Shown: piece by piece, positions 1 through 64,000 of the stretch
Layout: every line of letters starts with the position of its first letter
Numbering within the stretch: the stretch's first letter is position 1
DNA from: Candidatus Omnitrophota bacterium
GTDB lineage: Bacteria; Omnitrophota; Gorgyraeia; Zapsychrales; JANLHA01
Length of the DNA: 64,000 bases
Direction of reading: 5' to 3'
NCBI GenBank assembly: GCA_020632535.1
Contig: JACKFJ010000002.1
Location: forward strand, 254,331-318,330
Program-made: the position numbers and the translations under genes
The notes under the pieces: generated by a model
Seen by the model: the letters and a program-made list of their open reading frames with translations, nothing else
The model's database searches: none
What the model was told of the DNA's origin: nothing

Positions 1-414
1 CTTGAATTAGTCGCTATGAAAATTTTGTCGGTGTCGCGAGAATTAGCTGAGGCTCACTATCATCATTTAGAAGGCCAGGCGTTTTACGGTGACATTATTA
101 AATATTTGCAAGGCAAATTGCACGGCCAACATAAAGTCGTAGCTTTAGTCTATGCTGGCAAAAACGCGATTGCAGTATGTCGAGACATAACTGGAGCAAC
201 GAATCCCGAGGAAGCAGAGCCAAAAACAATTCGTGGTTCTTTAGGCCGGATTACGACAAAAGGGGTTTATGAAAATCTTTTGCATGTTTCCTCAGAAAAA
301 GAAGAAGCTTTGCGTGAAATCAAATTGTGGTTTACTCCCGAAGAAATTGGATCAGATATTTTTCCTACTAAGGTAGAAATGATTAAATCTTTCAAAAAGA
401 AAGTTTGGAAATAA
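1..414 (+). CDS. ndk: nucleoside-diphosphate kinase, 5' end cut by window edge
   Basis: Frame 1 is open from nt 1. LAEAHYHHLEGQAFYGDIIKYL...GATNPEEAEPKTIRG...NLLHVSS aligns with the NDK core including the catalytic His region. There is a C-terminal extension of about 25 aa. Confidence 0.8.
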   Translation, partial: LELVAMKILSVSRELAEAHYHHLEGQAFYGDIIKYLQGKLHGQHKVVALVYAGKNAIAVCRDITGATNPEEAEPKTIRGSLGRITTKGVYENLLHVSSEKEEALREIKLWFTPEEIGSDIFPTKVEMIKSFKKKVWK

Positions 415-415
415 T

Positions 416-1237
416 ATGATTAAGGGAATGACAGGGTTTGGATCTGCAGAAATTTCCGTCGGTAAAATCAAAGGCGGCATTGAAATCAAAAGTCAAAATC
501 ATCGTTATTTTGATATTGTTTATTATTTGCCGCCTGGGATGTCATCCTTAGAAAGTGGTATTCGTGATGCTGCAAATCGCGAAATTGAGCGTGGTCGTAT
601 TATGGTTTCGGTAAAGATTACAGATCGGCCTCTACAGGACATCCGTTTCAATAAAGACGCAGTGCATGAATATTTGCGTTATACCAAAATTTTAAAAAAG
701 GAATTTAATTTAAGCGGCGACCTTCGACCTTCAGACTTGATTCGTTTGCCCGGTGTTATAGAGACTCGCGAAGTTGTGCTTGAAGCTGACGAGATTTGGC
801 CGGCAGTAAAGAAGGCATTAGATGCGGCTTTAAAAAGCTTAATGGCGATGCGAATCCGTGAAGGTAAGGCTTTGGCCAAAGACATGGGCGCTATCTTGCG
901 ACGCATGCTTATGCAGATAAAGAAAATTGACAGCCGCACAAAAGCGATTTTGCGCGAAAAGAAAAAAGCTTTACCGAATGATGAGTTTCTTTCGGTTCAA
1001 AAGGGAAATGATATTAGCGAAGAGCTAACGCGATTAACACATTATATACATGAATTTAAAATGCATCTGCAGGCAAGCGGCGGTGTGGGAAAGAAGTTGG
1101 ATTTTGTCGCGCAAGAAATGCAGCGTGAAACCAATACCATTGGTTCTAAAGTTCAGGACCGCGACGTTTCCAATTCTGTCATCGCGCTTAAGTCCAAAAT
1201 CGAGAAATTGCGCGAGCAAGCGCAGAACGTCGAATAA
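416..1237 (+). CDS. yicC: YicC-family stress-induced protein / endoribonuclease
   Basis: MTGFG N-terminus and C-terminal LDFVAQEMQRETNTIGSK motif are typical of YicC. Start lies 2 nt after the ndk stop. Confidence 0.85.
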   Translation: MIKGMTGFGSAEISVGKIKGGIEIKSQNHRYFDIVYYLPPGMSSLESGIRDAANREIERGRIMVSVKITDRPLQDIRFNKDAVHEYLRYTKILKKEFNLSGDLRPSDLIRLPGVIETREVVLEADEIWPAVKKALDAALKSLMAMRIREGKALAKDMGAILRRMLMQIKKIDSRTKAILREKKKALPNDEFLSVQKGNDISEELTRLTHYIHEFKMHLQASGGVGKKLDFVAQEMQRETNTIGSKVQDRDVSNSVIALKSKIEKLREQAQNVE

Positions 1238-1242
1238 CCTTC

Positions 1243-1842
1243 ATGACAAGCGCAAAGATTATCATTCTTTCTGGCCCGTCGGGCGCAGGCAAAACGACGC
1301 TTCACCAAAAACTTTTGGAAAGTCCTGTTTTTAAGTCTAAGCTTATTCGATCCCTTTCGGCTACAACACGTTTACCAAGAAAGGGTGAGAGAAATGGCCG
1401 TGAATATCTTTTTTTAACCAAGAAGGAGTTTATTGCTAGGCAAAAAAAGGGCGATTTTTTAGAATCGATGAAGGTTTTTGATAATTATTATGGCACCCCA
1501 AAAGACAAGGTGGATGCGGCCTTAAAAAAAGGTAAAAATATTCTGCTTTGTATTGATGTTAAAGGTGCCGCAGTTGTTGGTCGTAATCGCGCGGATGTTT
1601 TAAAGATTTTTATTAAAACTCCAACCTTGAGGCATTTAAAGCAACGTTTGCAGAAACGAGGCACCGAAGATTTAGAAACTTTGAAGTTGCGGCTAAAAAT
1701 TGCAAAAGAAGAAATCAAAGAAGCTGGTGAGTACGACTATGTTGTAATTAATGATAGTTTGCCCCATGCTTATCAGGAGCTTAGTCGGATTCTTCGCAAA
1801 GAGATTTTTAAGCCGGAGTCAGTTCAAAAAAGTGATAAATAG
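1243..1842 (+). CDS. gmk: guanylate kinase
   Basis: P-loop GPSGAGKTTL; SATTRLPRKGERNGREYLF; typical length of 199 aa. Confidence 0.92.
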   Translation: MTSAKIIILSGPSGAGKTTLHQKLLESPVFKSKLIRSLSATTRLPRKGERNGREYLFLTKKEFIARQKKGDFLESMKVFDNYYGTPKDKVDAALKKGKNILLCIDVKGAAVVGRNRADVLKIFIKTPTLRHLKQRLQKRGTEDLETLKLRLKIAKEEIKEAGEYDYVVINDSLPHAYQELSRILRKEIFKPESVQKSDK

Positions 1843-1860
1843 GCATAGCCGAAAACAATT

Positions 1861-1890
1861 TTGACATTCCAGCAGGTCTGTGATATAAAT
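1861..1890 (+). promoter_or_regulatory. sigma70-type promoter upstream of rpoZ
   Basis: TTGACA (1861-1866), 17-nt spacer, extended -10 TGaTATAAA (1881-1889). AGGAGG Shine-Dalgarno lies before the ATG at 1983. Confidence 0.5.
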
Positions 1891-1982
1891 AACAATTTCT
1901 TATTCTGGCCAAAGTGCCATGTATGTCGTTTAAATGAATATAAGTCAATAGTTTATATACGAAAAACAGGAGGCAACACGTT

Positions 1983-2276
1983 ATGGCATATCAACCTATC
2001 GAAGAACTTTTACCAAAATCGGGTTTTAGTATTTATAAGCTCGTGCGTCTCGCGGCAAAACGCTCTCTTGAGTTGGCTGACGGAAGTCCACGGCTTATTA
2101 ATGATGTCGCTGTTGATACAAAAACTCCGACAATAGCTTTAGATGAAATTCGTGCTGGCAAAGTTGTTATTCGTTCCGTTGCTGAACAATTTGCTCCGGT
2201 TGTCGCAAAAGGGAAAAAGGGTAAAAAAGCTGATGTTTCTGCTGACGCTGATGCCGAGGCTGAAGTTAACGCGTAA
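1983..2276 (+). CDS. rpoZ: DNA-directed RNA polymerase subunit omega
   Basis: SIYKLVRLAAKRSLEL motif; conserved gmk-rpoZ synteny; acidic/Ala-rich tail. Confidence 0.85.
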   Translation: MAYQPIEELLPKSGFSIYKLVRLAAKRSLELADGSPRLINDVAVDTKTPTIALDEIRAGKVVIRSVAEQFAPVVAKGKKGKKADVSADADAEAEVNA

Positions 2277-2290
2277 AGAAGCAAATTTAC

Positions 2291-2836
2291 ATGCCAGTCG
2301 AAAAAAAACAGATTGTCTTAGGTGTTACTGGAAGTATTGCCGCATATAAATCTGCGGATCTAGTTCGGCGTCTGATGGATTCTGGATATAGCGTTTCGGT
2401 GGTAATGACTAAAGAAGCTGAGCATTTTATTGCACCGTTAACATTTGAATCATTGTCTGGTAAAAAAGTTTTGACAGGTCGTTTTAAGGATTGGGTCAAG
2501 GATGGAAGCATGAGTCACATTGCTCTTGCCCAAAACGCAGATGCGATTTTAATTGCGCCAGCGACGGCCAATATTATTGCCAAGCTGGCTAACGGGTTTG
2601 CGGATGATATTTTGACATGTGCGGTTTTGGCGACGAGCGCTCCAGTTTTGATCGCGCCCGCCATGAACGAAACGATGTATAAAAATAAAATCGTTCAAGC
2701 TAATTGTAAAAAATTAAAAGATCTTGGTTTTATTTTTATTAATCCGGTCAAAGGTCAGCTTGCTTGCGGTATCAATGGCGAAGGGCACTTTGAAGAACCG
2801 GTAAATATTATTAAAGTTTTAAAGACTGTTATTTGA
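2291..2836 (+). CDS. coaC: phosphopantothenoylcysteine decarboxylase flavoprotein (CoaC domain only)
   Basis: GVTGSIAAYKSADLVRRL flavin-binding N-terminus, APATANIIAKLANGFADD, PAMNETMY. At 181 aa there is no CoaB half. Confidence 0.85.
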   Translation: MPVEKKQIVLGVTGSIAAYKSADLVRRLMDSGYSVSVVMTKEAEHFIAPLTFESLSGKKVLTGRFKDWVKDGSMSHIALAQNADAILIAPATANIIAKLANGFADDILTCAVLATSAPVLIAPAMNETMYKNKIVQANCKKLKDLGFIFINPVKGQLACGINGEGHFEEPVNIIKVLKTVI

Positions 2837-2840
2837 AAAT

Positions 2841-2946
2841 GTCTTCGTCATTGCGAGGAATGAAGTGACGAAGTCCAAAAGGGACTCACTTCGTTTGCAA
2901 TCGAGTGTAGATTGCCACGTCGGCCTTAGGCCTCCTCGCAACGGTA
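2841..2946. repeat. REP-like nested palindromic element
   Basis: Outer 9-bp inverted repeat TTGCGAGGA (2851-2859) / TCCTCGCAA (2933-2941) encloses imperfect inner stems (CGAAGTCC...GGACT..TTCG; GCAAT...ATTGC). No coding potential. Confidence 0.6.
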
Positions 2947-2948
2947 GT

Positions 2949-2985
2949 AATTTCGGCGAGGTAGCCCTGCGAATAGCGCAGGACT
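2949..2985 (+). repeat. decayed tRNA-fragment unit: copy of tRNA-Cys leader plus nt 1-12, then a hairpin
   Basis: TTCGGCGAGGTAGCC at 2952-2966 is identical to 3020-3034. It is followed by hairpin CCTGCG-AATAG-CGCAGG and by CGCAGGACT, which matches the tRNA-Leu anticodon arm at 3127-3209. Confidence 0.6.
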
Positions 2986-3022
2986 AGGAAAAGTTTTTTA
3001 TTTATGGGGCCGAAGAAACTTC

Positions 3023-3098
3023 GGCGAGGTAGCCAAGTGGTTACGGCCGCGGTCTGCAAAACCGTCGTTCACCGGTTCGAGTCCGGTCCTCGCCTCCA
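3023..3098 (+). tRNA. tRNA-Cys (GCA), CCA encoded
   Basis: Acceptor GGCGAGG/CCTCGCC, anticodon loop CTGCAAA, T-arm GGTTCGAGTCC, 76 nt. Confidence 0.9.
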
Positions 3099-3126
3099 CT
3101 AGACTTCCACAGTTATGCGTACTTCT

Positions 3127-3209
3127 GGGCAAGTGGTGGAATGGTATACACGCAGGACTTAAAATCCTGTGGCCGAAAGGTCGTGAGGGTTCGACTCCCT
3201 CCTTGCCCA
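3127..3209 (+). tRNA. tRNA-Leu (UAA), long variable arm
   Basis: Acceptor GGGCAAG/CTTGCCC, anticodon loop CTTAAAA, variable arm TGGCCGAAAGGTCGT, T-arm GGTTCGACTCC. Confidence 0.9.
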
Positions 3210-3226
3210 TGTTGATCAGAAAATTT

Positions 3227-3280
3227 TAAAGAGTAGATTTAATGGATCCGTAGCTCAGCCCCGCAAAATTTTGCAGGACT
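3227..3280 (+). repeat. decayed tRNA-fragment unit: copy of tRNA-Val leader plus nt 1-14, then a palindrome
   Basis: TAAAGAG(TAG)ATTTAATGGATCCGTAGCTCAG at 3227-3258 matches 3301-3328, with a 3-nt insertion and one mismatch. Then palindrome GCAAAATTTTGC (3263-3274) and GCAGGACTT, identical to the tRNA-Leu anticodon arm. Confidence 0.6.
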
Positions 3281-3314
3281 TCGCTACGTGTAAGGAGTTC
3301 TAAAGAGATTTAAT

Positions 3315-3391
3315 GGACCCGTAGCTCAGTTGGTTAGAGCGCTTCCTTGACATGGAAGAGGTCACAAGTTCGAGTCTTGTCGGGTCCACCA
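3315..3391 (+). tRNA. tRNA-Val (GAC), CCA encoded
   Basis: Acceptor GGACCCG/CGGGTCC, D-arm TAGCTCAGTTGGTTAGAGC, anticodon loop CTTGACA, T-arm GGTCACAAGTTCGAGTCTTGT. Confidence 0.92.
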
Positions 3392-3399
3392 TTTATTTT

Positions 3400-5133
3400 A
3401 TGGAATATAAAACAGATTTAGATAAATTGCGGCATTCGTGTTCACACGTAATGGCGCAGGCAGTAAAGCAGCTTTGGCCCGACGTTAAGGTCACGATCGG
3501 CCCGGCCATTGAAAACGGATTTTATTACGATTTTGATAAAAAAGAACCATTTTCCGACGATGATTTGAAAGCGATTGAAAAGGCGATGCGTCAGATTATC
3601 CAGCGCAAGCCGAAATTCACACAAAGTTTTATGCCGCGCAAAGAAGCGTCTCAACTTTTTGAAAAAAACGGCGAAAATTATAAAGTTGAACTCATTGACG
3701 GTATCAAAGACGCAGAAGTTTCGATTTTTAAAACCGGCGATGAATGGATGGATCTTTGCAAAGGTCCGCATGTTGACAATGCCGGTGAAATCAAAGCGTT
3801 TAAGTTATTGTCTGTCGCGGGTGCGTATTGGCGCGGAAATGAAAACAATGCGATGCTGCAACGGATTTATGGCACGGCATTTTTTTCAGAAGAAGATTTA
3901 AAAAAACATTTGAATGCTTTGGCTGAAGCTGAAAAGCGAGATCACCGCAAATTAGGTGTGGCGCTTGATCTTTTTCAAATTTATCACGAGACCGCGGGCG
4001 CCGGATTAGTCTTTTATCATCCTAATGGCGCGATGTTGCGTAAGGTCATCGAAGATTATGTTCGCGAACAGCACATTAAGCGCGGATATGATTTGGTTAT
4101 GACGCCGCATATGATTAAAGGGAAGCTTTGGGAAATCAGCGGACACGCGGACAATTATCGTGAGAACATGTATTATTTCGACGTAGATCACGAGGAATAT
4201 GTGATCAAGCCAATGAATTGTCCGGGTCACATTTTGATTTATAAGTCCAAGACCCGTTCGTATCGTGATTTACCTGTCCGCTATTTTGAGTTAGGAACGG
4301 TTTATCGTCAGGAAAAAGCGGGTGTTTTACATGGGCTTTTACGCGTTCGTGGGTTTACACAAGATGACGCACATATATTTTGCCGTCAGGAACAGATCAA
4401 GAGTGAAGTTGAAGGTGTTATCGATTTTGTTTTTGAAACGATGAAAGATTTTGGCTTTAATGATTTGGAAATTGAACTTTCGACACGACCGGAAAAATAT
4501 ATCGGCAGTACTGAGAACTGGGATTTAGCGACAAAAGCGTTAGAAGATTCTTTGAAAAATAAGAATATTTTGTATCAGGTTAATGAAGGTGATGGTGCGT
4601 TTTACGGGCCGAAAATCGACATTAAATTGAAAGATGCTTTGGGTCGCAAATGGCAATGTGCTACGATTCAATGTGATTTTGCTTTGCCGGAACGATTTGC
4701 CATGTCGTATATAGATGAAGCTGGCAAAGAAGCACGGCCGATTATGATTCATCGCGCAATTTTGGGTAGTCTTGAGCGCTTTATTGGAAATTTGATTGAA
4801 CATTACGCTGGCGCTTTCCCAACGTGGTTGGCTCCGGTGCAGGTCTCCTTGATTCCAATTGCGCCCGAACATCAGGCTTTTGCCAAGGAAGTCAAAGAAG
4901 ATTTACAAAAAAATGGAATACGGGTTATAATTGACGAACGAAATGAGAGTTTGGGTAAGCGAATTCGCGAAGCCACTCTTAAGAAGGTTCCGTATATGCT
5001 TGTTCTTGGAGAAAAAGAAGTTTCTTCTCGTGAGGTAGCGGTTCGTAAAAGAGTCGGTTCGGAGCAAAGTATGATGACCATCGCACAATTTTGTGATTTT
5101 ATTTTTAATGAAGTTAAGGAAAAGAAAATTTAA
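3400..5133 (+). CDS. thrS: threonine--tRNA ligase (short form lacking the N-terminal TGS domain)
   Basis: RHSCSHVMAQAVKQLWP...GPAIENGFYYDFD editing-domain start, class II motifs (FRQE-like YRQEKAG, GFTQDDAHIF), C-terminal anticodon-binding domain. The ATG at 3400 is chosen because the ORF-track start at 3352 lies inside tRNA-Val. Confidence 0.9.
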   Translation: MEYKTDLDKLRHSCSHVMAQAVKQLWPDVKVTIGPAIENGFYYDFDKKEPFSDDDLKAIEKAMRQIIQRKPKFTQSFMPRKEASQLFEKNGENYKVELIDGIKDAEVSIFKTGDEWMDLCKGPHVDNAGEIKAFKLLSVAGAYWRGNENNAMLQRIYGTAFFSEEDLKKHLNALAEAEKRDHRKLGVALDLFQIYHETAGAGLVFYHPNGAMLRKVIEDYVREQHIKRGYDLVMTPHMIKGKLWEISGHADNYRENMYYFDVDHEEYVIKPMNCPGHILIYKSKTRSYRDLPVRYFELGTVYRQEKAGVLHGLLRVRGFTQDDAHIFCRQEQIKSEVEGVIDFVFETMKDFGFNDLEIELSTRPEKYIGSTENWDLATKALEDSLKNKNILYQVNEGDGAFYGPKIDIKLKDALGRKWQCATIQCDFALPERFAMSYIDEAGKEARPIMIHRAILGSLERFIGNLIEHYAGAFPTWLAPVQVSLIPIAPEHQAFAKEVKEDLQKNGIRVIIDERNESLGKRIREATLKKVPYMLVLGEKEVSSREVAVRKRVGSEQSMMTIAQFCDFIFNEVKEKKI

Positions 5134-5160
5134 GATTTAACAAGATACAAGGAGGGTTCT

Positions 5161-5718
5161 ATTCAAAAGGTCATAAGAGTTAATGAGCGTATCCGTTCCC
5201 CCGAGGTTAGGGTTATTGGACCAGAGGCCGAACAGCTTGGTGTATTGATGATTCGCCGGGCTTTGGAACTTGCGGCAGAAAGCGGGCTTGATCTCGTTGA
5301 GGTTGCTCCGACTGCGCGACCTCCAGTTTGTCGTATTATGGATTTTAGTAAGTATAAATATGATCAAGAACGTAAAGAGCGAAGGGTAAAGAAGAGTCAA
5401 CATGTGGCGCATTTAAAGCAGATTCGTGTTAAGCCGCACATTGATGAAAACGATTATCATACTAAGCTCAAACAAGCCCAAGCGTTTTTGGCTAAAAAAG
5501 ACAAGGTTAAAGTAAATCTCTTTTTCCGTGGCCGCGAAATGGCTTTCGTGGATTTAGGGAAAAAAGTTATAGATCGTTTTGTGGTGGATCTTGGTAGTCA
5601 CGGGCAGATCGAAAAGTCACCTTCTATGGAAGGAAGGGTTATGTCAGTCGTGGTCCTTCCAAAGGTCGGGCTCGAAAAAAAAGTTTCCACCGCAGAGAAA
5701 GGAACAAAAGATGCCTAA
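5161..5718 (+). CDS. infC: translation initiation factor IF-3, ATT start
   Basis: IRVNERIRSPEVRVIGPEAEQLGV...GLDLVEVAPTARPPVCRIMDFSKYKY. The conserved N-terminus lies upstream of the first ATG. In-frame ATT at 5161 sits 5 nt after AAGGAGG (5149-5155). A non-AUG start is the known IF3 autoregulatory feature. Confidence 0.85.
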   Translation: MQKVIRVNERIRSPEVRVIGPEAEQLGVLMIRRALELAAESGLDLVEVAPTARPPVCRIMDFSKYKYDQERKERRVKKSQHVAHLKQIRVKPHIDENDYHTKLKQAQAFLAKKDKVKVNLFFRGREMAFVDLGKKVIDRFVVDLGSHGQIEKSPSMEGRVMSVVVLPKVGLEKKVSTAEKGTKDA

Positions 5719-5908
5719 ACTTAAAACTAATAAAGCTGCGATGAAGCGCTTTAAGATTACCAAAAAAGGTAAAATTAAAAAACGCAATGCCGGTCGTCGT
5801 CATATTTTAGGAAAAAAGACCAGAAAACGTAAGCGTCAATTGCGTAAAGCAGGTTTTGTTTCCGCCGTGGATGCACGACGGATAAGGAGGTTGTTGCCGT
5901 ATGGTTAG
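5711..5908 (+). CDS. rpmI: 50S ribosomal protein L35
   Basis: MPKLKTNKAAMKRFKITKKGKIKKRNAGRRH; start overlaps the infC end. Confidence 0.92.
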   Translation: MPKLKTNKAAMKRFKITKKGKIKKRNAGRRHILGKKTRKRKRQLRKAGFVSAVDARRIRRLLPYG

Positions 5909-6296
5909 AGTTCGCACAAACGTTGCCACAAAGCGCCGCAAAAAGCGAGTGCTTAAATCGGCAAAGGGATATTTTCAACAACGTAGCAAGCGTTACGCGC
6001 AAGCAAAGCGTACGCGGATCAAGGCACAAGCTTATTCTTATCGTGATCGCAAAGTTCGCAAGGGCGAGTTTCGTAAACTTTGGACTGTTCGGATTAATGC
6101 GGCTTGCCGTGAATTGGGGATTACATATAGCCGATTTGTTTCTGGCTTGATTAAGGCTAAAGTTGCGGTTGATCGTAAAATGTTGGCTGAGTTGGCGGTT
6201 TCGTCTCCGGCGGCATTTAAGCGACTTGTGAAAATTGCGCAAGAAAATGTTGGGTCAATTGCAGCCGCAAAGCCTGCTGCGAAAGCTAAAAAATAA
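5901..6296 (+). CDS. rplT: 50S ribosomal protein L20
   Basis: MVRVRTNVATKRRKKRVLKSAKGYF...; 8-nt overlap with rpmI. Confidence 0.93.
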   Translation: MVRVRTNVATKRRKKRVLKSAKGYFQQRSKRYAQAKRTRIKAQAYSYRDRKVRKGEFRKLWTVRINAACRELGITYSRFVSGLIKAKVAVDRKMLAELAVSSPAAFKRLVKIAQENVGSIAAAKPAAKAKK

Positions 6297-6321
6297 TTTT
6301 AGCTTACCTCATGGGTTTGAG

Positions 6322-6362
6322 ATGGCCCGCGGGATCTTAAGATCAAGCGGGCCATTTTCTTA
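6322..6362 (+). terminator. rho-independent terminator after rplT
   Basis: ATGGCCCGC (6322-6330) / GCGGGCCAT (6347-6355) 9-bp GC-rich stem followed by TTTTCTT. Confidence 0.65.
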
Positions 6363-6385
6363 ATGAGGAATGAAGGGCACATGAA

Positions 6386-7426
6386 ATGATGAGATGGGAT
6401 TTTGATAAAATTACTCAAGAAGCTATTAAAGAAATCACCGCGTGCGATGATTTAAAGAACCTTGAAGCTTTACGTGTAAAATTTTTGGGACGTAAAGGTC
6501 TTTTGACCGAAGTGTATTCCAGCCTGCCGACTTTGTCCGCCGAAGAAAAGCCGCTCGTTGGAAAGAATGCCAATAATTTTAGAAATAAAATAACTTCTCT
6601 TCTCGATGAGAGAAGAATTTTATTAGAAAATACGTCCACAGATATAGTTGCGGAAACACTCGATGTGTCTTTGCCGGGTATTGCCGCGCCTGTTGGACGG
6701 GAACATATTTTGTCGCAGATCATTGAAGAAATTTGCAGTACGTTTGAAAACTTAGGATTTGTAGTGCAGGATGGACCAGAGATCGAAACCGAATTTAATA
6801 ATTTTACTGCTTTAAATATTCCTGCTGATCATCCGTCGCGCGATTCATTCGACACTTTTTATTTAGAAACCCCTGATCCAGAACAAAAGGATCGTAATCT
6901 TTTGTTGCGTAGTCAAACGTCTCCGGTACAAATTCGGTTAATGAAACAATTTAAACCACCATTTGCTGTTGTGATTCCGGGAAAAGTTTATCGTCCCGAT
7001 GCTGTTGACGCGAGTCATTCTTTTGTTTTTCATCAGATCGAAGGGTTGTTGGTTGATGAAGATATCAAGTTTTCTGATCTCAAGGGATTATTGACCGCGT
7101 TTTGTCAGCGTCTTTTTGGAGAAAAGACGCGTATGCGTTTTCGTCCGCACTATTTTCCTTTCACAGAACCATCAGCGGAAGTTGATATTTCTTGTTACAT
7201 TTGTGATGGCAAAGGTTGTTCCGTTTGTGGACGTAAAGGGTGGCTTGAGATCATGGGTTGCGGTATGGTAAATCCAAAAGTTTTTGAAGCGGTAAAATAT
7301 CCTAAAGGAAAGTATACAGGATTGGCTTTTGGTATGGGTGTTGAGCGCATGGCGATGCTTAAATATGGTATTAATGATATTCGTTTATTTTTTGAAAATG
7401 ATGTGCGCTTCTTAAAACAATTTTAG
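6386..7426 (+). CDS. pheS: phenylalanine--tRNA ligase alpha subunit
   Basis: HPSRDSFDTFY, LLRSQTSPVQIR, FRPHYFPFTEPSAEVD, GMGVERMAMLKYGI. Confidence 0.93.
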   Translation: MMRWDFDKITQEAIKEITACDDLKNLEALRVKFLGRKGLLTEVYSSLPTLSAEEKPLVGKNANNFRNKITSLLDERRILLENTSTDIVAETLDVSLPGIAAPVGREHILSQIIEEICSTFENLGFVVQDGPEIETEFNNFTALNIPADHPSRDSFDTFYLETPDPEQKDRNLLLRSQTSPVQIRLMKQFKPPFAVVIPGKVYRPDAVDASHSFVFHQIEGLLVDEDIKFSDLKGLLTAFCQRLFGEKTRMRFRPHYFPFTEPSAEVDISCYICDGKGCSVCGRKGWLEIMGCGMVNPKVFEAVKYPKGKYTGLAFGMGVERMAMLKYGINDIRLFFENDVRFLKQF

Positions 7427-7509
7427 AAAATTATTTGCGGACTTTTCATAACTAAAGAAAGAAGTCAGTACCAGAGTAATTACATTAAGAAATAATTAAG
7501 GAAATTATT

Positions 7510-9513
7510 GTGAAACTTAGTCTAAATTGGCTTAATGATTTTGTTCGACATGGCCTTTTACCAGAAAAGCTCGCCGAGCGTCTGACTATGGCTGGTCACG
7601 AAGTCAAAAGTATCGACGAAATCGCTGGTGACCGTGTTTTTGAAATTGAAATCACGCCTAATCGCCCAGACTGTCTAAATACTTTAGGCTTAGCTCGTGA
7701 AGTCAGCGCGATTGTCAATAAGCCGCTAGTTTTGCAAAAATTAAAAACGATAAAAATTCCAAAAACTTTATGTAGTGTCACAATTGAAGATCGTAGCGCG
7801 TGTTTACGTTATGTTGGCGCTGTTGTGGAAAATATTTCGATTGCGGAATCGCCTATTGTTGTAAAAGAGAGATTGCAGGCGATGGGTGTGCGGTCTATTA
7901 ATAATGTTGTTGATATTACAAATTATGGTCTTTTCGAAAATGGCCAACCGCTACACACATTTGATTACGACAAATTAATTGGCGGCAAAATCATTGTGCG
8001 TCGTGCTAAAGCTGGTGAAAAGATTGTCACACTCGACGGTGTTGAAAGACAATTAAACCCGTCGATTCTTGTCATTGCGGATGCAGAAAGAGCAGTCGCC
8101 ATTGCTGGCATCATGGGTGGTCAAGATACCGAAGTCACAGCGAAGACAAAAAGAATTTTGTTGGAAAGTGCTTATTTTGATCCAGTTCTCATTCGTCGTG
8201 CTGGTCGTGCTTTAGGATTGACAAGCGATTCCGCGTATCGTTTTGAACGCGGTGTTGATTTGACTAATGTCGATGTGGCTGCCAAGCGCGCTTTAAGTAG
8301 ACTTTTAGATTTCGCAGGTGGGAACATTGTCAATTATCGCGATGTTGCAGTTAAGAAAACGGTCACACAAAAACAATTTAGTGTTGATATGAAAGGTATT
8401 GGTCATTTTCTCGGTACGAATATTTCTGCGGTTCAAGTCAAGAAAATTCTAGGTAAATTGGATTTTAAGGTAAGCGGCAAGGGCGAATGTCTTAAAGTAA
8501 TGGCGCCGAGTTTTCGCAGTGATATTAAAGGCGCGATCGATATTTCAGAAGAAATAAGCCGTATTATTGGGTATGATCGGCTTGATTCGAGTTTGCCGCA
8601 GATCAAGCCTTCCGCTATTGTTTCATCGGAAAGATTTCAGTTAAAACGAAAATTGCGTCGCATTTTGACCGCTCAAGGCCTTGATGAAGCAATCAGTTAT
8701 CCTTTGATTAGCCGCGGTGCGATTGAAAAAACTAATGTTGCGGACCTCCCAATATCAAGAGTCAAGAACCCTTTGAGCTTAGATCAGGAATATTTGCGGC
8801 CATCGCTTTTGGCAAGCCTTCTTGCCGTTGTTAATTTGAATTTTAATCACGGACAAAAGAATTTGCGTTTATTTGAACTCGGGAAAATTTATCCGCCTGC
8901 CGGAGAAAAAGAAGTTTTGGGTATTGTGTTGACGGGAAATCGTCCGCAAAATTGGCAGATCAATAAAAAAGAAACCGTGGATTTTTATGATCTTAAGGGT
9001 ATTGTGGTTCGTATTTTTGAAACGTTAGGATTTGACTTGCCGACATGTGTTCTCGGTAAGAAAACTATAGATATTGTCTTAGAAAAAGAGAAGATCGGCT
9101 TTTTAGGCAAAGTCAGCAAAGATATTCTTAAGAATTGGGATTTGAAGTCCGATGATGTTTATTATGCCGAAATCGATCTTGAGAAATTTTATAAATTAAA
9201 ACCACAAATAAAGCGTTTCGTCTCGCTTACGGACTTTCCTTCAATAACTCGCGATGTGAGTATCGCGGTCAAGCAAGATGTCAGTTTTGGTCAAATCGAA
9301 AGTTTAGCCCGTGAAATTGGCTCCACGCATTTAATCGCGATTAATTTTATTGAACAGTATCTTGGCGAAAAGATTGCCGCTGGTCAAAAAGGACTTGTTT
9401 TTTCACTGCTTTATCAATCATCGCAGCGCACGTTGACCGAAGCTGAGATTGCTCCCATCCACGAAAAAATACTGCAAAGATTAAGTCAGGATTTTGGCGC
9501 TGTTATTCGCTGA
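7510..9513 (+). CDS. pheT: phenylalanine--tRNA ligase beta subunit (short form, GTG start)
   Basis: MKLSLNWLNDFV..., EITPNRPDCL, B3/4, B5, FDX-ACB-like C-terminus (SLTDFPSITRDVSI). At 667 aa the OB-fold tRNA-binding insert is absent. Confidence 0.9.
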   Translation: MKLSLNWLNDFVRHGLLPEKLAERLTMAGHEVKSIDEIAGDRVFEIEITPNRPDCLNTLGLAREVSAIVNKPLVLQKLKTIKIPKTLCSVTIEDRSACLRYVGAVVENISIAESPIVVKERLQAMGVRSINNVVDITNYGLFENGQPLHTFDYDKLIGGKIIVRRAKAGEKIVTLDGVERQLNPSILVIADAERAVAIAGIMGGQDTEVTAKTKRILLESAYFDPVLIRRAGRALGLTSDSAYRFERGVDLTNVDVAAKRALSRLLDFAGGNIVNYRDVAVKKTVTQKQFSVDMKGIGHFLGTNISAVQVKKILGKLDFKVSGKGECLKVMAPSFRSDIKGAIDISEEISRIIGYDRLDSSLPQIKPSAIVSSERFQLKRKLRRILTAQGLDEAISYPLISRGAIEKTNVADLPISRVKNPLSLDQEYLRPSLLASLLAVVNLNFNHGQKNLRLFELGKIYPPAGEKEVLGIVLTGNRPQNWQINKKETVDFYDLKGIVVRIFETLGFDLPTCVLGKKTIDIVLEKEKIGFLGKVSKDILKNWDLKSDDVYYAEIDLEKFYKLKPQIKRFVSLTDFPSITRDVSIAVKQDVSFGQIESLAREIGSTHLIAINFIEQYLGEKIAAGQKGLVFSLLYQSSQRTLTEAEIAPIHEKILQRLSQDFGAVIR

Positions 9514-9515
9514 TA

Positions 9516-9543
9516 TTGAACATTTCCTCGTCCGTGATATAAT
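9516..9543 (+). promoter_or_regulatory. near-consensus sigma70 promoter
   Basis: TTGAAC (9516-9521), 16-nt spacer, extended -10 TGaTATAAT (9535-9543). Confidence 0.55.
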
Positions 9544-9549
9544 CTTTTT

Positions 9550-9700
9550 GTCCCTGCAGTGTTCGTTAGCGTCACGCAAAAAGAACCAATACTTATAAAA
9601 TGGGATCCTAAACTTCTTGCGGTCTGTGGATCGTCGGAGTGGAGCCCACTTGGTGACTCGGTTCACCTATGCACCGCGACGGCACACGTGGGGATATTTT
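9550..9700 (+). ncRNA. candidate structured RNA or long structured 5' leader of rarA
   Basis: About 150 nt lie between the promoter and the rarA ATG. The 5' end UCCCUGCAGUGUUCG can pair with the 3' end ACGGCACACGUGGGGA. Internal hairpins are AGTGG-AGC-CCACT and GGTGA-CTCGGT-TCACC. It ends in a T-run. No known RNA family was recognised. Confidence 0.3.
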
Positions 9701-9702
9701 TT

Positions 9703-11052
9703 ATGAAAAGAAAAATTCCAAACAATTCTTCCGAGCCTACCATTTTCTCTGAAATTCAGGAAAAAGAAATTATTAAAAGTTCTCCTTTAAGTGTGCGCAT
9801 GAGACCGCAAACACTTAAAGAATATGTTGGGCAAACGCATATTCTAGGCGAAGGCAAATTGCTGACGCGCGCAATTGAATCGGATCGTTTGAGCTCGTTA
9901 ATTTTTTATGGACCGCCGGGCTCAGGTAAAACGACACTTGCGTTATGTATTAGTAGGGAAACTTCCGCGGTTTTTGAAAAAATTAATGCCGTGACATCAA
10001 ATGTTGAAGAAATGCGCAAAATTCTCGCCAGCGCGCAAAATCGCCGTGCCACTTCCGGACGCCGCACCATTTTGTTTATTGACGAAATTCACCGTTTTAA
10101 TAAAGCTCAGCAAGATGTTCTTATGCCTGACCTTGAGGACGGTAGCGTGGTTTTGGTTGGCGCGACAGTACTTAATCCTTTTTTTACTTTAGTTAGTCCA
10201 TTGCTTTCTCGTTCGTTGGTTTTTGAACTCAAAAGTTTATCGTCCGAAGAAATCACAGCACTTATAAAACGAAGTTTAATAGATAAAGAACGTGGATTAG
10301 GGCAAATCAATATTCAGGCGGATGAAGAGGCGATTCAATTTTTATCACAAATTTGTGATGGCGATGCCCGCAAAGCACTTAACGCGCTGGAAATCGGAGT
10401 TTTAACCACGAAAGCCAACGCGAAGGGAATTGTGCACTTAACTTTGGCGGTTGCGCAAGAATCTATTCAAAAAAAGCAAGTCAACTATGATCGCGATGGT
10501 GACGGTCATTACGATACAATTTCCGCTTTTATCAAGTCTATGCGTGGTTCTGACCCTGACGCGACGCTTTATTGGCTGGCAAAAATGATTTATGCGGGAG
10601 AAGACCCTCGCTTTATTAGTCGTCGCATTTGTATTTGCGCGGCCGAAGATGTTGGGTTAGCGGATCCGCAGGCTTTGGTGTTGGCAAATGCAGCCATGCA
10701 GATTTCGGAGTTTGTCGGTCTTCCGGAAGCTCGCATTCCTCTTGCGCAAGCCGCAGTTTATGTAGCCTGCGCGCCAAAATCTAACGCGGCTTATCTCGGA
10801 ATTGATAAAGCTTTGGCTGATGTGAAAGAAAATCGAATTCGTGAAGTTCCAGTAGCATTAAAAGACGCATCTTATAGCGGTGCAAAGACTTTTGGGCGAG
10901 GTCAAGATTATAAATATGCTCACAATTTTAAAAATCATTACGTTTCTCAAGAATACATGCCTGAAAAAGTACAATATTATGTCCCAACTGAGCTTGGTTA
11001 TGAGAAAAAGATTAAAGCTTGGCTTGAATATCTCAATCAAAATTCCGATTGA
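9703..11052 (+). CDS. rarA: replication-associated recombination protein A (AAA+ ATPase)
   Basis: MRPQTLKEYVGQTHILGEGKLL, Walker A GPPGSGKTTLA, Walker B LFIDEIHRFNKAQQD, MgsA C-terminal domain. The ATG at 9703 is preferred to the upstream alternative start. Confidence 0.9.
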   Translation: MKRKIPNNSSEPTIFSEIQEKEIIKSSPLSVRMRPQTLKEYVGQTHILGEGKLLTRAIESDRLSSLIFYGPPGSGKTTLALCISRETSAVFEKINAVTSNVEEMRKILASAQNRRATSGRRTILFIDEIHRFNKAQQDVLMPDLEDGSVVLVGATVLNPFFTLVSPLLSRSLVFELKSLSSEEITALIKRSLIDKERGLGQINIQADEEAIQFLSQICDGDARKALNALEIGVLTTKANAKGIVHLTLAVAQESIQKKQVNYDRDGDGHYDTISAFIKSMRGSDPDATLYWLAKMIYAGEDPRFISRRICICAAEDVGLADPQALVLANAAMQISEFVGLPEARIPLAQAAVYVACAPKSNAAYLGIDKALADVKENRIREVPVALKDASYSGAKTFGRGQDYKYAHNFKNHYVSQEYMPEKVQYYVPTELGYEKKIKAWLEYLNQNSD

Positions 11053-11098
11053 GAAAAAGCTGATAAAGTGCTACTATGAGTGACTTAAAAGTTGACAT

Positions 11099-11671
11099 AT
11101 GTCCTTGGAATCATTAAAAATTGCTAAAGAAAAAATTCGCAAAGAAATTTTAGCACGACTGCGAAAGCAGAAGGAGGAAGACAGGTTTTCAAAAAGCCTG
11201 TTGATCTTAAAAAAACTCTTTGCTCTTCCTGAATTTAAACGGGCAAAGACAATTCTTTTTTACGCCTCGTTTGACGGCGAGGTGGAAACGCTCGAAATGA
11301 TGAAGCAGTCATTAACGTTAGGAAAAAAAATCGCATTGCCAAGCATTCATACGAAACATAAAGAAATTACTCCCACTTATGTGCACAATCTTCAAGAGGA
11401 TTTGGTCCTCGGCTCTTACGGTATTAAAGAATCTCGACATACAGGCCGTTATCCGGTCAACTGTGACGAGATCGATCTATCTATTGTCCCCGGTGTGGCA
11501 TTCGACGCGGACAATTACCGTTTGGGACGTGGCGCCGGTTATTATGACCGTTTCCTCACCCGCTTATCTAAAGAAATTCCTGCCATTGGCCTTGCGTTTG
11601 ATTTTCAACTCGTTACGCGTCTGCCCCGTCAAGAGCACGACATTCCGATGACGCATGTCGTTAGTAATTAA
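11099..11671 (+). CDS. ygfA: 5-formyltetrahydrofolate cyclo-ligase
   Basis: ILFYASFDGEVET..., PGVAFDADNYRLGRGAGYYDRFL, HD.PM C-terminus. Confidence 0.88.
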   Translation: MSLESLKIAKEKIRKEILARLRKQKEEDRFSKSLLILKKLFALPEFKRAKTILFYASFDGEVETLEMMKQSLTLGKKIALPSIHTKHKEITPTYVHNLQEDLVLGSYGIKESRHTGRYPVNCDEIDLSIVPGVAFDADNYRLGRGAGYYDRFLTRLSKEIPAIGLAFDFQLVTRLPRQEHDIPMTHVVSN

Positions 11672-11756
11672 TCGTCAATTTTAAAAATTAAATTTGTTTT
11701 ATCTTGTGAGACTTTGTCTTTAGGCAAGGTCCTTTAATAAAAAAGTGAGGAACATC

Positions 11757-13325
11757 ATGAATTCAGATGCAGTTTATCCTGTTGTTTTGGGTTTAGTCGG
11801 CGTGGGTTGTGTTTTGGCCGGTTGGTTTTTACGATGGTTTTTTGCGAATAAAAATTTACGCGTTGCTGAAGAGCGGGCAAAAAGTTTGACTGAATTTGCT
11901 ACGCGCGAAGCGGAAAGCCGCAAAAAGGAAGCGGAGCTCGCGGCTAAAGATCTTCTTTTGAGAGTTCGCCAGGATTTTGAAAAAGAAACTAAAGATCGAC
12001 GAGAAGAAGTTTCTAACGCCGAAAAGCGCATTTTGCAAAAAGAGGAAAATCTGGAACGTCGGGTTGACCTTCTTGAGAAAAAAGAAAAGGATATTTCGGT
12101 TCGTTCGGCCGCGGTTCGACAGGAAGAAGAAGCGATTAAGGCTAAAAATGATGAACTTGAAAAACTGATTGATGAGGAAAAAAAGCGCTTGCAAACCATT
12201 GCGATGATGTCGCAAGATGAAGCTAAGCAGCTTCTCTTGAGCCGCGTGGACCAAGATTTATTGCAGGAAAAAGCAACGCGCATTCGTCGCATGGAAGAAG
12301 AAATCAAGGAAAACGTCGACAAGACTGCCCGCAATATTATTGCCACCGCGATTCAACGTTGCGCTTCTGATCATACGGCTGAGACAACATTGAGTGTCGT
12401 GGCTCTTCCCAGTGATGAAATGAAGGGGCGCATTATTGGCCGTGAAGGACGCAACATTCGCGCGCTCGAAATGGCAACAGGTGTGGATATTATAATTGAT
12501 GATACGCCGGAAGCTGTTACCATTTCAGGTTTTGATATGGTGCGCCGCGAAATTGCGCGCATTGCATTAGAAAACCTGATTGTCGACGGCCGCATTCATC
12601 CCGGACGCATTGAAGAGGTTGTGGAAAAGGCAAAAAAAGAAATTGATAATAAAATTAAAGAAGAAGGTGATAAGGCGGCCTTCGATCTTGGTATTCATGG
12701 CATGCATCCAGATCTTTTAAAACTTGTTGGTCGTTTGAAATATCGCACAAGTTTTGGCCAAAATGCCTTGGTTCATACTAAAGAGGTTGCGCGTTTGATG
12801 GCTTTAATGGCAACACAGCTAGGGCTTGATCCCAAAATCGCGATTCGCACTGGACTTTTGCATGACATTGGAAAAGTTGTTAGCCAAGAAGCTGAAGAGG
12901 GAACGCATGCAATCGTTGGTGCGAATTTGGCTAAGAAGCATGGCGAGAATGACATTATTGTTAACGCTATTGCTTCGCATCACGACGAGGTTGAGTCAAC
13001 AACATTGTATGGCAATATTCTTTGCGCGGCAGACGCGATTAGTGCTGCTCGACCGGGCGCCCGTGCTGAAACGCTAGAAACATACGTTAAGCGTCTTGAA
13101 AGTTTAGAAAAAATTGCCAACTCTTTTAAGGGCGTAGAAAAGTCTTACGCGTTGCAAGCTGGTCGCGAAATTCGTATTATGGTTCAGCCGGATAAAATTA
13201 ATGATGATGAAGCGATTGTGATGGCACGCGATGTTCGCAAGCGTGTCGAACAAGAGTTGGAATATCCGGGACAAATTAAAGTTTTGGTTATGAGAGAAAC
13301 GCGGGCAACTGAATACGCTAAGTAA
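11757..13325 (+). CDS. rny: ribonuclease Y
   Basis: N-terminal TM helix, KE-rich coiled coil, KH domain ([15 protein letters not shown]), HD domain (LLHDIGK...ASHH). ATG at 11757 follows GAGGA. Confidence 0.92.
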
Positions 13326-13344
13326 ATTTTTTTATGGAAAAACT

Positions 13345-14127
13345 ATGAATGTGTTATGTGTCGGGGATGTCGTCGGTAAAGCTGGCAGGTATGCTCTTGA
13401 AGAGTTTCTTCCAAAAATAAAGGAAGAATATAAAATTGATTTTACAATCGTCAATGGGGAGAATGCCGCGGGCGGTGCGGGACTGACACCGCGGATTGCG
13501 GAACAGCTTTATCGCGCGGGTTGTGATTTTTTGACTCTCGGGGATCATACATGGGATAAGCATGAGCTTATTGAATATTTAGCACAAGAGCCAAATATTA
13601 TTCGTCCAGCAAATTTTCCAGAAGGTACGCCAGGAAAAGGGTGGGCGGTGGTTGACGTAGGCGAATATAAAATTGGCATTGTAAATCTTTTGGGTCGCGT
13701 TTTTATGCGCTATAATGTGGATTGTCCGTTTCGTGCATTGCAAAAAATTGTGGAAGAGATAAAAAAGGAGACAAACATTATTTTTGTCGATTTCCATGCC
13801 GAAACCACCAGCGAAAAAGTTGCTTGTGGACATTTCGCCGACGGAGAAATTACCGCGATTTTTGGAACACACACTCATGTACAAACCGCGGACGCAAAAG
13901 TTTTGCCAAAAAAAACAGCGTATATTACTGACTTGGGTATGACAGGTCCGTATGACTCGGTGATTGGTCAGAACAAAGAAAAGATTATTCAACGTTTTTT
14001 GACTGGAATGCCTGTTCGGTTTGAAGTTGCGACGGAAGATCCGCAATTGTGCGGCATTGTCGTTGAAGTGGATACAACAACCGGGTTAGCCCGGAAAATC
14101 ACGCCAATACAAAGGAGAACAACATGA
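13345..14127 (+). CDS. ymdB: YmdB-family metallophosphoesterase (2',3'-cyclic-nucleotide phosphodiesterase)
   Basis: VLCVGDVVGKAGR...TIVNGENAAGGAGLT...LGDHTWDK; conserved rny-ymdB synteny. Confidence 0.88.
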   Translation: MNVLCVGDVVGKAGRYALEEFLPKIKEEYKIDFTIVNGENAAGGAGLTPRIAEQLYRAGCDFLTLGDHTWDKHELIEYLAQEPNIIRPANFPEGTPGKGWAVVDVGEYKIGIVNLLGRVFMRYNVDCPFRALQKIVEEIKKETNIIFVDFHAETTSEKVACGHFADGEITAIFGTHTHVQTADAKVLPKKTAYITDLGMTGPYDSVIGQNKEKIIQRFLTGMPVRFEVATEDPQLCGIVVEVDTTTGLARKITPIQRRTT

Positions 14128-14513
14128 GCCCTTGGGATGGATTAAATCGCAGGCGCTTTCCGCGTGTCAATTACCCGTGTCAGGTTGTTGTGCGCAATGA
14201 GCAAGATCAAAAAGATGTAATTTTGGCGCATACCGAGAATATTGGCGTGGGTGGAGTTTGCGCAATTCTTAAAAAGGGTTTGCCAATGTTTGCCCCTGTT
14301 GAAGTTGAACTTGATCTTCTTGATTTTGAAGATCACGTGAAATGTCAGGGCAAAATTGTCTGGTCAGTGCGCCGCAAATCAAATGAAGAAAACAAGCCAA
14401 TGTTTTATGATATTGGTATTGAATTTGTGGACATTAATGATCGCGATCGTGAACGAGTTGAAGCGACCGTTCAGCGATTAGTTAAGCAGGGCCGCCTTGT
14501 TCCTGAAACATAG
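14124..14513 (+). CDS. PilZ-domain protein (putative c-di-GMP receptor)
   Basis: RRRFPRV (RxxxR) and ENIGVGGV (D/NxSxxG-like) motifs; ATGA overlap with ymdB. Confidence 0.7.
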   Translation: MSPWDGLNRRRFPRVNYPCQVVVRNEQDQKDVILAHTENIGVGGVCAILKKGLPMFAPVEVELDLLDFEDHVKCQGKIVWSVRRKSNEENKPMFYDIGIEFVDINDRDRERVEATVQRLVKQGRLVPET

Positions 14514-14518
14514 TACAA

Positions 14519-14556
14519 CACTGCGTTATTAATATGAAACGCAGTGGTTCATTTTA
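14519..14556 (+). terminator. rho-independent terminator after the PilZ gene
   Basis: CACTGCGTT (14519-14527) / AACGCAGTG (14538-14546) followed by GTTCATTTT. Confidence 0.6.
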
Positions 14557-14576
14557 AAATTTGTTGCGGTTAATTT

Positions 14577-14606
14577 AACTCCACAAATTGTGGTTCTTGT
14601 GGAGTT
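14577..14606 (+). promoter_or_regulatory. alternative-pairing inverted repeat in the gltX leader
   Basis: AACTCCACAA (14577-14586) can pair with either TTGTGG at 14588-14593 or TTGTGGAGTT at 14597-14606. It lies 27 nt upstream of the gltX ATG. Confidence 0.3.
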
Positions 14607-14632
14607 TTGCTTTTAACAACTTTAGGAAAAAC

Positions 14633-15943
14633 ATGGAACCTATTGTAGAAGATAAAGGAAATACACCGGTAAAGATTCGTGTTCGATTTGCGCCAAGTCC
14701 GACGGGGTTTTTGCATATTGGTGGAGCTCGTACCGCGCTTTTTAATTGGATGTACGCACGCGCGCAAGGTGGTATTTTTATTTTGCGTATCGAAGATACT
14801 GATGCTGAGCGCTCGAAAGTGGAATATCTCGATGAGATTTTGCGAAGTATGAAATGGTTGGGGTTAAATTGGGATGAATTTTATAAACAAAGCGAACGTT
14901 TTGATATTTATCGTAAATATGCCGGACAGCTATTGGCTGAAGGGAAAGCGTATAAAGATGGCGAGGCGGTGATTTTAAAAATGCTGCCTGATCAGGTTAA
15001 GATTTTTGATTTGATCCGCGGAGAAATTCAATTTGACACCGAAACTATTAAGGATCAGGTTTTGATGAAATCCGACGGGACTCCGACATACAGCTTTGCC
15101 TGTGTTGTTGACGATGCGCTTATGGAAGTCAGTCATGTTATTCGCGGCGAAGATCATATTTCGAATACACCAAAGCAAATTATGATTTATCAGGCTTTGG
15201 GTTTTAAAATACCTAAGTTCGCGCATTTGCCATTAATTATGGATGAAGAAGGCGGCCGCATGTCTAAGCGTGCTGGTGCCGTGGCTGTTAGTGATTATCA
15301 GGTTCAAGGATTTTTGCCGGAGGGCATTGTCAATTATTTGATGTTATTGGGTTGGTCGCCGGGGAATAATCAGGAAAAAGTCAATCTTGACGCGGCAGTT
15401 AAAAAGTTTTCTATTAAAAAAGTTAATAAAGCCGGTGCCGCGTTTTCGATGGACAAACTTAAATGGCTTAACACGCAATATATTAAGGAAATGCCCGTTG
15501 GGCAATTGACAGACCTGCTTTTGCCTTTTTTAAAGGAAAAAGGTTACGGTGATAATACGGATCGCAAGTGGCTCGAAGAAGTTGTTAAGCTATATCAGCC
15601 GCGCATGTCGACACTGTTGGATTTTATGGATTGGGCAGACTATTTGTTTGAAGCGAATATTAAAGCAACAGATGAAGATAGCGCTAAATATTTGACGTCT
15701 GACAAGAAAGAGGGATTTCGCCTTTTGGCAGAAGGATTAGCCGCGGCGCCAAATTTTGATCATAAAGCAACCGAGGAAGTTTTTCGTGGTGTTGTGGCAA
15801 AGTTGGGAATTCCCGCCGGTGATTTGGTGCATCCGGTGCGTATTGCGTTGACGGGCAAGACAATTGGTCCCGGACTTTTTGAAACGATGTCGGTTCTTGG
15901 GAAAGACAAAACGGTTCGTCGATTGCAGGAAGCGTTTGGATAA
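14633..15943 (+). CDS. gltX: glutamate--tRNA ligase
   Basis: RVRFAPSPTGFLHIGGARTALFNW (HIGH), MSKRAG (KMSKS), class I GluRS core. Confidence 0.92.
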   Translation: MEPIVEDKGNTPVKIRVRFAPSPTGFLHIGGARTALFNWMYARAQGGIFILRIEDTDAERSKVEYLDEILRSMKWLGLNWDEFYKQSERFDIYRKYAGQLLAEGKAYKDGEAVILKMLPDQVKIFDLIRGEIQFDTETIKDQVLMKSDGTPTYSFACVVDDALMEVSHVIRGEDHISNTPKQIMIYQALGFKIPKFAHLPLIMDEEGGRMSKRAGAVAVSDYQVQGFLPEGIVNYLMLLGWSPGNNQEKVNLDAAVKKFSIKKVNKAGAAFSMDKLKWLNTQYIKEMPVGQLTDLLLPFLKEKGYGDNTDRKWLEEVVKLYQPRMSTLLDFMDWADYLFEANIKATDEDSAKYLTSDKKEGFRLLAEGLAAAPNFDHKATEEVFRGVVAKLGIPAGDLVHPVRIALTGKTIGPGLFETMSVLGKDKTVRRLQEAFG

Positions 15944-16038
15944 AGCCCCGTATATGCCTTTTCTAAAGAAAAGTTTTGGGAAGGCAGTACTAGGGTAAAA
16001 TTATTCTAAAGGTAGTTTTGAATAGATTATTGAAATTT

Positions 16039-16109
16039 TGCCCTGTCGTCTAATGGTAGGACATGAGATTCTGGATCTCAGTATTTTGGTTCGAATCCAA
16101 GCGGGGCAG
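16039..16109 (+). tRNA. tRNA-Gln (CUG)
   Basis: Acceptor TGCCCTG/CGGGGCA, anticodon loop TTCTGGA, T-arm GGTTCGAATCC; no encoded CCA. Confidence 0.88.
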
Positions 16110-16117
16110 CTAAATCT

Positions 16118-16138
16118 AAAAGCCCTTTTGGGCTTTTG
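16118..16138 (+). terminator. terminator after tRNA-Gln
   Basis: AAAAGCCC-TTTT-GGGCTTTT hairpin with a T-tail. Confidence 0.6.
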
Positions 16139-16160
16139 GATTTGATCGATTCTCCGAGCA

Positions 16161-16178
16161 GTCCCGCTTTCGCGGGAC
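16161..16178. repeat. REP-like GC-rich palindrome
   Basis: GTCCCGC-TTTC-GCGGGAC perfect 7-bp hairpin followed by AAGCGGG. It lies in a non-coding gap next to a tRNA, like the element at 2841-2946. Confidence 0.45.
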
Positions 16179-16302
16179 AAGCGGGTGAGAAAGTTATTCG
16201 TACTGAGCGTTGAATGTTTAGTGCGAGGCTTGGTTTCGGTGAGAGTCGAATGCAGGAAAATGTTGTTGTGATTTTTTAACACTTTCTTTACAATAAGCGC
16301 CG

Positions 16303-16500
16303 ATGAGTAAAATTAAAGCATATGTTTTTGGTTGCCTGACGATTCTTGTTATCATATTGATATGGCAGAATACAGAGGTTGTAACAATTAAAATATTGTT
16401 CTGGCAAGTTAGCATGTCGAGAGCTATTTTGATTCCTAGTATTTTTCTTTGTGGAGTTGTTTTTGGGTATCTTGCCAGCAAAAAACCTGTCTTAAAATAA
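16303..16500 (+). CDS. small membrane protein, LapA-domain (DUF1049)-like
   Basis: 65 aa with two hydrophobic helices flanking QNTEVVTIKILFWQVSMS, the pattern of the LapA/DUF1049 domain. Confidence 0.5.
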   Translation: MSKIKAYVFGCLTILVIILIWQNTEVVTIKILFWQVSMSRAILIPSIFLCGVVFGYLASKKPVLK

Positions 16501-16599
16501 GCCGCCTTGAGCCATTTTTAAAATTGAATGCCGCGGCGACTGATCATCGCAATATTTCCCCAAAAATCCATTGCTAACTATTTTAATAATATTTCCTTG

Positions 16600-16627
16600 T
16601 TGACAAAAGACTCCGGAATTATATAAT
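16600..16627 (+). promoter_or_regulatory. sigma70-type promoter of the Rrf2 gene
   Basis: TTGACA (16600-16605), 16-nt spacer, TATAAT (16622-16627). Confidence 0.55.
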
Positions 16628-16653
16628 CACATGCAGGTATCCTATTTATAAAT

Positions 16654-17049
16654 ATGTTAACTAAAACCAGCAAACAAGTTATTAATGCGCTAGTTAAATT
16701 AGCTAAGCTCGAAGAGGGTGAATGGCTGGGGGTCGGTGCGATTGCGCAGCAGATCAAGGTGCCGCAGAATTATTTAGGTAAAATGTTGCAGAGCTTTGTT
16801 GTCGCGGGTCTTGTGGTGTCGCAAAAGGGATTGGGCGGGGGCTTTCGATTAGCTAAGGATCCTAAAGAAATTAGTCTTTTTGATGTTGTTGAACCTATTG
16901 AAAATGTGGATGTTTGGTCAGGATGTGCTTTAGGTTTAAAGAAGTGCTCGGATAAGAATCCATGTGCTGTCCATTTTAAGTGGAAGACGGTTAAAGAACA
17001 GTATTTAAGTTTTTTAAAAAATACAACGATAGCGAGCTTGGATAAGTAG
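16654..17049 (+). CDS. Rrf2-family transcriptional regulator with three-Cys cluster site (NsrR/IscR-like)
   Basis: wHTH N-terminus, GGFRLAKDPKEISLFDVVEPIE, Cys motif C-x6-C-x5-C (CALGLKKCSDKNPC). Confidence 0.8.
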   Translation: MLTKTSKQVINALVKLAKLEEGEWLGVGAIAQQIKVPQNYLGKMLQSFVVAGLVVSQKGLGGGFRLAKDPKEISLFDVVEPIENVDVWSGCALGLKKCSDKNPCAVHFKWKTVKEQYLSFLKNTTIASLDK

Positions 17050-17227
17050 CTTATTAAAACGAAGCTGCTTTTTGTTTTCACTATAATAGTATATTCGCAT
17101 GTCATTATTCGATTGTTAAAAGGAAAAGTGTGTACTCTGCTCCACATTGTCAGATTGGAGATTATTTTGAGTTTTTTGAATTTGTCCTTAGAGGTAAAAA
17201 GGTTTTGCGTTTAATTGTGTGTTGAAT

Positions 17228-18052
17228 ATGAAAAAAAATTTTAAATATATTTATGGTCCCGTAGAGTCTTGGCGAATGGGAAAATCCTTGGGGATTGATC
17301 CTCTTTCGGATTCAGTCAAAATTTGCAATTTGAATTGTCTTTATTGTCAGTTGGGAAAGACATCGATTTTGACACAAGAACAAAAAGAGTATGTTCCATC
17401 CGAAGAAATTATTAATGAGATTAGAGAATTCTTTCATGATGTTCAGTTGATTGATTCATCTATCACAAGGGATATTGATTATTTGACATTTTCGGGTCGA
17501 GGTGAGCCGACGCTGGCCAGCAATTTAGGAGAAATGATTCGAGGTATCCGTAAAATAAGAGATGAAAAGATAGCGGTTATTACCAATTCAACAACGTTAC
17601 ATTTGGCTGATACTCAAAGTGATTTATTGCTGGCAGATTTGGTGGTCGCCAAGTTAGACGCGTGCGATGAGTTGTCGTTTTCTCAAATTGATAAAGCGAT
17701 GGTGGGAATAAGTTTTGAAAGTGCTTTGAGAGGAATTAAAAATTTTAAAAAAAATTATCAAGGTAAGCTTGCCATCCAAATTATGTTTGTTGAAGAAAAT
17801 CGAAAGTACGCATTAAGGATTGCCGATATTGTTCGTGAAATTAATGCTGACGAAATTCAAATTAATACGCCGGTGCGACCTTCAGCAGCTCATCCCATTG
17901 ATAGAAATGGGATGCTGGCGATTAAAGAATTGTTTAATGGAATGCCTACTCTCAGTTTTTATGATAGTAGTTGCAAAGAAACTGTTCCCTACAACATAAA
18001 AGATACGATCAAACGACACGGAAATTATAAAAGTACTTTGTCGGTTTCTTAA
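17228..18052 (+). CDS. radical SAM protein of unknown function
   Basis: YGPVESWRMGKSLGIDP followed by CNLNCLYCQLG (CxxxCxxC), then GEPTL. The start could also be the GTG at 17219. Confidence 0.75.
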   Translation: MKKNFKYIYGPVESWRMGKSLGIDPLSDSVKICNLNCLYCQLGKTSILTQEQKEYVPSEEIINEIREFFHDVQLIDSSITRDIDYLTFSGRGEPTLASNLGEMIRGIRKIRDEKIAVITNSTTLHLADTQSDLLLADLVVAKLDACDELSFSQIDKAMVGISFESALRGIKNFKKNYQGKLAIQIMFVEENRKYALRIADIVREINADEIQINTPVRPSAAHPIDRNGMLAIKELFNGMPTLSFYDSSCKETVPYNIKDTIKRHGNYKSTLSVS

Positions 18053-18069
18053 CATTCTATTTGAGGAGG

Positions 18070-20184
18070 ATGATGATGCAAGCAACAAAGACGTTAACCA
18101 AAGTCATTAAAAGAAACGGCAGTGAAGAATCATTTAATCCTTCAAAGATTGCCGCGGCCATTCGTAAAGCCGGCGAGGCGACAGCAGAATTTGATAGTTT
18201 GGTTTCTGACAAGCTCACTATGCGTGTGCTTAATCTTTTGCATCAGCTCGATAAGGAAAGTCAACCTACGGTTGAAGAAATTCAAGACATTGTTGAAGAA
18301 GTTTTGCTGACCTCACCTTATCGAAAAACAGCCAAAGCATATATTCTTTATCGTCAACAGCATTCGCAGATCCGTGAAATCGCCGACAAATTTAATACAG
18401 ATTTGGTGTCGCGATATTTGAATAAAGAGGATTGGAAGGTTAGCGAGAACAGCAATATGGCTTTTTCCCTACAGGGTTTAAATCACTATATCTCCTCGGA
18501 GGTTAGTCAAACTTATTGGTTAAATAAAGTTTATCCGCAAGAAATAAGAGAAGCGCATTTAAAGGGCGATTTCCATATTCATGATTTGGGGCTTGTTAGT
18601 GTTTATTGCGTTGGGTGGGATTTGCAGGATTTATTATTGGAAGGTTTTAAGGGTGTTTCCGGAAAAATGGAATCCGCTCCGGCCAAACATTTGCGCAGTG
18701 CCTTGGGGCAAATTATCAATTTCTTTTATACTCTTCAGGGAGAGGCCGCAGGAGCACAGGCTTTTTCTAATTTTGATACGTTGTTGGCCCCATTTATTCG
18801 CTATGACGGTTTAACTTATATTGAAGTTAAGCAGGCACTGCAGGAGTTTGTTTTTAATGTCAATGTCCCGACGCGCGTTGGGTTTCAAACGCCTTTTACA
18901 AATGTTACGATGGATTTAAAGCCACCGTCTTATTATTTGGATCAGGGCGTCGTTGTTGGAGGAAAGATTCAGAGTGAAACGTACAAAGAATTTCAAGCGG
19001 AACAGGATATTTTTAATAAAGCCTTTTTGGAAGTGATGTTGGAAGGTGATGCTAAGGGTCGTGTTTTTACCTTTCCAATACCAACTTATAATGTAACAAA
19101 AGATTTTGAATGGGATAATCCGAACCTAGATCTTTTATGGGAAATGACAGCAAAGTACGGGATTCCCTATTTTTCAAATTTTATTAATTCTGATATGAAT
19201 CCCGACGACGCAAGGAGCATGTGTTGCCGTTTGCGTCTGGACAATAGGGAATTGCGTAGTCGTGGGGGCGGATTGTTTGGAGCTACTCCTTTGACAGGAT
19301 CGATAGGAGTTGTGACGATTAATATGCCCAGAATTGCTTGTCTATCTCAAACAAAAGAGGAGTTTTATCAGCGATTAGAGCGACAAATGTTGTTAGCTAA
19401 AGAAAGCTTAGAGATTAAAAGAAAAATACTTGAAAAATTTACAGAGCAGGATCTTTACCCGTATATAAAGTTTTACTTACGTAAAATTAAACAACGCTTT
19501 GATCAATATTGGAAAAATCATTTTGCTACCATTGGCCTCTTGGGGATGAATGAAGCCTGTTTAAATTTGATAGGGGAGGATATCGCTTCCGCCAAAGGTC
19601 ATGACTTTGCGGTTCAGGTTTTAGATTTTATGAGAGAGAAATTGTTGAAGTTTCAGGAGGAGACAGGAAATATTTATAATCTTGAAGCAACACCGGCGGA
19701 AGGATGCTCGTATCGTTTAGCTAAAAAAGATAAGGCCAATTACCCTGCGATTATATGTGCGAATGAAGCGGAATATACGCAAGGACATGAGCCATTTTAT
19801 ACCAATTCAACACATCTTCCGGTTGGTTATTCTGACGATATTTTTGAAGTTTTAGAATTGCAAGATGGGCTACAGACAAAGTATACGGGAGGAACGGTTC
19901 TCCACGGCTTTGTTGGTGAGAAGATTCATAATATTGAAGGGCTTAAACAGTTGGTTAAAATTATTTGTCAAAAGTTCCGGCTGCCTTATTTTACCATTAC
20001 TCCGACTTTTAGTGTTTGTCCGAATTGTGGTTATCGAGCGGGAGAACATCCTTTGTGTGACAAATGTCAGACGGGATGTGAAATTTATTCACGGGTTGTC
20101 GGATATCTTCGTCCTGTTCAGCAATGGAATAAGGGGAAGAAGGAAGAATTTAAAGAACGGCAAACATACAAAATATGCGCATAG
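18070..20184 (+). CDS. nrdD: anaerobic ribonucleoside-triphosphate reductase (class III)
   Basis: N-terminal ATP-cone (VIKRNGSEESFNPSKI), C-terminal Zn ribbon CPNCGY...CDKC, glycyl-radical motif RVVGYLRP. GAGGAGG precedes three consecutive ATGs (18070/18073/18076). Confidence 0.92.
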   Translation: MMMQATKTLTKVIKRNGSEESFNPSKIAAAIRKAGEATAEFDSLVSDKLTMRVLNLLHQLDKESQPTVEEIQDIVEEVLLTSPYRKTAKAYILYRQQHSQIREIADKFNTDLVSRYLNKEDWKVSENSNMAFSLQGLNHYISSEVSQTYWLNKVYPQEIREAHLKGDFHIHDLGLVSVYCVGWDLQDLLLEGFKGVSGKMESAPAKHLRSALGQIINFFYTLQGEAAGAQAFSNFDTLLAPFIRYDGLTYIEVKQALQEFVFNVNVPTRVGFQTPFTNVTMDLKPPSYYLDQGVVVGGKIQSETYKEFQAEQDIFNKAFLEVMLEGDAKGRVFTFPIPTYNVTKDFEWDNPNLDLLWEMTAKYGIPYFSNFINSDMNPDDARSMCCRLRLDNRELRSRGGGLFGATPLTGSIGVVTINMPRIACLSQTKEEFYQRLERQMLLAKESLEIKRKILEKFTEQDLYPYIKFYLRKIKQRFDQYWKNHFATIGLLGMNEACLNLIGEDIASAKGHDFAVQVLDFMREKLLKFQEETGNIYNLEATPAEGCSYRLAKKDKANYPAIICANEAEYTQGHEPFYTNSTHLPVGYSDDIFEVLELQDGLQTKYTGGTVLHGFVGEKIHNIEGLKQLVKIICQKFRLPYFTITPTFSVCPNCGYRAGEHPLCDKCQTGCEIYSRVVGYLRPVQQWNKGKKEEFKERQTYKICA

Positions 20185-20873
20185 GAGGGCTGCAGGAATT
20201 TTCCTTAATTGATTATCCCGGGAAAGTCGCGTGTATTGTTTTTACTCAAGGATGTAATTTCCGATGTGGGTATTGTCACAATCCGGAATTGGTTATTCCA
20301 AGTCAATTTTCGCAGACAATTCCAGAGGAGCAGGTGTTTAATTTCCTACAAAATCGTCAGAAATATTTGCAGGGTGTTGTCGTGTCGGGGGGTGAACCGA
20401 CTTTGCAAAAGGACTTGGCAGTCTTTTTGGGTAAAATAAAACGATTGGGCTATTTGATTAAGCTTGATACCAACGGAAGTTATCCGGATCGACTAGAACA
20501 ATTGATTCATTTAAAGCTCGTCGATTATATTGCAATGGATGTTAAAACATCTTTAGGTCGTTACCAAGAAATGGTTGGTGTTCAGGTTGACGTAGAAAAA
20601 ATCAAGGCAAGTATTGATCTGATTATTCACTCAGGACTTCAACATGAGTTTCGCACAACAGTCGTAAAGCCTTTTTGTTCGTATGATGATTTGTCTAAAG
20701 TTCGGGATATGACTCAAGGATCGCAGCGGCATCGATTACAGAAGATAAGGCTGGATGATAAGCTTTTGGACAAAAGAATATTAACACAAAGTCAATATTC
20801 AGAATGTGAGTTTAGTCACCTTGAGCATATTTTTCAAATGAATCAGTCACATGAAAGAGAGGAATTATTATGA
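20175..20873 (+). CDS. nrdG: anaerobic ribonucleotide reductase activating protein (radical SAM)
   Basis: GCNFRCGYCHNPE, VVVSGGEPTLQ; 10-nt overlap with nrdD. Confidence 0.88.
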   Translation: MRIGGLQEFSLIDYPGKVACIVFTQGCNFRCGYCHNPELVIPSQFSQTIPEEQVFNFLQNRQKYLQGVVVSGGEPTLQKDLAVFLGKIKRLGYLIKLDTNGSYPDRLEQLIHLKLVDYIAMDVKTSLGRYQEMVGVQVDVEKIKASIDLIIHSGLQHEFRTTVVKPFCSYDDLSKVRDMTQGSQRHRLQKIRLDDKLLDKRILTQSQYSECEFSHLEHIFQMNQSHEREELL

Positions 20874-22006
20874 AAAGAGTCCTGCTCGTCGGGCTGTTTG
20901 TTGTTGGAATTACAACGATATCTTTTGCCGAGGCGCGTCAAACTTTGAATTTGCCAAAATTAAAAGAGAAAGCTGTTTTGACCTTTGCCCCGGAGGTGCC
21001 GCCACCTCTTACGCGCAAACAACCTGCCTTGGTTGTTGTGAATTTGCATTCCGGTAGAAAAGTTATTGAAATCAAGCCGGGTGTTAAATATGAATATTGG
21101 ACATTTAATGAAGGAGTTCCGGGTCCTTTCATTAGGGTCCGAGAAGGAGATACGATCGAAGTACATCATACCAGTTCCGATGAAATGGGAATGCCGCATA
21201 ATATTGATTTTCATGCGGTCACGGGCCCCGGAGGTGGCGCTCCTGTTACGACGGTGGTTAAGGGGGAAGAACGCATTGCTTGGTTTAAAATGTTAGAACC
21301 GGGTTTATATATTTATCATTGCGCTGCTCCACCTGTTATGGATCATATTGCAAATGGAATGTATGGGCTTATTTTAGTTGAACCGAAAAAGGGGTTGCCA
21401 AAAGTTGATCGGGAATATTATGTCATGCAACATGAAGTGTACGCTGTTAATCCCGCCGCGGTTAAAATCAACGCGCCGGATGTTATGAAAGGTCATAATA
21501 TGGCGGAAGAAAAGGAAGATGATCTTTGGGGCGATGAAGTTGGAGAAGAGGCAGGGCCAGTAATGTTGCAATACTCACATCAGAATGGGTTAGATGAACA
21601 TCCGATGTTTGTGCTGTTTAATGGCACCGTGGGATCTTTGATGAAAGATGGATCATTAAAGGCGAAAGTCGGAGAAAGAATTCGTGTTTATTTTGGTAAC
21701 ATTGGGCCTAATCTTATTTCTTCTTTTCATATTATTGGAACGATTTTTAAAAATGTTTATCGGGAGGGTGATTTGATTAGTCCGCCTGCTCGTTCTGTAC
21801 AAACAACCTTGGTCCCAGCTGGTGGGGCGACAGTCGTTGACATTGATTTGTCGGTACCGGGGACATTTACTCTTGTAGATCACGCGATCTTTCGTATTGA
21901 GAAAGGGGCTGTGGGGTATCTCGAGGTGGAAGGTAAACCCAATTATGACATTTATGCTTCAGACCAAGATCCGGTTTTCTGCCCGGGGTGCTTGGTTCAT
22001 CCATAA
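20870..22006 (+). CDS. nirK: copper-containing nitrite reductase
   Basis: Sec signal peptide. MPHNIDFHAVTGPGGGA (T1/T2 Cu His), YIYHCAAPPVMDHIANGMYG (His-Cys, C-x8-H-x4-M). ATGA overlap with nrdG. Confidence 0.9.
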   Translation: MKRVLLVGLFVVGITTISFAEARQTLNLPKLKEKAVLTFAPEVPPPLTRKQPALVVVNLHSGRKVIEIKPGVKYEYWTFNEGVPGPFIRVREGDTIEVHHTSSDEMGMPHNIDFHAVTGPGGGAPVTTVVKGEERIAWFKMLEPGLYIYHCAAPPVMDHIANGMYGLILVEPKKGLPKVDREYYVMQHEVYAVNPAAVKINAPDVMKGHNMAEEKEDDLWGDEVGEEAGPVMLQYSHQNGLDEHPMFVLFNGTVGSLMKDGSLKAKVGERIRVYFGNIGPNLISSFHIIGTIFKNVYREGDLISPPARSVQTTLVPAGGATVVDIDLSVPGTFTLVDHAIFRIEKGAVGYLEVEGKPNYDIYASDQDPVFCPGCLVHP

Positions 22007-22020
22007 TGTAGGAGTATGAC

Positions 22021-22206
22021 ATGATAAAGGTGACAGCATTACAAGAATTACTTAAGTCCGACGAGACCGAATTAAAAAAGCTCGATATTGAACAATTGCG
22101 TGTCGCGTTGGGAACTTTTCGTTATTTTGCTAGAGTATTAGAAAGAGAAATTAATCGAAGGTGTGTCAGTCGGCCTTTCGGGAATATTGAAGAAAACAAA
22201 GAATAA
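22021..22206 (+). CDS. hypothetical protein (61 aa)
   Basis: ORF packed between nirK and nrdB on the same strand. No recognisable motif. Confidence 0.35.
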   Translation: MIKVTALQELLKSDETELKKLDIEQLRVALGTFRYFARVLEREINRRCVSRPFGNIEENKE

Positions 22207-22231
22207 TTAATAAGGAATGAGGAGTTTGGAT

Positions 22232-23278
22232 ATGGCGATATCGAAAATACAAATGACCAAAGAAAGAATCACCGCAGATAATAAGCGGATTCTCAATAAT
22301 GGTCGGATGGTTGATTGCAATCAATTAGTTCCTATTAAATATCAATGGGCGTGGAATTATTATTTAGATGGCTGCGCAAATCATTGGATGCCGACCGAAG
22401 TTCCGATGCAGCGCGATATTGAGCAGTGGAAAAATCCGGATGCGTTTACGGTGGATGAGAGACATCTTATTAAGCGTGTTTTAGGATTTTTTGCTACAGC
22501 GGAGTCTTTGGTTGGGAACAACCTTGTTTTGGCGGTTTATCGATGTATTGATAATCCGGAGTGTCGACAATATCTCTTGCGACAATCTTTTGAAGAAGCC
22601 ATTCATATTCACGCTTTTCAATACATTGTTCAGTCCTTATCTTTAGATGAAGGTGAAATGTTTAATATGTATCGGGAAGTGGAAGCTATTTATAACAAAG
22701 ATGAATACGCTATGAGTTGTACCAACAGTGTTCTTGATCCAAGCCTTGATACAAACACGAAGGAAGGCTTGCAGACACTATTAAAGAATATGGTTGGATT
22801 ATATGTTATTACTGAAGGAATTTTCTTTTATGGGGGATTTGTAACCATGCTTTCCTTTGGTCGTCAGAATCGGCTTCCCGGGACATGTGAACAAATTCAA
22901 TATATTCTTCGTGATGAGAGTATTCATATGAATTTCGGAATTGAATTGATAAACGCCATCAGAGATGAAAATCCTGGGGCATGGGATAAGGATTTTGAGC
23001 AGGAGATTATAAAGTTTATTATTAACGCGGTTGAATTAGAATGTGCGTATTGTAAAGAATGTTTGCCGCAGGGTGTTTTGGGATTAAACACGAATTTGTT
23101 GCGAGAATATGTCCAATATCTTGCGGATCGTCGATTCGAAAGATTGCGCTTACCTAAACAATATGGTTCTAACAATCCTTTTCCATGGATGAGCGAAGTC
23201 ATTGATTTAAAAAAGGAAAAAAACTTTTTTGAAACACGTGTGACGGAGTATCAGACTGGAGGGGCATTAGAGTGGTAA
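22232..23278 (+). CDS. nrdB: ribonucleotide reductase small subunit, class Ic-like (Phe at the radical-Tyr position)
   Basis: [61 protein letters not shown]-terminal [14 protein letters not shown] at 22232 follows GAGGAG; ATG at 22217 is also possible. Confidence 0.88.
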
Positions 23279-23293
23279 GGAAGGTCTGCCGGG

Positions 23294-23587
23294 ATGAAGC
23301 CTGATATTAAAACAGCCATGCAGCATTTGATAAAGGAAGCTCGAGCAAAGATCCCGTTTAATCTTTCTTTTAGCGGTCATTGTGAGGGGCGTTGTGATGA
23401 GTGCCCAGAAAAATTGATCGAAGTTTTGGATATTGATTTATCTGATTGGGATTTGCGTTTGAAACGTGGGTATGATGTAAAGTCAGAGGATCTCTACAAG
23501 TTGGCTAGAGAGTGTAAGGAGATTTACGCTATTTTACAGGATAAAGGATTTGTAAAAAAAGAAGAAAGCGGCGGTAGGGATTTGTAA
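23294..23587 (+). CDS. hypothetical Cys-motif protein (97 aa)
   Basis: CEGRCDECPEK (C-x3-C-x2-C). Same strand, 15 nt after nrdB and 16 nt before nnrS. Confidence 0.4.
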   Translation: MKPDIKTAMQHLIKEARAKIPFNLSFSGHCEGRCDECPEKLIEVLDIDLSDWDLRLKRGYDVKSEDLYKLARECKEIYAILQDKGFVKKEESGGRDL

Positions 23588-23603
23588 AAATGGAAAGGTT
23601 ACT

Positions 23604-24785
23604 ATGGTTTTATTAAAACAAAATTGTCCGGTAATTTTACAAACAGGTTTTCGTATATTTTTTTTGGGGGCGGCGGTTTATGCAGTTGTGTCGATGATTT
23701 TTTGGAAGATTTTTTATGTGATGGGCAAGAATATTTTTGTAGCTATGCCTTTGACGGTGTGGCATGGGCATGAGATGGTGTTTGGATTTACAATGGCGGT
23801 TATAGCTGGTTTTTTATTGACCGCGGTTATGAATTGGACTGGGATTCAAACATTAAGCGGAGCACCCTTGTTGGCATTATTTTTATTGTGGGCTAGCGCG
23901 CGTGTTTTGGCATTTATGCCAGCGTCATTTCCGGTGTGGCCTATGGCATTTTGTGATACGGCTTTTATTGTTTTTCTTTCCATTGCTATTATGAAACCCA
24001 TCATTGCGACCAAACAATGGAAACAATCGGCTGTTTTTTCAAAACTTCTTTTGCTTCTTGTTGCCGGCATTATTTTTTATATTGGTTTATTGCAGTCGGA
24101 TCTCATTGTCGAGCGGAAGGCTCTTCGCTTTGCAATTTATATGATACTTAGCTTGGTTTTGACTATTAGTCGTAGAATTTTGCCATTTTTTATTGAAAAA
24201 GGTGTCGGATACTCTGTGAATCTACGCAATAATTTTACTATCGACATGTCCAGCCTTGTTTTGCTTATTGCTTTTTCTATAATTGATGTGTTTTGGCCAC
24301 AGCGGATTATTGTTGCGATATTGAGTTTGTCATTATTTTTTATTCATGCTTGGCGACTTAGCGGATGGTATACATCAGGTATTTGGAAAAAACCACTTTT
24401 ATGGATATTGTTTATTGGATATGGATTTATTATCGTTGGGTTTTTGTTAAAGGCCATGGCGGCATTAGGTCAGCGTCCCGATGATTCGGCAATGCATGCT
24501 TTTACAGCTGGCGGTATTGGAGTTTTTATTATTGGAATGATGGCAAGGGTTTCGTGGGGACACACCGGACGTAATATTGCGGAAGCGCCTTCTCAGCTTC
24601 CGTTGATTTTTATACCAGTTGTAATTGGTGCATGTATTCGTGTTTTTTTCCCAATTTTTAATGAGTCGAGCTATATCTTATGGATAGCGCTTAGTCAAAT
24701 TCTTTGGATTGTTGGGTTTTCACTTTACATTTATTATTATTATAAAGTTTTAGCATTTGCTCGTGTGGATGGGAAATGGGGATAG
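23604..24785 (+). CDS. nnrS: NnrS-family membrane protein (NO-stress associated)
   Basis: FRIFFLGAA..., WHGHEMVFGFTMAVIAGFLLTAVMNWTG signature, about 12 TM helices. Confidence 0.85.
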   Translation: MVLLKQNCPVILQTGFRIFFLGAAVYAVVSMIFWKIFYVMGKNIFVAMPLTVWHGHEMVFGFTMAVIAGFLLTAVMNWTGIQTLSGAPLLALFLLWASARVLAFMPASFPVWPMAFCDTAFIVFLSIAIMKPIIATKQWKQSAVFSKLLLLLVAGIIFYIGLLQSDLIVERKALRFAIYMILSLVLTISRRILPFFIEKGVGYSVNLRNNFTIDMSSLVLLIAFSIIDVFWPQRIIVAILSLSLFFIHAWRLSGWYTSGIWKKPLLWILFIGYGFIIVGFLLKAMAALGQRPDDSAMHAFTAGGIGVFIIGMMARVSWGHTGRNIAEAPSQLPLIFIPVVIGACIRVFFPIFNESSYILWIALSQILWIVGFSLYIYYYYKVLAFARVDGKWG

Positions 24786-24836
24786 CATAAAAATCAGCGT
24801 CACTGGACCCTGCACGGTATCTTTTTACGCATTTTC

Positions 24837-24865
24837 TTGCATAAGAGATTTTTAAAATATAGTAT
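24837..24865 (+). promoter_or_regulatory. candidate promoter of the Mo-enzyme operon
   Basis: TTGCAT (24837-24842), 17-nt spacer, TAGTAT (24860-24865). TTTTACGCAT at 24822-24831 resembles the decamers at 33150-33180. Confidence 0.4.
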
Positions 24866-24932
24866 AAAGACGATTGATTAGCTGTTTTAGTAAAAACATG
24901 TCGTTATTTTTGAAAGAATAGAGAGTGGTCAA

Positions 24933-25985
24933 ATGTTTATGAAGCTGCATAAAGAAGGTGTGTTGCGTGGGTTAGGAGGAGTTGCGCTTCTTTCGGTGTT
25001 GATTGTTGTTGGTTCACGTAAACTGGTTTATTTTGACGCCGCTTTAATTCCCTATTTGATTGCCACGATATTCGCAATTTTTGGAAGCATTTACCGTTAT
25101 TCAGTTTGGCTGTCACGTCCACCAACGAATATTTTGTGGAAGCGCAGTTTAAAGTTGATATTTAGTAAATATTTTTTCGCGAATGCCGGATTGGTGATCA
25201 AGGCTTTCTTTGAAAATATGCTTTTACAAAAATTTATTGGTCGTCGCAGTCCATATCGTTGGATTATGCATTTTCTTTTAGCTTGGGGATGTGTGTTGGG
25301 TTTTGCGGTCACATTTCCATTGGTATTTGGATGGTTGCATTTTTCTAATCCTCCGGGCCATGAACATATGTATCAGCTTTACATCTTTGGTTTTCCCGCA
25401 ATGATTTTTGATCCTTATGGTTTTATTGGTTATGCTTTTTTTAACATGCTTAATCTTTGCTCAATTATGATCATTATTGGCACGGTCATGGCCTTTTCTC
25501 GTCGTCTGATGCACCCGGGCGACATTACTACTCAATCGTTTGCACATGATTTGCTTCCGCTTTTGATTTTATTTGGTGTTGCAGTTTCTGGACTTTTCTT
25601 GACTTTCAGCACACATTATCTTGGAGGACATCAGTATCGCATTTTATCAACAATTCATTGTTGGACAGTCGTCGCCTTTTTGGTTTATTTACCATTTGGT
25701 AAGTTTTTTCATATTTTTCAACGAGCTTCGCAGATGGGGGCGGAACTTTATATTCATGAGAAACAGGAAGGACAGCTTGCTATTTGTCCCAAAACGGGTG
25801 AAGGATTTACTAGTCAGGTTCAGAAGGATGATGTTAAAAGTATTTTGCGTGAGTTGGGTTTTGAGTTTGAAGTTGCGCATGAAAAGTTTTCTGTTCAGGA
25901 TTTGAGTCCGCAAGCTCGACGGCAACTATTGATGACCACGCAGCACAAACGATTAAAGGGAAAATTTGATATTGTTAGAGAGTAA
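24933..25985 (+). CDS. polytopic membrane protein, NarI/DsrM/HdrE-like putative b-type cytochrome quinol dehydrogenase
   Basis: About 7 hydrophobic helices with conserved-looking His (RWIMHFLL, FAHDLLP, IHCWTVV). C-terminal LPFGKFFHIFQR motif is typical of NarI-type subunits. Soluble tail of about 80 aa. Confidence 0.45.
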   Translation: MFMKLHKEGVLRGLGGVALLSVLIVVGSRKLVYFDAALIPYLIATIFAIFGSIYRYSVWLSRPPTNILWKRSLKLIFSKYFFANAGLVIKAFFENMLLQKFIGRRSPYRWIMHFLLAWGCVLGFAVTFPLVFGWLHFSNPPGHEHMYQLYIFGFPAMIFDPYGFIGYAFFNMLNLCSIMIIIGTVMAFSRRLMHPGDITTQSFAHDLLPLLILFGVAVSGLFLTFSTHYLGGHQYRILSTIHCWTVVAFLVYLPFGKFFHIFQRASQMGAELYIHEKQEGQLAICPKTGEGFTSQVQKDDVKSILRELGFEFEVAHEKFSVQDLSPQARRQLLMTTQHKRLKGKFDIVRE

Positions 25986-26003
25986 GGAATATGGAGAAAT
26001 ATT

Positions 26004-28193
26004 ATGGCGAAATTACCCATTGCTGAAGAATTAATTATAGAAAAATTTGGTCCGCATTTGAAACATCAGCCGCCCGGCGGATGGGATCAGGCTGGAGAGC
26101 CAGATCGTCGCGTCAAAACGCATTGCTGTTTTTGCGGACAACAGTGTGGAATTATTTTAAAGGTCAAAGATAATGCTGTTGTGGGTTTTGACCCATGGGA
26201 ATCCTTTCCTTTTAATAAAGGAAAATTGTGTCCCAAGGGCGTCAAACGTTATATGCAAGGATCGCACCCTGACCGATTATTATATCCTCTTGAAAATCGC
26301 AGTGGTGAAGGTTATGTGCGGACATCTTGGGACGCGGCATATAGTAAAACTGTAGCTGAGATTCAAAGGATTCAGTCTCAATACGGGAAAGACAGTTTTG
26401 CGGTTTTGTCGGGCGTTTCTCTAAGCAATGAAAAGTCTTATCTTATTGGGAAATTTGCTCGGGTCGCGTTAGAAACAGCCAATTTGGATTATAACGGACG
26501 TTTGTGCATGGTTTCTGCTGGAGCAGGAAATAAAAAAGCATTTGGTCTTGACCGAGCTGGGAACTCATGGGCTGATTTGTTGGAGACGGATCTTATTTTA
26601 TGTGCTGGAACAAATGTTTCGGAATGCGCGCCCATTACAACAGATTATATTTGGAAAGCGCGGGACACTCGTGGAGCAAAACTTATTGTGGTAGATCCAC
26701 GAATTACCCCGATCGCGAGGACTGCGGATTTGATTTTGCCTGTTCGTCCGGGAACGGATTCACATTTATTTAATACACTTTTAAATCTTATTATTCAGGC
26801 GGGTGATATTGATGAAAACTTTATTAAGGAACATACTGCAGGTTTTGAAGACGTTAAAAAAACGGTAGCGAAATATACTGTGGAAGAATGTGAGCGAATT
26901 ACTGGCGTTCCAGCCAAAAGTATACGCACGGCTGCGGAATGGTGGGGTAAAGCTAAGCGAAGTTTTCTTTTACACGCAAGGGGTATTGAGCATCACACTA
27001 AAGGCGTTGATAATGTTTTATCATGCATTAATTTTGTATTGGCAACGGGGCGTATTGGTAAAGTTGGTTGTGGATATGCAACAATAACGGGACAGGGTAA
27101 TGGTCAAGGCGGACGCGAACACGGGCATAAGTGTGATCAACTTCCCGGGAATCGAGACATTACAAATCCAGAGCATCGTCAATATATTTCGAAAGTTTGG
27201 GGAATTGAAGAAAAAGATTTGCCGGGGAAAGGGTTGTCTGCGCAGGAAATATTGAATGAAATTCATGCTGGGAAAATTAAAGGGTTATTGAGTATTTGTT
27301 TTAATCCTCTGGTGAGTTTGCCAGATTCAAAATTTACCCGTGAAGCTTTAGAAAAACTGGAGTTTTACGCTAATATTGATTTCTTTCTTAGCGAAACAGC
27401 CCAACACGCCGATATTATTTTGCCCGGATCGCTTCATGAGGAAGATGAAGGAACGTCGACTTCGGCGGAGGGACGCGTTATTCGTCTTCAAAAAGCAGTT
27501 AATCCACCCGGTGAAGCAAAAGTTGATTGGGAAATATTTCTTGAGATTGCCCGTCGATTAGGTAAGGGAAAATATTTTGATCATTTTAAGAACCCTGAAG
27601 ATATGTTTAATGAATTGCGCGTAGCTTCAAAGGGTGGGACAGCGGATTATTATGGGATTACGTACGATAAAATTGACAAAAATATGGGTGTATTTTGGCC
27701 TTGTCCTTCATTAGATCATCCGGGGACACCGCGATTATTTGAAAATGGGAAATTTTATCATCCGGATGGCAAGGCTCACTTTAATGTGGTGGAATATAAG
27801 CCTTCTGCCGATATTATTAATGAGGAATATCCGATTTATTTGACGACGGGTCGCGTGATTTATCAATATTTATCAGGGACCCAAACCCGTCGAATAGGAT
27901 TTTTGTCAGATCAATGTCCCGACCCATATGTAGAAATGCATCCTTTGTTGGCAGAAAAATATGGAATAAAAGACGGCGATCGTGTTCGCATTACTTCTCG
28001 TCGGGGTACGGTAGAATTAAACGCAAAAGTTGTAAAAACGATACGTCCTGATACGGTTTTTGTTCCGTATCACTGGGCTGGGAAAAAATCGATTAATCGT
28101 TTAACGCAACGCGCGCTTGATCCAATTTCAAAAATTCCAGAATTTAAAATGAGCGCCGTGCGTATCGAGAAAGTTAGTGAAAATTCTTTATGA
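26004..28193 (+). CDS. molybdopterin (Mo-bisPGD) oxidoreductase catalytic subunit, Nas/NarB/Nap-like putative nitrate reductase
   Basis: N-terminal 4Fe-4S motif CCFCGQQCG...C, Cys Mo-ligand context [12 protein letters not shown] (formate dehydrogenases have Sec/Cys-His instead), [14 protein letters not shown]-terminal FVPYHWAG...[19 protein letters not shown]. No twin-arginine signal. Confidence 0.75.
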
Positions 28194-28801
28194 GCACATG
28201 GTTAGAAGAAAATGATCTGTTTATAGATCCCCAACGTTGTATTGGATGTCGCGCGTGTGAAGCAGCTTGCGCGGAGTGTGATACGCATCGTGGCGTGCCA
28301 ATGATTCACTTAGAACCCTTGGATCGTGCAGAGTCAGTTAAGACTGGCCCAACATTATGCATGCATTGTGATGATCCAGCCTGTGCGGCGGTGTGTCCAG
28401 CAGATGCGATTAAGCGTACAGACGATGGAGTTGTTCAATCATCTCTTAAGCCGCGATGTATTGGGTGTTCGAATTGTCAAATTGCTTGTCCGTTTGGCGT
28501 GCCCAAAGTATATCGTGCGCGGGCGCAAATGAATAAATGCGATATGTGTTATGACCGAACGTCAGTGGGATTAAAACCAATGTGTGCGACGGTTTGTCCG
28601 TCGGAAGCGATTTTCTTCGGGCCAAAATCAGTTGTTGAAACTCAACGTAAGAATAAAGCGAATAATCAGTTTATTTTCGGAAAACAAAAAATCACAACTA
28701 AGGTTCATATCATGATGGATACGTCCGAAGATCCGGTCAATATGGATATTGTGGATTTTATGAGTGTGGGTATTGAAGATTCACAGCCGTGGGAAATGTG
28801 A
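28190..28801 (+). CDS. four-cluster [4Fe-4S] ferredoxin subunit (DmsB/NarH/PsrB-type)
   Basis: Four Cys groups: [41 protein letters not shown]...CATVCP. ATGA overlap with the Mo subunit. Confidence 0.8.
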
Positions 28802-28813
28802 AAGGGTAGGATT

Positions 28814-29350
28814 ATGCAAGATCCAATCGATAAACGTTTAAAGAAGAAATTTACGGATGTTCCTAAGTGGGCTGAAGATTTTCCCCTTGATCAGGGAAAA
28901 GATTCCAACGTTTCCCGTCGAGACTTTGTTCGTTATCTCGCGTTGGTTTCGTTGGGGTTTTTTACCGGGACATCGACCATATTTTTACGGTCTTTGTTTA
29001 AAACAGCGCCAGTTTACACTCAACGAATGAAAATTATTGATCGCGATGATTTAAAAATTGGCGAATCGTATGTGTTTGGAATTCCCGGAATAAAAGAGCA
29101 GGCGATTTTACTTCGGTTGGGTGAAGATCAATTTGTTGCTTTTGGCCAAAAATGTACTCATTTGCAGTGTCCCGTGATTTGGAAAAAGGAAGAAAAGATG
29201 TTGTTTTGCCCTTGTCATAAAGGCGCATTTAATGGAACAACGGGTGATGTGCTTTATGGTCCTCCTGAGCGGCCACTTCCTAAGCTAAAGATTGAAGTTG
29301 CTCCCGACGGTGTTTATTTTGTCGGAATGGAGCGGGGGGAATTGGTATGA
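28814..29350 (+). CDS. membrane-anchored Rieske [2Fe-2S] protein
   Basis: CTHLQC-x14-CPCHKG (bc1/arsenite-oxidase-type motif including both disulfide Cys). SRRDFVRYLALVSLGFF is a Tat-like motif plus TM helix at aa 34-55. Confidence 0.8.
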   Translation: MQDPIDKRLKKKFTDVPKWAEDFPLDQGKDSNVSRRDFVRYLALVSLGFFTGTSTIFLRSLFKTAPVYTQRMKIIDRDDLKIGESYVFGIPGIKEQAILLRLGEDQFVAFGQKCTHLQCPVIWKKEEKMLFCPCHKGAFNGTTGDVLYGPPERPLPKLKIEVAPDGVYFVGMERGELV

Positions 29351-29616
29351 GATTTCAAAATAAAAAAGAGGAATTTGCCGCGACGGTAGAGACGGTTTGT
29401 TTGATTTTGAGTCTGGGCGCTGTGTTTTTACAAATTTGGGTTCTGATTTCAGCCATTGAAGCTTATCTGCAGGGAAAGTATGCTAACTTATTGCCTGCCG
29501 TGATTTTAAGTGGCATCGCGTTTGCGGGATGCGGTATGAGCGCATTATTGACGCGTATTGATTTTTTGAAAGGTATTACCGAAGGCCGCACCAAGACATA
29601 TCAAAAGAATTTATAA
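29347..29616 (+). CDS. small two-TM membrane protein
   Basis: 89 aa with two hydrophobic helices. Overlaps the Rieske stop (4 nt) and the narK start (1 nt). Confidence 0.5.
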   Translation: MRFQNKKEEFAATVETVCLILSLGAVFLQIWVLISAIEAYLQGKYANLLPAVILSGIAFAGCGMSALLTRIDFLKGITEGRTKTYQKNL

Positions 29617-30923
29617 TGAAAGGTTTAATTATGGCAAAGATTCGCGGAACCCCAGACTTGGGGGGCATGAGCGCAACTATGGGATTTTATATTGGCTTTG
29701 CGGCGGTTTCATTGTTCGGGATTACCGCGAGTAAAATTAAAGAAGTCATGCCATTGAGCCCTATTTTACTTGCCTTATTAATTTCAATTCCAGCTTTATC
29801 AGGCTCATTGCTTAGAATTCCTTTTGCGGCTTGGACGGATACAACGGGCGGTCGTAAGCCTTTTTTAGTGCTTTTGATTTTATCAATTTTGGGAATGTTG
29901 GGCTTGTATATTGTGATGAGCCGTTTTTATCCAAATAATTTAACAATAAATTTTTATCCGATTTTAATTGTTTTGGGAATTCTCTGTGGGTGCGGTATTG
30001 CTACGTTTTCGCCGGGGATCGGACAAGTTTCTTATTGGTTTCCGCAAAGTAAGCAGGGAACAGTTTTGGGTTTATATGCAGGATTAGGAAATTTGGCTCC
30101 CGGGATGTTTGCATTGCTTCTGCCGGTTGCCATGCAAAATTTAGGGATGGCGAACACCTATTTAGCGTGGTTGATTTTTTTGGGTATTGGAACAATACTG
30201 TATTGGATGTTTGGCCGCAATGCTTGGTATTTTCAGCTTGTTGAGCAAGGGATGACGCCGGAGGCGGCTAAAAAAGAAGCGCAGGAACAATATCATCAGG
30301 AAATTTTTCCGAAGGGTAATATCAAACAAAGTTTAATTGTTTCCGCGCAGAATTGGAAAACGTGGTCGCTTTTTGCGGTTTATTTTACGACCTTTGGTGG
30401 ATTTATCGCGCTTACAGCTTGGTTTCCAACATATTGGAATTCTTATTTTGGAATGCCGATTGTAATGGCTGGCATGATGACGGCAGCTTATTCGATTCTT
30501 GCATCGCTTATGCGCGTGGTGGGTGGACAAATTGCAGATGTTTTTGGTGGTGAGCGATCCTTAATTTTTTCTACGTGTTTACTTCTTATTGGATCAATTA
30601 TTATGATGGGATCATCAGGAGTATTGACCTTTGCTATTGTCGGGGTTTTATTTTTAGCCATTGGTATGGGAATGGCTAATGCCGCTGTTTTCAAACTTGT
30701 TCCTCAGGAAATTCCGGAGGCGGTCGGTGGAGCTGCGGGGTGGATTGGTGGATTGGGCGCTTTTGGGGGCTTTGTCATTCCTCCACTATTGGGAATCAGC
30801 GTCAGTATGTTTGGAACTACAGGTTATAGCAAGGGATTTGGTCTTTTTATAATTTTGTCAATTGTGTCATTAATGATAAGTTTTATTCTAAAAATCAGTC
30901 GACATGCAAAAGCAAAATCATGA
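29616..30923 (+). CDS. narK: MFS nitrate/nitrite transporter (NNP family)
   Basis: 12 TM helices. Nitrate-signature-like motifs YAGLGNLAPG and AAGWIGGLGAFGGFVIP. Confidence 0.75.
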   Translation: MKGLIMAKIRGTPDLGGMSATMGFYIGFAAVSLFGITASKIKEVMPLSPILLALLISIPALSGSLLRIPFAAWTDTTGGRKPFLVLLILSILGMLGLYIVMSRFYPNNLTINFYPILIVLGILCGCGIATFSPGIGQVSYWFPQSKQGTVLGLYAGLGNLAPGMFALLLPVAMQNLGMANTYLAWLIFLGIGTILYWMFGRNAWYFQLVEQGMTPEAAKKEAQEQYHQEIFPKGNIKQSLIVSAQNWKTWSLFAVYFTTFGGFIALTAWFPTYWNSYFGMPIVMAGMMTAAYSILASLMRVVGGQIADVFGGERSLIFSTCLLLIGSIIMMGSSGVLTFAIVGVLFLAIGMGMANAAVFKLVPQEIPEAVGGAAGWIGGLGAFGGFVIPPLLGISVSMFGTTGYSKGFGLFIILSIVSLMISFILKISRHAKAKS

Positions 30924-31398
30924 ATCTAAGGTTGTTTCGATTAGTATCTCTAAGGGGGGGATTCCTAAGCTCCCGGTTAGTTCTATCCGCTTAACTTTTG
31001 CTGGTTTAGAAGGAGATGGACACAATCATGATAAACACAATTCACCTATACAGGCTGTGTGTATTCAAGATTTGGAGAAGCTAAAGGAACTTAATCAAGG
31101 TGGATACGCACTAAGTCCGGGACTTGCGGGCGAAAATTTAACCGTTGAGAATCTCCACGTCAATGATCTTCCTCTGGGGACGGTACTTCAGTTTTCCGGC
31201 GGTGTTATCTTAGAAATTTCAAAAATCCGAAAGCCCTGTTATGTTATGGACGCGATACATCCTAAGTTAAAGGACGATGCAGTCGGACGGCATGGAATGT
31301 ATGCGCGAGTTATTAAAGAAGGACAATTAACCGTCGGAGAAGTTATCGAAGTTAAGAAGTGTCCACCATTGCGTGCGGGGACTTATGGATCAGGTTAA
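30904..31398 (+). CDS. MOSC-domain protein
   Basis: GLEGDGHNHDKH, PGLAGENLTVENL, LEISKIRKPC (conserved Cys). 20-nt overlap with narK. Confidence 0.75.
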   Translation: MQKQNHESKVVSISISKGGIPKLPVSSIRLTFAGLEGDGHNHDKHNSPIQAVCIQDLEKLKELNQGGYALSPGLAGENLTVENLHVNDLPLGTVLQFSGGVILEISKIRKPCYVMDAIHPKLKDDAVGRHGMYARVIKEGQLTVGEVIEVKKCPPLRAGTYGSG

Positions 31399-32479
31399 GT
31401 CACTTCAGAAAAAAGCAATTCAATTAGAACTTAAGCGATCATTAAAAGAATTATCCGATATTAAGTTTGCCCTCGATGCCTCTTCTATTGTCGCGATTGC
31501 TGATGCCAGCGGCAAAATCACTTATGTGAATGACAAGTTTTGTGAGATTTCCCAATATTCCCGTGATGAACTGATGGGTCAGGATCATCGAATTATTAAT
31601 TCTGGATATCACCCTAAAGAATTTATTCGAGATCTTTGGCGTACGATTGCCGGCGGGAAAGTTTGGAAGGGAGAAATAAGAAATCGCGCTAAAGACGGAA
31701 CGTATTATTGGGTGGAGACAACGATTGTTCCTTTTTTAAACGAAAGAAAAAAGCCGTATCAATATGTAGCTATTCGTAATGAAATAACAAAGCGGAAAGA
31801 AATGGAAGAAGCCTTGAAACAATTCTCACAAAGAATTATTCAGGCTCAAGAACAAGAACGTGAACGTATTTCTCGAGAAATTCACGATGATCTTGGTCAA
31901 TCGCTGGTCATATTTAAGATTTTGTTACAATCGGTTCTTTTGGCGCCACAGTTTGATTCAAAAAAGAAGGGTCTTTTTGTCGAGAGATTGGTTAAGGATA
32001 TCGATCGAATTATTGAGAAGACCAGAGATCTGACTTCTGCATTGCGTCCTTCGACTCTCGAGGTTTTGGGTTTAACAACAGCTTTGAAAGTATTGGTTGA
32101 ACAAATTAAACGGGAAAGTTTAAAGATAAAATTCTGCCATGATGATTTGGACGGGATAACTTTTAAAGGCGATCCCATTAATTTTTATCGAATTATTCAG
32201 GAGGCTTTAACAAATATCGTAAAGCATGCCAAAGCTTCGAAAGTTGAGATGCACATAAGGATTACGAAAAACATTTTATCTTTGAGCATAAAAGATGACG
32301 GTAGGGGATTTTCCTATTCGCAAAAAATTCCTTCTCGGCAGCAGATTAAGGGAATTGGACTTTCAACAATGAAAGAAAGAGCACAGTTGTTAAAAGGAGA
32401 ATTAGAAATCACTTCTGGTGTTCGGCAGGGCACGACAATCAAACTTAGCATTCCTATTATTAAAAAGAAATCATTATGA
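31385..32479 (+). CDS. soluble PAS sensor histidine kinase (HisKA_3 type)
   Basis: PAS domain (IVAIADASGKITYVNDKFCEISQYSRDELMGQDHRII...KDGTYYWVETT), H-box REIHDDLGQSL, HATPase GIGLSTMKERA. No TM segment. Confidence 0.85.
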   Translation: MDQVKSLQKKAIQLELKRSLKELSDIKFALDASSIVAIADASGKITYVNDKFCEISQYSRDELMGQDHRIINSGYHPKEFIRDLWRTIAGGKVWKGEIRNRAKDGTYYWVETTIVPFLNERKKPYQYVAIRNEITKRKEMEEALKQFSQRIIQAQEQERERISREIHDDLGQSLVIFKILLQSVLLAPQFDSKKKGLFVERLVKDIDRIIEKTRDLTSALRPSTLEVLGLTTALKVLVEQIKRESLKIKFCHDDLDGITFKGDPINFYRIIQEALTNIVKHAKASKVEMHIRITKNILSLSIKDDGRGFSYSQKIPSRQQIKGIGLSTMKERAQLLKGELEITSGVRQGTTIKLSIPIIKKKSL

Positions 32480-33123
32480 AGTCTTTTCAAAGAATTGTTT
32501 TAGTGGATGATCATAAGATTTTAAGAGAAGGTCTTAAAAGCCTTATCGAGAAGGATGAGGCTTTTAAAGTCGTTGGACAAGCTAAGGATGGCAATGAACT
32601 CCTTATTCTTTTAAAGACTATGAAGTGTGATTTAATTGTCTTGGATTTAGCGATGCCGAATAGGGACGGAATACAGTCTATCAAAGAAGTCAAAGAGCAA
32701 TTTCCAAGAGTGAAGATTCTTATATTGACTATGCAAAAGGATCAAGAACACTTTCGGCATGCCATGGCTCTGGGGGCATCGGGGTATGTTCTTAAAGACG
32801 ATGCTTATGAACAGCTTATGATGGCTATTAAAATTATTCTAAAAGGCAGGGTATTTGTTTCACCCGAGATATCAAAACTTCTCACTGATTATTATGTTCG
32901 TTCTATGGATGAAGCCGAATCTTCTTCTCCCGGAATTTTAACGAAGCGCGAACAACAAATTTTAAAGTTGATCGCAAAAGGTTTAGCTAATAAAAATATT
33001 GCGGCAAAACTCAAATTAAGTATTCGAACAGTTGAAACTCATCGAGCCAACCTCACCCATAAATTAGGCATCAAAAGTGCCGCAAGTTTAGCAAGATACG
33101 CCATCACTAAGAATTTAATTTAA
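32476..33123 (+). CDS. NarL/LuxR-family response regulator
   Basis: Receiver (LVDDH...DLIVLDLAMP) plus C-terminal LuxR HTH (LTKREQQILKLIAKGLANKNIAAKL). ATGA overlap with the kinase gene. Confidence 0.9.
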   Translation: MKSFQRIVLVDDHKILREGLKSLIEKDEAFKVVGQAKDGNELLILLKTMKCDLIVLDLAMPNRDGIQSIKEVKEQFPRVKILILTMQKDQEHFRHAMALGASGYVLKDDAYEQLMMAIKIILKGRVFVSPEISKLLTDYYVRSMDEAESSSPGILTKREQQILKLIAKGLANKNIAAKLKLSIRTVETHRANLTHKLGIKSAASLARYAITKNLI

Positions 33124-33149
33124 ACGAGCATCCTCTCTTTCCCGTCATT

Positions 33150-33180
33150 TTCTAGGTAGTTCTACGTAATTTCTACGTAT
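33150..33180 (+). promoter_or_regulatory. three tandem decamer repeats (candidate response-regulator binding array)
   Basis: TTCTAGGTAG / TTCTACGTAA / TTTCTACGTAT, head to tail with 10-11 bp periodicity, between the NarL-type regulator gene and the next gene. Confidence 0.35.
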
Positions 33181-33269
33181 ATTCGCCAATTTATATATTT
33201 ATTCATGCGTGTACAATTTAGCTAAAAGCTAAAGGGATTTAACCAAACAATATAAAGACGGGTTAATTT

Positions 33270-33710
33270 ATGAAAAAAATTTTGATTATTGACGATAGTG
33301 ATGAATTTCGGGCAAGTGTTAAAGATTACTTAAAAATGCATAATTTGGGTTTGGAGATTTTTGAGGCGAGCACAGGAGAAATGGGAGTAGCCAAAGCCGC
33401 GTGTGTGCGGCCTAATATTGTCTTGATGGACATTAATTTGCCAAGTGCTAATGGTCTTCAGGCTACAAATCAAATTAAGATGGATAACCCTGACTGTGAT
33501 GTGATTATATTGTCAATGCTTGAAGTAGATCATTTTAGGCACGCCGCGCAAAAAGTAAACGCGAGAGAATTTATTGGTAAGAGTGAAATTTATGAGCGTT
33601 TATTACCTGCAATTAATAAATGTTTGGAAGAAAAATGCAAAAAAGGAAAAGGAGGCCAATATGAAAACCTTAATTCAAGCCAAAAAGCCAAAGATGGTAT
33701 CAAAAGTTAA
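33270..33710 (+). CDS. single-domain response regulator (receiver only)
   Basis: ILIIDDSDEFR...IVLMDINLP...K receiver pattern. Lys/Gly-rich tail, no output domain. Confidence 0.85.
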   Translation: MKKILIIDDSDEFRASVKDYLKMHNLGLEIFEASTGEMGVAKAACVRPNIVLMDINLPSANGLQATNQIKMDNPDCDVIILSMLEVDHFRHAAQKVNAREFIGKSEIYERLLPAINKCLEEKCKKGKGGQYENLNSSQKAKDGIKS

Positions 33711-33876
33711 ACAAGAAGTTCAACGTGAAAAGAAAGTCGACGCTGTACGCTATTCGCAAATGGTTGAAAAAAAAGCTTATGAGTTATTTGAAAAGCGTGG
33801 ATGTCATAATGGTCAAGATTGGGAAGATTGGTTTAAAGCTGAGAAATTAGTTGAAGAAGAGTTGTGTCAAAAATAA
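33661..33876 (+). CDS. DUF2934-like small protein
   Basis: AGGAGG directly before the ATG at 33661. KKAYELFEKRGCHNGQDWEDWFKAEKLV matches the DUF2934 pattern. Overlaps the receiver gene by 50 nt in another frame. Confidence 0.6.
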   Translation: MKTLIQAKKPKMVSKVKQEVQREKKVDAVRYSQMVEKKAYELFEKRGCHNGQDWEDWFKAEKLVEEELCQK

Positions 33877-33923
33877 TAGGGATTCAGTTTAACTAAACAA
33901 TTCCTTGGCGGAGGTGGTTTTTT

Positions 33924-35699
33924 ATGGGTGAGAATTTGAGAAAAGATATGAGCACTCTGTTTAACACGCAGGATATGTATCGTAAGCTTGTTGAAAATTT
34001 GCATGTTGGAATATATGTTGCCGATGCCAAGGGAAATCTGGTGTACGTAAATCAGGGTTTTGTGAATATTCTTGGGTATGCCAGTAAAGACGAAGTTATC
34101 GGTCTTAATTTGGCCGATAACTTATATGTAAATCCTGAAGAACGCAAAGAGCTCCTTAAGAAGATGGAAAAAATCAGTTTTGTGCGAGATTACGAAGTAA
34201 AAAATAGGCGAAAAGACGGCAGTGTCGTAATTTTATCAGTAACAAGTAATATTATCTATGGTGAAAATAGTGAAATTGTCGGCGTCGAAGGGGTTGTCCA
34301 CGACATTACCGAACATAAGGAGCTGGAAGATAGCAAAATGACTTTACAGATGGTCGTTGAACAAACTCACGATAATGTTTCGATCACGGATAAGAATGGC
34401 GTTATTCATTATGTGAATTCAGCTTTTGAAAAAACGACCGGGTATTTGAAAGAAGAAATTATTGGGAGAAGTCATCGAGTGCTTAAGTCAGAAAAACATG
34501 ACGCCGAATATTATAAAAACTTGTGGGCAACAATTCTTAATGGAAAGAATATTTGTACAATAACGACGAATAAAAAGAAAAATGGTGAATTGTATATAGC
34601 CGACCAAACAATTTCACCAATTAAAGATCAGTCTGGAGAAATTATTCATTTTGTAAGCATTTGGAAAGATATTACTGAAAAAGTTAGACTCGATGAATGC
34701 TTAAGGATGGAAAAACAAAAACTTGAGGAAATTGTTGGTTTTGATGAAAAGGTCAGCGCGATTAGAAAATCAGAAAAGTTAATGGATTTTGTAGTTGCGA
34801 AGACTATGAAAATTTTGGAAGCCAAAAAATGTTCAATAATGCTTTTTGATAAAGAAACTGATGAGCTTTGTGTCAAGGCCAGTGTGGGTTTTGACGAAAA
34901 TCCTGAGGTAATAAAAATCAAAATAAGTGATTCGGTGGCAGAAAAAGTGATATTAACCGGAGAGCCACTTTTGATTCAGGATATTAATGCTGAACCTTCT
35001 GCGCACTATTACAACAAATATTCTTATGTGGGACGATCATTTATGATCGTTCCAGTCAAAGTGGATGAAAATGTAATCGCGGTGATTAATGTTGCAAATA
35101 AATGTACGCAGTTAAATCAGGATGATGTTTTTAACGAAGTTGATCTTAAAATTCTTTGCGCTATTGCAAGAGAAGTTGCGGTTGCTTTTGAGAACATAAA
35201 TTTTTATAAGGAATTGCAGTATCTTACGATTACGGATCCATTAACTAATATGCACAATTTTCGTCATTTCGCTAAATCTCTCGATTATGAAATCAAAAGA
35301 ATTAAACGATATTCTGGGAATTTGGGTTTGATGATGATGGACATCGATGATTTTAAATCGTATAACGACCAGTTTGGCCATTTGGCTGGAGATCAGCTGC
35401 TAAAAGACATTGGTCGAATTATTCAAAACAATTTGCGTGATGTTGATATTTTGTGTCGATATGCCGGTGATGAATTTGTCATTATTCTTCCCGGAACAGA
35501 TAAATCCGGGTCGGATATTTTGGCCCAAAGGATCAGAATTGCAATCGAAAAAGCAAAATTTAAGAAGCCCGTGACGGTAAGTATCGGTGTTTCACAATAT
35601 CATAAGGAAATGAGTAGGCATGAAGTTACTTCCAAGGCCGACGGCGCTCTTTATCAGGCAAAAAAAGAAGGTAAGAACAGGGTGTGCGTTTTTGCTTGA
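33924..35699 (+). CDS. PAS-PAS-GAF-GGDEF diguanylate cyclase (AGDEF variant)
   Basis: Two PAS domains, a GAF region, DPLTNMHNFRHF, MMDIDDFKSYND, RYAGDEFVIILPG. Confidence 0.85.
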   Translation: MGENLRKDMSTLFNTQDMYRKLVENLHVGIYVADAKGNLVYVNQGFVNILGYASKDEVIGLNLADNLYVNPEERKELLKKMEKISFVRDYEVKNRRKDGSVVILSVTSNIIYGENSEIVGVEGVVHDITEHKELEDSKMTLQMVVEQTHDNVSITDKNGVIHYVNSAFEKTTGYLKEEIIGRSHRVLKSEKHDAEYYKNLWATILNGKNICTITTNKKKNGELYIADQTISPIKDQSGEIIHFVSIWKDITEKVRLDECLRMEKQKLEEIVGFDEKVSAIRKSEKLMDFVVAKTMKILEAKKCSIMLFDKETDELCVKASVGFDENPEVIKIKISDSVAEKVILTGEPLLIQDINAEPSAHYYNKYSYVGRSFMIVPVKVDENVIAVINVANKCTQLNQDDVFNEVDLKILCAIAREVAVAFENINFYKELQYLTITDPLTNMHNFRHFAKSLDYEIKRIKRYSGNLGLMMMDIDDFKSYNDQFGHLAGDQLLKDIGRIIQNNLRDVDILCRYAGDEFVIILPGTDKSGSDILAQRIRIAIEKAKFKKPVTVSIGVSQYHKEMSRHEVTSKADGALYQAKKEGKNRVCVFA

Positions 35700-35752
35700 A
35701 TAATTTTGATTGGAGCGTAAAGAAAAACACGTTTTTAAAGAGAAGGAGTCAT

Positions 35753-36466
35753 ATGGAATCCTCATCTAAAATTTATAATTACATTGCTTCGCAATGTCGT
35801 TTGTATCGCCAAGAGCAATTTAATCAGGGATTTGTAACTATTTCCCGTCAGGCCGGTGCCGGTGGAATTACAATAGGTGAAAAATTAGCTGTTTATTTGA
35901 ATAAAGAATTACCTGGTTTGTGTCAATGGACTGTTTTTGATAAAAATTTGGTTGATGCTGTTGTTGGGGAGCATCATCTTTCAAAGAAAATTCTCCCTTT
36001 TCTTAAGGAGAAAAAAGTTTCGGAAATAGAAGATATGTTGGAAAATTTATTAGGATTACACCCGCCCCAAGCAACACTTGTAAAACAGACGAATGAGACA
36101 ATTTTACGATTAGCGAGATTAGGCCGTGTAATCATTGTGGGGCGCGGAGCACCGGTTATTACAAAAGAAATTCAAGGAGGGGTTCATATTCGCCTGATTG
36201 GATCGCTTAAGAAACGCAAGGAACATATTAAGGAATATTTTAAGTTCACCGACAAGGAAGCGGCTTTTTTCATTGAAAATGAAGATCGAGGACGAGAACA
36301 GTATTTAAGAACATATTTTAAAAAAGATATTAATGATACACTGATTTATGATCTAATTATCAATACGGATATGGTTTCTTATTCTGCTGCGGCCGCGCTT
36401 ATTGGTAATTTGGTTATTGAGAAAATAAAGTCTCAAAAGAGTATTATTCAGAAGGCAGATAAATAA
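35753..36466 (+). CDS. cytidylate-kinase-like family protein
   Basis: VTISRQAGAGGITIGEKLA P-loop-like N-terminus and overall pattern of the Cytidylate_kin2 family. ATG at 35753 is preferred to the upstream alternative start. Confidence 0.55.
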   Translation: MESSSKIYNYIASQCRLYRQEQFNQGFVTISRQAGAGGITIGEKLAVYLNKELPGLCQWTVFDKNLVDAVVGEHHLSKKILPFLKEKKVSEIEDMLENLLGLHPPQATLVKQTNETILRLARLGRVIIVGRGAPVITKEIQGGVHIRLIGSLKKRKEHIKEYFKFTDKEAAFFIENEDRGREQYLRTYFKKDINDTLIYDLIINTDMVSYSAAAALIGNLVIEKIKSQKSIIQKADK

Positions 36467-36498
36467 ATTGATCCATTTATTGGAAAGGAGATCAAAAC

Positions 36499-37377
36499 AT
36501 GTTAAAGAAAAGCCGAAAACACAAAATAAGAATATTGTTTGCTTATGATGGCTCGAAATGTTCAGACGCTGCGCTGCAAGATCTCCAAAATACGGGTTTT
36601 CCGAGGGAGACGGAGATTTTGATTTTGAGCGTTGTAGACAGCGAGTTGTCCCCGAATGAACAAGTGAGTGCCGAGAGTCAGAAAAGGCAAATGATAAAGA
36701 TTGCAGAAGCTCAAGCATTGGTGCAGAAAGCGGAGAAAAGAATAAAAAAAGAATTTCCACGCTGGAAAATAAAAACTGAAATTGCTGTTGGTTCACCAGC
36801 ATCTATGATTGTTCAGAAAGCTGATGAGTGGAAAGTTGATTTAATCGTTTTGGGTTCTCATGGTCGGACAGCTTTTGGACGTATGCGCTGGGGAAGTGTT
36901 TCTCAAAGTGTTGCCACTCACGCGCATTGCTCAGTACGAATAAGTCGCCCCCGCTCTAAAAAAGGAATTTTAAAAATTCTTGTTGGCTTAGACGGATCGA
37001 GACATTCTAAAAAAACAGTTCAAAAGATTGTTTTGAGAACTTGGCCGTCTAAAACCGAAATACAGGCTTTGGCTGTCTTTGATCCTGCTTTATCTACTGG
37101 AGTTGTCATTGATCCCGGTGGAGAATATCGTTATCAATGGCTTACAAAAATTGTGAAGTCGGCGGAAAAAGAGTTTATTGCAGCTGGATTACAGGCTACC
37201 GGAGTAGTAAGAGGTGGGGATCCTCGACAGGTTATTGTGCATAAGGCGAAGAAATGGGGAGTTGATTGTATCTTTGTTGGCGCTAAAGGGCATAGTCAAA
37301 TTGAACGAATTTTGTTTGGAAGTGTTTCGTCGGCGGTGGCCATGCGCGCCAATTGTTCTGTTGAAATCGTTCGTTGA
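36499..37377 (+). CDS. tandem universal stress protein
   Basis: Two Usp repeats, each ending in DLIVLGSHGR...GSVS...HA.CSV.I. Confidence 0.8.
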   Translation: MLKKSRKHKIRILFAYDGSKCSDAALQDLQNTGFPRETEILILSVVDSELSPNEQVSAESQKRQMIKIAEAQALVQKAEKRIKKEFPRWKIKTEIAVGSPASMIVQKADEWKVDLIVLGSHGRTAFGRMRWGSVSQSVATHAHCSVRISRPRSKKGILKILVGLDGSRHSKKTVQKIVLRTWPSKTEIQALAVFDPALSTGVVIDPGGEYRYQWLTKIVKSAEKEFIAAGLQATGVVRGGDPRQVIVHKAKKWGVDCIFVGAKGHSQIERILFGSVSSAVAMRANCSVEIVR

Positions 37378-37446
37378 GAAGGAGAAATTTTATATACTTA
37401 AAAATATAAAGTTTTATAAAGGATTAAGAACGTTTATGAGGGTGCG

Positions 37447-38121
37447 ATGAATATACGAAAATTCATGGTCGTCTTTATTTTATTCTTTTCGGCAGGGTAC
37501 GTTTATGCTGGTGATGATTTTCAGAGCTGGAATCAATTGTCTTTGAAGGTTTATCAGATGGACAAGATTGATTTTATTATTTTTACCGACACACGATTAA
37601 CTCATGATGCTCAGAAGTTAGGGATGTATTTTATTAGCCCGAGGGTGGTTTACCATCATACAAAGAACTTGGATTTTGCTCTCAATTATACTTATTTACA
37701 ATCGCGAAGGACATCCTCGTCGGCAATTGATGATTCTTATAATTGGCAGCATCGCGCGGAAATTGAGGTTAATCCCCAATGGCAATTGGCGGACTGGTTA
37801 AAGTTAAAGATGCGCAATCGGGTAGAGTTTAGATGGATTGAAGGATTAGGGTCAGATAATACACGTTATCGTCAGAGGTGGGCATTAGAGTTTCCCATTA
37901 AAATAATAAAGCCTTTAAAGTCGTTATATGCTAGCAGTGAAGTCTTTTATGATTTCTCTAAAAGTCGTATAAATGAAAATCGGACTGTGCCGGTTGGTTT
38001 AAATTTTAAGATGAACGACAAAGTTGGTTTGAGTCTTTATTATATGATTCAGTCACAAAAAGGGACAAGGGATTGGGCTTCAAATCAGATTTTAGGAACA
38101 TTGGTATCAATAGATTTTTAA
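37447..38121 (+). CDS. putative outer-membrane beta-barrel protein (DUF2490-like)
   Basis: Signal peptide ...YVYA-GDD, alternating amphipathic strands, C-terminal ...LVSIDF (terminal Phe). Confidence 0.45.
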   Translation: MNIRKFMVVFILFFSAGYVYAGDDFQSWNQLSLKVYQMDKIDFIIFTDTRLTHDAQKLGMYFISPRVVYHHTKNLDFALNYTYLQSRRTSSSAIDDSYNWQHRAEIEVNPQWQLADWLKLKMRNRVEFRWIEGLGSDNTRYRQRWALEFPIKIIKPLKSLYASSEVFYDFSKSRINENRTVPVGLNFKMNDKVGLSLYYMIQSQKGTRDWASNQILGTLVSIDF

Positions 38122-38137
38122 TGAGAAGGGGTGAGTT

Positions 38138-39166
38138 ATGAAAGTCGCAGTTTTTAATGCTAAATCTTACGATAAGAAATTCCTTGATGAAGCTAATAAA
38201 GAGTTTGGTCATCATTTGGTTTATCTTGAACCACATTTGAATAAAGAGACGATGAAATTGGCTTATGATTTTCCATGCGTGTGTGTATTTGTTAATGATC
38301 AATTAAATAAAACAACAATGACCGCACTGTCTAAGCATGGGACAAAATTAATTGCTTTACGATGTGCGGGGTTTAACAATGTTGATTTAAATGTGGCTGC
38401 GGAGTTAAACATTCCGGTGGTACGCGTGCCGGTTTATTCTCCTCATGGGGTTGCGGAACACGCCGTAGCATTGATACTTTCTTTAAATCGAAAGATTTGC
38501 CGTGCTTCTTATCGCGTTCGTGAAGGTAATTTTTCTTTGGAGGGTCTCTTGGGATTTGAATTACATGGTCAAACGGTTGGTATTATCGGCACAGGGAAAA
38601 TAGGATGTGTTTTGGCGCAAATTATGAAAGGATTTAAAACCAAAGTCATTGCTTATGATCCTTATCCCAATGACCATTGTAAAGAAATGGGTGTTGAGTA
38701 TGTTTCTTTAGCAGAGCTTTTTGAAAGAAGCGACATAATTAGTTTACATGTTCCGCTAACTCCTGAAAATTATCATTTAATTAACGATGAATCTATTAAG
38801 CAAATGAAAAAAGGGGTTATGCTGATTAATACGAGCCGAGGAGGCCTTATTGATACGCGTGCTGTTATTAAAGGCTTAAAGTCAAGAAAGATTGGCTTTT
38901 TGGGGTTGGATGTTTATGAAGAGGAAGAGACATTCTTTTTTGAAGATTATTCAGACCAGCTTATCAATGATGATGTTTTTGCTCGTTTATTGACTTTTTC
39001 TAATGTTCTTATTACTGGCCATCAAGCCTTTTTTACTCATGAGGCTTTGCGCAAAATTGCCGAAACGACGTTAAGAAATATAACTGCTTTTGAAGAAGGG
39101 CGGATTATTCTTGAGAATTGTGTTAGTCTTGATATTGTTCGAAAAGTAGAATCAAAAGTTGGTTGA
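38138..39166 (+). CDS. ldhA: D-lactate dehydrogenase / D-2-hydroxyacid dehydrogenase
   Basis: MKVAVFNAKSYDKKFLDEANKEFGH aligns with the LdhA N-terminus. NAD site GIIGTGKIG; catalytic R/E/H context (NTSRGGLID, ITGHQAFFT). Confidence 0.88.
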   Translation: MKVAVFNAKSYDKKFLDEANKEFGHHLVYLEPHLNKETMKLAYDFPCVCVFVNDQLNKTTMTALSKHGTKLIALRCAGFNNVDLNVAAELNIPVVRVPVYSPHGVAEHAVALILSLNRKICRASYRVREGNFSLEGLLGFELHGQTVGIIGTGKIGCVLAQIMKGFKTKVIAYDPYPNDHCKEMGVEYVSLAELFERSDIISLHVPLTPENYHLINDESIKQMKKGVMLINTSRGGLIDTRAVIKGLKSRKIGFLGLDVYEEEETFFFEDYSDQLINDDVFARLLTFSNVLITGHQAFFTHEALRKIAETTLRNITAFEEGRIILENCVSLDIVRKVESKVG

Positions 39167-39218
39167 AGCGTTCTGGGATTTGGTGATCATAAAAGTTATT
39201 GGTTTAAGGTTAAGTTGA

Positions 39219-39260
39219 AAACCTTCTGCAAGGATATTTTTGCGGAGGGTTTTCTTCTTT
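39219..39260 (+). terminator. terminator after ldhA
   Basis: AACCTTCTGCA / TGCGGAGGGTT 11-bp stem (two G-U pairs) followed by TTCTTCTTT. Confidence 0.55.
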
Positions 39261-39279
39261 AAAACCAATAATTAAAGAA

Positions 39280-39308
39280 TTGACCTTTTATCGACTTAGC
39301 TATATCAT
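39280..39308 (+). promoter_or_regulatory. candidate nuoA-I promoter
   Basis: TTGACC (39280-39285), then TATCAT (39303-39308) at 17-nt spacing. Leaves a leader of about 115 nt containing hairpin CGCAG-TGAAT-CTGCG. Confidence 0.4.
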
Positions 39309-39424
39309 AGAGACTTCATTGGGCCTCGGGGCGACACTCCCGAACAACCTTTCTAATCGACATATATGTGTAGCGAATACTCGCAGTGAATCTGCGGGGA
39401 AAATTGTTTTTAGAGACATAAAAA

Positions 39425-39778
39425 ATGATTGAGTATATTGGGATAATTTTTGCTTTTTTGTTTGCTTTGGCATTTGCCGCGCTTTTGTTGGCGATTCCAA
39501 GAATTTTGAGTCCCAAGTTTCCAAGCGAAGCCAAGTCAAAGCCTTTTGAATGTGGAAAAGAGCCTTTTGCTTTGCCGGGCGGCAAAATGCCGGTACATTT
39601 TTATATTATTGCCATGCTTTTTATTATCTTTGACGTCGAGCTTGTCTTTCTTTTCCCATGGGCAGTTCTTTTTAGAGAATTAGGGCTTTTTGGTTTAATA
39701 GAGATGGCCGTTTTTATGGGTTTTGTTATATTAGGATTTTGTTACGCGTGGAAAAAAGGCGCTTTAGAATGGGAGTAA
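39425..39778 (+). CDS. nuoA: NADH-quinone oxidoreductase subunit A
   Basis: Three TM helices, FECG motif, DVELVFLFPWA. Confidence 0.9.
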   Translation: MIEYIGIIFAFLFALAFAALLLAIPRILSPKFPSEAKSKPFECGKEPFALPGGKMPVHFYIIAMLFIIFDVELVFLFPWAVLFRELGLFGLIEMAVFMGFVILGFCYAWKKGALEWE

Positions 39779-39782
39779 ATAT

Positions 39783-40343
39783 ATGTCGTTAAGTTCCCCC
39801 GCAGGTTTTTTTAGTACAAAATTAGGCGATGCTCTCGGATGGGCGCGTAAGTTTTCTATTTTTCAATACCCTTTTGTTACGGCTTGCTGTGGTATGGAAT
39901 ATATGTCAACCGCGGCTTCTCATTATGATGTCGATCGTTTTGGCGCTGGTTTTCCGCGCTTTTCTCCTCGGCAGTCGGATGTTCTGTTTGTCGTTGGCAC
40001 AATCAATCACAAGATGGCTCCGGTTTTAAAAACTGTTTTTGATCAAATGTGTGAACCCAAGTGGGTTGTCGCGTTTGGTGTTTGTACTTGTACCGGTGGT
40101 TTTTACGACAATTATGCGACGGTACAGGGGATTGATACGATTATTCCTGTTGATATTTATATTCCCGGTTGTCCTCCGCGTCCGGAAAATGTTTTGGATG
40201 GTTTGATGAAACTGCAGGATAAAATCCAAAAAGGCGAACAGAATCGAACACTTTATGACCCTCGGACAAAGGTTGGGCGTCCGGCGCAATTGCAGAGAGA
40301 TTATTCTATTACTCAACATATTAAGAATATCGAATCATTATGA
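39783..40343 (+). CDS. nuoB: NADH-quinone oxidoreductase subunit B
   Basis: ACCGMEYM, SPRQSDVLFVVGT, CPPRPE (N2 cluster ligands). Confidence 0.93.
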   Translation: MSLSSPAGFFSTKLGDALGWARKFSIFQYPFVTACCGMEYMSTAASHYDVDRFGAGFPRFSPRQSDVLFVVGTINHKMAPVLKTVFDQMCEPKWVVAFGVCTCTGGFYDNYATVQGIDTIIPVDIYIPGCPPRPENVLDGLMKLQDKIQKGEQNRTLYDPRTKVGRPAQLQRDYSITQHIKNIESL

Positions 40344-40834
40344 CCGCTTTAGAAAAAGTTCAAGAAAAGTTTACGCAAGACATTGTTGAAACTCACGTTT
40401 TTCGTGGGGATGAAACTGTTGTTGTTCGTCCGTCGGCTTTGCGCGCGGTGGCTCAGTTTTTACGCGAAACGCCGGAACTGGATTTCAACTTTCTTATGGA
40501 TCTTACGGCGGTCGATTATTTATTTTTCGCCGGGGGAAGAATTCAAAAAGAATTTCGTTTCGAAGTTGTTTATCACTTCTTTTCGCTAAAGAACAATATT
40601 CGTTTGCGTATCAAGGTCCCCGTTGATGAAAAAGACCCAGAAGTCGAAACACTCAGCGATCTTTGGGCTTCAGCGAATTGGTATGAAAGAGAAGTCTGGG
40701 ATATGTACGGCATTCGTTTTAAAAATCATCCGAATCTCAAGCGCATTTTGATGTACGAAGAGTTTAAAGGTCATGCTTTGCGCAAAGATTATCCTTTTAA
40801 TAAACGTCAACCTTTAATTGGACCATTGAATTGA
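40340..40834 (+). CDS. nuoC: NADH-quinone oxidoreductase subunit C
   Basis: ANWYEREVWDMYGIRFKNHPNLKRIL. Confidence 0.9.
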   Translation: MTALEKVQEKFTQDIVETHVFRGDETVVVRPSALRAVAQFLRETPELDFNFLMDLTAVDYLFFAGGRIQKEFRFEVVYHFFSLKNNIRLRIKVPVDEKDPEVETLSDLWASANWYEREVWDMYGIRFKNHPNLKRILMYEEFKGHALRKDYPFNKRQPLIGPLN

Positions 40835-42159
40835 TGTCAACACAAAGCCGCTCAATGTTATTAAACGTCGGCCCATCGCATCCAGCTATGCATGGTGTTA
40901 TTCGCCTGATTATGGAATTGGATGGTGAAAAAATTAAAGACGTTGATGTCGAAATCGGTTATCTTCATCGCGCATTTGAAAAAATGTGTGAGACGGTTAT
41001 GTATAATCAATGTTTCCCGTATACGGATCGTCTTAATTATGTTTCGCCGTTGATCAATAATGTCGGCTTTGCGATGACTGTTGAAAAATTGTTGGATATC
41101 AAAGTGCCGGAGCGCGCGCAATACATTCGCGTAATTATGAGCGAAATTTCTCGTGTTACTGATCATTTGACGTGTATTGGCGCGACCGCGATGGAAATGG
41201 GCGCGATGTCCGTTTTTCTTTATATGATTAAAGCTCGTGATTTTTTGTATGAGATCGTCGAGGAAATTACCGGCGCGCGGCTAACGATTTCGTATGTGCG
41301 TATTGGTGGAGTGAAAGCAGATTTGACGCCGAATTTTGCGGACACATGTTTTAAAAAAATTGCCGACGTTCGTAAAGTTTTGATTGAGGCTGATAATCTT
41401 TTGACTCGCAATCGAATATTTTTTGATCGCATGAAAGATATTGGCACGATTTCCGCCGCGGACGCAATATCGTATGGAATTACTGGACCATTTTTGCGCT
41501 CAACAGGGGTCGCGTACGATGTTCGCAAGGCCAATCCTTATTTGGTTTACGATAAATTTGATTTCGAGATTCCCGTCGGGACAAAAGGTGACAATTTGGA
41601 TCGTTATTTTGTTCGTATGGCGGAAACCGAGCAAAGTTTACGCATTATTGAACAATGTTTTCAAATGATTCCTGACGGGCCTGTTAATGGCGAGCTAACT
41701 GGTGAGGTGATGACAGCCGCGGATATGGTTGATCATGCCAAGATGGGTAAAACAGAAAGTCTTAAAGAATTTCAGGTTGATCTTGACCCAACATTACAAG
41801 GTTCGACAAAGAAATATTATGATGGGATTAGCGCGGACCAAAAGGCTGTCGTTTTGCCGGCAAAGGAAGAAACATACGGCAATATTGAAGGATTGATGAA
41901 TCATTTTAAGCTTGTTATGTATGGACACGGAATCAAGCCGCCAATTGGCGAAGTGTATTTTCCTGTCGAAGGTGCTAATGGGGAACTTGGATTTTATATT
42001 GTCAGCGATGGCCGTGATCAACCATGGCGCGTTCGCGTACATCCGCCTTGCTTTCCAATTATGGCGGCGCTGCCAAAACTTTTAATTGGTGACATGATGG
42101 CTGATGTTATTCCAACATTTGGGTCTGTAAATATGATTGCTGGAGAATTGGATCGATGA
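40834..42159 (+). CDS. nuoD: NADH-quinone oxidoreductase subunit D (with an insertion of about 35-40 aa)
   Basis: LNVGPSHPAMHGVIRL, GYLHRAFEK, C-terminal SVNMIAGELDR. Extra segment around GELTGEVMTAADMVDHAKMGKTESLKEF. TGATG overlap with nuoC. Confidence 0.9.
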   Translation: MSTQSRSMLLNVGPSHPAMHGVIRLIMELDGEKIKDVDVEIGYLHRAFEKMCETVMYNQCFPYTDRLNYVSPLINNVGFAMTVEKLLDIKVPERAQYIRVIMSEISRVTDHLTCIGATAMEMGAMSVFLYMIKARDFLYEIVEEITGARLTISYVRIGGVKADLTPNFADTCFKKIADVRKVLIEADNLLTRNRIFFDRMKDIGTISAADAISYGITGPFLRSTGVAYDVRKANPYLVYDKFDFEIPVGTKGDNLDRYFVRMAETEQSLRIIEQCFQMIPDGPVNGELTGEVMTAADMVDHAKMGKTESLKEFQVDLDPTLQGSTKKYYDGISADQKAVVLPAKEETYGNIEGLMNHFKLVMYGHGIKPPIGEVYFPVEGANGELGFYIVSDGRDQPWRVRVHPPCFPIMAALPKLLIGDMMADVIPTFGSVNMIAGELDR

Positions 42160-42620
42160 TTGAAGCAAATTTAAAATCTGAACTGGATAAAATAGTCGCG
42201 CGCTATGAACACAAGCGTGCCGCGCTTTTGCCTGTTCTGCATGCTGTTCAGGAGCAAAGAGGATTTATTTCTTCAGCGACGGAACAGGAGGTTGCTGATT
42301 TTCTTGAGATTCCCATCGTATCTGTGCACGAAGTTGTTTCCTTTTATCATTTGTTTCATCAGGAGCCAAAGGGAAAGTGCCATTTTTCGGTTTGTCAAAC
42401 AACAGCATGTGCCTTACGAGGCAGTGAAAAGATTATTGAGCATATCAAAAATCGATTGGGCATTAAGGTTGGTGAAACAACTTCTGACGGAAAGTTTAGC
42501 TTGAGTGTTGTTGAGTGTTTGGGTGCTTGCGAAATCGCGCCGATTATGCAATTGAATAAAGACTATAGAGGTTGTTTAACCATTGAACAAATTGATCAGT
42601 TGATCGCGCAGAATAAGTAA
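42156..42620 (+). CDS. nuoE: NADH-quinone oxidoreductase subunit E
   Basis: RAALLPVLHAVQEQRGFIS; 2Fe-2S Cys C-x4-C...C-x3-C (VCQTTAC...CLGAC). Confidence 0.9.
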   Translation: MIEANLKSELDKIVARYEHKRAALLPVLHAVQEQRGFISSATEQEVADFLEIPIVSVHEVVSFYHLFHQEPKGKCHFSVCQTTACALRGSEKIIEHIKNRLGIKVGETTSDGKFSLSVVECLGACEIAPIMQLNKDYRGCLTIEQIDQLIAQNK

Positions 42621-42621
42621 T

Positions 42622-43878
42622 ATGGAAAAAATTCTTAGTCGCCGCTTCGGTCAGGAAAATTCACATCGCCTCGAAAATTATCTTAAAGATAGTGGTTATG
42701 AGGGCGCGCGCAAGGCTTTGACACAAATGACGCCGGCCGCAGTTATTGATGAGGTTAAAAAGGCTAATCTTCGCGGTTTGGGTGGGGCAGGTTTTCCGAC
42801 GGGAATGAAATGGAGTTTTATTAATCCAGCGAATCCAAAACCGAGGTATTTGGTTATTAACGGGGATGAGGGTGAGCCGGGAACATTTAAGGACAAATAT
42901 ATTTTTGAGCAGGATCCGCACGCGTTTCTCGAAGGTGTAATTATTACATGCTTTGCGATTGGAAGTCATAAGGCGTATGTTTATATTCGCGGCGAATATT
43001 TAAAATCCATCGCTCGTTTACAAAACGCGATTAACGAAGCTTATCAGAATGGATTTTTAGGCAAAGGTATTCTGGGAACCGCTTTTGATCTTGAAGTTGT
43101 CGTTCATCAGGGTGCGGGTGCCTATATTTGCGGTGAAGAAACCGCGTTGCTTGAGTCGCTCGAGGGAAAAAAAGGTTTTCCACGGTTAAAACCACCATTT
43201 CCAGCAGTTATCGGCTTATTTGGTTGTCCAACGGTGATTAACAATGTTGAAACCGTTGCATGTGTTGGGCCAATTATTTATAAAGGGGCTGAATGGTTTG
43301 CAAAATTAGGATGCGAGAAAAATGGCGGTAATCGTCTTTTTTGTATCAGCGGTCATGTGAATAAGCCCGGTGTTTATGAATTGCCCAATGGCACAACATT
43401 ACGCGAAATGATTTATGAACATGCTGGTGGTATTCTCAATGGCCGTGCATTAAAAGCTGTTATTCCCGGTGGGATATCAGCACCGATTTTAACACCTGAT
43501 CAGATTGACGTGAAAATGGATTTTGATTCTTTGAAGGCAATTGGTTCAATGGCTGGTTCGGGTGGGGTAATTGTTATGGATGATTCGACTGATATGGTTT
43601 GGGCGGCGATGATTGCGGCACGATTTTTTGCTCATGAGTCGTGTGGTCAATGTTCCCCGTGCCGTGAAGGTTCGGGATGGGTTTATCGCAATGTGAAAAG
43701 AATTTTTGATGGAGAAGGGCGTCCGCATGATTTATTAAATCTCCCCGGTATTATTAATAATATTGGTGGGAATACGATTTGTGCTTTTGGGGATGCGATT
43801 ACAATGTCCGTTGGTAGCTATGTTACAAAATTTCGCAGTGAATTTGAGAGTAAGATTAAACGACCGAATCCAATCTAG
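42622..43878 (+). CDS. nuoF: NADH-quinone oxidoreductase subunit F
   Basis: GLGGAGFPTGMKW, GAGAYICGEETALLESLEG, ESCGQCSPCREG. Confidence 0.94.
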   Translation: MEKILSRRFGQENSHRLENYLKDSGYEGARKALTQMTPAAVIDEVKKANLRGLGGAGFPTGMKWSFINPANPKPRYLVINGDEGEPGTFKDKYIFEQDPHAFLEGVIITCFAIGSHKAYVYIRGEYLKSIARLQNAINEAYQNGFLGKGILGTAFDLEVVVHQGAGAYICGEETALLESLEGKKGFPRLKPPFPAVIGLFGCPTVINNVETVACVGPIIYKGAEWFAKLGCEKNGGNRLFCISGHVNKPGVYELPNGTTLREMIYEHAGGILNGRALKAVIPGGISAPILTPDQIDVKMDFDSLKAIGSMAGSGGVIVMDDSTDMVWAAMIAARFFAHESCGQCSPCREGSGWVYRNVKRIFDGEGRPHDLLNLPGIINNIGGNTICAFGDAITMSVGSYVTKFRSEFESKIKRPNPI

Positions 43879-43889
43879 AGACAGGTTAT

Positions 43890-45476
43890 ATGCCAAAATT
43901 AACAATTGATGGGAAAGAGATAGAAGTTCCGGCTGGCACAACAATTATTCAGGCTGCGGATAAGTTAGGTATCGCGATTCCGCGTTACTGTTATCATGAG
44001 GCATTGCCGGTTTCTGGAAATTGCCGCATTTGTATGGTTGACGTTGAAAAAATGGCTAAACCACAAATTGCCTGTTACACACCCGTCGCTGAGGGTATGG
44101 TTGTAAAGACGACATCGCAAAAAGTTATTGATGTTCGCAAAGCTGTTTTGGAATTCCTTCTTGTTAATCATCCTTTGGATTGCCCTGTGTGTGATCAGGC
44201 TGGCGAATGCAAATTGCAAGATTATTACATGGATCATGGCAAGTATGATAGTCGTCTCGATGATGTCAAAGTTAAAAAAGAAAAGAAGGCGATTTCTCTC
44301 GGGCCGACGGTAATGCTGGATCAAGAGAGGTGCATTCTTTGTACTCGTTGCGTGCGGTTTACAGATAATATTACCAAAACACATGAATTTGGTGTTTTTG
44401 ATCGTGGTGATCATTCACAGTTAGACTTGTATCCCGGTAAAGAGCTCAATAACAATTATTCGGGCAACGTTGTTGATATTTGTCCTGTTGGGGCTTTAAC
44501 GGATAAAGATTTTCGTTTTAAATGCCGCGTTTGGTATTTGAGTAAAACCAACTCTGTTTGTCCGGGTTGTAGTATGGGGTGCAACATTACCGTGGAATGG
44601 GATCGTTCCCGTCCGCATCAGCAAAAGAAAGCGCGTGTTATGCGTTTGAAACCACGTCTAAATCCCGATGTAAATAATTATTGGATGTGCGATGTTGGCC
44701 GTTATGCCTATCCTTCAATTGATGAGAATCGCATTTTGACGCCGCAGTTTAAGAATGACTTAATTTCGTGGGAAAAAGCTATCGCAATGATCGCGCAAGC
44801 GATCATGCCGCTTAGGAACGAAAAGCGTTTGGATAAAATCGGTGTTTTAGCGTCAGCACAGTTGACGAACGAAGATCTTTTTGTAATTCGCAAATTATTT
44901 AAAGACACGCTTAAGGGCGCGCATATTGATTTTAAAATGCCGGAGCAGTCAGGGAAGAGCGATGACTTTCTTTTGAAAGCTGATCGCAATCCAAATACCG
45001 CAGGCGCACTGGCCATTCTTGAATTACAAGATGGTGTTACTCAGCAAGTTATTCAAAAAGCCAAGGAAGGTCAGATAGATGTTTTATATGTCTTTGGTCA
45101 GGATTTGGTTAAATTATTTGGCAAAGTGACCGTTGAACAAATTGCAAAGAAAGTTAAACTTTTCATTTATCAGGGTAGCAATATTAATGACACGTGCAGT
45201 TATGCCCATTTAAATATTCCCAGTGCTGTTTATGCAGAAAAGGACGGAACTTTTACCAATGTTCAAAAACGTGTGCAAAGAATTCGTTCTGCTTTCTTGC
45301 CACTTGGTGAGGCCAAAGGTGATTGGGAAATTTTGTCGCTCCTTAGTCAAACATTAAACACACCGATTGTTTATAAAAACTCGAAAGAAATTTTTAAGGA
45401 TATGAGTGCGACGATCACGTCTTTTAGCGATATGAGTTATGACAAGATCGCTGATCAAGGAATGATATTAAAGTGA
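43890..45476 (+). CDS. nuoG: NADH-quinone oxidoreductase subunit G (short, 528 aa)
   Basis: N-terminal 2Fe-2S (CYHEALPVSGNCRICMV), HPLDCPVCDQAGEC, CILCTRCVRF, truncated molybdopterin-like domain. Confidence 0.88.
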   Translation: MPKLTIDGKEIEVPAGTTIIQAADKLGIAIPRYCYHEALPVSGNCRICMVDVEKMAKPQIACYTPVAEGMVVKTTSQKVIDVRKAVLEFLLVNHPLDCPVCDQAGECKLQDYYMDHGKYDSRLDDVKVKKEKKAISLGPTVMLDQERCILCTRCVRFTDNITKTHEFGVFDRGDHSQLDLYPGKELNNNYSGNVVDICPVGALTDKDFRFKCRVWYLSKTNSVCPGCSMGCNITVEWDRSRPHQQKKARVMRLKPRLNPDVNNYWMCDVGRYAYPSIDENRILTPQFKNDLISWEKAIAMIAQAIMPLRNEKRLDKIGVLASAQLTNEDLFVIRKLFKDTLKGAHIDFKMPEQSGKSDDFLLKADRNPNTAGALAILELQDGVTQQVIQKAKEGQIDVLYVFGQDLVKLFGKVTVEQIAKKVKLFIYQGSNINDTCSYAHLNIPSAVYAEKDGTFTNVQKRVQRIRSAFLPLGEAKGDWEILSLLSQTLNTPIVYKNSKEIFKDMSATITSFSDMSYDKIADQGMILK

Positions 45477-45498
45477 CACAAGGCGACGGATAGACAAT

Positions 45499-46593
45499 AT
45501 GACCTCTGCAGATATTTTTATTAAATTTTTATTGGCCAGCGGCACGATTTTGACAATGTTTAGTGTTGCCGGGCTTTTGACGTGGGTAGAGCGTAAACAA
45601 AGCGCGGTGATGCAGGATCGCATTGGTGCTAATCGAGCTTCAATTTTTGGTTTTAAAGCGTTTGGGCTTTTTCATGCGATTGCCGACGTACTCAAGATGC
45701 TTTCTAAGGAAGAATTTATTCCGCAAGGCGCGAATAAATTCTTATTTAACCTGGCACCGTATTTATCAGTTGTGTTTGCGCTTGTGGGGTTTGCGGCTAT
45801 ACCTATTGGTAATCAACTGATTATTGGTGATCGCGTCATTGAATTGCAGGCGGCGAATATCAATATCGCTTTGATTTTTATTTTTGCTTCAATGTCCATG
45901 GGTGTTTATGGCGTGGTTCTCGCCGGATTTTCTTCAAATAATAATTATGCATTCTTAGGCGGGATGCGTGGCGCGGCGCAGATGATTGCTTTTGAAGTAA
46001 CGATGGGTGCCGCAATTATGGGTGTCATTATGGTTTTTAATACAATTGATCTTCAGGCATTGGTGCGCGGCCAAGGCGCGTATCTTTTGGGTGGATGGAT
46101 TCCCAAATGGGGTGTTATTGTTCAGCCATTCGCATTTCTTTTATTTTTAACCGCCGCGATGGCCGGAACAAAACGCACTCCTTTTGATCTTCCAGAAGGC
46201 GAATCAGAAATTATTGGGTATTTTGTCGAATACAGCGGCATGAAATTTGGTATGTTTTTCTTGGCAGATTTGATTGAGACGGTTTTGGTCGCGGCGCTTA
46301 TGACGACATTGTTTCTTGGTGGATGGCAGGTGCTTTATTTGCATCCTGATGGATTTCATTTTCCGTGGGGTACATTTGTTGCAGTGCCACATTTGGCGGT
46401 AGTAGGTTTAGGTGTTTTGTCCTTTTTTATGAAATTAGCATTCTTTATTTGGGTGTTAATGGCAGTCCGTTGGACGTTACCCAGATTTCGCTATGATCAG
46501 GTTATGCGCTTGGGATGGAAAATTTTGCTTCCGGCATCATTGATCAATATTGCGGTCACAGCTATTGTAATTACTATTGCACAGTCATTTTAA
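45499..46593 (+). CDS. nuoH: NADH-quinone oxidoreductase subunit H
   Basis: LLTWVERKQSAVMQDRIGANR, RTPFDLPEGESEI, EYSGMKFGMFFLA. Confidence 0.92.
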   Translation: MTSADIFIKFLLASGTILTMFSVAGLLTWVERKQSAVMQDRIGANRASIFGFKAFGLFHAIADVLKMLSKEEFIPQGANKFLFNLAPYLSVVFALVGFAAIPIGNQLIIGDRVIELQAANINIALIFIFASMSMGVYGVVLAGFSSNNNYAFLGGMRGAAQMIAFEVTMGAAIMGVIMVFNTIDLQALVRGQGAYLLGGWIPKWGVIVQPFAFLLFLTAAMAGTKRTPFDLPEGESEIIGYFVEYSGMKFGMFFLADLIETVLVAALMTTLFLGGWQVLYLHPDGFHFPWGTFVAVPHLAVVGLGVLSFFMKLAFFIWVLMAVRWTLPRFRYDQVMRLGWKILLPASLINIAVTAIVITIAQSF

Positions 46594-46666
46594 TTAAAAT
46601 GCGATGTTGTGCTGTTTTTAATTGTTAATATTTAGATAAACAGTGCGTTATTTGTTAGGGTAGGGA

Positions 46667-47269
46667 ATGAAAAATTCGAGTGAAAATCGCAGGCAGGAAT
46701 TAGAAAAATACTTCGACGCTAAAGGGCCGTTTGCATTGTTTCGTGTGGCCCAAATGAAGCGCGCGTGGCAACAGTCTAATCGTCGGGAATTGACATGGTG
46801 GGAGAATACGTATATTCCATCGTTGTTTACGGGAATTTGGCTGACATCTAAACATTTTTTCTATAATTTTACATTTCATATTTTGCATTTGTTTGGATTG
46901 TATAAAAATGTTAAAGCAGCTGTCACGTTTGAGTATCCGGAAAAGCCACGTCCTTTAGCTGCGCGTTCGCGGACGCGGCATCGTTTGACAAAACGTGAAG
47001 ATGGTTCACCGCGATGTGTCGCGTGCATGATGTGTGAGACGGTTTGTCCCGCAAGATGTATCGAAATTACCGCGGCTGAACATCCGGATCCCCATATTGA
47101 GAAATATCCTGCTGAATTTATTCTTGATCTTGGAAAATGTGTTTATTGTGGTTTTTGTGTTGAAGTTTGTCCGGAAGACGCGATACGCATGGATACGGGT
47201 AAGCTTGATATCGCTGAATATTCTCGTGCCAGTATGATTTATAATAAAAAACGTTTGATGAACGAATAA
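46667..47269 (+). CDS. nuoI: NADH-quinone oxidoreductase subunit I (N-terminal extension of about 45 aa)
   Basis: Two 4Fe-4S motifs, CVACMMCETVCP and CVYCGFCVEVCP. Confidence 0.9.
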   Translation: MKNSSENRRQELEKYFDAKGPFALFRVAQMKRAWQQSNRRELTWWENTYIPSLFTGIWLTSKHFFYNFTFHILHLFGLYKNVKAAVTFEYPEKPRPLAARSRTRHRLTKREDGSPRCVACMMCETVCPARCIEITAAEHPDPHIEKYPAEFILDLGKCVYCGFCVEVCPEDAIRMDTGKLDIAEYSRASMIYNKKRLMNE

Positions 47270-47282
47270 TAAAGGGGTCCAA

Positions 47283-48365
47283 ATGGTTTTTATTTTTTCT
47301 TTACTTTTGATGGCCGGGATTGTTTGCGGTCAGATTTTTCAACTTGCAAACTTTCATACGTTTATATCTTTTGCTACCGCCGTGTGCCTTGCTTTTATTA
47401 TGATCGAGGTAGGGCTTGAATTTTCGATTGAAAAAAGATCTATTCGTAGTTATGGCTGGGATTCTTTGATCGCAGCAGGCGCGGCATTACTCCCGGCAAT
47501 TTTGTGGATCGGATATTTTTTGTATTTTCTTCAGAGTGAATGGAAATCCGCTTTATTGGCGGGTTTATCGTCGGCGCCGACATCGGCGGGTGTTCTTTTT
47601 GCAATGTTATCAGCCGCTGGATTGAGTGCCACTTGGGTTTTTAAGAAAGCGCGTATTCTCGCTGTGCTTGATGATCTTATCACAGTGCTTTTATTAACAC
47701 CGCTTGCGATTGTTATACACGGGTTTGAATGGAAATCAATTGCCACAATTACCATTATTGGACTCTGTGTTTTTGCGTCATTTCGCTGGCAGAATGATAT
47801 CAAATGGCCAGTCACCAAAAAATGGCTTTTGATTTATTCTTTTGTTTTAACAAGTATTGTTTTTATTATTCAGGCCACAACACATATGCATTTGGATGTT
47901 CTTATTCCGGCATTTATGTGGGGCTGTCTTGTTAAGTTGCCTAAGGGTGAGCATGCGGTTGAGAATGACGGCCCTGTTGTGCATATGACTTTAGATGTTG
48001 TGATTAAAGGATTGTTTATGATGCTTGTTGGGTTAAGTTTACCAAAAATTGTTATGGGAACAAATTCTTTAACGGCAACTGTCTGGGACGTTTTGTTGTT
48101 AACCATTTTGGCAAATCTTGGGAAACTATTTCTTATTTTTTGTTATACAGGTGAAGCCAATCTTAAACAAAGACTGGCTCTTGGTATTGCGATGTTTCCG
48201 CGCGGAGAAGTTGGCGCCGCTGTTTTGCTCATTGGTGTGGGATATGGCTTGGCGGGATATGACAATACGCTTGCGGTTTTAAGCTTAGCTTTGAATTTAG
48301 TTTTGACGGGTGGATTTATTTGGGCGGTTATAAAACTGCTTCAGAGTAATGTGCAAAAGACTTGA
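47283..48365 (+). CDS. cation:proton antiporter, CPA2-like (DD motif)
   Basis: About 11 TM helices, IEVGLEFS, APTSAGV, ILAVLDDLITVLLL. Starts 13 nt after the nuoI stop. Confidence 0.7.
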   Translation: MVFIFSLLLMAGIVCGQIFQLANFHTFISFATAVCLAFIMIEVGLEFSIEKRSIRSYGWDSLIAAGAALLPAILWIGYFLYFLQSEWKSALLAGLSSAPTSAGVLFAMLSAAGLSATWVFKKARILAVLDDLITVLLLTPLAIVIHGFEWKSIATITIIGLCVFASFRWQNDIKWPVTKKWLLIYSFVLTSIVFIIQATTHMHLDVLIPAFMWGCLVKLPKGEHAVENDGPVVHMTLDVVIKGLFMMLVGLSLPKIVMGTNSLTATVWDVLLLTILANLGKLFLIFCYTGEANLKQRLALGIAMFPRGEVGAAVLLIGVGYGLAGYDNTLAVLSLALNLVLTGGFIWAVIKLLQSNVQKT

Positions 48366-48369
48366 TGGA

Positions 48370-48391
48370 TAGGAAATTTTCTATTTTCCTA
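48370..48391. terminator. weak AT-rich hairpin at the convergent junction (possible bidirectional terminator)
   Basis: TAGGAAA (48370-48376) / TTTCCTA (48385-48391), lying in the 15-nt gap and overlapping the lexA stop codon. Confidence 0.3.
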
Positions 48392-48986
48392 GTTTTCGAA
48401 TGACTGTTAGGACAATACCGATAATAGAAAATTCGGAAGTCAGTGGAATAGAATGATATTTAGGGTTCGCGGGTTCTAGAAAGTATTGACCATTTGTCTT
48501 TTTTAAATATTTGACTGTGGCTTCTTCACCCTGAAGAGCTACGACGATTTCTCCAGCTTCCGCAACACTTTGCTGACGTACGATCACCAAATCAAGGGGC
48601 ATAATGCCCGCGTTGATCATGCTGTCGCCTTTAACCCGCAATCCAAACACGTCCATATTGGAAAAGATTAAATCATCGAGATTTAAATACTCATCAATAT
48701 TTTCTACGGCAAGTGTGGGTAAACCCGCTTGCACGGTTCCGATAATGGGAATGGAAAAAATATTTTCTTTGATGATTTCAATAGCGCGTGATTTCTTTTC
48801 GGAAATTTTGATGAAACCTTTTTGAACTAATGCTTTGAGGTGATCTTGCACGGAGCCGACAGATGCAAAACCAAAATGTGAGGCGATCTCACGCAGGCTT
48901 GGTGGTAGTTGGCTGTTTTTGATTTCGTTATAAATAAAACGAAGGATTTCTCTTTGCCGTTCGGTCAGTGTTGATAGTTTATTCAT
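48381..48986 (-). CDS. lexA: LexA repressor
   Basis: N-terminal wHTH (LTERQREILRFI...PSLREIASHFGF), cleavage region, S24 peptidase Ser/Lys (GDSMINAG...TVKYLKK). Confidence 0.9.
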   Translation of the reverse strand: MNKLSTLTERQREILRFIYNEIKNSQLPPSLREIASHFGFASVGSVQDHLKALVQKGFIKISEKKSRAIEIIKENIFSIPIIGTVQAGLPTLAVENIDEYLNLDDLIFSNMDVFGLRVKGDSMINAGIMPLDLVIVRQQSVAEAGEIVVALQGEEATVKYLKKTNGQYFLEPANPKYHSIPLTSEFSIIGIVLTVIRKLGK

Positions 48987-48993
48987 AAAATGA

Positions 48994-49023
48994 ATAATAC
49001 TATACAGATGTACGGTATGTCAA
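48994..49023 (-). promoter_or_regulatory. candidate lexA promoter with embedded palindrome
   Basis: On the minus strand: TTGACA (49023-49018), palindrome TACATCTGTA (49012-49003), TAGTAT/TATTAT (49002-48994). The ATG lies 8-11 nt after the -10 with no Shine-Dalgarno sequence. Confidence 0.4.
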
Positions 49024-49038
49024 ATAATTTGATGAAAT

Positions 49039-50487
49039 TTAAAAGTGAAGAAGATACATTCCTTTAACGGATGCGATGGCAGCATCGAGGAATGGGCCTT
49101 GACAAATTCCAATTCCAATGATGGCGAGCATAGAAAGGATAAGGATAAGTCGCATTGGTAAAGAGACAGCAATTAAAGATGTTGAGTTGGGTGTATCGAC
49201 ATATATTTTTTTAACAATCATCAAATAATAATACAGCGAGATCACGATATTAATACCAGCAATTAAAGCTAGCCAGATGAAACCACTTTCGATAATAGCC
49301 ATGAGCAATGCAAATTTTCCGAAAAAACCTGCCAAAGGAGGTAAACCCGCCAAAGATATAAGCGCGATGAGTAGTGTTCCAGCCAAAATTCCAGAACGAC
49401 GAGCCAGTCCTGCATAATCCGCGATATCGTCGCTTTTGACAGCGATGGAGAATAAGATAATGACCAAAAATGCGGCGAGATTAGTGAACAAATATCCGAG
49501 TAGATAGAAATTCATTGCTGATGCACCAATCATTGATCCGGCAGCTGCGCCCATAAGAAGATAGCCGGCATGACTAATGCTTGAATAGCCGAGCAGACGT
49601 TTAATGTTGGTCTGAAACATGGCAACAAGATTTCCGTAGCACATCGTAATAGCTGAAAGGACGGCAAGTAAAATACTCCATTCGGCGTGCCAGGGTCCGA
49701 ATATTCCGAAAAAAAGACGAATGAGAATGATGAATCCGGCGGCTTTAGATCCGACGGACAAAAGTGCCGTGACAGGTGTCGGGGCGCCCTGATAAACATC
49801 CGGAACCCACATGTGAAAAGGTACTGCCACAATTTTGAAACCTACGGCCGCGAATATTAATACCATCGCAAAAAGCATGAGCGGCGAAATCGAATGTGTT
49901 GCAGTAAACATTTGAATAGCCGCAAAACGTGTTGAGTGCGTGATTCCATAGAGAAAACTAATGCCATAAAGGAAGAATCCAGACGATAAAGCGCCAAGAA
50001 TCAAATATTTCATGCCGGCTTCAATGGAGAGCTTGTCGCTTCTTAGATATGCGGTCATAACATAAAGTGAAATCGTTAGAATTTCGATCGAAATAAAAAG
50101 TAAAAGAAAATCCGCAGACGAAGCGATCAGGCACATACCAAGCAGAGACAACCACAATAATAAATAGAATTCATTGCGACGCTCGCCTAAGAATTTGAAG
50201 AATTGTTGCGTCATGACAAAGATAAAGATCATGGTTATAAGGAAAAATCCTTTAAAAAACCATGACAATGAATCTGACACAAACATACCGCTAAACGTGA
50301 TGCCGGTGACGCTTTGCTGTGTTGTCCAAAATACGATTAGACCTAATAGCGCGGTAAAGCTGGCGAAGCCGAGCCAATCATTTTTTGTGCCTTTCGGCAG
50401 AAGAATATCCAATATGACCAAAGACACAAGGGTCAATGTGATAAGGATTTCTAAAGAAATCAAATTCCATGCAATGACAGGTAACAT
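49039..50487 (-). CDS. nuoN: NADH-quinone oxidoreductase subunit N
   Basis: 14-TM antiporter-like subunit; FKIVAVPFHMWVPDVYQGAPTPVTA; LLGYSSISHAGY. Confidence 0.9.
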   Translation of the reverse strand: MLPVIAWNLISLEILITLTLVSLVILDILLPKGTKNDWLGFASFTALLGLIVFWTTQQSVTGITFSGMFVSDSLSWFFKGFFLITMIFIFVMTQQFFKFLGERRNEFYLLLWLSLLGMCLIASSADFLLLFISIEILTISLYVMTAYLRSDKLSIEAGMKYLILGALSSGFFLYGISFLYGITHSTRFAAIQMFTATHSISPLMLFAMVLIFAAVGFKIVAVPFHMWVPDVYQGAPTPVTALLSVGSKAAGFIILIRLFFGIFGPWHAEWSILLAVLSAITMCYGNLVAMFQTNIKRLLGYSSISHAGYLLMGAAAGSMIGASAMNFYLLGYLFTNLAAFLVIILFSIAVKSDDIADYAGLARRSGILAGTLLIALISLAGLPPLAGFFGKFALLMAIIESGFIWLALIAGINIVISLYYYLMIVKKIYVDTPNSTSLIAVSLPMRLILILSMLAIIGIGICQGPFLDAAIASVKGMYLLHF

Positions 50488-50573
50488 AAATGAGTCCTTA
50501 ACTTACGCAACGAAGAATAAGTGGCGTAAGTTTACTGATAAATTTATACCGAGACACAACGTGTCTTGGTAGT

Positions 50574-52055
50574 TTAATTTTTACTTACAATATTTTCAAT
50601 AATCGGCTTCGTGCTTGATCCGATATGATTCAAGAGTAATGATGGCCAACATCCAACGACAATTAGAACCGCCAGCAAGAAAACAAAAGGCAATTTTGCG
50701 GTTAATGTTTCTGCGTCAGTTAATTTTTCCCAGCGTTTGGGAAGTGGTCCTTGAAAACCGATACGAATTGCTTTTAACATATAAATTGCGGTGATGACGA
50801 TTCCTAAGATTGCTAAAACAGTTTGTATTGGGTACTGATCCCAAGCTCCAAGTAAAACCATGATTTCAGCAACAAAATTTGCAAAACCCGGCACACCTGC
50901 AGACGCCAGAGCGGCCATGATAAAACAAGTTCCAACAAATGGCATGATTTTGACAAGTCCGCCTAATTCATCAATATTTCGGGTCTTGGTTTGGTCTGCG
51001 ATAAATCCGACGAGCGCGAAAGCCAGCGTTGCCATAATGCCGTGAGCAAACATTAAATAGACAACTCCATTAAGACCGATGATGTTAAAACACGCGAGGC
51101 CGAGTAAGATATAGCCCATGTGGCTGCAACTTGAATACGCTAAAATATATTTCAGATCGCGTTGTGTTAAAGCGACAAGTCCACAGAAAACAATATTTAC
51201 GACGGCAAGAACCGCGATGATTGGCATCCATGTGTGCGCGGCTTCCGGCATCAATTGGATTGCGAAACGGATAATGGCGTATGCGCCCATTTTTTTAAGA
51301 ACACCGGCATGCAACATGCTCACGGCTGTTGGCGCTTCGGCATAACCAACGGGTGCCCATGTATGAAACGGCCAAAGTGTTAACGTGATTCCAAATCCAA
51401 CAACGATAAGTGGAAAAATCCAATTTTGTATTTCTGTGGGGATTGGATGGTTTGCTAAATGAGATTGGATTTGTACGAGATCAAAAGTTTGTAATCCCGT
51501 GGCAAAATATAGACAAATCAATCCGATGAGAGCTAACGCCGCGCCAGCAACGAGATAAAGTGTTAGTTTCATGGCGGCGTATTCTTTGCGTCCTGTTCCC
51601 CAAATACCGATCATTAAAAAAATAGGAATAGCTGCAATTTCATGAAAGAAATAGAAAAAGAAAATATCGAGCGAAAGGAAAGCGCCATATGTTCCAGCAA
51701 CTGCGATCAAAAACATGATGTAATATTCTTTGACGCGTTCTTTGATGCCGCCGCTGATTAGAACTGCGGCAAATGACGTGATACCAAGAAGAAGAATGAG
51801 CATGGAGCTGATGCCATCAATTCCAAGGTGATAGGAAATATTAAAAGGAACAACCCACGGGATGTTTTGTATGAATTGATAGCCGCCAACAGCTGAGTTG
51901 TAAGCGCTAAAGAACCACACGGATAATAATGACACCACAAAGACCGTGAGGCAGGCGATTTTTCGGATCAGGGCGGATTTTTCCGCAGGGATCATGAAAA
52001 TGGTGGCCATACCAACCAATGGTAATAATAAAAATAAGGAGAGATTTAATATCAT
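50574..52055 (-). CDS. nuoM: NADH-quinone oxidoreductase subunit M
   Basis: FHTWAPVGYAEAPTAVSMLHAGVLKKMG. Start set at the ATG at 52055, giving an ATGA overlap with the nuoL stop. The longer ORF-track N-terminus overlaps nuoL and is non-hydrophobic. Confidence 0.88.
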   Translation of the reverse strand: MILNLSLFLLLPLVGMATIFMIPAEKSALIRKIACLTVFVVSLLSVWFFSAYNSAVGGYQFIQNIPWVVPFNISYHLGIDGISSMLILLLGITSFAAVLISGGIKERVKEYYIMFLIAVAGTYGAFLSLDIFFFYFFHEIAAIPIFLMIGIWGTGRKEYAAMKLTLYLVAGAALALIGLICLYFATGLQTFDLVQIQSHLANHPIPTEIQNWIFPLIVVGFGITLTLWPFHTWAPVGYAEAPTAVSMLHAGVLKKMGAYAIIRFAIQLMPEAAHTWMPIIAVLAVVNIVFCGLVALTQRDLKYILAYSSCSHMGYILLGLACFNIIGLNGVVYLMFAHGIMATLAFALVGFIADQTKTRNIDELGGLVKIMPFVGTCFIMAALASAGVPGFANFVAEIMVLLGAWDQYPIQTVLAILGIVITAIYMLKAIRIGFQGPLPKRWEKLTDAETLTAKLPFVFLLAVLIVVGCWPSLLLNHIGSSTKPIIENIVSKN

Positions 52056-53893
52056 AAAGTTTTGAGCAAGATGAAATACACGACAACAGTTCCTAGAACA
52101 AAAACTAAAGCATAAAACTGTACCATGCCGGTTTGTAAGTGTTTTAAGATTTTCCCTGTAGCATTGGCTGCGCTGATTAGGCCGCCCACACCGAAACGGT
52201 CGATCAATAAAGTTTCGAACCACGCTGATGCAATTGCAATGCCCTGCTGAAGACGATCGACATACCAGCCATAGATTGCATCAAAATAATATTTGTTTTT
52301 TAGGACAGAATAAAACGGTCCTAATTTCTTTTCTAAGGGGTCAACAGCGGGACGTTTGCTATACATTACGAAAGAGACAAAGAGTCCTAAGATTGCAAGC
52401 ACTGACGAGATTATAGCAACACGCATATTCAAATGCGGGTGTTCGTTTTCCGGAAAAAGAAAATGGGGAATCCCAATAAATCCACCGATGATTGAGAGAA
52501 CAGCTAAAAAAATCAGAGGAAAAGTCATGATTGTCGGAGATTCGTGAGCGTGATCGTTTTTTGACGGCTCACCCCAGAACGCGATCCAGAATAAACGACC
52601 CATATAAAAGGCAGTCAACGCGGAAGCAAGCGATGCTATCCAATAAAGCAAAGTGTTATGTTCAAATGCTAGAGCAAGAATTTCATCTTTGCTCCAAAAC
52701 CCGCTTAAAGGAAATATTCCGCATAGTGCGAGCGTTCCGATAAGAAAGGTAATTCCTGTAATAGGCATAGTTTTTAAGAGTCCACGCATTTTCCAAATAT
52801 TTTGTTCATGATGAAGCGCGTAAATTACACTACCGGCACCTAAGAAGAGCAAGGCTTTAAAAAACGCGTGTGTTGTTAAGTGGTACATGCCCGGCATCGG
52901 TCCACTTAACCCTAAGGCCATGACCATAAGTCCAAGTTGGCTAAGTGTCGAGTAAGCTAAAATACGTTTGATATCATTTTCTGCAACAGCAAGAGTTGCT
53001 GCCATAAGCGCGGTGATACCGCCGACATACGCGATTACAGTTAATGCGGTGGTAAGTGGTTCAAAGATAAAGAAAGTGCGGGCCAAAAGATAAACACCGG
53101 CCGCGACCATGGTTGCGGCGTGAATAAGTGCGCTTACCGGTGTTGGGCCTTCCATGGCATCAGCAAGCCAAACATGTAAAGGTATTTGTGCGGATTTTCC
53201 AACGACACCGCAGAAAAGTAATAAAGCTGCAATTGTTAAAAGATGGGGATCAATTTGTGGAATTGCGGCCGCGATATCCGTTAATTGAAAGCTTCGGCCT
53301 TGACCGATATCAGAAAGAGCCCACAACATGATGATGCCGCACAAAAATCCAAAATCTGCGAAACGGTTGACCATAAAAGCCTTGACTCCCGCGTCGGCCG
53401 CTGAAGGTTTGTGATACCAGAATCCGATGAGTAAATACGAGCTCAAACCCACAAGTTCCCAGAAAATAAAAAGTTGAATAAAATTATTTGCGAGGACAAT
53501 TCCAATCATGGAAAAGGCAAAAAGACTTAAGAATGCGAAGAATCGAGGCATGCTTGGATCATCAGCCATATATCCGCGGGAATAGATAAAGATCGCGCTT
53601 CCAACGCCGGTGACAACGAGCATCATCATAATGGCGAGTGGATTGATAAGAAAACCGAAATTGATGGTTAGAGCATCAAATTGTATCCATGGCAAAGATT
53701 GTTGAATTTCTAATGCGGGATGTGTTTTAAAGATATCTGTCGCCATGATGATTGTGCAAGCAAAGGATGTTAGAATGCCAGCAATCGCGGTAAGGGAGCT
53801 TAAGTTCTTGGAGCGCAGAAAGAAAAGCGTGATAATCACGCAAGCCACAAGCGGGGCAAAATAAGCTGTCCAAACAATGTTCGGATTTACCAT
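52052..53893 (-). CDS. nuoL: NADH-quinone oxidoreductase subunit L
   Basis: GKSAQIPLHVWLADAMEGPTPVSALIHAATMVAAG; long C-terminal lateral-helix region. Confidence 0.92.
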   Translation of the reverse strand: MVNPNIVWTAYFAPLVACVIITLFFLRSKNLSSLTAIAGILTSFACTIIMATDIFKTHPALEIQQSLPWIQFDALTINFGFLINPLAIMMMLVVTGVGSAIFIYSRGYMADDPSMPRFFAFLSLFAFSMIGIVLANNFIQLFIFWELVGLSSYLLIGFWYHKPSAADAGVKAFMVNRFADFGFLCGIIMLWALSDIGQGRSFQLTDIAAAIPQIDPHLLTIAALLLFCGVVGKSAQIPLHVWLADAMEGPTPVSALIHAATMVAAGVYLLARTFFIFEPLTTALTVIAYVGGITALMAATLAVAENDIKRILAYSTLSQLGLMVMALGLSGPMPGMYHLTTHAFFKALLFLGAGSVIYALHHEQNIWKMRGLLKTMPITGITFLIGTLALCGIFPLSGFWSKDEILALAFEHNTLLYWIASLASALTAFYMGRLFWIAFWGEPSKNDHAHESPTIMTFPLIFLAVLSIIGGFIGIPHFLFPENEHPHLNMRVAIISSVLAILGLFVSFVMYSKRPAVDPLEKKLGPFYSVLKNKYYFDAIYGWYVDRLQQGIAIASAWFETLLIDRFGVGGLISAANATGKILKHLQTGMVQFYALVFVLGTVVVYFILLKTL

Positions 53894-54189
53894 TTCATTT
53901 CCTTTAATTCATCTGCCTGAATTGTATTCAAACGGCGGTACATTAAAACGATAATTGCCAACCCGACTGCAACTTCTGCGGCGGCAACAAGAATGACAAA
54001 AAAGACGATCAATTGACCGGTATAATCACCGTTAAAGCGGGAGAAAGCAACAAAAGAAATATTAGATGCAGCAAGTAGAAGTTCAAGCGATAGGAGAACT
54101 TTCAAAACATTGCGACTGGTTATAATGCCAAAGACACCGACGGAAAAGACAATGGCGCTAAGCGCAAGATAATGTCCTAGGCCGATCAT
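53887..54189 (-). CDS. nuoK: NADH-quinone oxidoreductase subunit K
   Basis: 100 aa, three TM helices, LSLELLLAASN, AAAEVAVGLAI. Confidence 0.9.
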   Translation of the reverse strand: MIGLGHYLALSAIVFSVGVFGIITSRNVLKVLLSLELLLAASNISFVAFSRFNGDYTGQLIVFFVILVAAAEVAVGLAIIVLMYRRLNTIQADELKEMKW

Positions 54190-54713
54190 GTTGTCGACTC
54201 CTCTTTACCGAAGTATAGTGCGCCTTTGGCTAGAGACACAATCCCGAAAATTGCGATCAGAAGAAGAAGCGACGTTAACTCGAAAGGAAGGAGATATTCG
54301 GTAAAAAGAATTTTACCGATGATTTCGATAGTGCCGCGAATTGAAGACTGTTCCAAGTTTTGTGCGGCGATGAAGCTTTTTAATGCCAAGAAGAGTCCAG
54401 CCAAGAACATAAACGCGGCTAATCCTCCCCAAAGGCGAAAACGGTTTTGTTTGGCGGTGATGAGGCTTGGAGTATTGAGATTCAGGCACATGACTACAAA
54501 GAGAAAAAAGACCAAGACGGCCCCCGCGTATACTAAGAGAAGAACCATTCCAACAAAATATGCTTCTAAGAGCATAAAGAGTGTAGAAAGGCAAAAGATT
54601 ACGACGACTAAAGCTAGGACATTATAGAGAGGATTGCGCGCAAGAACTACGAACAAGCTAGCTAAAACAAGGACCGCGGCGCAAAGATAAAAGAAAAATG
54701 GTATCAATGTCAT
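54186..54713 (-). CDS. nuoJ: NADH-quinone oxidoreductase subunit J
   Basis: 175 aa, five TM helices, VLARNPLYNVLALV, VYAGAVLVFFLFVVM. Confidence 0.88.
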   Translation of the reverse strand: MTLIPFFFYLCAAVLVLASLFVVLARNPLYNVLALVVVIFCLSTLFMLLEAYFVGMVLLLVYAGAVLVFFLFVVMCLNLNTPSLITAKQNRFRLWGGLAAFMFLAGLFLALKSFIAAQNLEQSSIRGTIEIIGKILFTEYLLPFELTSLLLLIAIFGIVSLAKGALYFGKEESTT

Positions 54714-54857
54714 TTTAAAAATATTCTTTAAATTTGTTGAGGTGTGTGTTTTCTATAAGTAATATGATTTAAAGCTGATTTTTTAAAACACGATATAGTA
54801 GCATTGAGACATCCGAGTTGCAAGCGGTTCTTCGTTCTTCCGAAATTTATGAATATT

Positions 54858-54887
54858 TTGCCTATAATTAAGAAACTTTTATATAAT
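54858..54887 (+). promoter_or_regulatory. candidate promoter of the pnt-envelope operon
   Basis: TTGCCT (54858-54863), 17-18 nt spacer, TATAAT (54882-54887). AGGAGGA precedes the ATG at 54923. Confidence 0.4.
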
Positions 54888-54922
54888 GACTTGTTTCATC
54901 TAATACATACAGGAGGAAATTA

Positions 54923-55207
54923 ATGGATTTTATTTATTTGTTGTTTATTTTAGCTTTATCTATTTTCTTAGGATTTGTCATTATTTCCCGTGTCCCGCCA
55001 TTGCTTCATACGCCTTTGATGTCGGAAGCGAATGCCATTTCCGGAATCACTGTTATCGGCGCGGTGATCGCGGCTGGTTCAGAGATTGGTAGTCCATTTA
55101 CGATTATTCTTGCCACGACATCGGTAGCTTTGGCAACATACAATGTTGTCGGTGGCTACTTGATTACTGAAAAAATGTTAAAGATGTTTAAGAAGAAGGG
55201 ACAATAA
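54923..55207 (+). CDS. pntA: NAD(P) transhydrogenase subunit alpha part 2 (membrane part)
   Basis: 94 aa, three TM helices, VPPLLHTPLMSEANAISGITVIGA. Confidence 0.88.
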   Translation: MDFIYLLFILALSIFLGFVIISRVPPLLHTPLMSEANAISGITVIGAVIAAGSEIGSPFTIILATTSVALATYNVVGGYLITEKMLKMFKKKGQ

Positions 55208-55210
55208 GAA

Positions 55211-56596
55211 ATGAACATGGAAATATTTATTAATTTTACATATATCATCAGTTGCATGTTGTTCGCTTTTGGTCTGAAAATGCTTGGTTCACCAGTCACG
55301 GCTCGCAAGGGAAATTTTATTTCGATGAGTGGTATGCTTTTGGCTGTTGTTGTCACTCTTCTTAGCAATCATATTATTACCTTTCAATGGATCATCTTGG
55401 GCATGGTCATTGGCGCGTCCGCGGGGGCTTTTACAGCGTATCGCGCGGCTATGACGCAAATGCCGGAAACGATTGCGCTTTTGCACGGGTTTGGCGGTTT
55501 GGCGAGCTTGCTTGTTGATTGGTCCGCGTACCATAATCATCCGACGGCAAATTTGATGATTTCGATTCCAACATTTTTGTCTGTTGTTATTGGCGGTGTG
55601 ACTTTTACTGGCAGTTGTGTGGCATGGGGAAAATTGAGTGAGCGCTTACCGGGTAAATCGATTAAATTCCCGGGGATGCAATTTGTAAATATCGCGATAT
55701 TGATTTCATTGGTGGTTGGTGGGTTTATTTTTATCAGCGACCCTATTAATAATTATCCGATCTTTTTGGCGATTATGGCGGTGTCGTTTATTTTTGGTAT
55801 TTTTCTTGTGATTCCGATCGGCGGTGCGGATATGCCTGTGGTCATTTCGGTTTTGAATAGTTATTCCGGACTTGTCGCGTGTACAACAGGTTTTGTTATT
55901 AATAATACGGTATTAATTGTCGTAGGAGCTTTGGTCGGCGCCAACGGTATTATTTTAAGTATTATTATGTGTAAGGCCATGAATCGGTCATTAACAAATG
56001 TTCTTTTTGGTGGGTTTGCTCCGACAGTGAAGGCGAAATCTGATGGCGAGAAAAAAGAAGCCAAATCGATGTCGCTTGAAGACGCGTATTTGGTTTTGGA
56101 AGCGGCAAAGTCTGTTGTCATCGTTCCGGGTTATGGTTTGGCTGTTGCCCAAGCTCAGCATGCGGTACGAGAGTTGAGTGAGCTTTTGGAAAAGAATGGT
56201 TGTGAGGTGCGTTTTGCTATTCATCCTGTCGCTGGACGTATGCCCGGCCATATGAATGTGCTTTTGGCGGAATCGAATATTCCATATGATCAATTGGTGG
56301 AAATGGAAGCAATCAATCCAACTTTTGATACAGTTGATGTGGCGATTGTTATTGGAGCCAATGACGTTGTTAATCCTGCCGCTCGTCATGATAAGGCGAG
56401 TCCAATTTATGGCATGCCGATTATTGATGTCGATAAAGCCAGAACGGTTTTTGTTTTGAAACGTTCAATGGCGACGGGTTTTGCCGGTGTTGAAAATGAA
56501 CTTTTTTATTATGAAAATACTTCCATGATTTTCGGTGATGCTAAGCAAACGCTGCAGGGTCTCATTGCTGAGTTTAAGGCATCCGCGGCGGCATAA
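55211..56596 (+). CDS. pntB: NAD(P) transhydrogenase subunit beta
   Basis: FAFGLKMLGSPVTARKGN; C-terminal dIII domain (VPGYGLAVAQAQH...HPVAGRMPGHMNVLLAE...GANDVVNP). Confidence 0.92.
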   Translation: MNMEIFINFTYIISCMLFAFGLKMLGSPVTARKGNFISMSGMLLAVVVTLLSNHIITFQWIILGMVIGASAGAFTAYRAAMTQMPETIALLHGFGGLASLLVDWSAYHNHPTANLMISIPTFLSVVIGGVTFTGSCVAWGKLSERLPGKSIKFPGMQFVNIAILISLVVGGFIFISDPINNYPIFLAIMAVSFIFGIFLVIPIGGADMPVVISVLNSYSGLVACTTGFVINNTVLIVVGALVGANGIILSIIMCKAMNRSLTNVLFGGFAPTVKAKSDGEKKEAKSMSLEDAYLVLEAAKSVVIVPGYGLAVAQAQHAVRELSELLEKNGCEVRFAIHPVAGRMPGHMNVLLAESNIPYDQLVEMEAINPTFDTVDVAIVIGANDVVNPAARHDKASPIYGMPIIDVDKARTVFVLKRSMATGFAGVENELFYYENTSMIFGDAKQTLQGLIAEFKASAAA

Positions 56597-56686
56597 GATT
56601 CTGAAGTTTTGGAAGCACAATTTAATTCTGCCCTTTCTAGGTGAGATTTAAAGTTTAGTAGAAAGTGCTGTTGAGGATGACGAGAA

Positions 56687-57226
56687 ATGAATTTTGTTCG
56701 TGTCATCATGTTTGTTTGTTTTGCTTTAACGGTAAGTCCGGCTTTTGCGGATTGGATCATTGACAGCCTGCCTGCGCCCAACGCCTCGAATGCAAAAATG
56801 AATGGGAAGTTTGGCGCCCAATTGATTCTTGTCGACGATGTCGACACGCTTTTTAAAGCGTGGGATCGTCCGGAATCTGGTTTAAAAATTCGCGACATTG
56901 ATACGATTGAGCGCGATAAGCGTCTAAGCAGTTTTATTATTTTCTCGGGGAGTAAGCCGGATCGTAAAGGCAATGGAAATGTTACGGCCAAATATTACCT
57001 GCTTAATTCAAAGGGAAAAATTGTCGCGAAAACAAAATCTTTGGAAGTATGGCGCAATAAATTGGTTCCCAAGGACATGTATTTGGAATTAAGTTCGGAA
57101 TATATGGCGATCAAGCTGACGGACAATTTTGTCCCGGGAGTTTATACTGTCAGGGCAATTGTATATGATACCAATGCGCGTTTAAAAATTGTTTTGGAAA
57201 AGCAATTTACGCTGACTGAGAAATAA
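56687..57226 (+). CDS. secreted hypothetical protein (179 aa)
   Basis: Signal peptide ...SPAFA-DW. No recognisable domain; beta-rich pattern. Confidence 0.5.
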   Translation: MNFVRVIMFVCFALTVSPAFADWIIDSLPAPNASNAKMNGKFGAQLILVDDVDTLFKAWDRPESGLKIRDIDTIERDKRLSSFIIFSGSKPDRKGNGNVTAKYYLLNSKGKIVAKTKSLEVWRNKLVPKDMYLELSSEYMAIKLTDNFVPGVYTVRAIVYDTNARLKIVLEKQFTLTEK

Positions 57227-57241
57227 GCACAGGAGGAACAC

Positions 57242-57949
57242 ATGAGCCTAAAAATTGTGCAATCGACATGCGTGGCATTGATCTTTATTTTAGTAATTTT
57301 TTGTCTTAGCGTGGCTTTGACTCCAGCGATTTTTATTATTTTAAAAATATTCAACCTGACGATGACATGGCCGCTTTGGCATCGCAGCCTGATTTTGGCT
57401 TTTGGGAGCGCGGTCGCGTTTTGTGTTTTTGGGGTAGTTCTTTTTTTTACAGTTGGTTTGTTAAATCGGGTATTAGGTTTGCGATTGGCGGAAGGAAATT
57501 TTCGCTATAGTGACAGCAATGCGATCAAATGGTATTTTCATAATGCCCTGCTTTTATTAGTCAGGGCTTTTTTTATTGATTTTATGCTTTTGACTCCATC
57601 GGCAAATGTGTTTTACACCTTAATGGGTGCGAAATTAGGAAACAACGTTCACATCAATTCTCGGCTGGTCGCCGATATTTCTCTTATTGAAATCGGCAAT
57701 AATACCATTATCGGTGGTAATGCTACTGTGATTGCGCATGTGTTTGAGGATTTTTCGTTGAAACTTAAAAAAGTCAAAATCGGTTCCGATGTGACAATTG
57801 GTCTTAATAGTGTCATTATGCCGGGGTGTGTTATTGGTGACGGTGCGGTAATTGCCGCCGGCGCAGTTCTTGTTAAAGACACTATTGTTGAGCCAAATGA
57901 TATTTTTGTCGGCATTCCCGCAGAATCGCTACGGAAGAAAAATACCTGA
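57242..57949 (+). CDS. membrane-anchored hexapeptide-repeat (LbH) acyltransferase
   Basis: N-terminal half has 3-4 hydrophobic helices. C-terminal IGNNTIIGGNATVIAHV...IGSDVTIGLNSVIMPGCVIGDGAVIAAGAVLVKDT. Confidence 0.7.
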   Translation: MSLKIVQSTCVALIFILVIFCLSVALTPAIFIILKIFNLTMTWPLWHRSLILAFGSAVAFCVFGVVLFFTVGLLNRVLGLRLAEGNFRYSDSNAIKWYFHNALLLLVRAFFIDFMLLTPSANVFYTLMGAKLGNNVHINSRLVADISLIEIGNNTIIGGNATVIAHVFEDFSLKLKKVKIGSDVTIGLNSVIMPGCVIGDGAVIAAGAVLVKDTIVEPNDIFVGIPAESLRKKNT

Positions 57950-57963
57950 AATCCCGAATAATT

Positions 57964-58956
57964 GTGAAAACCGCTAAAAGTATCTTGATAATTGTGGCCT
58001 GTGTGTTTGGTCATGTCTTACTATTGCTGCCAGTTGGGCACGCGAGTATGGATGATGCCGACAAGCAATATAATAATCTGTTGATGAATTATTATCAGGA
58101 TCCGCAGCCGCAAAAGATTCCAGCGGCACTTGAGTATTTTGCGGCTTCGGAATTTGTTAAAACACAATCTACGGAAACTGTTGGTGTGGTAGCTTATACG
58201 TTTGGTCGCATAGCCCAACTTGATTCTAAGCTAATTCCGGAATACATTAAGGTTTTTAAAAGAACGACATCGGAAGGACGCAAATTTATTCTCATGGTTT
58301 TTCAAATATGCGGCAATCAACAGGTTGCGGATTTTTTACGGGAAAAATTAATCGATCAGAATTATAAGAACGAGCGAGATGAAATCATTGATGTCTTAAG
58401 CAAAGAATTGCCGGTTTCATTTGACCCATTGCTCAATGACATCGAGAATAATGATGATTTGGATTTTCTTTGGGCAGAGTTTTTTGTGACAGGAAAACAA
58501 GAGCCGATTAATAAAATCATTAAAGTTTTGGATTGGGATGACATCTTTCGTCTGCGGCTTGCTAGCTGGATGTCGGTCAAACATTCAGCTAAGGATATCG
58601 TACGGTTAAGTGTGTTGCTCAATGATAAGGCACATATTGATGTCGATGTAAGAAGGGGGAAAATTAAATACGAAGGCGACTTAGACGTGCTGTATTCATC
58701 GTTTGTCAACAGTTCCTCCATTGGAAAGGGTTTGGCGAGAGATGCAATTAATATTCGTCTGATGTTGGGCTTGTCGGAGGATGAAATGCGGTATATTTCG
58801 ACTAAAGGCGCGGCGATGTGGTCTTTGCAAATAAACAGTCAAAAGCATCCGCGAGTACTAGAATTTTGTCGACTCGCGATGGCAACAAGCAGTGTTAAAG
58901 TCGAAAATGAACTTAAACGTATTCAATCTTTGGCATTAGAAAATCATGAAAATTAA
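57964..58956 (+). CDS. secreted hypothetical protein (330 aa, GTG start)
   Basis: Signal peptide ...VGHA-SMDD; helical-repeat-like composition; no recognisable motif. Confidence 0.5.
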   Translation: MKTAKSILIIVACVFGHVLLLLPVGHASMDDADKQYNNLLMNYYQDPQPQKIPAALEYFAASEFVKTQSTETVGVVAYTFGRIAQLDSKLIPEYIKVFKRTTSEGRKFILMVFQICGNQQVADFLREKLIDQNYKNERDEIIDVLSKELPVSFDPLLNDIENNDDLDFLWAEFFVTGKQEPINKIIKVLDWDDIFRLRLASWMSVKHSAKDIVRLSVLLNDKAHIDVDVRRGKIKYEGDLDVLYSSFVNSSSIGKGLARDAINIRLMLGLSEDEMRYISTKGAAMWSLQINSQKHPRVLEFCRLAMATSSVKVENELKRIQSLALENHEN

Positions 58957-59524
58957 AACAATAATTTTTCTGGTATTTTTCTGCGGCTTGACTCTTTCGG
59001 TTTTGGCTGATCAGGCTGTGAGAGAAATCTTGATTTCTGGGCTACGCTTGTCAACCGATCCACTACACGTTGATCCGGATCCGCAATCGAGTCCTTATTT
59101 ATTGACCCGTGTTGCGGGTTTTAAAGTTTCGGAATATGGCGCGCGGTATTTTTGTGTGTGGGATATTATAAAAGAACGGGATAAGACAATTTATGTCCGG
59201 ATTGAATTGGAAAATGCTTTTAATAAGAGTAAACCGATCATTCAGGATGGGATTATTGGAATGAACGCACAATCCTTGAATGTTGTTTTTGGTCCTATTC
59301 CGGGTATTAAAATGCATCAAATGTATCAGGTCAAGGTTACGTTGTATAATGATGAAGCCAGAATACAAGAGATTGATCAATTGACGCAGGATATTAAATC
59401 TTATGTGGATACACAGGACAAAGATGTTAAGGTTGACCAAAGTTTAACCACTAATACTGGGGAGAATATTGGGGTTGTCCTCAAAAACCTTAATAAGCCT
59501 GAACCTCCGCCGATCATCAAATAA
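58946..59524 (+). CDS. secreted hypothetical protein (192 aa)
   Basis: Signal peptide ...SVLA-DQ; Pro-rich C-terminus KPEPPPIIK; 11-nt overlap with the upstream gene. Confidence 0.5.
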   Translation: MKIKTIIFLVFFCGLTLSVLADQAVREILISGLRLSTDPLHVDPDPQSSPYLLTRVAGFKVSEYGARYFCVWDIIKERDKTIYVRIELENAFNKSKPIIQDGIIGMNAQSLNVVFGPIPGIKMHQMYQVKVTLYNDEARIQEIDQLTQDIKSYVDTQDKDVKVDQSLTTNTGENIGVVLKNLNKPEPPPIIK

Positions 59525-59526
59525 AA

Positions 59527-60993
59527 ATGGAAATAGCCTCAATATTAATTTTGTTGTTTGAAGCTTATCTGATTTTTACTGTCATTGTCTTACTCTTAGA
59601 CAATCGTACTCCATCGGAAACATTCGCATGGATTTTTATTTTTGTTCTGATGCCGGGGTTTGGTTTTTTTCTTTATTTTATATTCGGCCGGAATTGGAAA
59701 GGCAGCTACGATTATAAAATAAAATTGCCGCAGGTAATTTCTAGAGAGCTCATTGAATTATTTAAGCCTCTTATTGCTCAGCAAGTTGAGGCTCTTGTTC
59801 GGATGAAAAATAAAGCATCCATTTATCAAGATGATTTGATAGCGTTGCTTTATCAAAGTTCCAATTCACTTTTAACTCTTGATAATAAAATCGATATTTT
59901 CCACAACGGAAAAGACAAATTTGCTCGTCTTAAAGAAGATTTGCGGAATGCCAAAGTGTATATTCATCTTGAATATTTTATTTGGTACTCGAATGATCAA
60001 CTTGGACAAGAGTTGAAGGAAATATTGATTGCCAAAGCCAAGGAGGGTGTGGAGATTCGTATCCTCTATGATTATTCAGGATGTTTGTTTACTCTGCGAC
60101 AGAAATATATTAACGAATTACGGGCGCACAAGATTCAAATTTACCCATTTTTTAACTACTTGTCTAATTTTAAAATGCACACTCTCAATTATCGCAATCA
60201 TCGCAAGATTGTGTCTATCGATGGAAAAATTGCCTATACCGGTGGAATGAATGTGGGACAGGAGTATATTGATGGCGGTAAAAGATATGAATCGTGGCGT
60301 GATACGCATATTCGGCTTGAAGGACAAAGCGTTAGTGTATTGCAGGCAATATTCGCGATTGATTGGTACAATACCGTTGGAACATCTGATATTCTTGATT
60401 CAAAATATTATCCTTTGCTTTTGGAGAAGAAATTATCAGATGGTAATTTGTCTGTGCAATTGACAACATCAGGGTTTGATTCACCTTGGCCATCGATTTT
60501 GCAGTTGTATTTCACGCTGATTACCATGGCGCAGAAAAACATTTATATTGTCTCGCCGTATTTTATTCCCGATGAAAGTTTATTGATGGCATTAAAGACC
60601 GCGGCGATGCGTGGCATAAAAGTTGTTATTTTAATGACGGGAGTGCCAGATAATCCTGTGCCGTATTGGGCCGCGTTTTCATATTTTGAAGATCTTCTTA
60701 AGGCGGGAGTCAGGATATTTCAATATGAAAAGGGATTTATGCACGCTAAGATTTATTCCAGTGATGGCAAGGTTTGCTCTATCGGTTCAGCCAATTTTGA
60801 TATTCGCAGCTTACGATTGAACTATGAAGTTAATGCGGTGATTTATGATGAAGCTATTACTCAAGACATCGATGCGCAAATTAGTGACGATCTTAAGCAT
60901 TGCAGAGAAGTGATTTTGGCAGATTTGAACCAATCTTCGGTTCTCATCAGGTTGAGAAATTCTGTTGTTCGCCTTATTTCTTCCATACTATAA
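59527..60993 (+). CDS. cls: cardiolipin synthase (PLD superfamily, two HKD motifs)
   Basis: Two N-terminal TM helices, HRKIVSIDGKIAYTGGMN and HAKIYSSDGKVCSIGSANFD. Starts 2 nt after the upstream stop. Confidence 0.88.
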   Translation: MEIASILILLFEAYLIFTVIVLLLDNRTPSETFAWIFIFVLMPGFGFFLYFIFGRNWKGSYDYKIKLPQVISRELIELFKPLIAQQVEALVRMKNKASIYQDDLIALLYQSSNSLLTLDNKIDIFHNGKDKFARLKEDLRNAKVYIHLEYFIWYSNDQLGQELKEILIAKAKEGVEIRILYDYSGCLFTLRQKYINELRAHKIQIYPFFNYLSNFKMHTLNYRNHRKIVSIDGKIAYTGGMNVGQEYIDGGKRYESWRDTHIRLEGQSVSVLQAIFAIDWYNTVGTSDILDSKYYPLLLEKKLSDGNLSVQLTTSGFDSPWPSILQLYFTLITMAQKNIYIVSPYFIPDESLLMALKTAAMRGIKVVILMTGVPDNPVPYWAAFSYFEDLLKAGVRIFQYEKGFMHAKIYSSDGKVCSIGSANFDIRSLRLNYEVNAVIYDEAITQDIDAQISDDLKHCREVILADLNQSSVLIRLRNSVVRLISSIL

Positions 60994-61030
60994 ATTCATT
61001 ATTTTATTTTGATGATAACTATAGCTTTGA

Positions 61031-61309
61031 TTATCCGCGCGCGGCGTGTGGATCATTGAGTGGATGCTTGCGGGAATCATGGAAGGGGTCAGGCATTTTA
61101 ATTTTCTTAAAAATTTTATAAGCGTGTAAATAGGCAATTAATAAGCATGTGGCGAACATCAAAATGACTGAGGCAACAAGAATCCATGCTTTGGTAAACC
61201 ATGTTGTGCGAACTTCGCGATCTTTAATGATTTCGACGCGTACACGATTGTTGGTGGTGTTGACGCGTTCGACGACGGGGACAGGATTAAGAGTGGTAGT
61301 ATTTTCCAT
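61031..61309 (-). CDS. single-TM hypothetical protein (92 aa)
   Basis: Central hydrophobic helix WILVASVILMFATCLLIAYL. Starts 2 nt after the radical SAM stop on the same strand. Confidence 0.45.
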   Translation of the reverse strand: MENTTTLNPVPVVERVNTTNNRVRVEIIKDREVRTTWFTKAWILVASVILMFATCLLIAYLHAYKIFKKIKMPDPFHDSRKHPLNDPHAARG

Positions 61310-61311
61310 AA

Positions 61312-62859
61312 TTAATTGATAGTAAAGTCGCTTTTATAAAAAAGTTCGTGGCGTAAATGTCGAACAAGTTGAAGGTCCGGAGCAAAGTTATACATTTTAT
61401 TATTTAACTTTTGCGTATAGTAATAACTCACGGGTTTGGAAAGTCGTGTCGCGACATAGCGCAACGGGCGATTTTTTAAACTCCCCATAACATTTTCAAG
61501 CGCGTTCGCTAAAATACTCATGTAAGAAATGTTTCCGAGCTTCACGCGTCCATTGACATCAAACCATGGGTTGCGACGCCCTTCTAAGTCGTAATCATCA
61601 AAAATCCAATCGCCCCACTCTTCCAGTGACTTTGGTGGCACCAGACCGTTTTTTAATGATAAGCGAAAATCTGGTGTTCCCGGAAGGGGTGTAAAAATAG
61701 CCATGGTTTCAAGTTGCGCCTGCGGATTATCTTTTTTAATTCTAAAGCCAAGATCAATGGTCTGATTAATTTCCGCAAATGTTTCTGTTGGATAGCCGAT
61801 CATTAAACCAAATACTGGCGTGATGCCAAACTTTTTACAGCGTTCATTGGCATCGAGTGTTTGTTGTACAACGATGCCTTTGGTCATTAAGTCAAGGATG
61901 CGTTGCGAACCGGACTCTGCGCCAAATTTAAGCGTATGCGCGCCGGATTTTTTGAGTACATCGATATCGCTGTCAGAAGCTTTCATAAAAACATCGGCGC
62001 GCGTTCCTGATGTATAAAAATTCAGATTAAATTCACGATCGATAAATCCTTGGCAAATATCTGTTGCTCGTTTGCGATTAATATAAAACTCATCGTCGCG
62101 TAACCAGATTCCATCAAGCTTGAAGCGTTGGATTTCATCTTGAATGCGATCCAAGGTTTTGTTGACTGAAACCGCGCGCCATTTTCTTTCACGGATGGAA
62201 GCGCTGGAACAGAAGCCGCAATTAAAGGGGCAACCGCGGCTGGTTTGGCCGACATCCAAAACGCGTGTCCGAGAATTAACATACATGTCACGATGAATAT
62301 ATTTTTCGACATCAATAAGATTCCACGGTGTTGGAAGAAGATTTTCAACATCAAGAAGAGAGCGACAGTCGGTTTTAAAAACTGTTGGGCCATCTTTAAA
62401 CATGATCCCTTTAACAGTTTTAAGGCTTCTTTTGTGAGCTAGAGCTTCAACAAGTTCTACAAACGTTTCATCACCTTCACCGATTGCGACAATATCGACA
62501 TTTTCGTGTTCAAGAGTTTGTTCGGCTGCAACTGATGGGTGACATCCACCCCAGACGAGCGGGACTTTGTTGCCGACGATATCACGAACCATTTGTGCTA
62601 ATTTGAGCGCATAATGAATTTGTGTTCCCGTCATCGAAGAAATGCCCACACAAATCGTATCTGTGGACAAATAGTTTTGCATGATTTCTTTGGTGATGGG
62701 CTCAACTCTTTGATCAAGAATTTTGACAGTATAGCCGGCTTTTACAACTGGTGCCGCAATTGTTAGAAGGGCGTGTGGAGGAGCGATGGTAGAGCCGAAA
62801 TCCATACCCGTTTTGGGATAGAGAAGCAAAACGCTTGGTTTTTCACTTTGCATGATCAT
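61312..62859 (-). CDS. B12-binding-domain radical SAM protein
   Basis: N-terminal cobalamin-binding-like Rossmann fold (VLLLYPK...VGISSMTG...VWGGCHPS...IGEGDETF), then [11 protein letters not shown] (CxxxCxxC). Confidence 0.8.
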
Positions 62860-62974
62860 GCAAAAACTCTCACAGTATGATTAGGCATGTTAATAGGTAA
62901 TTTGCTTGTCAAAGTGTTTTTATTATAACAAAGAAAGATTTTAAAGAAACCATTATTTATTATTTGAGTGCGAC

Positions 62975-63003
62975 TTGACTTGTTTGTGTGGGAGTGGATA
63001 ATA
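62975..63003 (+). promoter_or_regulatory. candidate promoter of the YfhO-like gene
   Basis: TTGACT (62975-62980), 16-nt spacer, GATAAT (62997-63002). Confidence 0.45.
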
Positions 63004-63055
63004 GCACTATCTTAGGGTTTATTCTGACGTACATCTGAACAATGGTTCTTACACA

Positions 63056-64000
63056 TTGAAAAACTTTAATCAAACTGTCCTCAAATTCGGCCTTCCCTTT
63101 GGAATCTGGATTTTCCTTTTTAAGTCATTTTTCATTGAACAGGCAATTGTTAGTTCTGAGACTTTGCACATTTATTCGGTTGTAAAATTTTATTTTGACA
63201 ACATAAAATTGGGTGTGTTACCGTTGTGGGATCCTTTTGTCATGTGGGGCACGCCGACACAGATTTTTTTGAATTATGTTGGTATTTTTAATCCCTTTTG
63301 GTTACTTATTAACATTTTTAATGTTTGTGGATTAAGCTTTTATCTTTCCTTTGTTTACACAATCGCTCTTTATTTTTGGTTAGGGCAAATTGGGTTTTAT
63401 TTGCTTGCAAAAATTATTTTTAAAGATAGTCGGATGGCCTATGTCGCTTTTCTTTTGTTTTTATTTTCATGCCTAAGTTTGTCTGTATTCGCGCAATATC
63501 ACCCCCCATTGCTATATATCCCCGGAACGTGGTTTTTTTACTTCGTATTGTCTTTTTTCCAAAAGCCCAGTCGTTGGACATGGACGGGGTTGACGCTGAC
63601 TGCCGGAATTATTTTGACAACTTATTTGCCATTTTATTTTATAACGGTTTTTGTTCTCGTAGGTGTGCTAATTGTTGGTTTTTATTTATCGACGGTAGTA
63701 AGAACTCTACCTATTGTTGGCCAATTTTTTCGTAAAAATAGCGTTTTGATCGTTTTATCGTTCGGTGTTTTGTTTTTAGCGTTTATGCCGGGTGTGCGCG
63801 CTTATCAAAGCACGGTAAAAAAAGAAATTGTTGCGCCATTTCGTTATGAGGAAGTTGAGAAAAGGTCGGGCGTCGATTTTTCGAAATATGAGCAGGTGGC
63901 AAAAAATGGTTTTGCAACTCGAATGGATTTTAAGGATTTGTACGAAGATCTCGATATCATTACTTATGGAGATGATTGTTTCTTTTATGTATCTATTTTT
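63056..64000 (+). CDS. polytopic membrane protein, YfhO-like (putative glycosyl/lipid-linked transferase), 3' end beyond window
   Basis: By hand translation this frame is open from the stop at 63002-63004 to nt 64000 and is not in the ORF track. It contains LPLWDPFVMWGTP and multiple TM helices. The start is uncertain: TTG at 63056, with no in-frame ATG until about 63240. Confidence 0.55.
   Translation, partial: MKNFNQTVLKFGLPFGIWIFLFKSFFIEQAIVSSETLHIYSVVKFYFDNIKLGVLPLWDPFVMWGTPTQIFLNYVGIFNPFWLLINIFNVCGLSFYLSFVYTIALYFWLGQIGFYLLAKIIFKDSRMAYVAFLLFLFSCLSLSVFAQYHPPLLYIPGTWFFYFVLSFFQKPSRWTWTGLTLTAGIILTTYLPFYFITVFVLVGVLIVGFYLSTVVRTLPIVGQFFRKNSVLIVLSFGVLFLAFMPGVRAYQSTVKKEIVAPFRYEEVEKRSGVDFSKYEQVAKNGFATRMDFKDLYEDLDIITYGDDCFFYVSIF

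Follow-up and report, generated by a model that had tools for sequence, protein, structure and literature searches.

In Pseudomonas aeruginosa, nrdJ is induced by Anr/Dnr, which ties oxygen-independent ribonucleotide reductase (RNR) genes to a denitrification/NO-responsive circuit (PMC4860495). The NO/hypoxia regulon of SrrAB in Staphylococcus aureus includes qoxABCD, cydAB, nrdDG, scdA and hmp, and so combines anaerobic RNR with a terminal oxidase, N-oxide enzymes and a di-iron protein (PMC3892780). A related P. aeruginosa paper reportedly concerns the nrdD promoter, and nirK/aniA loci headed by NsrR occur in Nitrosomonas and Neisseria, while the cluster occupancy of Escherichia coli IscR responds to O2.

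The locus analysed here lies in a 64,000-nt stretch of DNA from a Candidatus Omnitrophota bacterium (the window), and has nirK embedded in an nrd operon, with a 4-nt overlap, behind an Fe-S-type Rrf2 regulator, as proposed in a first-pass annotation of the sequence. No description of this arrangement was found in the searchable literature. The gene order is rrf2, a radical-SAM gene (rSAM), nrdD, nrdG, nirK, orf61, nrdB, orf97 and nnrS, and the gene identities given earlier hold in Pfam/NCBIfam profile matches. The tight packing described from rSAM to nnrS is borne out by the junction distances (+23, −10, −4, +14, +25, +15 and +16 nt), all of at most 25 nt or overlapping. The ATGA overlap between nrdG and nirK is present at 20870-20873, and an AGAGGA Shine-Dalgarno sequence lies upstream of the nirK start within it. 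The 225-nt gap before nrdB (22006/22232) is not empty, as it holds the conserved 61-aa gene orf61 (22021-22206). The genes are co-directional, as had been observed, but this alone is no evidence for an operon, because nearly every gene in the 1-48 kb region lies on the + strand, as do all features given below. The packed gene string also runs beyond 24785, resuming after a 147-nt gap and continuing to 33123. An assembly chimera is unlikely as the source of the arrangement, because an independent Logan assembly (L001) has an identical gene order and the 331,533-bp contig of a sister MAG carries Rrf2 (96% identical) and NrdB (97%), together with NirK, orf61 and a NarI-like protein that fell into the same clusters as the window proteins (clusters built at 90% identity).

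The regulator gene, rrf2 (16654-17049), encodes a protein with an Rrf2 domain (PF02082, 100 bits). The three Cys residues noted before, C91, C98 and C104, are present and are joined by a conserved His107, all four being at least 99% conserved (n = 120 homologues). The label NsrR-like is not supported: all Rrf2 equivalog models of NCBIfam score far under their cutoffs, the ligands are of the IscR-type Cys3His kind, and the residue aligning with Asp8, the fourth cluster ligand of Streptomyces coelicolor NsrR, is not Asp. The best PDB match is E. coli IscR (E = 3e-8), and the ligand positions (C-x-C-x-C-x2-H) match, with C91/C98/C104/H107 in the window protein and C92/C98/C104/H107 in IscR. However, the window protein scores 57 bits against an IscR equivalog cutoff of 207, and isc/suf genes are not found near rrf2. 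By sequence the protein represents a new, distinct Omnitrophota subfamily with Cys3His ligands as in IscR, and not an NsrR.

Upstream of rrf2 lies a sigma-70 promoter (16600-16627; TTGACA, 16-nt spacer, TATAAT), the only 12/12 consensus match in the 15.9-33.3 kb region, in which weak 9/12 matches are common throughout. The same TTGACA...TATAAT layout is found upstream of rrf2 in L096, L098 and L104. The operator search that had been suggested for the flanks of rrf2 gave a palindromic candidate, TAATCRCATGYGATTA, beside rrf2 in four loci. In the window, candidate operator 1, TAATCACATGCAGGTA (16624-16639, three mismatches), overlaps the -10 hexamer, and the equivalent position is filled in L096, with a perfect match, and in L104. 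Candidate operator 2, TATTCGCATGTCATTA (17092-17107, two mismatches), is situated in the rrf2-rSAM intergenic region just 3' of a TATAAT, with counterparts in the same region of L096, L099 and L104. Altogether, the rrf2-flanking spacers of the four loci (887 nt) hold five sites with at most three mismatches, against 0.02 expected; two or more sites occurred in 0 of 5000 shuffles, and only about five other matches were found in approximately 326 kb. The palindrome, which is unlike the IscR type 1 and type 2 sites, is likely to be the operator of Rrf2, as judged from its position and conservation. No terminator-like sites were detected in any intergenic spacer of the cluster, their total count being at chance level, and the nnrS-narI spacer folds no better than shuffled sequence.

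The gene after the regulator, rSAM (17228-18052), encodes an uncharacterised radical-SAM protein of 274 aa with a CNLNCLYCQ motif, which matches PF04055 only; it belongs to no NCBIfam family, and its PDB matches are limited to viperin and MoaA (E about 1e-3). The gene is found directly 5' of nrdD, nrdJ or orf-nrdB in seven loci. It is followed by nrdD (18076-20184, alternative starts at 18061 and 18070), which codes for a class III (anaerobic) RNR with ATP-cone and NRDD domains (NF006126, 1072 bits, cutoff 548) and a C-terminal Zn ribbon and RVVGYL glycyl-radical motif. The NrdD activase gene, nrdG (20175-20873; TIGR02495, 218 bits, cutoff 131), overlaps nrdD by 10 nt, and its product is a radical-SAM protein with a CNFRCGYC motif. 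The small helical protein encoded by orf61 has homologues in L085, L094, L096 and L099 (43-61% identical in alignments); the family is always immediately 5' of an orphan nrdB and is missing at L095, where nrdA and nrdB form a canonical locus. The rSAM and orf61 proteins, as RNR partners, constitute the most novel lead of this analysis. Two relatives have this gene set without nirK: L096 has the order Rrf2-rSAM-NrdD-NrdG-orf62-NrdB, with an ATGA overlap of nrdG and orf62, and L099 has Rrf2-rSAM-orf58-NrdB followed by bacteriohemerythrin. By gene order, rrf2-rSAM-(nrdDG)-orf61-nrdB is the conserved Omnitrophota core and nirK a lineage-specific insertion.

The minimal core of L099, with its bacteriohemerythrin, is what would be expected if Rrf2 senses O2 or redox state on behalf of O2-dependent enzymes (the class Ic beta subunit and aa3 oxidase, bacteriohemerythrin being close by), in which case nrdDG and nirK would be later passengers and NO would have no role. 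The nearest relatives of the window Rrf2 (73-80% identical) are at the head of aa3-type oxidase operons, and the Cys3His ligands are spaced as in IscR, both of which agree with such a model. However, the oxidase loci headed by these closest relatives, which may be paralogues responding to other signals, lack the candidate operator, and the strictly anaerobic nrdDG, as well as nirK and nrfHA, have repeatedly joined the rrf2-nrdB unit, which is hard to explain by purely oxygen-driven induction. We consider this model unlikely, while the signal and regulon of the regulator are uncertain because its closest relatives head oxidase operons that lack the operator motif.

The nrdB gene (22232-23278; NF005550, 570 bits) codes for a class Ic RNR beta subunit of the Mn/Fe type, in which Phe replaces the radical Tyr, in agreement with the radical-free type assigned to it before. 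It aligns over its full length with Chlamydia trachomatis R2c (1SYY, E = 2.4e-136; ~66% identical by hand count on the printed alignment), sharing with it the Phe at the radical-Tyr site, a Glu in the first metal-ligand position and a C-terminal tail with a conserved Tyr (EYQ...W in the window protein). In contrast to the chlamydial system, nrdB is not beside nrdA (no Ribonuc_red_lg domain was found among the Pfam-scanned ORFs of the window, a scan that covered those from 3.3 to 42 kb and part of those further on), but is preceded by the conserved 60-aa gene and the radical-SAM gene, in a setting that it shares with nrdDG and nirK. The first-pass annotation saw in this composition a module that sustains dNTP synthesis under self-generated NO stress; on such a model, NO made by NirK would have selected the radical-free NrdB, NnrS and an NsrR-type sensor. 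R2c has indeed been proposed to be more NO-resistant than tyrosyl-radical R2 (review PMC4118035), two unrelated types of nitrite reductase (NirK and NrfA) adjoin the R2c gene, and the cluster contains nnrS and, among its annotated genes, no identified NO reductase. Nevertheless, Phe occupies the radical-Tyr site in 120/120 of the closest NrdB homologues, with a near-invariant C-terminal tail, and these include the nirK-less L096 and L099 as well as L095, whose canonical nrdA-nrdB pair has SOD, Prx and cytochrome bd as neighbours. NrdB is therefore not an adaptation to nirK; across the group, Phe-type R2c is the default beta subunit of class I. In addition, the glycyl radical stored by NrdD means that this enzyme is not radical-free, and there is no reason to suppose that it would be NO-hardened, while Rrf2 fails every NsrR test run. 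Selection by self-made NO thus seems distinctly unlikely.

The nirK gene (20870-22006) encodes an AniA-like copper nitrite reductase (TIGR02376, 309.6 bits, cutoff 296.3; E = 1.7e-93 against 1KBV) with a Sec signal peptide, an insert of ~40 aa, a C-terminal CPGC..H tail and invariant Cu ligands and catalytic Asp/His. Its GC3 of 0.37 is inside the range of its neighbours, with no compositional anomaly. Downstream of nrdB, orf97 (23294-23587) codes for a small CxxxCxxC protein without Pfam or NCBIfam match, whose L094 homologue is 53% identical with the Cys conserved, and nnrS (23604-24785; PF05940, 324 bits) for a haem/copper membrane protein of NO-stress regulons, which adjoins NirK in L085, L087, L088, L089, L094 and several other phyla. 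The string that follows comprises a putative nitrate reductase cluster (24933-29616; NarI/HdrE-like membrane protein, NasC-like Mo subunit, 4Fe-4S subunit, Rieske protein with RR motif and an 89-aa membrane ORF), also adjoining nirK in L084 and L094; a NarK-family-like MFS transporter (TIGR00886, 161.8 bits, under cutoff) with a MOSC-domain protein (PF03473; 29616-31398); and a two-component pair of PAS/HisKA_3 histidine kinase and NarL/LuxR-type response regulator (31373-33123), which accompanies the nirK/nrd neighbourhood in L002, L082, L084, L087 and L094.

Among relatives, for which a survey of the nrdG-nirK junction had been suggested, nitrite reductase genes are recurrently linked with RNR genes, but the exact junction is confined to the species-level lineage of the window, the core elsewhere lacking nirK. 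In four other Omnitrophota lineages nirK or nrfA adjoins RNR genes in differing orders: NrdD...NrdG-NnrS-NirK-orf84-NrdB in L085, NirK-Hr-NnrS-porin-orf66-NrdB...rSAM-NrdD-NrdG in L094, NirK-NnrS-ZIP-rSAM-NrdJ in L087, and NrdB-NrfH-NrfA in L096. These linkages are not fully independent events, because the loci may share ancestry. Close NirK relatives also lie with a response regulator on one side and a GGDEF protein on the other (L082, L102), after a copper ATPase (L084) or elsewhere (L093, L015). That nirK varies in position among relatives 80-91% identical would suit a rearrangement-prone island in which it came to follow nrdG by chance, without regulatory meaning, its expression depending on an internal promoter or on the NarL-type system; the presence of the NarL-type pair with nirK in many loci, and the co-directionality of nearly all genes in the genome, point the same way, and an internal promoter within nrdG is conceivable. 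However, the 4-nt overlap and good Shine-Dalgarno sequence leave no space for a terminator or classical promoter between nrdG and nirK. RNR genes, moreover, occur in about four of the ten Omnitrophota NirK neighbourhoods whose flanks are long enough to judge, versus a rough estimate of ~2% for a random 20-kb window, and the linked loci vary in RNR class and gene order; in ~76 NirK loci from other phyla, no nrdD, nrdG or nrdB lies within 10 kb of nirK. Chance juxtaposition appears very unlikely.

We hold with moderate confidence that the locus is a composite low-oxygen/nitrogen-oxide operon, made of the Omnitrophota core plus a nirK insertion and controlled by Rrf2. The conserved operon consists of rrf2, the radical-SAM gene, optional nrdD-nrdG, the ~60-aa gene and nrdB, a class Ic orphan; in the window's lineage, nirK would have been inserted exactly at the nrdG stop/orf61 start, retaining the 4-nt start/stop overlap, with orf97-nnrS after nrdB and the nitrate-reductase/NarK/NarL-type block further downstream. 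We infer co-transcription from the consensus promoter, and probably from another promoter between rrf2 and rSAM, each bearing the palindromic candidate operator, where the Cys3His Fe-S protein most likely acts as a repressor that leaves the DNA once O2 or NO has modified its cluster. Joint induction would then follow for NirK (nitrite respiration), NnrS (NO-stress protection), the O2-independent NrdDG and the class I beta subunit. What sense it makes to co-express an O2-sensitive NrdD with an O2-requiring R2c is not obvious.

Compared with known systems, an Rrf2 gene lies no more than a few kb from nirK in 13 of 80 GTDB NirK loci, and NnrS does so in at least six, but in other phyla these Rrf2 proteins are 29-39% identical to that of the window and none of the loci has nrd genes between regulator and nirK. 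The P. aeruginosa circuit links separate operons into a regulon controlled by Crp/Fnr-type regulators, whereas the window has nirK physically inside the nrd operon, Rrf2 at its head and a class Ic nrdB included. As a counterpart to the SrrAB set, members of the Omnitrophota Rrf2 subfamily stand at the head of, or close to, aa3 oxidase, nrdDG, hemerythrin and nirK/nrfA; SrrAB, in contrast, is a two-component system sensing electron flow, not an Fe-S Rrf2, and its targets are dispersed operons in which nitrite reductase is not fused to nrd. The linkage of the same functions in other gene orders among the relatives points to shared low-oxygen/nitrogen-oxide control, not to a new kind of machine, and the arrangement is a variant on the regulatory logic known from P. 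aeruginosa Anr/Dnr and S. aureus SrrAB.

Nine genes on the + strand make up the string that begins with rrf2 (16654-17049). As recognised by gene calls and family scans, this regulator gene is followed by an uncharacterised radical-SAM gene (rSAM, 17228-18052), nrdD (18076-20184), nrdG (20175-20873), nirK (20870-22006), a 61-residue ORF (orf61, 22021-22206), nrdB (22232-23278), orf97 (23294-23587) and nnrS (23604-24785). The successive junctions from rSAM to nnrS are +23, −10, −4, +14, +25, +15 and +16 nt, and the ATGA overlap between nrdG and nirK (20870-20873), pointed out in the first-pass annotation, is borne out and is preceded by AGAGGA. What had been taken as a gap between nirK and nrdB (22006/22232) is filled by orf61, which comes from the gene calls and of which homologues can be recognised at four further loci. 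The co-directionality of the genes carries no weight as evidence, because almost all genes at 1-48 kb are on the + strand. Nor does the run end at 24785, as first proposed: the packed string resumes after a spacer of 147 nt and continues up to 33123, with, in order, a NarI/HdrE-like membrane protein, a NasC-like molybdoenzyme, a 4Fe-4S subunit, a Rieske protein, an 89-aa membrane ORF, a NarK-like MFS transporter, a MOSC protein, and a PAS/HisKA_3 kinase with a NarL-type response regulator. The same gene order is present in an independent Logan assembly of SRR12358676.

At the upstream island boundary, the stretch from gltX to the rrf2 promoter holds a tRNA gene (16039-16109) and a 65-aa membrane ORF (16303-16500). 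Downstream of nnrS, 24933-29616 codes for a putative nitrate reductase with an unusual make-up, in which the NarI/HdrE-like membrane protein has no Pfam match (its NCBI label is 'MFS transporter'), no twin-arginine signal was seen in the NasC-like Mo subunit, and the Rieske protein carries a TAT-like SRRDFVRY motif, alongside the 4Fe-4S subunit and the 89-aa membrane ORF. This cluster is kept adjoining nirK in two loci from other genomes (L084 and L094). The product of orf97 has a conserved CEGRCDxCxEK (CxxxCxxC) motif, belongs to no family, and has a 53% identical homologue in a related island (L094 19344-19610). An NreB-like four-Cys PAS sensor was considered for the window kinase and rejected, since its PAS region has a single Cys.

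Just upstream of rrf2, at 16600-16627, lies a sigma-70 match of 12/12, with no second such match in 15.9-33.3 kb. Intrinsic terminators were found in none of the spacers of this region, where their overall count is at chance level, and the fold of the nnrS-narI spacer is not more stable than those of shuffled sequences. Looking naively for inverted repeats, perfect or nearly so, in the intergenic spacers gave nothing useful, and the candidate operator came solely from comparison with the rrf2 spacers of L096, L099 and L104, loci in which the same operon begins with an orthologue of rrf2. The resulting palindrome is perfect in L096 (TAATCACATGCGATTA). Sites with two to three mismatches to TAATCRCATGYGATTA are present in the window at 16624-16639, overlapping the −10 hexamer, and at 17092-17107, in the rrf2-rSAM spacer, as well as at L096 6172, L099 10418 and L104 2103; a four-mismatch site lies at the −10 of L104. 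Leaving out the site that defined the pattern, there are five matches in 887 nt of spacer against 0.02 expected from composition-matched shuffles (two or more in 0 of 5000 shuffles), and elsewhere only about 5 in about 326 kb. The footprinting for a palindromic Rrf2 operator beside rrf2 suggested in the first-pass annotation was thus positive, and the most likely targets of Rrf2 are its own promoter and the operon that directly follows.

Other signals were sought in the same region. No match with three or fewer mismatches to the NrdR box ACACWATATATWGTGT was found in 16-33 kb, so the operon does not classify as NrdR-regulated, and the tRNA is the only Rfam family, riboswitches included, in 15.9-33.3 kb. 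A perfect FNR/Dnr-like box, TTGATTGCAATCAA, at 22311-22324 was rejected as a regulatory site, as it lies inside nrdB; it recurs at L085 11514 and L094 10080 because it encodes conserved NrdB residues, and is therefore not regulatory but a trap for motif scans.

The label 'NsrR-like' that the regulator was first given is not supported. Its scores are far under the cutoffs of every curated Rrf2 equivalog (110-275 bits): 64.6 bits for the SUF regulator, 57 for IscR, 46 for RirA, 42.5 for NsrR and 39 for CymR. The NsrR model NF008240 has a cutoff of 182 bits and the match to S. coelicolor NsrR (5N07) is weak (E=1.5e-4); the closest structural relative by sequence, IscR, is itself matched at no better than E=3e-8. 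Assignment to IscR proper also fails, both by equivalog score (TIGR02010, 57 vs 207 bits; NF008110, 41.8 vs 275) and by genomic context, the neighbours being RNR, nirK or oxidase genes instead of isc or suf. A Cys3His ligand set, C91, C98, C104 and H107, is at least 99% conserved in 120 Rrf2 homologues. In S. coelicolor NsrR the [4Fe-4S] ligands are three Cys and Asp8; in this Rrf2 the three Cys are conserved, the residue aligned to Asp8 is Lys or Gln, and His107 is conserved instead, a comparison that bears on the S. coelicolor type of NsrR. The ligands of IscR are Cys3His, and the pattern of this Rrf2 matches the IscR type. The candidate operator is unlike the half-site known for gamma-proteobacterial NsrR.

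The subfamily is compact, with proteins of about 131 aa and 235 matches at E ≤1e-10, the named ones all from Omnitrophota. The nearest relatives of the window Rrf2, 80% and 73% identical to it, are the first genes of operons for aa3-type haem-copper oxidases (L097 3665-8215 and L098 10001-14473), one with a hemerythrin gene upstream, and a motif scan found no candidate operator in these two loci. In L097 a second, distant Rrf2 heads porin-nrfH-nrfA. Another relative, 84% identical (L104), heads Fer4-B12-rSAM-rSAM-NrdD (truncated)-MFS-MOSC; here nrdD is cut to 211 aa (4769-5404) with MFS-MOSC directly after, and the locus looks like a deletion of the segment corresponding to the window genes from nrdG through the Rieske gene. 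Overall, the gene families found around the subfamily are terminal oxidase, anaerobic RNR, class I beta subunit, hemerythrin and nitrite reductases.

The identities of the neighbouring enzymes are firm. NirK is above the equivalog cutoff (TIGR02376, 309.6 vs 296.3 bits) and AniA-like (1KBV, E=1.7e-93), with invariant type 1 and type 2 Cu ligands and catalytic Asp/His (H110, D113, H115, H150, C151, H159, M164, H287 and H338); an NCBI protein 100% identical to it is annotated merely as 'multicopper oxidase domain-containing protein'. Both class III RNR proteins are also above their cutoffs, NrdD (NF006126, 1072 vs 548 bits) with the RVVGYL glycyl-radical motif and a CPNC...CDKC Zn ribbon, and NrdG (TIGR02495, 218 vs 131 bits) with a CNFRCGYC (CxxxCxxC) motif. 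The window NirK belongs to a clade with relatives from Omnitrophota, Elusimicrobia and PVC, whose two cupredoxin domains are separated by some 40 aa of acidic insert (residues 194-234); an invariant C-terminal C-P-G-C-x-x-H tail (371-377), beyond the reach of the AniA alignment, may bind a further metal. A recent arrival of nirK by horizontal transfer was rejected, GC and GC3 being unremarkable.

A profile scan of GTDB species representatives gave 80 NirK loci. Within 10 kb of NirK, nrdD, nrdG and nrdB are missing from all of them; Rrf2 is near NirK in 13 and NnrS in at least six. A metagenome scan returned only seven loci. Because relatives 80-91% identical to the window NirK sit in other places, the exact nrdG-nirK junction is lineage-specific, and what recurs in relatives is the broader association between nitrite reduction and RNR. 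In these relatives nirK is found between a response regulator and a PAS-GAF-GGDEF protein (L082 and L102), after a copper ATPase and ahead of the Mo-enzyme cluster (L084), or ahead of a porin (L093). Orthologues of the genes flanking nirK in L082 and L102 (65-69% and 44-63% identical) adjoin at window 33270-35699 with no nirK between, a comparison of gene order which shows that nirK has moved within this neighbourhood.

The core operon occurs as Rrf2-rSAM-NrdD-NrdG-orf62-NrdB in L096, with an ATGA overlap of nrdG and orf62 and a bona fide ammonifying NrfHA pair directly 3' of nrdB, and as Rrf2-rSAM-orf58-NrdB-bacteriohemerythrin in L099, syntenic with L096 and without nrdDG. Other strings are rSAM-NrdD-Nramp-Usp-NrdG-NnrS-NirK-orf84-NrdB-Crp/Fnr-hemerythrin (L085, L086 and L092), Mo-enzyme cluster-MFS-MOSC-MoaA-NirK-hemerythrin-NnrS-porin-orf66-NrdB-...-rSAM-NrdD-NrdG-kinase-regulator (L094) and NarGH-...-NirK-NnrS-ZIP-rSAM-NrdJ-kinase-regulator (L087). 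RNR genes are present in about 4 of the 10 Omnitrophota NirK neighbourhoods with adequate flanks, against a rough estimate of about 2% for a random 20-kb window, a ratio inflated by the shared ancestry of the loci. Since the loci differ in gene order, in RNR class and in the type of nitrite reductase, these arrangements argue for a linkage that was repeated or maintained. In two Bdellovibrionales MAG loci (L057 5113-7644 and L066 14694-17846) the class II RNR gene nrdJ and a nirK-nirV(FGE-sulfatase)-senC-nnrS cluster are 2.3-3.3 kb apart, and one of the two has a Crp/Fnr regulator; this proximity is not clearly above chance.

NrdB aligns over its full length with the class Ic subunit of Chlamydia trachomatis (1SYY, E=2.4e-136, about 66% identical as counted from the alignment). 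It has the class Ic features, with Phe replacing the radical Tyr and Glu replacing Asp as first ligand; its ATAESLV aligns to staeslv of 1SYY and its Phe-site segment to feeavhthtf. The C-terminal EYQ...W tail with the radical-transfer Tyr for NrdA docking is present, and near-invariant in homologues. NrdA and NrdJ were not found among the Pfam-scanned ORFs of the window, a set without those at 1-3.3 kb and several past 42 kb. Because Phe is found in 120 of the 120 closest homologues, one of them paired canonically with nrdA in L095, next to genes for peroxiredoxin, SOD and cytochrome bd, class Ic is the group's ordinary class I beta subunit, and not one recruited to go with nirK. The reading of a radical-free NrdB and an NsrR-like sensor as a purpose-built anti-NO defence of dNTP synthesis is consequently weakened and not supported, since the class Ic subunit (R2c) is universal in the group, the core operon exists without nirK, and Rrf2 did not classify as NsrR. 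The Phe-type NrdB should thus not be read as an adaptation to self-made NO. A hypothesis of R2c resistance to NO exists in the literature (PMC4118035), and such resistance, if real, could be a pre-adaptation of the phylum to the nirK-RNR arrangement. Metal transporters are inserted in the strings of relatives, namely Nramp with Usp between nrdD and nrdG (L085 6276-8043) and a ZIP transporter ahead of rSAM-nrdJ (L087 12449-13258), and these divalent-metal transporters may be related to Mn/Fe supply for R2c.

The rSAM and orf61 genes are potentially the most novel elements of the operon, and the least explained. In seven loci the rSAM family always sits immediately 5' of an RNR gene of whichever class is there, be it nrdD, nrdJ or orf-nrdB (the window, L085 3227-4051, L087 13462-14280, L094 13127-13915, L096 6195-6989, L099 10441-11211 and L104 3927-4769), and its motifs are an N-terminal YIYGPVxSWRxGxSLGxDPLS and CNLxCxYCQ. 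The protein falls in no NCBIfam or Pfam subfamily and has no relative of solved structure, a PDB profile search giving only viperin and MoaA at E ~1e-3. The family comprises 388 clusters of 50% identity at E ≤1e-30, with a curated-family match in none of 10 sampled members. The orf61 product is a helical protein of about 60 aa (MIKxxxLxxLL...QLRxxLGxxRYxxRxLERExNxR), encoded directly 5' of nrdB genes that have no adjoining nrdA (homologues at L085 11188-11442, L094 9741-9941, L096 9788-9976 and L099 11235-11411), and absent from the canonical nrdA-nrdB locus L095. The triad of rSAM, orf61 and orphan NrdB is often accompanied by bacteriohemerythrin and always under a window-type Rrf2. We give only a slim chance to the idea that this triad is a new RNR accessory system, to which nirK and nrfA were recruited since N-oxide chemistry bears on its function; possible functions are Mn/Fe cofactor assembly, repair or activation at very low O2 or under NO, or the pairing of the beta subunit with a non-canonical partner. 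Because its gene also precedes nrdJ and nrdD, the rSAM protein could be helping RNRs in general, in a role that has so far gone unrecognised.

On the best-supported reading, which is about as likely as not, the string is a conserved Rrf2-controlled RNR operon into which nirK and nnrS were spliced, and in which nitrite respiration, NO protection and RNR expression would therefore be driven together across the oxic-anoxic transition, the signal being NO, O2 or both. Three items lend themselves to testing: a new Rrf2 subfamily with a defined candidate operator, the class Ic RNR subunit, which is the default of the phylum and often apart from nrdA, and two conserved genes of unknown function (radical-SAM and 60-aa) that go with RNR genes of class I, II and III alike. 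In the literature searched, neither an nrd operon containing nirK nor a control of nrdDG by NsrR/Rrf2 is described, and nothing was found on how RNR genes are organised in Omnitrophota.

The gene set around the Omnitrophota Rrf2 subfamily resembles the NO/hypoxia regulon of SrrAB in Staphylococcus aureus, which includes qoxABCD, nrdDG, scdA and hmp (PMC3892780), and likewise the control of nrdJ by Anr/Dnr in Pseudomonas aeruginosa (PMC4860495). From a few cultured pathogens, regulons are known that tie dNTP supply to anaerobic or NO-responsive regulation. A further, related study in the context of Anr/Dnr and nrdJ reportedly concerns the nrdD promoter. In an uncultured phylum widespread in groundwater and sediment, the same coupling would be hard-wired in a single operon, down to a stop/start overlap. 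The regulatory logic itself is already known.
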